From a virus (Duplodnaviria; Caudoviricetes): a DNA stretch of 32,016 nt. The stretch covers positions 1 through 32,016 of IMG/VR virus record IMGVR_UViG_3300006920_000143; one strand, given 5' to 3'. The position numbers were made by a program, and so were the translations under genes. This document shows, one piece after another, positions 1-32,016 of the stretch. Each line of letters starts with the position of its first letter. Position 1 is the first letter of the stretch. Below the pieces are notes generated by a model. The model did not search any database. It had not been told where the DNA came from and was given only the letters and a program-made list of their open reading frames with translations.

Positions 1-576
1 GCTGCTCTTGCGCCAGATTTAGCAGCAGCTGAAAAGGCTAAGGTTAAGGCTCTTATGGACTCCGGCTTATCTGAAGATAAAGCCAAACTTGAAGCGGCTG
101 ATTGGGCAGCCGGCCAACAGAACCGTCTTACTAAAGCAGCCGAGGGAATTAAAGCCAAGAAAACCGAAGCCGAGAGTTTTGCCGGTGATGCGGGTTATCT
201 TAAAAATGTTTCTGCTATGGACGTGGCCGGTAAAGCGGGTGAAATCGCGGTTGCTGAAAAACGTAATATCTTTAGAAACCAAGGCGGTGGCGGCGACAAA
301 GCCAGTGTTGTTCGGCGTGTGATGACGGACGCGGACGGTAATGCCGTTGCAATTATGAGTGACGGTAGCAAAAAAGACCTTGGCATGAAGGGTTCTGATT
401 ACGATAAAAAGATTGCCGACATCCAGTTGAAGATGGAAAAAGAAGACCCGAAGTTTGCCAAGAAGCCGGCTGCTGAGAAGCGTGCTATTGCTGAGCAGGT
501 GCTTACTGGTAAAGTTCCTTCGTCTGCTGGTCCGGTTAAAAAGGCGTTGCCAATCACTTCTTTCGATTCAAAGTAA
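1..576 (+). CDS. Putative internal virion/ejection protein, 5' truncated
   Basis: Frame open from base 1 to TAA at 574-576; Ala/Lys/Gly-rich; directly upstream of the giant virion protein genes. Function inferred from position. Confidence 0.6.
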   Translation, partial: AALAPDLAAAEKAKVKALMDSGLSEDKAKLEAADWAAGQQNRLTKAAEGIKAKKTEAESFAGDAGYLKNVSAMDVAGKAGEIAVAEKRNIFRNQGGGGDKASVVRRVMTDADGNAVAIMSDGSKKDLGMKGSDYDKKIADIQLKMEKEDPKFAKKPAAEKRAIAEQVLTGKVPSSAGPVKKALPITSFDSK

Positions 577-585
577 GGACACGGC

Positions 586-3500
586 ATGGCGTTTAACGTC
601 GAAGGTGCATTAAAAGCTGGTTATAGCCGCGCAGAGATTGCGGACTATCTTGCGTCAAAGAATAAATTTGATGCAACGTCAGCACGTAAAGCCGGTTATT
701 CAGACGATGAGATCGTCGCGCATTTGACTAGCGCAGCTGCGCCTGCGCCTAACAAACCAGCCGAGCCTACTACCTTCGAAGGCAAGGTAGACAAGGACGC
801 CGACAAGCCGGGGTTGATTGAGAGTGCTGCCAAAGTAATCAAAGACGTCTTTACGCCAAGCTCCGGCAGCGTGATGGACAACGCGCCCCCGGTTAACCAG
901 CAGGCAGAGATTGATAAGCGACTAGCTTTAGGTCAAGGTCCTATCAGCCCCGAAGCTGTCACCGAAGCGCAAAACATCAGAGAAGGCAAAGCACCCCGCG
1001 TAGTTACGCCCGGTGTTGGCCGAGTAGTCTCTGCTCTTAACAAGCAACGCGCACCGACAGTGAAGAGTGTGGTTTCCGAAGTTGAGCCTTACATAGATAG
1101 CGATTATCAAACTGGCGAATTCGTCGGCGACGTAAGCAAACAGTTCGGTGGCGCAATTGTAGGCGGTACTTTAAAAACCCCTAGCGGAATTGAAACAGGA
1201 CTTCGAGGTCTTGTTCGGAATGTTTTATCCGGGGACGCGTTTGCCGCTACTCCAGCTGGTCGTTTAATTACTACTGCCCAAACTGCTTTAGCTGACGCTT
1301 TTGGTTTACGAAGCGTAGCTGAACAAACTGCAGATAAAGAAGCGGCTAAAGTTACGATTGATCGCGCTTTGTCTGGCGTCCCGGCTATTCCGGGTACTGC
1401 TGAATTAGCGCAGTATGGCGACCGCGTTCAAAAAGATATTCAAGACAGCCTTTCTATAACAGGTAAAAAGATAATTGCTGGGTCTACGCCGTCCGGCAAT
1501 ATTTTTAAAGGTGAATTAAGTTTTGGTGATGATCCAACCTTATCTGGATACGCTCTTCAAGCTTCCAGTGTGTTGGGTTCTTTAGCACCCGTTATCGCTA
1601 CTATCGTGGCCACGAGAAGCCCAACAGCCGCCGCTGGAGTTGGCGGTGGTATGGCTGCCGGTGAAGCAGCAGACGCCGCAAGAACTTACATAAGCAAATT
1701 AACTGACGCTCAATTACAAGAAGCCAGTCCTTATTATCAGACGTTAATCAAACGAAACGTATCGCCGCAAGAAGCCCGAACAATCGTAACGGATAAAGCA
1801 GCCGAGAACGGCGCAATGTTGCAGGGTATGGTTGCTGCTGTAGGCGACCGTATTACTGGTAAGTTTTTGACCGGGGCTTATAACGATATCCTAAACCGTG
1901 TTGGCGGCAAAACAGCTTTAGGTAGGGTTGGTATAGCTGCTCCCGCTGCAGCAGTTGAACAAGGTACTCAGGAACTTTTTGAGGGTTTAGCTTCTGATAT
2001 TGGTATTCGCTCACAAATTGTTAATAAAGAAATTGGCGAAGATTCCGCTGCAAATTTAATTCTTGGTGCTTTGGGCGGTGTTGGCCCCGGGGCTTATCAA
2101 GGCGTTAGAACTAAAACCCAGCTCACACCTGAGCAAGAGATTGCACGGACGATTGACCAAAGCGTTGCTGGTGCTCAGCCCGCCGGTACACGCCAAGCAG
2201 CTGTTGCTGCTCTGAACCCGCAAACCTACGACCAGACACTGATCAGCTTAGAGCAGGCTACGGCTGCCAAGACGGCCGCCAGTGAGGCTCGGACGGTTCT
2301 TTTGGAGCAGGACAAGCAAGCGGCTACCGCGTCGCTCCAGCAAGCCGCTACGGCCTCTGACGCGATTGCCGCAGCTGAGCAGCTGGCTGGCGACGCTAAC
2401 GACATCCTTGGACCTACGCCGGCGCCTGTCCTCAACATGGGTCGTATTGAGCCAACGCTTGGACCTGTGGCGGAAATACAACAGATTCCGGGGCGTATCG
2501 AGCCTACAATGGAAGCCTCGGTTTTACCTGTGCCAAGCCTTGAGACCGAACAGAGATTCGGTCTTGATAAATTGCGGCTGGCACCAACCACGGAAGCCCC
2601 AAGTGTCGAAGACAATTTCATCTCAATCCCGGAAGCTGAACCGGCCGCAGTGCCTAACTTACCTGCTGCGCAAGCAGACAGAGAAGTTGTCGCCACAGAA
2701 GCAAGAACAGCTGCGCAACAGTCTCTTGAAAGATGGGCTGCCGCTAATAACGTAGAAGTACCTGCGCAGCTAAACCCTGCACCTGACGCAGAGACTGCCG
2801 AAATTAATGCTGTTGCGGACGCATTGGACAGCCAGTTCGGCGGTAAGCTGTACGCGTTTCATGACACCAGTCCGACGGCGTTGAACGGTCTTGCACTTGG
2901 CGGCAGAGCTTTTGTCAACACCGCGAACGTGGACATCAACGTAACCCGGACATCGCTCCACGAGTTCAAGCACAGAGTCGAACAAATTGCATTAGCTGAA
3001 GCCCGCCAAGGTCTAACTGACACGCCGGCTCAGCGGTTCGTCGCGGCAATAGATTCGCTCTATGACGACAACCTAACCGAGAAGGGCAAGCGTGCCTATC
3101 TCGAGAAGTTTCTGGCTAAGGCTGAGCTGGCAGGTATCACTGACCCGGCTGCACGCGAAGCGCGTATTCAGGAGCTGATAGCCGACCCGGTAACTCGGTC
3201 AGAGATGACCGCCGACTTCCTTGGCAACCGTGCCGTTGACAAGCAATTCTGGGCTGATGTAGAGCAAGCTGACCCGGAAGGGTTCAAAGGTTTCGTCGAG
3301 AAGTGGCTAAGTATTATCGACAACCTGATGGCCACCTTGCGCGGCAAAGCTACGCAGGGACGTGGCCAGTCGGCTAAAGTCGATGCTTACATGCGTGATC
3401 TGGTCAAGGCCAAGATGGTTGCACGCGAGGCGCTTATCGCGTATCGTAAGGATCGAACTCAAGGAGAACAACGTGAAACAAATATCCCCGCCGGAGCTGA

Positions 3501-5697
3501 AGGCGTACAGCAAGCTGCAGAACGAGGTGGACCAGTACCTGCAAAAAGTAGGCGCGGTGAGCTCCCAAGCTACGGAGAGCCAATCGAAGGCGCAATCTCA
3601 GTCGTCGGCCGGCACTACTCGCCCAGAGTCCAAACTTCGTTAAGCGGTAACTACTACGGCACGGGTATCCGTGGCGCAGAGGCAGGCCGCCTACGTCAGA
3701 GCACTGACTCGCGGATTGGTAACCGCATCTATTTCTATGTGGACACAGGCAAGGGCATTCGCCCTGAGAGCGGCGTAGGCCGCTTTGCTCACGAGGTCCG
3801 ACTCAACAACATCTACGATCCGGCAACCCGCCTGATCCCTTCCCAGCCTAACGCTAATGCTTTCGAGTCGGCAGTCATTGACGCCGGGTTTGATGGCTAC
3901 ATTGCGCCATTCGGCAACGGCGGTGCTGTCGTTTTGCTAGGCAATAAGCACGACGCCGTGCCGGTCCAGTCTTTGGAAGAAGCACCAGCGTTTGCTAAGC
4001 GGCAGAAAGCCGAAGAAAAAACAATTGAGCCGGAGAAAGATTTAGGCACCTTCCGTTCAGTAGCGGATTCGCTAGGGTTGTCTGAGGCTGAATACAAAGC
4101 TACCGCTTTGGGTTTGATGACTGGCAAGACGAAGAGCGAAGCTTTTGAAACGCCTTTCGTCGGCGGCATCCCTCCGGTAGTTGAGTGGCTGGACAAACGC
4201 TATCGCGATGCAGGCATGTCTTCCCTTGATTTAAACAAGCCTGAAGACCGCACAACCGTAGCCAAGATGATGGCGGCTGAAGCAATCGCCGCGATCAAGA
4301 GCGCAGGCAATGCGGTCGAATGGTACGACGAGACTGTGAGAAGAACGCTGAGCACTATGGCGGTCAAGTATCCGGAATTGAACACGGATCAAAATGCTCG
4401 GAACGCATTCCTGATAGCTACCGCGATATCGTCCCAGACGATGAACGTGGAAGACAATCTGCGGTATGCCTCAAATCAATACGAGGCTTTCCGTAAGACC
4501 GGGAAGTTCCCTGAAGTAGGCACCGGTAAGTCTGCTCCAGCTATGGGTAAGAACTTTGCTCTAGCTAACAGCCTGCTCGAAGAGATGGGACCGGACCTGC
4601 TTCGCCGATTCTTGCAAACGGAATTTACCAAGCGCGAACTTGAAAGCATAGGCTTTAAGATTAGCGGCGAGTCGATGAACGAGAAGATGCTTGGCTCGGC
4701 AGTGTTTGGTCCCAAGATTGGTTTCGGTTTCTACAGTAACCTGTCAGGTAATTTCGAGCCGGTAACTATGGACATGTGGTTCATGCGAACCATTGGCCGT
4801 TTGACTGGTAAGTTGCCGGCGTTTGATGAAAAGCTTTTTGCTAAGCAAGTAGCCAACCTTCGCAGTGCTATTGCAGAGAAGGGCGATTCTAGTAGGGGGC
4901 TGTTTGCTGCCGACTTCGACCAAGCTTTAGTAGATGAAGCGATGAAGTCGGACGACGGCGCTATCGCTTTGGCTCGAGCTGTAAACAGTTTGCACAACAG
5001 GCAGTTTATAAAAGAGCGTGCCAAGTTTGATTCAAAAGAAAGATACAAAACAAATCTTGTCGGAGCAGCCGGTACTATTTTAAAATCGGCAGACAAGCCA
5101 AAGGATTCACCGGGCGGAGGCGGCGAACGCCAACGCCTGCGAGACGTGGTCCGCCAAATGGTAGCACTGGTGGAACAGCAGACCGGCAAGCGCGTACCAC
5201 CCGCTGCTTTGCAAGCTTTGATCTGGTACCCAGAACAAGAGCTTTATAAAAAGCTGGGTGTTAAACTACGTGTTACTAGCCAAGACTACGCCGGAGCGGC
5301 GAAGTCGCTTTTGACAAAAGAGGGTTTCGATGGAAAACGAATTAGCGCAGCAGCCGAATCTGGATCAGGACCAGCACGACAAATGGCTGGCGGCAAAGTC
5401 GCCGGACCAGCTGCAAAGGCTGGCGCAAAGGGTGAAAGCACTGGCCCTCTCAAAGGAAAAGAGCGGGAAGCTTTCGTCGGGCCGCGTGTTGCCGAAAAAT
5501 TAGCACAAGAAGCTAAAGCTAAACCCTTAACCGAATTGTTTGCCGGCCTAAACAAACGTGGTCTTGCCAAGACCCGCGCTGAGGCCGCCGTTAAAGCACG
5601 TCCCGATGCTGCGCAAATTAACTATGTGCAGGACAACTTCCTTGATATCCTGTCCGAGTTGGAAGACTCCGGCGCGGTTTCGATCAACTGTGATTGA
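586..5697 (+). CDS. Large polyvalent virion/ejection protein (1703 aa) with zincin-like HExxH, ART-like and HhH-glycosylase-like domains
   Basis: RBS AAGGA at 575-579. N-terminal tandem AGYSxxEI motif, Gly/Ala-rich helical region, HEFKH (2959-2973) with downstream EMTADFLG, RHYS..YFY..GFDGY domain (~3560-3980), and WYD..GPKIG..NL.GNFEPVTMDMWFMR..QALIW domain (~4300-5250). Confidence 0.75.
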   Translation: MAFNVEGALKAGYSRAEIADYLASKNKFDATSARKAGYSDDEIVAHLTSAAAPAPNKPAEPTTFEGKVDKDADKPGLIESAAKVIKDVFTPSSGSVMDNAPPVNQQAEIDKRLALGQGPISPEAVTEAQNIREGKAPRVVTPGVGRVVSALNKQRAPTVKSVVSEVEPYIDSDYQTGEFVGDVSKQFGGAIVGGTLKTPSGIETGLRGLVRNVLSGDAFAATPAGRLITTAQTALADAFGLRSVAEQTADKEAAKVTIDRALSGVPAIPGTAELAQYGDRVQKDIQDSLSITGKKIIAGSTPSGNIFKGELSFGDDPTLSGYALQASSVLGSLAPVIATIVATRSPTAAAGVGGGMAAGEAADAARTYISKLTDAQLQEASPYYQTLIKRNVSPQEARTIVTDKAAENGAMLQGMVAAVGDRITGKFLTGAYNDILNRVGGKTALGRVGIAAPAAAVEQGTQELFEGLASDIGIRSQIVNKEIGEDSAANLILGALGGVGPGAYQGVRTKTQLTPEQEIARTIDQSVAGAQPAGTRQAAVAALNPQTYDQTLISLEQATAAKTAASEARTVLLEQDKQAATASLQQAATASDAIAAAEQLAGDANDILGPTPAPVLNMGRIEPTLGPVAEIQQIPGRIEPTMEASVLPVPSLETEQRFGLDKLRLAPTTEAPSVEDNFISIPEAEPAAVPNLPAAQADREVVATEARTAAQQSLERWAAANNVEVPAQLNPAPDAETAEINAVADALDSQFGGKLYAFHDTSPTALNGLALGGRAFVNTANVDINVTRTSLHEFKHRVEQIALAEARQGLTDTPAQRFVAAIDSLYDDNLTEKGKRAYLEKFLAKAELAGITDPAAREARIQELIADPVTRSEMTADFLGNRAVDKQFWADVEQADPEGFKGFVEKWLSIIDNLMATLRGKATQGRGQSAKVDAYMRDLVKAKMVAREALIAYRKDRTQGEQRETNIPAGAEGVQQAAERGGPVPAKSRRGELPSYGEPIEGAISVVGRHYSPRVQTSLSGNYYGTGIRGAEAGRLRQSTDSRIGNRIYFYVDTGKGIRPESGVGRFAHEVRLNNIYDPATRLIPSQPNANAFESAVIDAGFDGYIAPFGNGGAVVLLGNKHDAVPVQSLEEAPAFAKRQKAEEKTIEPEKDLGTFRSVADSLGLSEAEYKATALGLMTGKTKSEAFETPFVGGIPPVVEWLDKRYRDAGMSSLDLNKPEDRTTVAKMMAAEAIAAIKSAGNAVEWYDETVRRTLSTMAVKYPELNTDQNARNAFLIATAISSQTMNVEDNLRYASNQYEAFRKTGKFPEVGTGKSAPAMGKNFALANSLLEEMGPDLLRRFLQTEFTKRELESIGFKISGESMNEKMLGSAVFGPKIGFGFYSNLSGNFEPVTMDMWFMRTIGRLTGKLPAFDEKLFAKQVANLRSAIAEKGDSSRGLFAADFDQALVDEAMKSDDGAIALARAVNSLHNRQFIKERAKFDSKERYKTNLVGAAGTILKSADKPKDSPGGGGERQRLRDVVRQMVALVEQQTGKRVPPAALQALIWYPEQELYKKLGVKLRVTSQDYAGAAKSLLTKEGFDGKRISAAAESGSGPARQMAGGKVAGPAAKAGAKGESTGPLKGKEREAFVGPRVAEKLAQEAKAKPLTELFAGLNKRGLAKTRAEAAVKARPDAAQINYVQDNFLDILSELEDSGAVSINCD

Positions 5698-5705
5698 GGT
5701 TTAAT

Positions 5706-6197
5706 ATGACACCCAAAATGATTATCGATAGCAGCCTCAAGGCTTTGATTGATGACGCCATTCATTCGGAGCTTTACGCTTCGAACCTGTACAAGCACAT
5801 CGCTAACCAGCTGCAACGCATCGGCTACTTTGGCGCACAGAAATTCTTTGCCGCCGAAAGCGCAGCCGAGTTGGCGCACTACCAGCTTCATGTGCAGTTT
5901 CTGAATGACGTCGGTGGTGTGGCCAAGGTGCCTGCCATCGAGGCAATGAATGAGCCTATCAATACCCTGAGCGACGCGGTCGAACTAGGGTACGAGACCG
6001 AGCTGCAATTGTATGAAGATTACATGGACTGGTACAAGCAAGCCGATTCTGACCCGGTGGTCCAGCAATTCTTGCTTCAGTTCCTCGAGATTCAGCGCAC
6101 CAGTGTTGGCGAGTATGGCGATCTCTTAGCCCGCATCCAGCTTGTAGATCAAGACAAGGCTGGAATGTTGCTAATCGATCAGGAGATGGGCGGCTGA
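5706..6197 (+). CDS. ftn: Non-heme ferritin-like protein (163 aa)
   Basis: GAGGT RBS at 5696-5700 favours ATG 5706 over the TTG start in the track. ELYASNLY..G..G...FF..E...EL.H..YETE..FL..Q...L..ID.E aligns by eye with E. coli FtnA. Confidence 0.85.
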   Translation: MTPKMIIDSSLKALIDDAIHSELYASNLYKHIANQLQRIGYFGAQKFFAAESAAELAHYQLHVQFLNDVGGVAKVPAIEAMNEPINTLSDAVELGYETELQLYEDYMDWYKQADSDPVVQQFLLQFLEIQRTSVGEYGDLLARIQLVDQDKAGMLLIDQEMGG

Positions 6198-6198
6198 G

Positions 6199-9100
6199 AT
6201 GACTTGTACCTACACCTTTAAACGCAAGGATGGATCGACTGAAAAGATTGTTGGCCAGCCTGCGCTTAAAGCGTTTCTGGTCAAGGGCGGTCTCGCTGAA
6301 TTCCTACCTGCTCGAGAGCTGCCGGCGTTTAGTAAACGCCAAACAGAGACACCGGAATTCAAACGGTTCTTTAAAGACAGCAAAGTAGTGGATGGGAACG
6401 GCGAGCCGTTGGTGGTGTATCGAGGAACCCGTACTAACGTATCGAAATTTGATACAACTAATGGCGTTTATTTTACTGAGAATACAAGAGCAGCAAATAT
6501 TTATGCCGGAGAATCTGAAGGCGCAAATGTTATTCCTGCGTATTTGAATATTGCAAACCCGTATACTGCAAAAGACTATGGTGACATAGGCGTTTTTACT
6601 AAAGATAAAATTCAACGTCTAAAAAAAGAAGGTTTTGATGGCGCAGTTTTTACGCAAACTCAAGAAGACGGAACGCCGTACACTGAATACGTAGTATTCG
6701 AGCCGACTCAAATTAGATCAGCCACTAGCCCAGACATCCGATATCAACGTCGTGAAGGCGACATCGGCGACGCCTTGCAAGACCGCGTCGATAACGACTT
6801 CGATGCGTTGGCCGAAGAGTACAACAACCTCAAGGGCACAGACGGCGGTAAGGTGCTGGACGCTGACATCGCTCGTGAGCTGTCGCCAGAGTACCGCGCA
6901 GATCGTTCGCGTGCAGCAGAGGTGCATGAGGCCGTAGGTAATTTCATTGACAAGCTTTACGCAAAACGCGTTGAAGAGATTGGCCCGAACGGAGTCGTAG
7001 CATTCATGGCTGGCGGCGGCGGGGCTGGTAAGTCTAGCGTGCAGAAGTTCTTAGGCGACCGCCTTAATGCAGCGGACATTGTCTACGACGGCACCATGTC
7101 CAGCTACGACAGCGCAAAGAGGCGTGTCCAGTTGGCGCTCGACGCCGGTCATGGCGTGCTCATCTCCTACGTCTACCGCGACCCAGCAGAGGCCGTAAAG
7201 AACGGCGTATTCCCAAGAGCAATGAAGACCGGGCGCACAGTCCCAGTCGCTGCCTTAGTCAAAGGGCATGCCGGTTCCAGTGAAGCCATCCGCAAGTTGC
7301 AGGAAACTTTCGGCGACGACCCGGCTTTCGAGATTGTTGCAATTGATAATTCCCGTGGCCCAGATGGAGCAGAAGTTGCGCCACTTGCAAGTATCCCTCG
7401 TGTTAAGGTAGAGGGGTTGAAAGAGAGGTTAATAGATGTCACCAATGAAGAGTACGAAGCCGGCCGAATCAGCGGCATCATCAGCAGAACCACGCTCGAA
7501 GGCTACACGCCCGGTCCCGGAAGCACTGCGACTAAAGCTGCACCGACTGAAGGCCGGCGTAGAGAAGGCGTTCAAAGGCGGCGCGAGCTTGGCGGAGAGC
7601 GAGACACCGTAAGCTTTAGCCAGCGCGGCAAAGAGACCGAAGGCTGGATTCTTAGCCGTGATGAGCTTGGCCGCTTCCGTTTCGGTGCAGGTGCGAAGGC
7701 ATACAATCTGGCCGCTAATGTAGCCAATAATGTTCTCGACCGTATCGGCTTGAAGCCAGTGAGTCCTGAGCTTAGCCGTGCAATGCGCAAGATGAAAGCC
7801 GAAGTCGAACGCGCTCAGAGGCTGACCGTTGACGTGGCCAGCAAGATGAAAGACCTGCCAGAGCAAGAGCGGAAGATGATCAGTGACATCATCGAAGGCG
7901 AGCTCAAGCGCGGATCAAAGCCAGCCAAGCATGTGCTCGAGCTGGCCGCATCAATCCAATCAATTATGTCAGAGCAGTCCGCTGAGCTTGTCCGTCTGGG
8001 CATGCTATCACCCGGCGCCGCTGGTCGTTGGGACGGTAAGTACCTCCCACGTTTCTACGAGCAAAAGCTTGGCGATGAAGTCAAGTCATGGGCAAAGGCC
8101 GCTAAGGCTTTGTTCGGCCGGCAGAAAACGATGCAGGGTATTGGCGGCTCCAGTCTGAAGTCTCGAGGTATGTTTGAGAACGTGCCGGTCGAGGACCTGC
8201 AAGACTGGCTAGATGAAGGCTGGGAAGTTCGGGATGAGGCATACGACCCGGCGACCGACGAGGTGGTCACAGTCTGGCGCGATTACACGCGCAAAGAGCG
8301 TGATGACATGGGCGAGATTCGGGACGCAATGTTCCGCTTCGTGATGGGCTACAACAAGTCGCAGCGAGACATCGCTCTTGGCCGCCTGTACGAGAACCTT
8401 GCCAAAGACTACGCCAGTAAGAAAGAGCAACCGGGTTACATCCAAGTGCCGACGACTAAGGTCGAAGACACGATGGCCCGTAGATATGGGAAGCTGGCCG
8501 GTAAGTGGGTGCCGGCTGAGATCATGGACCACCTGTCAGGCTTTGACAACAGTCAACAATCAGAGCTGATCAAGATGTACCTCAAAGGCTTGTCGATGTG
8601 GAAGGAAGGCAAGACCGTCCTGAATCCTGTATCACACGCGAACAACGTCCTGTCCAACTTGACGATGGCGCACTTTGCCGGAGTCTCATATTGGGACATC
8701 GGTAAATACGCAGGCGCAATCCGTGACTTGGTTAAGAACGATCCGATGGTCGATGAGGCTTTAGACGCTGGCCTATTCGGCGGCACGTTTAATCGCGCAG
8801 AACTTCTGAACGAGATGCCTGAGCAGCTGAAAGCTTTGGCTCAGGTCAGCGAGTCAAGACTCAAGCGAGGTGTCGATACAGTTTGGAACGCAATGTCGTG
8901 GTTTGTTCGTAAGCCAGCGGCCAAAGCTTACCAAGCTGAGGATACTTTCTTCCGCTATCTGATTTACCGCGATGCTCGCAAGCGCGGAATTAGCGTCGAT
9001 GATTCGGTTGAATTCTCGCAGCAATTCCTGTTCACTTACGACGACATGCCGAAGACCGCTCGAGCTTTGCGCGACTTCGCTTTGCCGTTCTTTGCGTACA

Positions 9101-10014
9101 CCTACAAGGTCGTGCCGCCTCTGGTCCGCACAGCATTAGAGACGCCTTGGCGCTACGCTGCTCCAGCTGGTGCCTTGTACACGGTCAACGCGCTAATGTA
9201 CGCTATGGCCGCGTCTCTTGGCGGCGGAGAAGATGAAGATTGGTGGACTGTGATTCGCCGGTATGTCACCGACCCTGAGTTTAGAAATCGCGTAAAAGAG
9301 TTCGAGTCTGAAGAGCGTAAAAACCTGCCAGATTGGATGAAGGGTTACAGTGCAACTCTCGGCACGCCGAAGGCGATCCGCCTTGGCATGGACGACGTGA
9401 CTAACCTCCCGTTGTTCCTTGACGTTAGCCGCGTATTCCCGGGCGGTGACTTGCTTGACGCGCATGCAAACGCTGGCGGCATCCCAATCCTGCAACCGAT
9501 AACGCCTAGTAATCCAATCCTTAATACGCTTGGCGTAATGCTCTGGAATAAAGATTCGTTCTTCGGTAAAGACATCGTTGACAAGTCAGACACCAGCGCA
9601 GAGGCCGGTCAAAAACGGGCCAAGTGGATGTGGCAGCAGTTCGCACCTGCGGTTGCAATCGGCAACTACCATTGGGACCGGGCGATGAACGTGATTGCCA
9701 ACACCACTGGCCAGTCTGTGCTTGGCTACACAGGTGTCGATAAAGGTGGCCTGCCAGTGCAACCGGGTTATGCCTTGGCAAACACGGTCGGCATCAAGAT
9801 CAAACCTGTTGACCTCGAGCTGTCTGAGGAGATCAGTAAGTCTGAGCGCAGCAAGCTGGTACGTGAGCTGGACATGAAGATCAAGCGCATCAATAGGCTT
9901 GAAGGGTCCGGCGCCGTAACAGAAGAAGCGGCAGAAAAAGAACGTGAGACGCTCCAAGAAAAGAAGAGCCGTCTCAAGGAAGGTTTAACCGTCGAAGGTA
10001 AAGAACCTAAATAA
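6199..10014 (+). CDS. Large polyvalent virion protein (1271 aa): ADP-ribosyltransferase-like domain, zeta-toxin-like P-loop domain and long helical C-terminal region (LPD38-like, unverified)
   Basis: TPEFKRFFKDSKVVDGNGEPLVVYRGT..YFT..AY L..GFDG..EYVVFEPTQI is typical of the ART domains of polyvalent proteins. AGGGGAGKS Walker A, IVYDGT and RAMKTGRTVP are zeta-like. AGGAG RBS at 6181-6185. Confidence 0.8.
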   Translation: MTCTYTFKRKDGSTEKIVGQPALKAFLVKGGLAEFLPARELPAFSKRQTETPEFKRFFKDSKVVDGNGEPLVVYRGTRTNVSKFDTTNGVYFTENTRAANIYAGESEGANVIPAYLNIANPYTAKDYGDIGVFTKDKIQRLKKEGFDGAVFTQTQEDGTPYTEYVVFEPTQIRSATSPDIRYQRREGDIGDALQDRVDNDFDALAEEYNNLKGTDGGKVLDADIARELSPEYRADRSRAAEVHEAVGNFIDKLYAKRVEEIGPNGVVAFMAGGGGAGKSSVQKFLGDRLNAADIVYDGTMSSYDSAKRRVQLALDAGHGVLISYVYRDPAEAVKNGVFPRAMKTGRTVPVAALVKGHAGSSEAIRKLQETFGDDPAFEIVAIDNSRGPDGAEVAPLASIPRVKVEGLKERLIDVTNEEYEAGRISGIISRTTLEGYTPGPGSTATKAAPTEGRRREGVQRRRELGGERDTVSFSQRGKETEGWILSRDELGRFRFGAGAKAYNLAANVANNVLDRIGLKPVSPELSRAMRKMKAEVERAQRLTVDVASKMKDLPEQERKMISDIIEGELKRGSKPAKHVLELAASIQSIMSEQSAELVRLGMLSPGAAGRWDGKYLPRFYEQKLGDEVKSWAKAAKALFGRQKTMQGIGGSSLKSRGMFENVPVEDLQDWLDEGWEVRDEAYDPATDEVVTVWRDYTRKERDDMGEIRDAMFRFVMGYNKSQRDIALGRLYENLAKDYASKKEQPGYIQVPTTKVEDTMARRYGKLAGKWVPAEIMDHLSGFDNSQQSELIKMYLKGLSMWKEGKTVLNPVSHANNVLSNLTMAHFAGVSYWDIGKYAGAIRDLVKNDPMVDEALDAGLFGGTFNRAELLNEMPEQLKALAQVSESRLKRGVDTVWNAMSWFVRKPAAKAYQAEDTFFRYLIYRDARKRGISVDDSVEFSQQFLFTYDDMPKTARALRDFALPFFAYTYKVVPPLVRTALETPWRYAAPAGALYTVNALMYAMAASLGGGEDEDWWTVIRRYVTDPEFRNRVKEFESEERKNLPDWMKGYSATLGTPKAIRLGMDDVTNLPLFLDVSRVFPGGDLLDAHANAGGIPILQPITPSNPILNTLGVMLWNKDSFFGKDIVDKSDTSAEAGQKRAKWMWQQFAPAVAIGNYHWDRAMNVIANTTGQSVLGYTGVDKGGLPVQPGYALANTVGIKIKPVDLELSEEISKSERSKLVRELDMKIKRINRLEGSGAVTEEAAEKERETLQEKKSRLKEGLTVEGKEPK

Positions 10015-10119
10015 TCAGTTATCGCTCATCAGATAAACCGCTGCGCATATTGCTGCGCAGAATACCCCGAGACCGACTAACGTCGAGCCTAAGATAAATA
10101 GAAGAACAAGGTAGTTCAT
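10015..10119 (-). CDS. Small membrane protein (34 aa), not in the ORF track
   Basis: MNYLVLLFILGSTLVGLGVFCAAICAAVYLMSDN; ATGA overlap with the upstream gene; one hydrophobic helix. Confidence 0.55.
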   Translation of the reverse strand: MNYLVLLFILGSTLVGLGVFCAAICAAVYLMSDN

Positions 10120-10382
10120 GATTGAGCTGCCAGTTCTTTTATCTTTGCTATTGTCATCCCAGTTGCATCGTGGATGGCAAGGATCGTAGCCGCTGAGATA
10201 GGAAGTATTTTATTTCGTATCCGACTAACTGTCGGCTCAAGAAGCCCAATCGCTTCAGCTAAGCCTGCATTGTTTTTCAGGTTGTAGGTTTCAATCAAGT
10301 AGTCAAACAGCACATGACTTCTGCTTGCAGACCTGCCTCTTTTCCCAAGAGGCGCGGTCATCTCTGCTGCTCGTATGATCAT
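10116..10382 (-). CDS. Cro/CI-type HTH DNA-binding protein (88 aa)
   Basis: LFDYLIETYNLKNNAGLAEAIGLLEPTVSRIR fits an HTH pattern; start placed at ATG 10382 by ATGA coupling. Confidence 0.7.
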   Translation of the reverse strand: MIIRAAEMTAPLGKRGRSASRSHVLFDYLIETYNLKNNAGLAEAIGLLEPTVSRIRNKILPISAATILAIHDATGMTIAKIKELAAQS

Positions 10383-10585
10383 CTCTTTTCTCCTGTAATT
10401 TTGTCTTTGATGCTGCGAGGGATGCGTGGCTTTGGACACCAGCCTAAACAATCATCAGTCCAATTACCCACGATCAGCACACCGCCGGGATTCAATAGCA
10501 GCAGGCTAACCGCACGCGGAGGTGGGTCAATATCAGGGTCTCTAAAATACAGCTGATCAGTTGTTACTTGAGCGATTTCGGTCAT
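10379..10585 (-). CDS. Hypothetical phage protein
   Basis: ORF in a tightly packed operon; PP..LLL.PGGVL.VG.W....LGW.P.P pattern. Confidence 0.6.
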   Translation of the reverse strand: MTEIAQVTTDQLYFRDPDIDPPPRAVSLLLLNPGGVLIVGNWTDDCLGWCPKPRIPRSIKDKITGEKR

Positions 10586-10763
10586 TGCGTCTTTCTATTA
10601 TCTTTTGCCAGCACTCTCCGCATTTCCAGCGGCGCGTTAATCCATCCCTGCTATGTACCCATTCGCCACCTGTACGCAGTGGCCGCCGCGAGGCGCAGTG
10701 GGTACAGAACCGCTCACCCGTAGACATGTCAACCGCGAGTGTCGTCTTTACTCTGTCCGTCAT
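10557..10763 (-). CDS. Small zinc-finger protein
   Basis: CTHC...CGEC pair. Confidence 0.6.
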   Translation of the reverse strand: MTDRVKTTLAVDMSTGERFCTHCASRRPLRTGGEWVHSRDGLTRRWKCGECWQKIIERRNDRNRSSNN

Positions 10764-11061
10764 TTTTTACCCAATATTTAATCTCAACAATCTGCGCACA
10801 CTCACGCAGCTTTGATACGTTCGTGCGCTTCATTACCTCTAGCGCAATGGCAACGAAGGTCTCAATCTCTGCACGCTCTTCGTCACCCCATCCAATCAGC
10901 TCAGCAACACAGGTTTTAAGCCGCTCGTCTTTTAGCTTGGAGATCGCTTCAACTAAATACTCGAGCTCCTCATGAGGCAGTGCCGCACGCTCGTGCAATA
11001 GCTGCTTCATGCGGTTCGCATAAGCTGCAACAAAATCCCCGTCTGGTCTGATGCGTCTCAT
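10729..11061 (-). CDS. Hypothetical protein
   Basis: 110 aa helical ORF, ATGA-coupled to the upstream gene. Confidence 0.6.
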   Translation of the reverse strand: MRRIRPDGDFVAAYANRMKQLLHERAALPHEELEYLVEAISKLKDERLKTCVAELIGWGDEERAEIETFVAIALEVMKRTNVSKLRECAQIVEIKYWVKNDGQSKDDTRG

Positions 11062-11252
11062 TTACCTACCCGGCAAGTTTTTAACCATGCAATAACATCG
11101 TCTTCCAGCCACAGCAGTCTGCCGCTGCCCGGTATTCTAAGCCTCGGTGGCAGTGACTCTGGCCGGCGTCTAGCATCAACCTTAATTGTTGCTGCGGTTC
11201 TACGCAATAGCGGTGATAGGTCTTCAGGTGTCAGAACTTTAGGTACACTCAT
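11058..11252 (-). CDS. AlpA/excisionase-like winged-HTH protein
   Basis: LTPEDLSPLL..TI......P..LPPRLRIPG..RLLWLEDDVIAWL pattern. Confidence 0.7.
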   Translation of the reverse strand: MSVPKVLTPEDLSPLLRRTAATIKVDARRRPESLPPRLRIPGSGRLLWLEDDVIAWLKTCRVGK

Positions 11253-11518
11253 CGGACAATTCCGCTAAGGCGGCCTGCAACAAGCTGCGCATAGCCGGCA
11301 ATATCCACCCACGAATCTGCATAGTCAGGATCGCCGTTTAGTATGCGGGCGATCTTATGAGCAATCATTTCAAGGGCCTCTCTTTGATCGCTATCCATCC
11401 TATTCCAACCTTCATGGACCTGCATCTCAAATTTGAGTTTCTGCGATATGCTTGCGTGGTTTTTAAACAGCCCGTAACGTAAGCCGCGCTCACTCAGAAT
11501 TGCATCTACGTCGCCCAT
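11249..11518 (-). CDS. DUF6378-like phage protein
   Basis: IL.ERG.RYG.F ... EALEMIAHKIARILNGDPDYADSWVDIAGYAQL is a common motif near phage polymerase genes. Confidence 0.7.
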   Translation of the reverse strand: MGDVDAILSERGLRYGLFKNHASISQKLKFEMQVHEGWNRMDSDQREALEMIAHKIARILNGDPDYADSWVDIAGYAQLVAGRLSGIVR

Positions 11519-13536
11519 CAGTCAATCTCCTTCATGTAATACTGCGTTTCAAATCCGTCACCGCGCAACGGTAAGCCGGGTGCCCATGAGACCGGTCGGC
11601 CCATCACTTCCTCGGCTGTCTTCACGTTCCTCGGTCCGTCAATCAATTCCTCCATGATGATCTCGTCATGCACGGTCGTGAGCTGGGTGTAACCTTCGTC
11701 ATCAAGTGCAAGCATTGACTCAGCAAGAAGGTCTCTTGCGATAGCCTGAGTAATATTTTCAACCAATTTTCCGCCGTAGGTCGAGAGTCTGGTCCACTGC
11801 TTTGTCTTCTGGTCCATTCCCTCGTATGTGAGAGACCCTGACCGCGCAACAGTAAAGCTCGTGCCGTCAGTCTTGTCTCGCTTCAGGTCCGCAGTCTCGA
11901 TGCGTGGCTTGGAGTACACCAGAGCGCGGCCTGACGGGAGATGGATCATCAGCATGCCCGACGTGTAGCTAAACTGCAGCTCGGCTTTACCGCCTGCCAC
12001 CTTCAGCACGCGCACTGTCTTGTTAAGCACGGCAGCCTTGGCCGCAGCCTCGCAGTCGTACCAAAACTCGACGACCTCCGGGTTGGCCGTACGCCATGCA
12101 ACCTTGATCGGCTCGAGCTCTTCCTCAGTAAGACCCATGTCCAAGGCGCCCATCGTGATCAATGCACCTGCTCCACCTTGGTAGCCTAGCGCCAGCTCCG
12201 CGACCTTGCCTTTGAACCGGTAAGGTGAACGCTTGTCTACACTACCGGGCGGCAGCTTGAACATCTGCTCAGCCGAAGCCTCATAGATTTTGCCGTGCGT
12301 ATTGAACACCTCGAGACGCCACTTGCACCAAGCCAGCCAAGCCACGACGCGGGCCTCGATGGCGCTGAAGTCAACGATCACAAGCTTATTCCCGGGCCGT
12401 GCAACAAACGCGGTCCTGATCAACTGCGACAGGGTGTCAGGCACGTTGCCGAATAGCATCTCAAGCTGGTTATACTTGCCGGCCTTGACCATCTGACGGG
12501 CAAGGTCGATATCGCGTAGCTTGTTCTGGGGCAGGTTCTGCACCTGCACGAGACGGCCAGCCCAACGACCGGTGCGGTTGGCGCCGTAGAACTGGGTCAG
12601 GCCCTTGACCGCATGGTCCTTGCAGACAGCACGCTCCATCGCTGCAAACTTCGAAACGCTCGTCTTGCCTAGTTCTTGGCGCAGCTTGAGCACCCGACGC
12701 ACAATCGCGCTGTCGGTTGCTTCGAGAATTTTAGGGACGTTCTTCTTAGTGATGTCGCTAATGTCTTCGCTTTCCTCAGCCTGCAACCAAGTAAGTAGCT
12801 GGTTGCGGCTGTTCGGATTAGATAAGCCAGTTAGCTGGACCGCCTCGGCGAGCATCCTCTCTTTAAAGATACCGTCGCACTCGATGGCATTCGTCACCAG
12901 CTTACGGTCAAGCATCAGACCGTAGGCGTTCATGCGCTGGTCAAGGGCCCACAGGCGCCACTCTTTTGCAGGGACTGGGAACTTGGCCAGCCTTGTGGCA
13001 ATCGCCCTCTCAGCGACCACGTCGCCGGCGCAGTAGTCTACGAACAGCTGCCACTTAGCCGGGTCGTGATGCGGCAGGTTGCGAGTGCGGCCACCGTTCT
13101 TAATCGTCGGCTTGCATGGCAGGCAAAAGTAACGGATCAACTGCCAGCCGATTGACTTCTTTTGCTGGTCGGCTGCAAGGCCCATGACCTTACCGACATC
13201 AGCAAGGTTGCCGGGCAGGCCGAGGTATAAAGCATGCACGCTAGTACAACGCCACTGCGTTGTGTCAAGTTGCATTTGAAAGTGGCAATTCAAACAGGTA
13301 ATCTCGAAGGCCGCGTTATAGGCAGCCTTAATGATAGCCGGGTCATTGATAGCCGAGACAACCCTTGCCGGCAACTTCTGTCCCATTGCCAGATCGACGA
13401 CGGTCACTGGCTCGTCGTCGAAGGCATAGGCAAACAGCATGACCTCGAAGTCATCCGACTCTGCGTACTTATGCACGCCGCACTTTTTCAAGTCAACGCT
13501 GCTATAAGTCTCAAGGTCAATGCGTAGGGTTGTCAC
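11518..13536 (-). CDS. polA: Family A DNA polymerase (APSE-1 P45-like) with 3'-5' exonuclease domain
   Basis: ExoI IDLETYS, YNAAFE, RTGRWAG..Q.QNLP, motif A DFSAIEARV, motif B RFKGKVAELALGY, motif C VHDEII. Confidence 0.95.
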   Translation of the reverse strand: MTTLRIDLETYSSVDLKKCGVHKYAESDDFEVMLFAYAFDDEPVTVVDLAMGQKLPARVVSAINDPAIIKAAYNAAFEITCLNCHFQMQLDTTQWRCTSVHALYLGLPGNLADVGKVMGLAADQQKKSIGWQLIRYFCLPCKPTIKNGGRTRNLPHHDPAKWQLFVDYCAGDVVAERAIATRLAKFPVPAKEWRLWALDQRMNAYGLMLDRKLVTNAIECDGIFKERMLAEAVQLTGLSNPNSRNQLLTWLQAEESEDISDITKKNVPKILEATDSAIVRRVLKLRQELGKTSVSKFAAMERAVCKDHAVKGLTQFYGANRTGRWAGRLVQVQNLPQNKLRDIDLARQMVKAGKYNQLEMLFGNVPDTLSQLIRTAFVARPGNKLVIVDFSAIEARVVAWLAWCKWRLEVFNTHGKIYEASAEQMFKLPPGSVDKRSPYRFKGKVAELALGYQGGAGALITMGALDMGLTEEELEPIKVAWRTANPEVVEFWYDCEAAAKAAVLNKTVRVLKVAGGKAELQFSYTSGMLMIHLPSGRALVYSKPRIETADLKRDKTDGTSFTVARSGSLTYEGMDQKTKQWTRLSTYGGKLVENITQAIARDLLAESMLALDDEGYTQLTTVHDEIIMEELIDGPRNVKTAEEVMGRPVSWAPGLPLRGDGFETQYYMKEID

Positions 13537-13694
13537 TCTGTCGGCTCCTCAACTAAAACTTGTGACTTATATTGCTCAAGTATCTCGAGGAACAAAGCGT
13601 CGCTCTGTTCGCGGGGCAACTTGTTCAACGCTTGCAGTACCAGCTCAACACCGGCCGGCACCATTTGGATACTGATAATTTGTGGTTTGGTCAT
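13533..13694 (-). CDS. Hypothetical protein (53 aa)
   Basis: MTKPQIISIQM...; ATGA and GTGA overlaps at both ends. Confidence 0.6.
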   Translation of the reverse strand: MTKPQIISIQMVPAGVELVLQALNKLPREQSDALFLEILEQYKSQVLVEEPTE

Positions 13695-13978
13695 CCGTTT
13701 TTCTCTTCTAAACGCTGGCGCGCGCAAGCTAACGCTTTGTCATTAATTTCAACACGCACGAAAGATTCTTCCGCGTAAATTATCTTTACCCCCCGCTCAG
13801 CATAAAAATTCACAAGCATAAGCAAGTAGTCGGCACTAATGTTTTGTAGAGCCCTTTCCAATCGAGGGAGCGCCTGTTTAGGCAAACGCAGGTGATTGGC
13901 TACCTCAGATTGGGTCCAGCCTGTTGCCGCTCGTGCTGTGCGTAAAGCGACTGCCAATTTACATCTTATTGGGTTCAT
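13691..13978 (-). CDS. XRE-family HTH transcriptional regulator
   Basis: LRTARAATGWTQSEVANHLRLPKQALPRLER; AAGGA RBS. Confidence 0.8.
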   Translation of the reverse strand: MNPIRCKLAVALRTARAATGWTQSEVANHLRLPKQALPRLERALQNISADYLLMLVNFYAERGVKIIYAEESFVRVEINDKALACARQRLEEKNG

Positions 13979-14001
13979 AAAAATCCTTTCTTTTTAAAAG
14001 T

Positions 14002-14083
14002 ACGGGGTCACCACGCTGAACGACGACCAGAAAGATGACGTGGCCCCCGCTGCCGGTGTTATGTGCGCCACCTCCGGCTGGGC
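14002..14083 (-). ncRNA. Candidate structured RNA (two hairpins) upstream of the XRE gene
   Basis: GCCGG...CCGGC stem followed by GCGGGG-GCCACG...CGUGGU-GA-CCCCGU stem and ACUUUU. Confidence 0.45.
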
Positions 14084-14089
14084 TATTCA

Positions 14090-14254
14090 TTAAGGACGTT
14101 TCCGAATTGCTTCGGCGCGACGTTTGTGTGTTGCGGCCAGCGTGGCCAAGTTGTACGGCACGACATAATCTTTGTATTCGCCGATAACCAAGCTTGCAGG
14201 TTGATCGAAAAATACACGGTCTTTAAACCATTTTGGTTCTTTAGTTTCTTGCAT
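14090..14254 (-). CDS. Hypothetical protein (54 aa)
   Basis: GGAG RBS at 14264-14261 before ATG 14254 (MQETKEPKWF...). Confidence 0.55.
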   Translation of the reverse strand: MQETKEPKWFKDRVFFDQPASLVIGEYKDYVVPYNLATLAATHKRRAEAIRKRP

Positions 14255-14276
14255 AGTGTTCTCCAATAAATTAGGT

Positions 14277-14344
14277 GGGGTACTCGCTGCGTCTGACTTC
14301 AAGACCTACGTTTTCGGCGTATCAGTCAGCATCCGCTTTCCCCC
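14277..14344 (-). ncRNA. Candidate structured RNA hairpin with bulged-G (loop E-like) motif
   Basis: GGGG-GAAA-GC-GGAUG-CUGACU...AGUCAG-ACGCA-GC-GAGUA-CCCC with inner UACG/CGUA stem. Confidence 0.5.
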
Positions 14345-14352
14345 GTGAAATA

Positions 14353-14904
14353 TTAAGCCATGAAGTCGTCTGCGACCGCAGTGAATACGCTCGCGGCGTC
14401 TACATTACCGCCTGACAAACGCTCGCCGTCTCTGACTTTCTGGATAGCGTCAAGGCCCGGAGAGATGCCCTTGTTCGTGCCACTGTTGTAGCCGTAGAAA
14501 GACACTTGCACGTTCGCGTAGCAACCCGAGTAGACCGTGTCAGGGTCAATCACCGGCTGCACGTTCTGATCAACTACTACCGGACGACGGTTGTAGTTCG
14601 TGCAACGCAGCAGGTACATGCCACGGTTCTCGGCGCCGGTGTATTTAAATTCACCGTCGTCGTTCTTCGTGTCACCGTCCAGCAAAGGCGACTTGATGCC
14701 GGTCTTGCCTACCTTCTGCGCGTCCTTCGCTTTGGCCGCGTCGATTGCAGCCTTGATGGCTGGCACCTGCGGGCTATTCTTAGGGATCAAAGCGGTCGTG
14801 CTCCAGCTGCGTCTGCCGTTGTCGCCAACTTTACCTTCGCCAAAGATGTACGCATATGAAAGGCGTGCATTGTTGAGGATAATTTTGTGTGCTTCTAATG
14901 CCAT
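14353..14904 (-). CDS. DUF2815-family ssDNA-binding protein
   Basis: RLSYAYIF, PLLDGD, RPVVVD, YSGCYANVQVSFYGY..NKGIS.GL..IQKVRDGERL and an acidic/aromatic C-terminus; sits between the polymerase and DUF2800 genes. Confidence 0.9.
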   Translation of the reverse strand: MALEAHKIILNNARLSYAYIFGEGKVGDNGRRSWSTTALIPKNSPQVPAIKAAIDAAKAKDAQKVGKTGIKSPLLDGDTKNDDGEFKYTGAENRGMYLLRCTNYNRRPVVVDQNVQPVIDPDTVYSGCYANVQVSFYGYNSGTNKGISPGLDAIQKVRDGERLSGGNVDAASVFTAVADDFMA

Positions 14905-14940
14905 GATTCGCTCCTAGCGTTTAAGTGCTGAGTTACCGAC

Positions 14941-16092
14941 TCAGCTACGGTCATCGGCAATCGCCGAAAATCCATGATTACTTTCTATTACTTCTCTCTT
15001 GTCTGCATTCGGCACCAGTACAGGCTTGCCGGTAGGCTTCTCAATCAAGTCGCCTAGCACTTCGTCAAATCGTTTCTTACCAAGGGCGGTGGCCATCGCG
15101 GTCAGGCCGAGTAAATTCCGCTCATAGATAGCCGCCTCTTTGAAGCCGTGTTCTTTCAACCTCTCGGCAACCAAGTCCTGACTCTTGTAACGCCGATTGC
15201 TACGACCCTCGACCAGCTTATAGCCGGGCACTGCGATACCCTTCTCGGCTTGCTTTAGTGCATAACTCTGCACATCAGACACCCACTTCGATACAGTCTC
15301 GCCGCGCTCAAGGACCATCGCTATCTGCTCAAGTGTCAGCACCTCCGGCTTAACCATCGAGAAGCTTTGCTGTGCTAAGGCAAGCGCCTGCTCACTACGC
15401 GCAGCGCACTGGAAACGTGCCTTGCAAAAGCACGAAGAGCAATGATCGCCTGCAACAAATTCACCTTCTCCAGCCCAAGCAAGTGCTGCCTTTGGCTTGA
15501 CTTCATTCTCAGCCCAAGAAAGCAGGTCATCGATTGCCAGCTCCTCGCTGCTATAGTTATCCAGTCTCGGCTGCAGGATGGTCATCCGTACGGACTTGAT
15601 GTCGTACAGTAACGAATTCTCGCTATAGGCCCCGAGGCCATACAAACGCATCTGGCTATTGCCCTCGGCGCCAACAAAGATACCCTTCCCGTATTTCAGG
15701 TCGAGCACCTCAACCAGATCATCAGCAACAATCACCAAGTCGCCGGTGCCGAAACCTTCAGGCACCCACTCGCTAAAATCCAGACGCTGCTCAACTAAAA
15801 TCCTCGGGTCCGAACAACGCTTGTAAGCTTCCTTGATTCGCTCAATGCCAAACTCGACAGCCTCCGTCACATAGTCGCGGAGCTCGGGCGTGTCAAAGTG
15901 CGAGTCCTCAAGCGGGTCAACTTCACGGCCGAGGAAGGTCAGCAGCTTTTGCTCAAAGACAGCATGCGCAAACGTGCCTTCCTTTGCAAACTCAGACTCG
16001 TCATCGGGGAAGTTCTCCTCGAGGCGGGCGCTAGGTGTGCAGGTCATCCACTTCTCAGACCCAGACGCAGACAGCTTTGCGTGTGCAGTCAT
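14941..16092 (-). CDS. DUF2800-family PD-(D/E)XK (Cas4-like) nuclease
   Basis: HAKLSAS...W..C.PS, EGT.AH, GFGTGD, VLDLKYGKG, N.QMRLY, C..C...C, PGYKLVEGRSNR. Confidence 0.9.
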   Translation of the reverse strand: MTAHAKLSASGSEKWMTCTPSARLEENFPDDESEFAKEGTFAHAVFEQKLLTFLGREVDPLEDSHFDTPELRDYVTEAVEFGIERIKEAYKRCSDPRILVEQRLDFSEWVPEGFGTGDLVIVADDLVEVLDLKYGKGIFVGAEGNSQMRLYGLGAYSENSLLYDIKSVRMTILQPRLDNYSSEELAIDDLLSWAENEVKPKAALAWAGEGEFVAGDHCSSCFCKARFQCAARSEQALALAQQSFSMVKPEVLTLEQIAMVLERGETVSKWVSDVQSYALKQAEKGIAVPGYKLVEGRSNRRYKSQDLVAERLKEHGFKEAAIYERNLLGLTAMATALGKKRFDEVLGDLIEKPTGKPVLVPNADKREVIESNHGFSAIADDRS

Positions 16093-16250
16093 TTGACTTT
16101 CCTTGCCAGTAGCATTGCGTCGGCCACGTCATAAGCCGCCATCGCAACGTCGATCTTAGGCGCCTCGTCACGGTAACCTAGCGGCACGAGTGCCTGCATG
16201 GCAAAGGCAGCAAAGATATCCCGCAGGTCCTGATCTTCTTTCTCGCTCAT
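16089..16250 (-). CDS. Small conserved phage protein (LRDxFAAxAM...AYxxADAML type)
   Basis: LRDIFAAFAMQAL...AYDVADAMLLAR; start at ATG 16250. Confidence 0.7.
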   Translation of the reverse strand: MSEKEDQDLRDIFAAFAMQALVPLGYRDEAPKIDVAMAAYDVADAMLLARKVK

Positions 16251-16384
16251 AACATCCCCTTGTAAATCATGCGTGCCCAGCCGGCGACTAAACCAAGCCA
16301 TATGCCAGCGGCAAACGCACTACCAAGCCAAACGACGGTGCCTACTATTAAGGCCGTGACGGCCTGAATGGTTGACTCTTTCAT
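16247..16384 (-). CDS. Small membrane protein (45 aa), not in the ORF track
   Basis: MKESTIQAVTALIVGTVVWLGSAFAAGIWLGLVAGWARMIYKGML; ATGA overlaps at both ends. Confidence 0.6.
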   Translation of the reverse strand: MKESTIQAVTALIVGTVVWLGSAFAAGIWLGLVAGWARMIYKGML

Positions 16385-16632
16385 CGCTTGATATCCGCGT
16401 CAGGTATGTACAGTTTCGGCGTTACGTCAACCGGCTCTTCAGGGTCCGTGGTTTTACCTTGGCCCCACTCAATCGCGGCTTTGTATATCTGGGCCATGTG
16501 CGAGTGAAGGAACAAGCCGATGATCGCAGCCGGTGTAACTTCACCGGTTGTCACTGCATCAGGCGGATCGATGTCGCCCGTTGTCTTTACTTCGCCGTCT
16601 TCATCCCAGACTACTACTGTAACTTTTGCCAT
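16381..16632 (-). CDS. Hypothetical protein
   Basis: 83 aa; TAATG coupling to the upstream gene. Confidence 0.6.
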   Translation of the reverse strand: MAKVTVVVWDEDGEVKTTGDIDPPDAVTTGEVTPAAIIGLFLHSHMAQIYKAAIEWGQGKTTDPEEPVDVTPKLYIPDADIKR

Positions 16633-17042
16633 TAGAGGGCCTCCGCTTTTTTTACAAAATCTTCGTATTCAATTTCGGCCAAACTGGTTAAATGCGATAC
16701 GCCAAAGCTGCCTAATAAATCTTTGACCTGATCTTTCTTGCCGGCCGAATTCACTACATGTATTCGCGCCCTAAGTTCTTCGAGGGTCATGAGCTTTGGA
16801 GGGGGCTCAGGTATTGGCTCCGGCTCGGGCTCAGGTGTTGGCTCCGGCTCCGGTATTGGCTCGGGCTCGGGCATCGGCGCAGGCTTCTTAACCTTAGCCG
16901 GTTTCTTAGGCTCGATTGGGTTGCTGCCAATAATCGCAGCGGAGCCCGGTTCTTCTTCGCGTGCAGCTGCCATCGCTTCAAGGTAGCGTGCAGTAGCGAT
17001 CATCTCAGCGGGTGAGAAGATAGTAAGTTCCAACTTAATCAT
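16632..17042 (-). CDS. Pro/Glu-linker protein typical upstream of DUF2800 genes
   Basis: (PE)n linker; C-terminal TLEELRA..GKKDQVKDLL..FGV..LTSL....Y pattern. Confidence 0.7.
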   Translation of the reverse strand: MIKLELTIFSPAEMIATARYLEAMAAAREEEPGSAAIIGSNPIEPKKPAKVKKPAPMPEPEPIPEPEPTPEPEPEPIPEPPPKLMTLEELRARIHVVNSAGKKDQVKDLLGSFGVSHLTSLAEIEYEDFVKKAEAL

Positions 17043-17060
17043 TTGCCATCCTTCTTATTA

Positions 17061-17228
17061 TTAGTCGTTTATGTTGCAGTCACAGTCGGGATACTGAATC
17101 ACCTCCGGTGGTGTGTCTAATACGTTCTGAAGCCTCTGCGCCAGCTCCGCTATTAACGGATTCGAGAAGTGCTTATCAGACTCTTCCAGCAGTTCTTCGG
17201 TAGTGAAAGTGCGGTAGCTTGCCTGCAT
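17061..17228 (-). CDS. Hypothetical protein (55 aa), not in the ORF track
   Basis: MQASYRTFTTEELL...LIAELAQRL...; TAATG coupling. Confidence 0.55.
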   Translation of the reverse strand: MQASYRTFTTEELLEESDKHFSNPLIAELAQRLQNVLDTPPEVIQYPDCDCNIND

Positions 17229-17404
17229 TACTTAAACCTCTTGATCGGTGTCACGTTGTCGGTTACCGTCTGTTCCTCAAGCTTCGCGGTCTTCGCCAAC
17301 TCAGCCTGAATCTTTCTAAACCGTTTACGTATATCGGTCTTAGCAGCTGGTACCCACTTAAACTCAGAATCTAAAATGTTAAAACTAGGTGTCTTCTTAA
17401 TCAT
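17228..17404 (-). CDS. Hypothetical protein (58 aa), first gene of the leftward operon
   Basis: AGGAGG RBS before ATG 17404; MIKKTPSFNILDSEFKWVPAAKTDIRKRF. Confidence 0.65.
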   Translation of the reverse strand: MIKKTPSFNILDSEFKWVPAAKTDIRKRFRKIQAELAKTAKLEEQTVTDNVTPIKRFK

Positions 17405-17427
17405 GTGTCCTCCTACAAGTGAAGGGC

Positions 17428-17508
17428 ATGATAGCATAGCTATCGGACACTGCAAGTCTTTTTTTGTACAATTTTGAGCTTGCGTTCATTTGATAGTATC
17501 GCTATCAT
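17428..17508. promoter_or_regulatory. Divergent sigma70 promoters with palindromic operators (GATAG-N5-CTATC)
   Basis: Rightward TTGCGT(17480)-N17-TATCAT(17503); leftward TTGCAG(17455)-N16-TATCAT(17433). Palindromes at 17430-17444 and 17491-17507 overlap the two -10 boxes. Confidence 0.7.
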
Positions 17509-17516
17509 CCAAAGCC

Positions 17517-17741
17517 ATGAAACCTATCCAAATAATTCGTAAGCTCGGTGGTCCCACAGTAGTGGGCAAGTATCTAGGAATCCGCAGTCAAGCGGTAAGC
17601 CTGTGGTGTAGAAACAACAGAATACCTGCGGACCGTGTGCCGGCATTGGAAAAGCTGGCTCGCGATCTGGGGTTAGCTATTAGGGCCGAGCAGATGCGGC
17701 CTGACATTGCATGGCATGTACTGAGACAAGGCAAAAAATGA
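17517..17741 (+). CDS. cro: Cro/YdaS-family repressor
   Basis: IIRKLGG..VGKYLGIRSQAVSLW...IP..R....E......MRPDI.W; first gene after the rightward promoter. Confidence 0.85.
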   Translation: MKPIQIIRKLGGPTVVGKYLGIRSQAVSLWCRNNRIPADRVPALEKLARDLGLAIRAEQMRPDIAWHVLRQGKK

Positions 17742-17932
17742 CCGAGATAAAACTGTTCCTTACGATAGACATTATTCGAGCGGTGCTGGGAGGCGGGGAG
17801 ATTCATTGCCCGCTGGAAGAGGAGGGGATTGAGCTTGTGTTGCTCTGTAAGCCAGAGACACAGGACCAGTTTAAGAACGAGGTGCAGAGGGCGATGTTGC
17901 GCTACCTACCCCCTGCTCCGAACAAACATTAA
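17738..17932 (+). CDS. Hypothetical protein (64 aa)
   Basis: ATGA overlap with cro. Confidence 0.6.
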   Translation: MTEIKLFLTIDIIRAVLGGGEIHCPLEEEGIELVLLCKPETQDQFKNEVQRAMLRYLPPAPNKH

Positions 17933-17949
17933 CAATTGTCATGACAAGT

Positions 17950-17986
17950 CTCTGCTTAGCAGAGGGTAACCGCTGCTTAGCAGCGG
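17950..17986. repeat. Two tandem palindromes sharing the core CTGCTTAGCAG
   Basis: CTCTGCTTAGCAGAG (17950-17964) and CCGCTGCTTAGCAGCGG (17970-17986); cores are 21 bp apart. Confidence 0.75.
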
Positions 17987-18005
17987 ATAGGCAAAAAGGA
18001 AAGAA

Positions 18006-18236
18006 ATGACACGAGATGACATTATTCGCATGGCGCGGGAGGCTGGATTTGAGTCGAACTCATTGGGTATGACTTATACAAGCGGATCGCTTTTAGATTT
18101 GCTTGAACGCTTTGCTGAATTAGTCGCAGCAGCGGAGCGTGAGGCGTGTGCGAAGGTTTGTGGAGAAGTTGGGGAGCACCCATCACTAACTCCAAGGCAT
18201 TGTGCAGAAGCTATCCGCGCAAGGGGGCAGGTATGA
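18006..18236 (+). CDS. Hypothetical phage protein (MTRDDIIRMAREAG...AAAEREACAK type)
   Basis: AAGGA RBS; motif common in small phage genes. Confidence 0.7.
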   Translation: MTRDDIIRMAREAGFESNSLGMTYTSGSLLDLLERFAELVAAAEREACAKVCGEVGEHPSLTPRHCAEAIRARGQV

Positions 18237-18574
18237 ATAACAACCAATCGGAAGCACTGAGGTGGGCAAATATATTAACGCTAAATGTCGGAAGTCAACT
18301 TATAAATCGTAAACAAGCCGCTGCCGAACTACGCCGACTGCATGAAGAAAACCAGCAATGGCAAGAGAAGTGCAATACGTACATTCAAATACATGATGCT
18401 GTAGTTAAAGATAATGAACGATTGCATGAGATGAACGCGGAGTTGGTGGAGGCGCTGGAGAAAGCATTGTACGGATTGAAGTATCACACTTCTCAAACAG
18501 GCTCGCTGCGCCTTACAAATGGTGTCATGCAAGTAGTCAACGATGCGCTCGCCAAAGCGGAGGGGAAAGAATGA
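18233..18574 (+). CDS. Hypothetical coiled-coil protein
   Basis: Start ATG 18233 by ATGA coupling; AAAELRRLH...LVEALE...ALAKAEG. Confidence 0.65.
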   Translation: MNNNQSEALRWANILTLNVGSQLINRKQAAAELRRLHEENQQWQEKCNTYIQIHDAVVKDNERLHEMNAELVEALEKALYGLKYHTSQTGSLRLTNGVMQVVNDALAKAEGKE

Positions 18575-18705
18575 GCAACCTGTGGATTAATTGGCGCTTT
18601 GGTGCGCGGCATTTACAAATTGGGCCTGATCGTCCGTGGGTTACGTTTCGCGTAAACCCGTTTTGGGTGGAAAACAAACCTACTAAATGGTTTGAGGTGC
18701 ATTGA
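18571..18705 (+). CDS. Trp-rich small protein (44 aa), not in the ORF track
   Basis: MSNLWINWRFGARHLQIGPDRPWVTFRVNPFWVENKPTKWFEVH; coupled at both ends. Confidence 0.55.
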   Translation: MSNLWINWRFGARHLQIGPDRPWVTFRVNPFWVENKPTKWFEVH

Positions 18706-19088
18706 TGAATAACGACAGAGAACTATTGCAGCAGGCGTTGGATGCGTTGCAGGGAAATTGGCGAACCGATGAAAGCGATAAAGCAATCGAAGCACTACGC
18801 GCAGCACTAGCGCAGCCTGAACCGAAGCCGGTGGCGTGGATGTTGACAGAACTTGATGGCACTCCATTGATTGATTGTGGCGATTTGGTTGTTAAGCAGC
18901 GCCCAGTTTTAGTAAGCGACAAAACGGACTGCATACCACTCTACACCGCCCCACCACAGCGCGAATGGCAGGGGCTGACGGATGAGGAGATACGCGAAGG
19001 TAATAGAGAAAGTTGGGTAACTACACAAGCGTGGGAATCTGCGGTTTGGTGGGCTGAATCCAAGCTAAAGGAGAAGAATAGTGGATGA
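18705..19088 (+). CDS. Mosaic small protein, cassette array member
   Basis: LLQQALDAL..ALRAALAQPEPKPVAW..PLYTAPPQREWQGLTDEEI..ESKLKEKN. Confidence 0.7.
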   Translation: MNNDRELLQQALDALQGNWRTDESDKAIEALRAALAQPEPKPVAWMLTELDGTPLIDCGDLVVKQRPVLVSDKTDCIPLYTAPPQREWQGLTDEEIREGNRESWVTTQAWESAVWWAESKLKEKNSG

Positions 19089-19359
19089 CTATGACGTTGT
19101 AATTGACGCGCTACAAAAACACAGAGACAGGCTTTGGGACATGACCAATCGAAACATGAACTCAGAGTACTTTCCTTTAAACATAATGGATGAAATTCGT
19201 TTATTTGAGCAGCTTGATGCAGCAATAACGGCACGTAAAAATAAGAAAGAATGGGTTGGGCTGACGGATGAGGAGATAGAACAGATTGTTGATCATTGGA
19301 ATGACCCTGCGATGTTTATTGATGCCATCGAAGCAAAACTAAAGGAGAAGAACACATGA
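19081..19359 (+). CDS. Mosaic small protein, cassette array member
   Basis: GTG start after AAGGAG; ends EWVGLTDEEI...IEAKLKEKNT. Confidence 0.7.
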   Translation: MDDYDVVIDALQKHRDRLWDMTNRNMNSEYFPLNIMDEIRLFEQLDAAITARKNKKEWVGLTDEEIEQIVDHWNDPAMFIDAIEAKLKEKNT

Positions 19360-19556
19360 CATGGCAAGTATGGACAAACATAATGCAGAAGAACGGGGCT
19401 TCAACTCATGTGGTTCCGTTAAACGATCTTCGAGAACACGCAGAAGAAGCGACGTGCTGGTGTAACCCGCGAGTTGACGAGGAGTTGAACTTAGTTACGC
19501 ACAACAGCGCAGACAATAGAGAGGCGTTTGAAACAGGGGAAAGGAAGCCGACATGA
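19356..19556 (+). CDS. Hypothetical His/Cys-containing protein
   Basis: HVVP.ND..EH.....CWCNP........HNS.D.RE, possibly metal-binding. Confidence 0.65.
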   Translation: MTWQVWTNIMQKNGASTHVVPLNDLREHAEEATCWCNPRVDEELNLVTHNSADNREAFETGERKPT

Positions 19557-20035
19557 CTGATAAAGAAGTAATGCAAATGGCGCTTGAAACAGCCGAACAA
19601 ATAGCCAGCGCAGATTATCGGCATTGGGGAGAACTTGCGTCGCTTGGTGAGTTTGAAAGATGGGCAAGATCACGCGCAAACCATATTGCGGAAGCACTAC
19701 GCGCCAGACTATCGCAGCCTGAACCGGAGCCTGAAAAAAGCCAAGACAAACCATGCGTTGAAGATGATGGATGTCCGACAGAGAAAGCGGTGCTGCAAAG
19801 ATTTTGGCGAGAGCATCAAGCGCAGCCAGAGCAGGAACCGGTGGGCATTAACAAAGTTATTATAGATTCAATACGTGATTCGTCGGAAATTGTAGCGCCA
19901 CCGCAGCGCGAATGGGTTGGGCTGACTGATAATGAATATGAATTGATGGCAGAAAAACGCGTTACGAACTATTTTTTTAATACTTTAGATTATGCCCATG
20001 ACATTGAAGCCAAGCTAAAGGAGAAGAACACATGA
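19553..20035 (+). CDS. Mosaic small protein, cassette array member
   Basis: MQMALE..ALRARLSQPEPEP..QPEQEPVG..APPQREWVGLTD..IEAKLKEKNT. Confidence 0.7.
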   Translation: MTDKEVMQMALETAEQIASADYRHWGELASLGEFERWARSRANHIAEALRARLSQPEPEPEKSQDKPCVEDDGCPTEKAVLQRFWREHQAQPEQEPVGINKVIIDSIRDSSEIVAPPQREWVGLTDNEYELMAEKRVTNYFFNTLDYAHDIEAKLKEKNT

Positions 20036-20331
20036 ACAATATCCAGAAAATGAAAAATGTATTAGAGGCACAAGGGCAGCGCGGGACATGGGACTACGAT
20101 CCATATATGCAAGGAATGTACAACGGCATGGAATTGATGATGGCCTTAGCTGAAGGACGTGATCCTGACTACAAAGAAGCGCCGGAGGAATGGCTTGGTA
20201 CGCAAGAAAAATACATGGAGTTGTTGTATGCAGTAGCAAGTAAATTTCCCGACGAGACGCGTCATCAAACTGCTTTACGTTATATTAAAAACGCCGAGTC
20301 TCACACAGATATGAAGGAGAAGAACGCATGA
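20032..20331 (+). CDS. Hypothetical protein
   Basis: GTWDYDPYMQGMYNGMEL and YAVASKFPDETRHQTALRYI segments; ends KEKNA. Confidence 0.65.
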   Translation: MNNIQKMKNVLEAQGQRGTWDYDPYMQGMYNGMELMMALAEGRDPDYKEAPEEWLGTQEKYMELLYAVASKFPDETRHQTALRYIKNAESHTDMKEKNA

Positions 20332-20654
20332 TAGAAAGATTAATGTGCGCACTGTTCGGTCATAAGTACATAACGCAATTGACGTTTAGTCCCACGTCGC
20401 GCAAGGTTGGATGCACTCGATGCGAAAGGGAATGGGCGATGAATGATTCTGTTCGCGCATTTGTGGATTGGAGCGGCGAGTTTGAAGAACTATACAAATT
20501 TAATGGGCAGTGGCCTCAGTCTAAAGAATGGGTTGGGCTGACTGATGATGAGATTGCTATTTTATGGAAGGCAACGCCTTTGGTTGTTGGCGTTTATGGC
20601 TATACAGATATTGCGCGTGAAGTAGAAGCCAAACTAAAGGAGAAGAATGGATGA
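20328..20654 (+). CDS. Mosaic small protein with C..FGH...CxRC metal-binding-like N-terminus
   Basis: LMCALFGHKY...CTRC; ends EWVGLTDDEI...VEAKLKEKNG. Confidence 0.7.
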   Translation: MIERLMCALFGHKYITQLTFSPTSRKVGCTRCEREWAMNDSVRAFVDWSGEFEELYKFNGQWPQSKEWVGLTDDEIAILWKATPLVVGVYGYTDIAREVEAKLKEKNG

Positions 20655-20857
20655 CTAATTCAGTACCAGAACAACTGGCAAAGTATGTAGCGCAGCTTGT
20701 GCAAGGAACACATGAAATTACCAGCGTTACCATTCAACCTAAACGCACATGGGCTGGGCTGAGGGATAAAGAGATTGAAGATTGCTTAGAAATGAGTATT
20801 CAAGGAACGTGCCGCGCCATTGAAGCCAAGCTAAAGGAGAAGAACAATGCCGATTAA
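20651..20857 (+). CDS. Mosaic small protein, cassette array member
   Basis: Ends TWAGLRDKEI...IEAKLKEKN. Confidence 0.65.
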   Translation: MTNSVPEQLAKYVAQLVQGTHEITSVTIQPKRTWAGLRDKEIEDCLEMSIQGTCRAIEAKLKEKNNAD

Positions 20858-21029
20858 ACCGCACCCGACTGACCCGGACAAAATGGTCTACGTTAAAAGC
20901 GAGTACAACCTGCCTAAAGAATGGGTTGGGCTGACTGAAGATGAGAAGCACAGCGCAATCTGGACAGGCGGCGAATTTGGCGATGGAGTGCTATGGGCAG
21001 AAAAGTTATTAAAGGAGCGAAACACATGA
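20847..21029 (+). CDS. Mosaic small protein, cassette array member
   Basis: Ends EWVGLTEDEK...WAEKLLKERNT. Confidence 0.65.
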   Translation: MPIKPHPTDPDKMVYVKSEYNLPKEWVGLTEDEKHSAIWTGGEFGDGVLWAEKLLKERNT

Positions 21030-21190
21030 CTAAAGACGACGCATTAAAGATGGCGCTCAAGATTTTGACGGAGCAGGAAGTTGAACTAGACGATGATTGC
21101 GGCCATCCCGATTGCCAAGAGTGCCAGTACGGTAACCAATTGCGCGAAGCGATTGCGGCAATTAAAGAGGCGCTGGGGGAGAGCACATGA
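21026..21190 (+). CDS. Hypothetical protein (54 aa)
   Basis: MTKDDALKMAL...CGHPDCQEC...AIAAIKEAL; ATGA coupled. Confidence 0.6.
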   Translation: MTKDDALKMALKILTEQEVELDDDCGHPDCQECQYGNQLREAIAAIKEALGEST

Positions 21191-21336
21191 GTTACGAACC
21201 TGTTAAGCAAGTAAGTACGCTTACTAAACAAGAACTAGCAGGCGCGTTGTACGCTGCGGAATCTAAGATATCAGAGCTTAGTAAAGAAGTGCGTAGGTTG
21301 CAAGAAACAATACTAAAACTTAGAGAACTCGCATAG
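21187..21336 (+). CDS. Small coiled-coil protein (49 aa), not in the ORF track
   Basis: MSYEPVKQVSTLTKQELAGALYAAESKISELSKEVRRLQETILKLRELA; ATGA coupled. Confidence 0.5.
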   Translation: MSYEPVKQVSTLTKQELAGALYAAESKISELSKEVRRLQETILKLRELA

Positions 21337-21345
21337 CATTGCTAT
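21333..21345. promoter_or_regulatory. Possible third operator copy
   Basis: ATAGCATTGCTAT matches 12 of 13 bases of ATAGCATAGCTAT at 17431-17443. Confidence 0.45.
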
Positions 21346-21531
21346 ATGGTTCTAGTTAACGACGGATTAGATAGGACGTACACAGTCTTAAACGACCAAG
21401 GAGTCGTACTGCTAATTTGTCGTGACTACTCGATGGCGAAGTATGTATCGGATGCAAGCAAGGGCGTACCGGCTAACCAGCGAATCATCGTTGGCACGCC
21501 GCATAAGAAAATAAAGGCAAGAAAATTATGA
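21346..21531 (+). CDS. Hypothetical protein
   Basis: Fills the gap before the primase, ATGA overlap with it; no clear RBS. Confidence 0.5.
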   Translation: MVLVNDGLDRTYTVLNDQGVVLLICRDYSMAKYVSDASKGVPANQRIIVGTPHKKIKARKL

Positions 21532-23897
21532 ACAGACCACCAGCATTACCGTTTAAATGGGGATCAGTACCGGAAGACCTGAAGTCGATCCCGAGATGGG
21601 TCCTTTGGCGTTACGTTAAGAAGACCAAGCCGAACGGTACCTATGTCTGGGCGAAGGTCCCATTCGGTATTGACGGCAAGCCAGCGTCATCGACCGACCC
21701 ACGTACATGGGCCACCTATGACGAGGCCGCTGACTACCTAATATTCAACGACTTCGACGGCCTCGGTATCGTGCTCGGTGACGACTTGCATGGTATCGAC
21801 CTCGACGACTGTCGGGACCCCGTCACGGGGAAGTTGACAGACTTCGCTCAGGAAGTGCTAGACAAGGTCGACGGTTATGCAGAGGTGTCGCCGTCAGGTA
21901 CCGGCATTAAGATATTCAGCCACACGAACCTCGACTCGTCGCGCACCAAGAAAGAATTCGGTGTCGAGCTATACAGAGACGGGCGTTATTTCACCGTCAC
22001 CGGTCACCAGCTCGAAGGCCACGGTCACCTGCCAGTTAGCCAGCAGGACCTTAACTGGATGGTCAAGAAGGTCTGGGGTGAGGGGATGTCAGCGCCGGTG
22101 GCTAATGGTGGCAGTGGTGATGGCATCGCCTCGCTTGCTCTCTACCGGCCAGTGCTCGACGGCTGGGACTTGGACAGAGTGATCGACGAAGTGCTGCCCC
22201 ACATCGACCCCGATGACGGTTACGCTGAGTGGCTGTCTGTCGGCGCCGCGCTACACCACCAAGGTGAAGGCGACCCGGCATGGCTAGACGCTTGGGATAA
22301 CTGGAGCGCAGGCTCGGGGAAGTGGATCGAGGGGGTGTGCGCGGCAAAGTGGGGGTCGTTTAGCACGCAACGGTCGCAAGGTCGTGGAGCCGTGACATTG
22401 GCCACCCTTCTCAAGAAGACCAAGGACGCGAGGCAGGTCGCGATCAAGGTAGACAGAGACGCGGTAATGCTCGATTTGAGCCAGCAGGTGTCAGCCTGCA
22501 CAGACCCGAAAGACTTACAGGAAAAGATCGCAGCTTCGGCAGCTAACAATGGCGGCCTGTCAGACGTAGAGCGTGAGCAGCTGGCAGCCGCGATACAGGT
22601 CAAGGCCAAGGAGCTGGGAGTCAAGCTGACCATCTCCACCGTACGTGGGTGGGTCCGGTCGCGGGTTGGTAACGGCGGGGGCGGGGGTGGCGGCTTGGGC
22701 AGTGGGGGCGGGTTCGTCCACCTCAACGACGAAGGGCATCCACTGTGCACAATCGAAAACATGCGTGCCTTGATCGAGCAGCTGGGTTGGCGCGTGCGTT
22801 ATAACGTCATCAAGAAAGCAATCGAGATACTGATCCCGAACCAGTCGTTCACCCGAGACAACCGAGACAATGCTGCCCTCGCTTGCATGCTCTCAGAGTG
22901 CGAACGCGTACGCATGCCAACCAAGCACGTCGCTCAGTTCTTAATCAAGATCGCAGACGAGAACCAATTCAACCCGGTCACTACGTGGATTAGCGGTGTG
23001 CCTTGGGACGGCGTGTCCAGACTCGAGAAGTTCTACGCGACAGTCGTATCCAAGTCGCCGATCAAATCCAAGCTGATGCGCAAGTGGATGATTCAAGCAG
23101 TGGCAGCAGCATTCAGCCCGGACGGTATCGCAGGTCAAGGGATTCTGACTTTCGTCGGTCCCCAGAACATCGGTAAGACAACATGGTTCCAGAGGCTTGC
23201 ACCGCCTGAGCTTGATGTCATCCTGACCGGCCACACTCTGGACCTGAAGTCGAAGGACTCGATCTTTATCGTCCTGACCTATTGGATCGTCGAGCTGGGC
23301 GAGCTCGATGCCACGTTCCAGAAGAGCGTCATCTCAGCATTGAAGGCTTTCATCACTCAGCTAGTAGACAAGATTCGTCGGCCGTATGCAGCAGTCGAGT
23401 CGTGCTTTGGTCGTCGCACGGTGTTCGGGGGAAGCGTAAACGAGCCTTGGTTTCTAGGCGATAAGACCGGGAGTCGGCGTATTTTAACCGTGCCTGCCGA
23501 TGGGTTCATACTTGATGGGGAGCTCGACATGCAGCAAGTTTGGGCTGAATTCCACTCGATCTGGACAGCCGGCGAAGGCTTCAATCTGTCGATGGAAGAC
23601 GTCGCAGAACTTGCAATTCACAACGAGGATTTCACCGTAATTGACCCCATTGAAGAGCGAATTGCAGCCGGATTTGACTGGGAAAAAGGGGGTAACCTGC
23701 AGGGTAACGGGGGTAACCTGTGGGAATGGGTCACCGCAACAGAGGCTTTAATGCGTGTTGGAGTCAAAGACCCGACCAGAGGTGAAGCAATGTCGGCAAG
23801 TTTTGCGTTGAGAAAATTGAACGGAGGACAGAGTCGAAAGTCGCACGGCCGACAATTGCTTGCTGTACCAGCAACATTTATTGAGGATATGGGGTAA
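21528..23897 (+). CDS. Primase-helicase: primase-polymerase domain, PriCT-2 domain and VirE/VapE-like P-loop ATPase
   Basis: WVLW..K.P..DP.TW..GIDLDDC..YAEVSPSGTG..RYFTVTG; Y.EWL.VG.ALH..W..WS..S.K; GPQNIGKT, IVELGELD, TGSRR. Confidence 0.9.
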   Translation: MNRPPALPFKWGSVPEDLKSIPRWVLWRYVKKTKPNGTYVWAKVPFGIDGKPASSTDPRTWATYDEAADYLIFNDFDGLGIVLGDDLHGIDLDDCRDPVTGKLTDFAQEVLDKVDGYAEVSPSGTGIKIFSHTNLDSSRTKKEFGVELYRDGRYFTVTGHQLEGHGHLPVSQQDLNWMVKKVWGEGMSAPVANGGSGDGIASLALYRPVLDGWDLDRVIDEVLPHIDPDDGYAEWLSVGAALHHQGEGDPAWLDAWDNWSAGSGKWIEGVCAAKWGSFSTQRSQGRGAVTLATLLKKTKDARQVAIKVDRDAVMLDLSQQVSACTDPKDLQEKIAASAANNGGLSDVEREQLAAAIQVKAKELGVKLTISTVRGWVRSRVGNGGGGGGGLGSGGGFVHLNDEGHPLCTIENMRALIEQLGWRVRYNVIKKAIEILIPNQSFTRDNRDNAALACMLSECERVRMPTKHVAQFLIKIADENQFNPVTTWISGVPWDGVSRLEKFYATVVSKSPIKSKLMRKWMIQAVAAAFSPDGIAGQGILTFVGPQNIGKTTWFQRLAPPELDVILTGHTLDLKSKDSIFIVLTYWIVELGELDATFQKSVISALKAFITQLVDKIRRPYAAVESCFGRRTVFGGSVNEPWFLGDKTGSRRILTVPADGFILDGELDMQQVWAEFHSIWTAGEGFNLSMEDVAELAIHNEDFTVIDPIEERIAAGFDWEKGGNLQGNGGNLWEWVTATEALMRVGVKDPTRGEAMSASFALRKLNGGQSRKSHGRQLLAVPATFIEDMG

Positions 23898-24091
23898 CTG
23901 GGGTAACTTAGGGGGTAACCTTAAAAACAAGTTACCCCCGCCAAAACCGTTGCCAGTCATAGGTTATAGCCTAATAGGGTAACTGGGGTAACCTACTTTC
24001 TATATATTATAGGGATGAGTATATATAAATAAAAGTATGTAGTTATCCTATATATGTATAGAACGCCCTCCCCGGATACCCCAGTTACCCC
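23688..24091. repeat. Putative replication origin: GGGTAAC iterons around an AT-rich tract
   Basis: Direct copies at 23688, 23702, 23709, 23891, 23900, 23911, 23977, 23985; inverted copies at 23931 and 24084, degenerate at 24074; AT-rich tract ~23995-24060. Confidence 0.8.
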
Positions 24092-24101
24092 GTATATCAA
24101 A

Positions 24102-24398
24102 ATGACAATACTTGAGAGTAAGCTGGAAAAGAGGTTGCGTGACCGGGTTAAGAAGGCCGGCGGGCTGGCTTTGAAGTGGGTCTCACCGAGCTTTTCGGGG
24201 GTCCCGGATCGGATCGTGTTCTTGCCAGAAGGTAAGATCATTTTTGTTGAAATGAAAGCACCCGGCAAGAAAGCCACAGCATTGCAAATTAAGGTTCATG
24301 CGATGTTGATAAGTTTAGGGGCTGACGTACGTACAATTGACTCAGAGGAAAAGATCGATGGAATTTTTACCAAGGGCATACCAGCAGCAGGCGATTGA
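24102..24398 (+). CDS. VRR-NUC domain nuclease
   Basis: ES.LE......VK..GG...KWVSP...GVPDRIV....IIFVEMKAPG.....LQ; start ATG 24102. Confidence 0.9.
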   Translation: MTILESKLEKRLRDRVKKAGGLALKWVSPSFSGVPDRIVFLPEGKIIFVEMKAPGKKATALQIKVHAMLISLGADVRTIDSEEKIDGIFTKGIPAAGD

Positions 24399-25662
24399 CA
24401 GGATGCTGGCGACACCGTACCAGTTGCTGGCTTTAAGGATGGGTGCAGGGAAGACGGTTGTCAGTTTGACAGTCATCGATAAGTTGAAGTGTAAGACTTT
24501 GGTGGTTGCCCCGCTGAGGGTCTCAGAGCTCGTGTGGGCTGCCGAAGCATCGAAGTGGTACCACACTAGCCACTTGGTCGTTTCGAAGGTTCTGGGGCCC
24601 GTCTCGCAACGCTTAGAGGCATTGGAGAGGGAGGCGGACGTGTATATCGTGAACCGCGAGAACTTTCCGTGGTTGGTTGAGCAGTTTGGCAGGTGGTTTC
24701 CGTTCGAGTGCGTGATCATTGATGAGAATCGAGGGTTTAAAGACCGTGCCAGTAAGAGCTGGAAGGCATTAAATTCTGTCAGGCAGTACATCAAACACCT
24801 GTACATGCTGACCGGTACACCGACACCGAACAGCCTGCTTGAGTTGTGGGCCCAGATCAGTGTGATGGATGGCGGCAAGAGGCTGGAGAAGGGGATCGGC
24901 AGGTACCGTGAGAAGTATTTTAATCCTGACAAGCGGAACGGCAGCATCATCTATTCGTGGAAGCTAAAGCCCGGTGCCGATAAGGTGATCTATGAGGCTG
25001 TGGCCGACGTGATGCTGTCGATTGACAGCGACATTGAGATGCCTGAGAGGATTGATAACGTGATACCGGTGAGCTTTGACATGGACCGATACCACGAGCT
25101 CGAGCATACGCTAGTCAGTGATGCCATTTACGCGGTCAACCCCGCTGTGCTGGCAGGTAAGCTGGCCCAGATGGCCAACGGCGCAGTGTATGACGACACA
25201 AGGGGAGTGCATGAGATACACGACTCGAAGCTAAACGCTTTGGAAGAGATCGTCGAACAGGGCGAGCCTGTGCTTTGCTTTACCAGCTACCAGCACGATC
25301 AGGCAAGAATCATTAAGCGTTTCCCCGATGCGGTTGTGTTCGACGGTGCGCCAAGCTTTGAGAAGTGGAAGGCCGGGAAGGTGAAGCTGCTTTTGATGCA
25401 CCCAGCTTCAGGTGGTCACGGTGTTGACGGTCTGCAGCTGGGAGGCAATGTTGCGGTATGGTTCGGCTTGCCGTTTAGCCTTGACCTATACGAGCAGGCA
25501 AATGCTAGACTGCATCGCCCGGGCCAGAAGAACACAGTGACAGTGCATCACATCGTCGCCGTCAACACGATAGATCAGAGAATCATCAAGGTGTTGGAAA
25601 CCAAGGGCGATATGCAGCAGGCTTTACTTGACGCGGTTAATGAGTTGAAAGGGAAGGCATGA
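24358..25662 (+). CDS. SNF2-like superfamily 2 helicase
   Basis: PRAYQ, MGAGKT, IIDEN, LTGTP.PN.L.ELWAQ, HPASGGHG...LQ, YEQANARLHRPGQ; GAGGA RBS before ATG 24358. Confidence 0.92.
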   Translation: MEFLPRAYQQQAIDRMLATPYQLLALRMGAGKTVVSLTVIDKLKCKTLVVAPLRVSELVWAAEASKWYHTSHLVVSKVLGPVSQRLEALEREADVYIVNRENFPWLVEQFGRWFPFECVIIDENRGFKDRASKSWKALNSVRQYIKHLYMLTGTPTPNSLLELWAQISVMDGGKRLEKGIGRYREKYFNPDKRNGSIIYSWKLKPGADKVIYEAVADVMLSIDSDIEMPERIDNVIPVSFDMDRYHELEHTLVSDAIYAVNPAVLAGKLAQMANGAVYDDTRGVHEIHDSKLNALEEIVEQGEPVLCFTSYQHDQARIIKRFPDAVVFDGAPSFEKWKAGKVKLLLMHPASGGHGVDGLQLGGNVAVWFGLPFSLDLYEQANARLHRPGQKNTVTVHHIVAVNTIDQRIIKVLETKGDMQQALLDAVNELKGKA

Positions 25663-26147
25663 CATCAAGAGAGCGTATATCAAGAGCGCAAACATCCAGC
25701 CATCTACAGGAAGCCGATGAGAATGAGGTCGGTGATATCGATATCATCAGGGCATGCGGGATGGTGGGCGCCGGGATGCCACTGGGTGCTTCACTGTGGC
25801 GATTAAAGTTTAGCGGCGACACGAGGGAACTTGCGTCAGTGCTGGACGGGCTTTTGACTTTGACTGCGATGCGTTTTGCGGGGATTGATACGCTAAAGAC
25901 TGTGCAGATGGTCGTCAAGCATTGGCTCGATGACGTGTGCAAGCCTTGCCACGGGAGGGGGTATGAGATCGTACCGGGGACGCCGATACTGAGCGAGGTC
26001 GAGTGCGGGGTATGTAAAGGACAGGGCCGCGTCAAGCTGGTTGAACCAGATGAGGCGACCCTTTGGTTGATTGAATCAATCTCTCGAATGGAAAGAGAAG
26101 TTGCTGCGGCGATTATGAAGAAGTTAAATGCTGAACTGGATTTCTAA
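25659..26147 (+). CDS. Putative late-gene antiterminator (Q-like, Zn-finger)
   Basis: HWLDDVCKPCHGRG...CGVCKGQG; last gene of the rightward middle operon. Confidence 0.65.
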   Translation: MTSRERISRAQTSSHLQEADENEVGDIDIIRACGMVGAGMPLGASLWRLKFSGDTRELASVLDGLLTLTAMRFAGIDTLKTVQMVVKHWLDDVCKPCHGRGYEIVPGTPILSEVECGVCKGQGRVKLVEPDEATLWLIESISRMEREVAAAIMKKLNAELDF

Positions 26148-26526
26148 TTACTTGATGACAACAAGGACAGATGTCCTTGTCAACGCGCCTTGCTATTGCG
26201 CGGTGCACTGCTGACGGGTTGATGTCGAGCTGCTTAGCGGCAGCGTAGACTGATAACTTGTCTTCCGTGACTAGGTCAACTGCCTGCATGGTTTTTGACT
26301 TAGTTGGAAGGAAGGGGTCGTCCCCGCGACTAGACCAAACGCCGATTAAGTTAGCCGGCCAACGGTCCGGGCGTTCAGTGAATGCGGACGCCGACGGCTT
26401 GCCTGCATTGTCCCAAGCTGCCAGATACTTTATGTCGCCCCTCAAGGCCATCGAACGAAGCTTGTCCTTGACTACCTCGGACCAGCCAATCGTGTCGATA
26501 AAATCGTTGAAAGATAGTTGAATCAT
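26113..26526 (-). CDS. Hypothetical protein with C-terminal HTH
   Basis: AVDLV....SVYAAAKQLDINPSAVHRAI followed by CPCC. Confidence 0.65.
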   Translation of the reverse strand: MIQLSFNDFIDTIGWSEVVKDKLRSMALRGDIKYLAAWDNAGKPSASAFTERPDRWPANLIGVWSSRGDDPFLPTKSKTMQAVDLVTEDKLSVYAAAKQLDINPSAVHRAIARRVDKDICPCCHQVIRNPVQHLTSS

Positions 26527-26783
26527 TTAGGCCACCCGTAGTCGTTAAAAATTGAAGACTCAGGGTCTTCGTAGTCCATCATTATTTCATCATCTTTACG
26601 CACATACCGAACATTGTAGTAGTGTTCTAAGTGACCATGAATACGCTGATACTTAACAAAGCCAACTTTAAAAGCAGCATTGTCAGGCCAACTAAAAGCA
26701 AACACGCCGTCCGTAGCTATGCGCCTAAGAACGTCTTGAACTGACATTTTGTCATCAAATAAACAACTGTAAATTGTTTTCAT
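26523..26783 (-). CDS. Hypothetical protein
   Basis: 86 aa, ATGA coupled, visibly AT-rich. Confidence 0.6.
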   Translation of the reverse strand: MKTIYSCLFDDKMSVQDVLRRIATDGVFAFSWPDNAAFKVGFVKYQRIHGHLEHYYNVRYVRKDDEIMMDYEDPESSIFNDYGWPK

Positions 26784-27007
26784 CGCGCCCTCCCGGACAG
26801 GTCAACCAGCCAAGACGCCGGCAGTGGCACAGACGCCCGGAGCACCCCCGGGCGATTGCCCTTGTGCGGCGATACAAGGGTCATCGTGATACCGAACAAC
26901 TCAAAGTTGCTTTTGTAATAAGCACCCGTGTTTATTGAGTAGGGCACGGCAATCTTAAAGTCGGTGCCTTCAATTTGATACAGTAAACGGCGGTCAGCTA
27001 ATTTCAT
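26780..27007 (-). CDS. Hypothetical protein
   Basis: Start ATG 27007 via TGATG overlap. Confidence 0.55.
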   Translation of the reverse strand: MKLADRRLLYQIEGTDFKIAVPYSINTGAYYKSNFELFGITMTLVSPHKGNRPGVLRASVPLPASWLVDLSGRAR

Positions 27008-27093
27008 CACGGTCTCCAAATAAAGATGTCAAGTGCGCAGACGATCAAGGCGATCAAGGCTGCTACGTAAATCCAAAAGTCGCGTGGGTCCAT
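27007..27093 (-). CDS. Small membrane protein (28 aa)
   Basis: MDPRDFWIYVAALIALIVCALDIFIWRP. Confidence 0.6.
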   Translation of the reverse strand: MDPRDFWIYVAALIALIVCALDIFIWRP

Positions 27094-27094
27094 G

Positions 27095-27400
27095 TCAGCC
27101 CCCGTCAATCGTGTCGGCCCACATGTTGCCGAACCTGTCTGCGACGTATTCGTAGCTGCCTTTCGTGCCGGGCTTGACGTCGGTCCTGCTAGGTATCGTG
27201 TTGCCCCAGTAGTCTTTCTTTGACTCAAAACCGAGCATGCAGTAGCCGTTCTCAATGGCGGCCATCAGCTCACGGCCGTAGGCGCCTTGCAGTTTCCATG
27301 CCGTGCCGCCGTTGATGGCGGACTGCAGCACGCTGTAGTACTCGAACGGGTCGAGCGGGGTTTCGCCTTCAAGGGCGTCCATCAATTCAAAGTCAATCAT
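27095..27400 (-). CDS. Conserved hypothetical early protein
   Basis: AGGAG RBS; Q..IN.G.AWKLQG.YGR.....IE.GYCMLG. Confidence 0.7.
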   Translation of the reverse strand: MIDFELMDALEGETPLDPFEYYSVLQSAINGGTAWKLQGAYGRELMAAIENGYCMLGFESKKDYWGNTIPSRTDVKPGTKGSYEYVADRFGNMWADTIDGG

Positions 27401-27409
27401 GTCAATCTC

Positions 27410-27622
27410 CTAGTAAACAAAAGGTTGTGCGGTGTCATCGAGGTACTGCAACCAGCGGAGCACATCCCCGGTCGCTATCCAGTCTCCCCGGGACCCGTCC
27501 GCCTGCGGACCAAACTTCGAGGTCTGCAAGTGTTCGCGGAATTCTTGAACCCGTTCAGCACGGGTGATGATCACGTCGTTTAGTTCTACCTTGTCAGCTT
27601 CAAGCTGCTTGATGTAGTTCAT
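27410..27622 (-). CDS. Hypothetical protein
   Basis: ATGA coupled; GAGG RBS. Confidence 0.65.
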   Translation of the reverse strand: MNYIKQLEADKVELNDVIITRAERVQEFREHLQTSKFGPQADGSRGDWIATGDVLRWLQYLDDTAQPFVY

Positions 27623-27918
27623 GACTTCCTCGCTGAGACACGGACGGTGAAGTAAGGATCGCCAACGGTCGTGTTGGCGGTGACAAGCTGGCGAGACGGG
27701 CTAAACTTCTCAGCAATCTTTTTCCAATCGACGCTGGTCTTGCCGTCGCATTCTGATATCGCTGCCCGGTTGAGCGTGCCATCAATCGACGCGAAGCCGC
27801 TGTCGATCAGGTCCTGCTTGAGTTGCGTCTCGGTTAATTTCAGATCAGCTATTTGCGCTTTGATCAGGGCGAGCTTATCGACGATTCCGCCAAGCATTGC
27901 AAGATTCGATTCGTTCAT
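27619..27918 (-). CDS. Hypothetical early protein
   Basis: AGGAG RBS; VD.L..IKAQIADL coiled coil, VDWKKIA. Confidence 0.7.
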   Translation of the reverse strand: MNESNLAMLGGIVDKLALIKAQIADLKLTETQLKQDLIDSGFASIDGTLNRAAISECDGKTSVDWKKIAEKFSPSRQLVTANTTVGDPYFTVRVSARKS

Positions 27919-27935
27919 AGTAGTGACTCCTAAAA

Positions 27936-28010
27936 ATTACCGGCGACCGGCCGGTGCGGTAATGCAACTGCACTGCATAGGGCACCCGGGGGATGCCCTA
28001 CACGCTACAG
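27936..28010 (-). ncRNA. Candidate intergenic structured RNA / processing site
   Basis: CUGUA-GC-GUGUAGGGCAUCC/GGGUGCCCUAUGC-AG-UGCAG hairpin, then AUUACCG...CGGUAAU hairpin just before the RBS. Confidence 0.5.
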
Positions 28011-28979
28011 TCAGGCAGCAAGCAGATTTGCTAATGCTTTCTGCTTCAGATCAGCGCCGGCGCCCCATTGAGCCGAGACGAAGCGGTTCTGATCGTTACG
28101 AGCACGGACGTGGTGATCGGCGTACTCAGTAACTGCATTGAGCAAACCCCACGCCGTACCAAACACGCCGTCGTTCATTGCACCCATGCCAGAACCGTTG
28201 AACAGGTCCAGAATCTTGGTGAACCCGGCAGTCTCGCGAACCTTTGCAGCACCACCGAGCAGGCCAGCAACGAAGTCGCCGGCTTCCTCTTCGTGAATGC
28301 TGATATTGGCCAGACGCGTGACGTTGTGACGGAAGGCTTCCCACGCTGCTTCGTTCAAACCCATGAAGTCTTTGACTTGCGAAGGATTGAACACAGAACG
28401 GTGAGACACTTTGACCGACGCTTTTGATTCGCCCAAAGCCATAGCCAGCGTGTTCTTGCAAACGGTGCGAACCGTAGTGCGACGAACCTCAGTAGCCAAG
28501 CTGCCGTCTGCGCTGGTGCTGATCAGCAAGTAGCCGCCAATCGTGTCAGCCAGAGAAGTCGGTGAAGCTTCGCCGATCTTCGCAGTGGCCCAGAAACGCT
28601 TGCCACCGTAGATCGTGCCGGCTGCCGACAACTCCAAACCGCCAGCCTTTGCGATGTCTCGGAAGAACTCGAGCACCTCGCCCGGCTGGACAACTTGATA
28701 CCGCTTGGAAACAACACCCAGCGGGTCAAGGTTGTCTGAGCGAAACAGAACGTGCTGGTCAGGCAGCTTGACTAAGCTATCTGCGTTGATGTCACGGCTG
28801 ACTGCGTACCGAATCTCGGAACGCTGAATGCGCCAGTCCATCCCAGCATCAACACGCCATTGGTCAATGGTTGCATCGGCGCCCATCGGTTTGCCAAGGC
28901 CGTGCCAAGGGGTGCCGTCTGAAGCTAAGTAAGCAAATTCGACGCGACCGTCGGCGTGAGTAGTAATTTCGTGTGACAT
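28011..28979 (-). CDS. DUF932-family (TIGR03299 phage/plasmid-like) protein
   Basis: PWHGLG, AGMDW, LGVVSKRYQVVQP, AG...GGKRFWA.A, S.DGS, T.VR.VC.NTL, GTAWGLLNAVTEY.DH; ATG 28979 has the better RBS spacing. Confidence 0.9.
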   Translation of the reverse strand: MSHEITTHADGRVEFAYLASDGTPWHGLGKPMGADATIDQWRVDAGMDWRIQRSEIRYAVSRDINADSLVKLPDQHVLFRSDNLDPLGVVSKRYQVVQPGEVLEFFRDIAKAGGLELSAAGTIYGGKRFWATAKIGEASPTSLADTIGGYLLISTSADGSLATEVRRTTVRTVCKNTLAMALGESKASVKVSHRSVFNPSQVKDFMGLNEAAWEAFRHNVTRLANISIHEEEAGDFVAGLLGGAAKVRETAGFTKILDLFNGSGMGAMNDGVFGTAWGLLNAVTEYADHHVRARNDQNRFVSAQWGAGADLKQKALANLLAA

Positions 28980-29022
28980 AGCCATCTCCTAAAGAGTTTC
29001 TGCGAGCCGCGCAGCACGGGGT

Positions 29023-29079
29023 TTCCCAGACCGCCCGGGGACGGTTTCGACCGGTACCACCCGGTCTCATCAGTAAGAA
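29023..29079 (-). ncRNA. Hammerhead ribozyme (type I)
   Basis: UUCUUA-CUGAUGA-GACCGG(GUGGUA)CCGGUC-GAAA-CCGUC(CCCG)GGCGG-UC-UGGGAA; all core nucleotides and three stems present. Confidence 0.92.
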
Positions 29080-29249
29080 TATGCATAAATCATGGTGTAA
29101 GCACGGGCAAGCGACTCGGCGCTGGCTTCGGTCGAGCACTTCTCAAGTAACCGGCCTGACGCGCCACCGAGCTCGTTTGCAACCCATTCGGTAACGCCCC
29201 AGAAGGGCCGGCGATCTTCGTCGTCGTAGTAGTCAACTGTGTATTTCAT
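29070..29249 (-). CDS. Hypothetical protein (59 aa), not in the ORF track
   Basis: AAGGA RBS and ATGA coupling; MKYTVDYYDDEDRRPFWGVTEW...YAYSY; the stop codon lies in the hammerhead core. Confidence 0.6.
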   Translation of the reverse strand: MKYTVDYYDDEDRRPFWGVTEWVANELGGASGRLLEKCSTEASAESLARAYTMIYAYSY

Positions 29250-29494
29250 GCTTCTATCCTTTCGTTTTTAAACTCCATTTCGCCGGCTGCAATTTTGAAT
29301 TGCAAGTATTTAGCGCGATTAAGTGTCTGCCTTGCTTCCTCAATGTTGCCGTACGCCATCAGTTCTTGTGCATCAGACATCAGGCCAGCCACGATCATAA
29401 AACCGCCCGTAAATCTGTACGTCATGTTTGCCTTGGCGTTTTCGAAATAAACCTTCATGTCGTCTACGCCGTACATTGTTAAGTCGTTGCTCAT
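29246..29494 (-). CDS. Hypothetical protein, first gene of the early operon
   Basis: AGGAG RBS; MYG...AGLMSDAQE......ARQTLNRAKY. Confidence 0.7.
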   Translation of the reverse strand: MSNDLTMYGVDDMKVYFENAKANMTYRFTGGFMIVAGLMSDAQELMAYGNIEEARQTLNRAKYLQFKIAAGEMEFKNERIEA

Positions 29495-29504
29495 AATGTT
29501 TTCT

Positions 29505-29712
29505 CCTGAAGTGCAAGCATTTGTCGGCAGCCTGCTGCGCCGCCAAAGAACAGCACGCTGCCCTTTGGTTTCCTTCGCACTCGCTAGTCTTGGGGACTAG
29601 GTCTTAGCGGTCTGCCGGTTGGTCCCTTGCGCTCACCACGCTTAGATCAGAACTCCGGTGGTTTCCTTTTTGTATCCCGCTGAATCCTTCGCGGTACTGC
29701 TTGTCCAACAAC
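29505..29712 (-). ncRNA. Candidate structured ~200-nt leader RNA
   Basis: Hairpins CCGC-GAA(GGA)UUC-A-GCGG, CUAGUC(CCCAA)GACUAG and CCAAAGGGCAGC(GU)GCUGUUCUUUGG; repeated AAGGAAACCA. Confidence 0.5.
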
Positions 29713-29715
29713 TCA

Positions 29716-29745
29716 ACTATAGATGACAAGCACTGTCAATGTCAC
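29716..29745 (-). promoter_or_regulatory. Possible early promoter with palindrome in the spacer
   Basis: GTGACA-N18-TATAGT; TGACA-N5-TGTCA at 29724-29738. Confidence 0.4.
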
Positions 29746-29855
29746 TTTGTATGTTTAAAAGGGGGCCTTTGTATTTTTAAAAGACCCGCATGTTTCCTAG
29801 CTTTAACTTTCAATGTGTTGTATAAATACAACACTATTTGCTTGAAAATTGACGC

Positions 29856-29884
29856 TTGACGTGCCTAATTGGAAATCATATAAT
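29856..29884 (+). promoter_or_regulatory. Late sigma70 promoter (pR'-like)
   Basis: TTGACG-N17-TATAAT with AT-rich upstream sequence. Confidence 0.8.
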
Positions 29885-29918
29885 TTTTGGGCACCCCCGC
29901 GTCCGCGAAAAACGTGCA

Positions 29919-29948
29919 AAAAAGCCGCGCATTGACGTGGCTTTTTGT
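29919..29948 (+). terminator. Intrinsic terminator directly after the late promoter (tR'-like)
   Basis: AAAAAGCCGCG-CATTGA-CGTGGCTTTTTGT. Confidence 0.7.
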
Positions 29949-29965
29949 CTATCTGGAGCCCATAA

Positions 29966-30208
29966 ATGGCGAAAACAATCACGATTACGATGGAAGACAG
30001 TGGCAAGATCACTGTCGATTCCGACGAGATGGAGCAGCCATACGTCTGCGAAAGCGTGGCAGAGTGCCGCGATTACGTTGACAACATGCTGGCCGAGGAA
30101 GAGGGCGAGAGCCCAGAAGAACAAGCTACTGAGAAGCCAGAGGCTTACAAGGCGGCTTGGGATGAAGAGGCGGCCAGCCGGCCGAAGCAGTCGAACATGA
30201 TGGCCTGA
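29966..30208 (+). CDS. Acidic hypothetical protein
   Basis: GGAG RBS; 80 aa. Confidence 0.7.
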   Translation: MAKTITITMEDSGKITVDSDEMEQPYVCESVAECRDYVDNMLAEEEGESPEEQATEKPEAYKAAWDEEAASRPKQSNMMA

Positions 30209-30221
30209 TCGGAGTACTACC

Positions 30222-30479
30222 ATGCAAGAATATTCAAACCCACAATCCCGTAATCTAATCCGCGCAGCAGGAGGAATGATGAAAAACGCAGCAGCAATGC
30301 CGGGCTCTACGCCCGGAGCACCAGTCGGTAGCAACCAGCAGCAAGGCAAAGGCGAAATCCCGGGCAAAGTGTCCGTACCAATGCCCGGCACCAATGAAAC
30401 TCAGCCTGAGTACAAGGGCGGCATGAAGAGCGGTAACGTGCCCGGCTTCTCCGGCGGCATCATTAACGGCAAGATTTAA
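30222..30479 (+). CDS. Gly/Pro-rich hypothetical protein
   Basis: GGAG RBS; 85 aa. Confidence 0.65.
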   Translation: MQEYSNPQSRNLIRAAGGMMKNAAAMPGSTPGAPVGSNQQQGKGEIPGKVSVPMPGTNETQPEYKGGMKSGNVPGFSGGIINGKI

Positions 30480-30481
30480 TC

Positions 30482-30658
30482 ATGCACAAGCCCGGCCTGT
30501 ACGCGAACATTCAAGCCAAACGCGAACGTATCGCTGCCGGTTCGGGCGAACGCATGCGCAAGGCTGGGAGCAAAGGCGCACCGAGCAAGGCCGACTTTGA
30601 GGAGTCAGCAAAGACGGCCAAGACCGGGATCATCCGCAAAGCGATGGGGTCGAAATGA
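30482..30658 (+). CDS. Small basic phage protein (58 aa), not in the ORF track
   Basis: KPGLYANIQAKRERIAAGSGERMRKAGSKGAP...F...AKTAK, a motif recurrent in environmental phages. Confidence 0.7.
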   Translation: MHKPGLYANIQAKRERIAAGSGERMRKAGSKGAPSKADFEESAKTAKTGIIRKAMGSK

Positions 30659-30685
30659 AGTAAGTAAGGCCATGAAAGGACGCTA

Positions 30686-30874
30686 ATGCCAAGCAAGACA
30701 GCCAAGCAGGCTCGCATGATGGCGGCTGCAGCACACAACCCGGCTTTCGCAAAGAAGGTCGGGGTTCCCGTGTCTGTGGCAAAGGATTACAACGCGGCCG
30801 ATACTGGCGGCGGATTGTTGAGAGGGGCAATGAGCGATGGCAAAAGTAAAAACAAGGCCAAAAAGGCTAGCTGA
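30686..30874 (+). CDS. Small basic phage protein
   Basis: AAGGA RBS; MPSKTAKQARMMAAAAHNPAFAKKVGVPVSVAKDY. Confidence 0.7.
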   Translation: MPSKTAKQARMMAAAAHNPAFAKKVGVPVSVAKDYNAADTGGGLLRGAMSDGKSKNKAKKAS

Positions 30875-31301
30875 ATTAAACGGAGCGCCGCCACGTCTGG
30901 CGTCGCCTGAAGACCTTGAGGACGCAGGTCCCAAGACGGGACGAGCGCATGCTATGCGTAAAAGCTCAGGGATCAAGCACCCGCTCAGAATCAATCTGAC
31001 TGCGGTCTCTGAGGCATTGATAGAAGAGGGACTCGATCCAGCGATTGAGTTTGCACGCATTCTCAAAGGCCGGCCAATCATCAATGAGGACGGTAGAGCC
31101 CTCATCGACCCGCATACTGGCCAGCCAGCGCGGCGCTATGAACTTGATGCCGACGTTCGGGTGCGGATGTTGTCGGAGATACTGAGCTACACGCAGCCGA
31201 AGCTGAAAGCCATTGAGGTCAAGATGTCTGGCAGCCTTGAGCTATCAAGCGAACAGCTTGACCAGAGGCTGGCCATGTTGCTGGCTCGGGCGGCCAAATG
31301 A
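30837..31301 (+). CDS. Probable terminase small subunit
   Basis: Directly upstream of and coupled to terL; G.DP......I....R....EIL.Y.QPKLKAIEV. Confidence 0.55.
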   Translation: MAKVKTRPKRLAELNGAPPRLASPEDLEDAGPKTGRAHAMRKSSGIKHPLRINLTAVSEALIEEGLDPAIEFARILKGRPIINEDGRALIDPHTGQPARRYELDADVRVRMLSEILSYTQPKLKAIEVKMSGSLELSSEQLDQRLAMLLARAAK

Positions 31302-32016
31302 ATCTGGCCAATCTCGATACGTCACTGCTAACCGCTGAGGAAAAGCGAGAGCTGTACGAGTTGCTGCGTTTGAAGGATATCCGGGCCAAGCGTAATAAGC
31401 TGGCCGCCTACCATGCTTATGCGAAGCAGGTAGAGTTTCATAACGCTGGCGCCGATTACCGTGAGCGGCTATTCATGGCAGGCAATCAGCTTGGCAAGAC
31501 ATGGGCCGGTGCGTATGAGGTCGCTATGCACCTGACCGGTCGTTACCCTGATTGGTGGAAGGGTAAGCGGTTCCCTTACGCTATCAGGTCAATGGTCGGA
31601 TCAGAGTCAGCGGAGCTAACGCGCAAAGGCGTGCAGCGTCTTTTGCTTGGTCCGCCAGAGATGCGGGAAGAGTGGGGCACTGGCGCTATACCCTACGACT
31701 GTGTCAAAGACACGTCGATGAAGCAGGGTGTGCCTGACGCCGTATCAAGCATTGTGGTCCGCCACATTTGTGGTGAGGACTCTGTGGTGCAGTTCTTGTC
31801 ATACGATCAGGGCCGCACGAAGTGGCAGGCCGACACGGTTGACCTCGTATGGTTTGACGAAGAGCCACCGCTCCCAATTTATTCTGAGGGCCTGACACGG
31901 ACTAACGCAACAGCCGGTCAGGTCTTTGTGACGTTTACGCCACTGCTTGGCATGTCAGAGGTGGTGAAGCGGTACCTGCTTGAGAAGCCGGCCGCAAGCC
32001 ACGTCACGACGATGAC
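31298..32016 (+). CDS. terL: Terminase large subunit, P22 gp2-like, 3' truncated
   Basis: Translated by hand: KQVEFH..RERLFMAGNQLGKT..EVAMHLTGRYP.WW.GKRF..SYDQGRTKWQ..WFDEEPP..YSEGLTRT..TFTPLLGMS. Confidence 0.95.
   Translation, partial: MNLANLDTSLLTAEEKRELYELLRLKDIRAKRNKLAAYHAYAKQVEFHNAGADYRERLFMAGNQLGKTWAGAYEVAMHLTGRYPDWWKGKRFPYAIRSMVGSESAELTRKGVQRLLLGPPEMREEWGTGAIPYDCVKDTSMKQGVPDAVSSIVVRHICGEDSVVQFLSYDQGRTKWQADTVDLVWFDEEPPLPIYSEGLTRTNATAGQVFVTFTPLLGMSEVVKRYLLEKPAASHVTTM

Follow-up and report, generated by a model that had tools for sequence, protein, structure and literature searches.

A widespread phage cassette in which a ferritin gene and two cysteine-tipped modules divide a giant polyvalent protein

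Results

The locus

The window, i.e. the whole stretch of 32,016 nucleotides analyzed here, is a 32-kb viral contig and represents its source record, the completeness of which is 57%. The features considered are as follows.

1..576, plus strand: 3' part of the gene of a Cys-free protein, directly 5' of the upstream giant
586..5697, plus strand: upstream giant, 1703 aa, N-terminal half of a polyvalent protein (match to unsplit giants)
5515..5697, plus strand: tail module, last ~60 aa, V-x-I-N-C-x-stop (alignment; Cys codon 5689-5691)
5696..5705, plus strand: GAGG ribosome-binding-like site, overlapping the stop codon and the 8-nt gap
5706..6197, plus strand: ferritin, 163 aa, no Cys (Pfam PF00210, E 2.9e-16)
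6199..6303, plus strand: head module, first ~35 aa, M-x-C-x-Y-x-F (alignment and AlphaFold2; Cys codon 6205-6207)
6199..10014, plus strand: downstream giant, 1271 aa (ORF, Pfam domains and the C-terminal body of relatives)

The earlier note on this DNA had described two giant proteins, each with a single cysteine, that face each other across a ferritin gene with gaps of 8 nt (upstream giant to ferritin) and 1 nt (ferritin to downstream giant), and the ORF translations confirmed all of this. The sole cysteine of the upstream giant is residue 1702 of 1703 (C-terminus ...SINCD, then stop) and that of the downstream giant is residue 3 (N-terminus MTCTYTF). Nine non-virion ORFs of the window contain 0.3-3.1% cysteine. 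Given one cysteine in each giant, the chance that they fall in the last 3 of 1703 and the first 8 of 1271 residues is about 1e-5 by a post hoc computation; conservation is a stronger test of the terminal cysteines than this figure.

The upstream giant had no Pfam match, and it matched the unsplit giant P0002 at 71% over residues 1-55 and at 43% over residues 630-1399. The downstream giant consists of an ART-PolyVal domain (residues 65-177, E 2e-20), a Zeta_toxin-family P-loop (residues 292-371) and a conserved C-terminal body (residues ~480-1271), and on the basis of the first two domains we grouped it with the phage polyvalent proteins (PMC5512222). No promoter-like site above the level of shuffled sequence was found at the junction, and the position of the GAGG site may indicate translational coupling. 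In relatives, the giants follow the genes of the portal, capsid and tail tube within the virion block (in G012 the order is portal, major head, internal virion protein and then the giants), and they carry LPD38, LPD23, LPD1 and PBECR domains. Two to three small Cys-free genes precede the giant in these relatives. The window's record starts just 5' of its giant; judging from the relatives' gene order, in which the internal virion protein and the small Cys-free genes lead up to the giants, the window's giants are probably located in the virion, and the position of 1..576 makes a smaller ejection-type protein its likely product.

Among 50,697 phage records, no cultured relatives were found beyond weak matches of 23%; considered by part, there were none for the ferritin, none for the tail module and only chance-level matches for the head. 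The ferritin of another locus, L016, had three weak matches of 24-25% in cultured phages.

Split and unsplit relatives

A search for long relatives of the C-terminal half of the downstream giant yielded 351 matches, 120 of which were listed. Among these 120, 102 had no cysteine, 11 had internal cysteines only and 7 had a different Cys-bearing head, and the tail, head and ferritin profiles matched none of them. Of the listed relatives, 30 matched the window's upstream giant at its very beginning and 58 in some part of it. The 113 without a Cys head, all labeled unsplit by their length and the missing head, contain 41 cysteines in 352,128 residues. Their median length of 3,123 aa, which reflects a lower length bound imposed by the search, compares with 3,349 aa for the summed halves of 40 complete pairs. 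Tails occur in split forms only: besides their absence from the listed long relatives, they were never internal in the 150 tail matches listed.

In a FastTree phylogeny of the C-terminal body, with rows reduced at 76% identity and a midpoint root only, 7 split representatives were nested among 51 unsplit ones, and well-supported branches forced at least 3 changes between the two states. A Zeta-type domain crosses the junction, as it belongs to the downstream giant in the window and to the upstream giant in L086. The earlier suggestion that one polyvalent protein has been split in two is thus supported by unsplit, mostly Cys-free relatives that lack both modules.

Terminal modules and their cysteines

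Viral contigs scanned with the ferritin gave 16 loci in one scan and, in two others, the 80 best out of 173 and out of 166 matches, which together make up a partial sample; the pool used here comprises 94 distinct near-full-length ferritins, with partial ones left out. Around 80 of the 94, a cysteine was present both among the final 8 residues of the ORF on the upstream side and among the first 9 of the ORF on the downstream side. Five were one-sided, four of them at contig edges and one (L084) through insertion of an HNH gene, after which the next gene starts GTG-TCSYTF; nine lay in other contexts. L200 resembled a mis-joined contig and was counted for its ferritin-head side only. Exactly one cysteine was found in 79 of the 80 upstream giants and 77 of the 80 downstream giants, over 136,350 and 114,284 residues, respectively, in ORFs some of which are cut by contig ends. 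Across the 80 loci the cysteines occupied positions -1 to -8 in the tails and +3 to +8 in the heads.

When 55 tails and 60 heads, rows that had been picked for a terminal cysteine, were aligned, no column other than that of the cysteine was invariant. Of 1.84 billion proteins, 254 matched the tail profile in an unselected search; 150 of them were listed, the module was C-terminal in each of these, and 149 had a cysteine in the last 3 residues. The head module had a cysteine in the first 10 residues in 69 of 69 matches. The pattern extended to ferritins 38-44% identical to that of the window (the group of L013-L015 and L095-L106), the flanking giants of which had no BLAST match to the window's giants. 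Taken together, the flanks, the module alignments and the listed tails support the claim of conserved terminal modules with an invariant cysteine. The consensus around it is V/I-x-I-N-C in the tail and C-T-Y-x-F in the head. The head module is predicted to form a beta-hairpin and a helix (AlphaFold2 pLDDT 81-85 over residues 1-30). A fold search with the modules produced no usable match (best Z 3.4, rmsd 3.9 over 48 residues), and an Atlas search was blank for both. A second type of Cys-bearing head, MSLTxC, represents a different system, with ferritin in 0 of 11 loci.

Alternatively, the two cysteines might be metal ligands: two tail-head pairs of an oligomer would make up a Cys4 site for Zn or Fe, and the ferritin may be what delivers the metal. 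With the sequence as the only guide, a metal bridge would explain an invariant single cysteine on each side equally well as a disulfide. An iron-handling protein is co-encoded, and the ejection proteins of cyanopodophage A4, the only solved analogue, are oligomeric (PMC12002296). However, the A4 joint is a disulfide, and the alignments showed neither a conserved His nor a second conserved Cys in either module. We consider metal binding quite improbable.

The ferritin

AlphaFold2 modeled the ferritin with a pLDDT of 95 and helices at residues 9-39, 42-68, 88-112, 117-147 and 151-162, a four-helix bundle followed by a C-terminal helix E, and Foldseek gave TM scores of 0.91-0.95 to classical ferritins. 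The ferroxidase A/B ligands E22, Y29, E55, H58, E99 and Q130 were present in 213-214 of 214 sequences; those of E. coli FtnA we take to be E17, Y24, E50, H53, E94 and Q127. E51 was nearly invariant, and an invariant Glu stands at the position of FtnA His46. The site C carboxylates of bacterial Ftn, presumably E49, E126, E129 and E130, were replaced in the 214 phage sequences, where the aligned positions read D/A, I/F/L/T, K/T and S/A. Animal H-ferritins also lack site C, and iron storage by the phage ferritin therefore stays compatible with its sequence. In bacterial Ftn, Glu130 has a role at site C (PMC4771812). Thus the phage ferritin shares its fold and A/B ligands with classical Ftn but belongs to a phage-specific subfamily of ~20% identity, in which the equivalents of three acidic FtnA residues (E126, E129 and E130) are replaced and Glu stands in place of His46. 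The 185,579 prokaryote genomes searched contained only 6 loci of the family, which lie on contigs of 4-18 kb. At E 1e-10, the subfamily matched 1,972 clusters, among which there may be ordinary ferritins as well. Phage-borne genes of the ferritin superfamily have been interpreted as aids against oxidative stress (PMC8008677).

Sixty-five loci were found by the head module alone, representing 40 distinct heads. The ferritin lay directly upstream of the head in 63, beyond an HNH gene in one, and a contig edge intervened in the other. Among the loci that could be classed, it was present in 44 of 44 split and 0 of 14 unsplit ones (one of the 14 is doubtful, and 24 truncated loci were left unclassed). 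Searches of whole records found it in none of 19 unsplit, truncated or other-head records, with 4 of 4 controls positive, and in none of the five clearly unsplit records that are at least 91% complete (G003, G004, G014, G016 and G017). Over 36-100% identity, it stayed between the modules in nearly all loci, with one inferred loss, and this suggests a retention tighter than that of a neutral passenger.

A DNA pattern for a tail and a head within 30 nt, which recognizes 36 of 79 known junctions when its gap is widened, was used to search for ferritin-free pairs. Two of 69 viral matches were real (L325 and L347), and none of 119 in the 39 of 64 metagenome parts scanned. Both loci retain the module pair of the cassette and its two cysteines, with 3 nt and no ferritin between tail and head; nor was a ferritin found elsewhere in their records, which are 42% and 45% complete. 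In short alignments and with weak support, their modules nested among ferritin-bearing ones, which suggests a single ferritin loss.

The nine ferritins in other contexts have the same diiron ligands and fall at several places on a quick tree. Some lie in head operons, namely those of G009, a lambda-like phage, of G007 (88% complete), a phage in which no Cys-tipped giant was seen, and of G006 (68% complete), where the giant is unsplit and Cys-free. L307 has a stop-interrupted ferritin near a giant without a terminal cysteine. The crAss-like G008, with an adjacent Cys pair and the ferritin elsewhere in its genome, fits either reading of the ferritin's role.

These data bear on the proposal of the earlier note that the ferritin is a dedicated oxidase that makes the link in a reducing cytoplasm. 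The diiron site of such a maturase would provide Fe3+ or H2O2, and the disulfide between tail and head would be in place before the proteins are packaged. In favor of this proposal are the ferritin upstream in 64 of 65 head-module loci, its presence in the split and absence from the unsplit loci that were classed, a family almost confined to phages, and diiron ligands that are nearly invariant while E126, E129 and E130 of FtnA are replaced. However, a cassette that moves as a unit would also lead one to expect such co-occurrence. The note had held that ferritins in unrelated contexts without a Cys pair would speak against it; nine of the 94, to which L307 can be added, lie in other contexts, and 80 have both cysteines. 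The clasp, i.e. the facing tail and head, persists without ferritin in L325 and L347, by one event with weak support. Thiol oxidases such as Erv and Dsb have conserved redox-active cysteines, whereas the ferritin family shows no conserved Cys or CxxC, and 25 of 79 cassette ferritins are Cys-free. The virions of A4 and crAss001 contain disulfides (PMC12002296, PMC10172136), yet tblastn found no match to the cassette ferritin in either phage. The dedicated-oxidase proposal is weakened by these observations and appears rather unlikely to us. A helper role of the ferritin is still possible, in view of its tight linkage to the head module and its absence from unsplit genomes.

The three parts as a cassette

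Pairwise similarities of the ferritin correlated with those of the tail at 0.89 and of the head at 0.88, tail and head correlated at 0.83, and ferritin and downstream body at 0.56 (66 pairs), all as raw values that include shared descent and are noisier for shorter sequences. A different body was found at the end of 26 of the 66 downstream giants. Together with the interleaving of split and unsplit forms and the domain that crosses the junction, this co-variation with varied bodies indicates that the three parts behave as a cassette recombining onto different giants. The cassette of a Cys-tipped tail, a ferritin gene and a Cys-tipped head that splits a giant polyvalent protein is real and widespread.

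The correlation of either module with the ferritin is slightly closer than that between tail and head, and the retained helix E means that the ferritin could form a cage. One might then suppose that the modules dock on this cage or on another virion protein, not on each other; the ferritin would be a scaffold or be packaged along as cargo. However, L325 and L347 keep the two modules next to each other with no ferritin, and many ferritins, including that of the window, have no cysteine to pair with. Furthermore, the small difference between the correlations is subject to the shared descent and noise already mentioned. We regard docking on a scaffold as highly improbable.

The cassette may also be self-sufficient and mobile. 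It would enter unrelated giant injected proteins and fit each new end with a single-cysteine docking module, and its own diiron ferritin would oxidize the Cys pair. The result would be a redox-releasable joint, shut during infection of the cell and opened again when the proteins are injected. We consider this doubtful.

Discussion

We suggest that docking of the two modules, followed by a disulfide, rejoins the halves of the divided protein; this is the likeliest mechanism, with a probability of about 0.6. The tail and head modules would dock and then be locked by a Cys-Cys disulfide, so that both halves would enter and leave the virion together. Hydrophobic residues alternate on both sides of each cysteine, and we infer from this that the V-x-I-x-C strand of the tail pairs antiparallel with the C-x-Y-x-F strand of the head through a cross-strand disulfide. 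Such pairing would place the hydrophobic residues and both cysteines on one face. Oxidation would create the disulfide while the virion is assembled or afterwards, and the link would be reduced upon entry into the host cytoplasm. The ferritin is likely an active ferroxidase that is co-translated with the late genes and serves iron buffering or the control of oxidative stress. As such it would be cargo, and the clasp would allow its gene to sit inside an essential gene. It may favor oxidation of the link and is probably not required for it.

A disulfide between the tips is plausible by analogy with A4 (Anabaena phage A-4L), in which cryo-EM resolved a disulfide between gp27 Cys1715 and gp26 Cys5 (PMC12002296). 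As in the cassette, gp27 and gp26 are consecutive giant ejection-type proteins with one cysteine each at the facing ends, at 1715 of 1717 and 5 of 1114. However, the A4 genes are adjacent, without a ferritin between them, and the A4 joint is made by a long helix that inserts into a cleft (PMC12002296). Compared with the single A4 sequences, the modules gave hhalign probabilities of 0.4% and 0.1%; as they have no detectable sequence likeness to the A4 termini, A4 serves as an analogy only. The account of the A4 pre-ejectosome does not generalize the link and describes no such cassette (PMC12002296).

A split with compensating tails is known from NrdA-a/NrdA-b, a phage ribonucleotide reductase divided by mobE, where new C- and N-terminal tails restore function without splicing (PMC3045599). 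Both cases have a gene split by an inserted gene and tails found in the split forms, but the insert there is a homing endonuclease and the target an enzyme, not a polyvalent virion-type protein, and the abstract mentions no cysteine link. The phage polyvalent proteins described by Iyer et al. 2017 (PMC5512222) are giant and multidomain, with ART-PolyVal, LPD38 and other domains in a virion-gene context, as here; ferritin, cysteine, disulfide and split are all absent from the main text. In the literature covered, mainly the main texts of open-access papers, we found no description of the cassette, and the supplements of the A4 and crAss001 papers may show how widely the link was taken to apply. 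The cassette is akin to known kinds of arrangement, an A4-like disulfide pair and a split gene with tails.

Some other explanations were rejected. The frame offset between the halves varies (24, 38 and 18 loci over the three frames) and an HNH gene lies between ferritin and head in L084 only; the halves are therefore separate proteins, and read-through, splicing or bypass into one chain was discarded. A split intein or N-terminal-Cys ligation does not agree with the varying position of the cysteines, and no intein Pfam match was found in the window's three proteins. An assembly artifact is contradicted by a record that looks independent and shares the junction, and by about 80 distinct homologous junctions. 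A natural fusion that keeps both modules was not seen among the 150 listed tail matches, the 69 head matches or the 120 listed long relatives.

The A4 disulfide may reflect a wider rule, as our data suggest, namely a head-to-tail chaining of the giant proteins that phages inject. The natural split, unsplit and ferritin-free versions could be used to test this rule. The two modules of ~35-60 residues could also serve as a redox-releasable protein clasp. A phage-specific ferritin subfamily has been defined, and disulfide formation, if true, would be a novel function of a ferritin.

The crAss001 cargo proteins likewise have near-terminal cysteines at facing ends (gp47, 2339 of 2341; gp50, 5 and 2404 of 2412; gp49, 5). 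They differ in that no ferritin lies between them and gp50 has a third, internal cysteine, and the disulfides described for this phage are those of tail and vertex proteins, not of cargo (PMC10172136). In our data set, the proteins P0295-P0300 have a Cys module at both ends. If a mobile, self-sufficient cassette does enter unrelated giants, they would be the middle links of longer chains.

Variants of the cysteine-tipped modules

The head and tail modules, at the start of the downstream giant and the end of the upstream giant, were also found without a ferritin gene between them, in larger phages, and an adjacent cysteine pair was present in a crAss-like record.

L325:1-3042 (G011) and L347:1-3042 (G012), ferritin-free form of the proposed clasp in larger phages
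L318 (G008:C1, near 38001-52865), crAss-like record

The two halves in G011 exceed 3,508 aa and 2,720 aa, both lengths being lower bounds. An insert was seen to break the upstream giant of G012 too, and it ends in a putative nuclease-like tail. In G008, a 3,970-aa protein with Cys at -2 is followed directly by a protein beginning MKC, and the ferritin of this genome sits elsewhere.

In five proteins of 598-671 aa (P0295, P0296, P0297, P0299 and P0300), this head module, with Cys5, forms the N-terminus, and the C-terminus is a helix of another kind, tipped by a Cys at -4; the five have no other cysteines. A Pfam scan of two of them returned no match for either. We regard the five as candidates for the central link in a chain of three pieces.

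Related giants carry a second Cys-bearing head, MSLTxC, which looks helical (loci L294-L304; proteins P0080, P0081, P0087-P0089, P0098 and P0114). No ferritin was found at the 11 loci. The product of the preceding gene has an acidic and then a hydrophobic stretch at its C-terminus, and at three of these loci it has a Cys close to its end.

Endonuclease genes, inserts and genomic setting

L084:5307-5798, HNH-AP2 endonuclease gene between ferritin and downstream giant
L309:6190-7273, cassette remnant on a Zoogloea MAG contig
window 10116-28985, phage replication block

The endonuclease gene of L084 is a possible route for the spread of the cassette. The L309 remnant consists of a tail module at the end of a 262-aa ORF, followed by a truncated ferritin. 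Internal inserts carry the cysteines of three giants (P0064, P0106 and P0118) that are otherwise Cys-free; two of the three have weak LAGLIDADG matches, and the inserts are putative intein-like elements. The replication block of the window encodes a family A DNA polymerase, an ssDNA-binding protein, a DUF2800 nuclease and a primase-helicase, together with VRR-NUC, SNF2 helicase and DUF932 genes.
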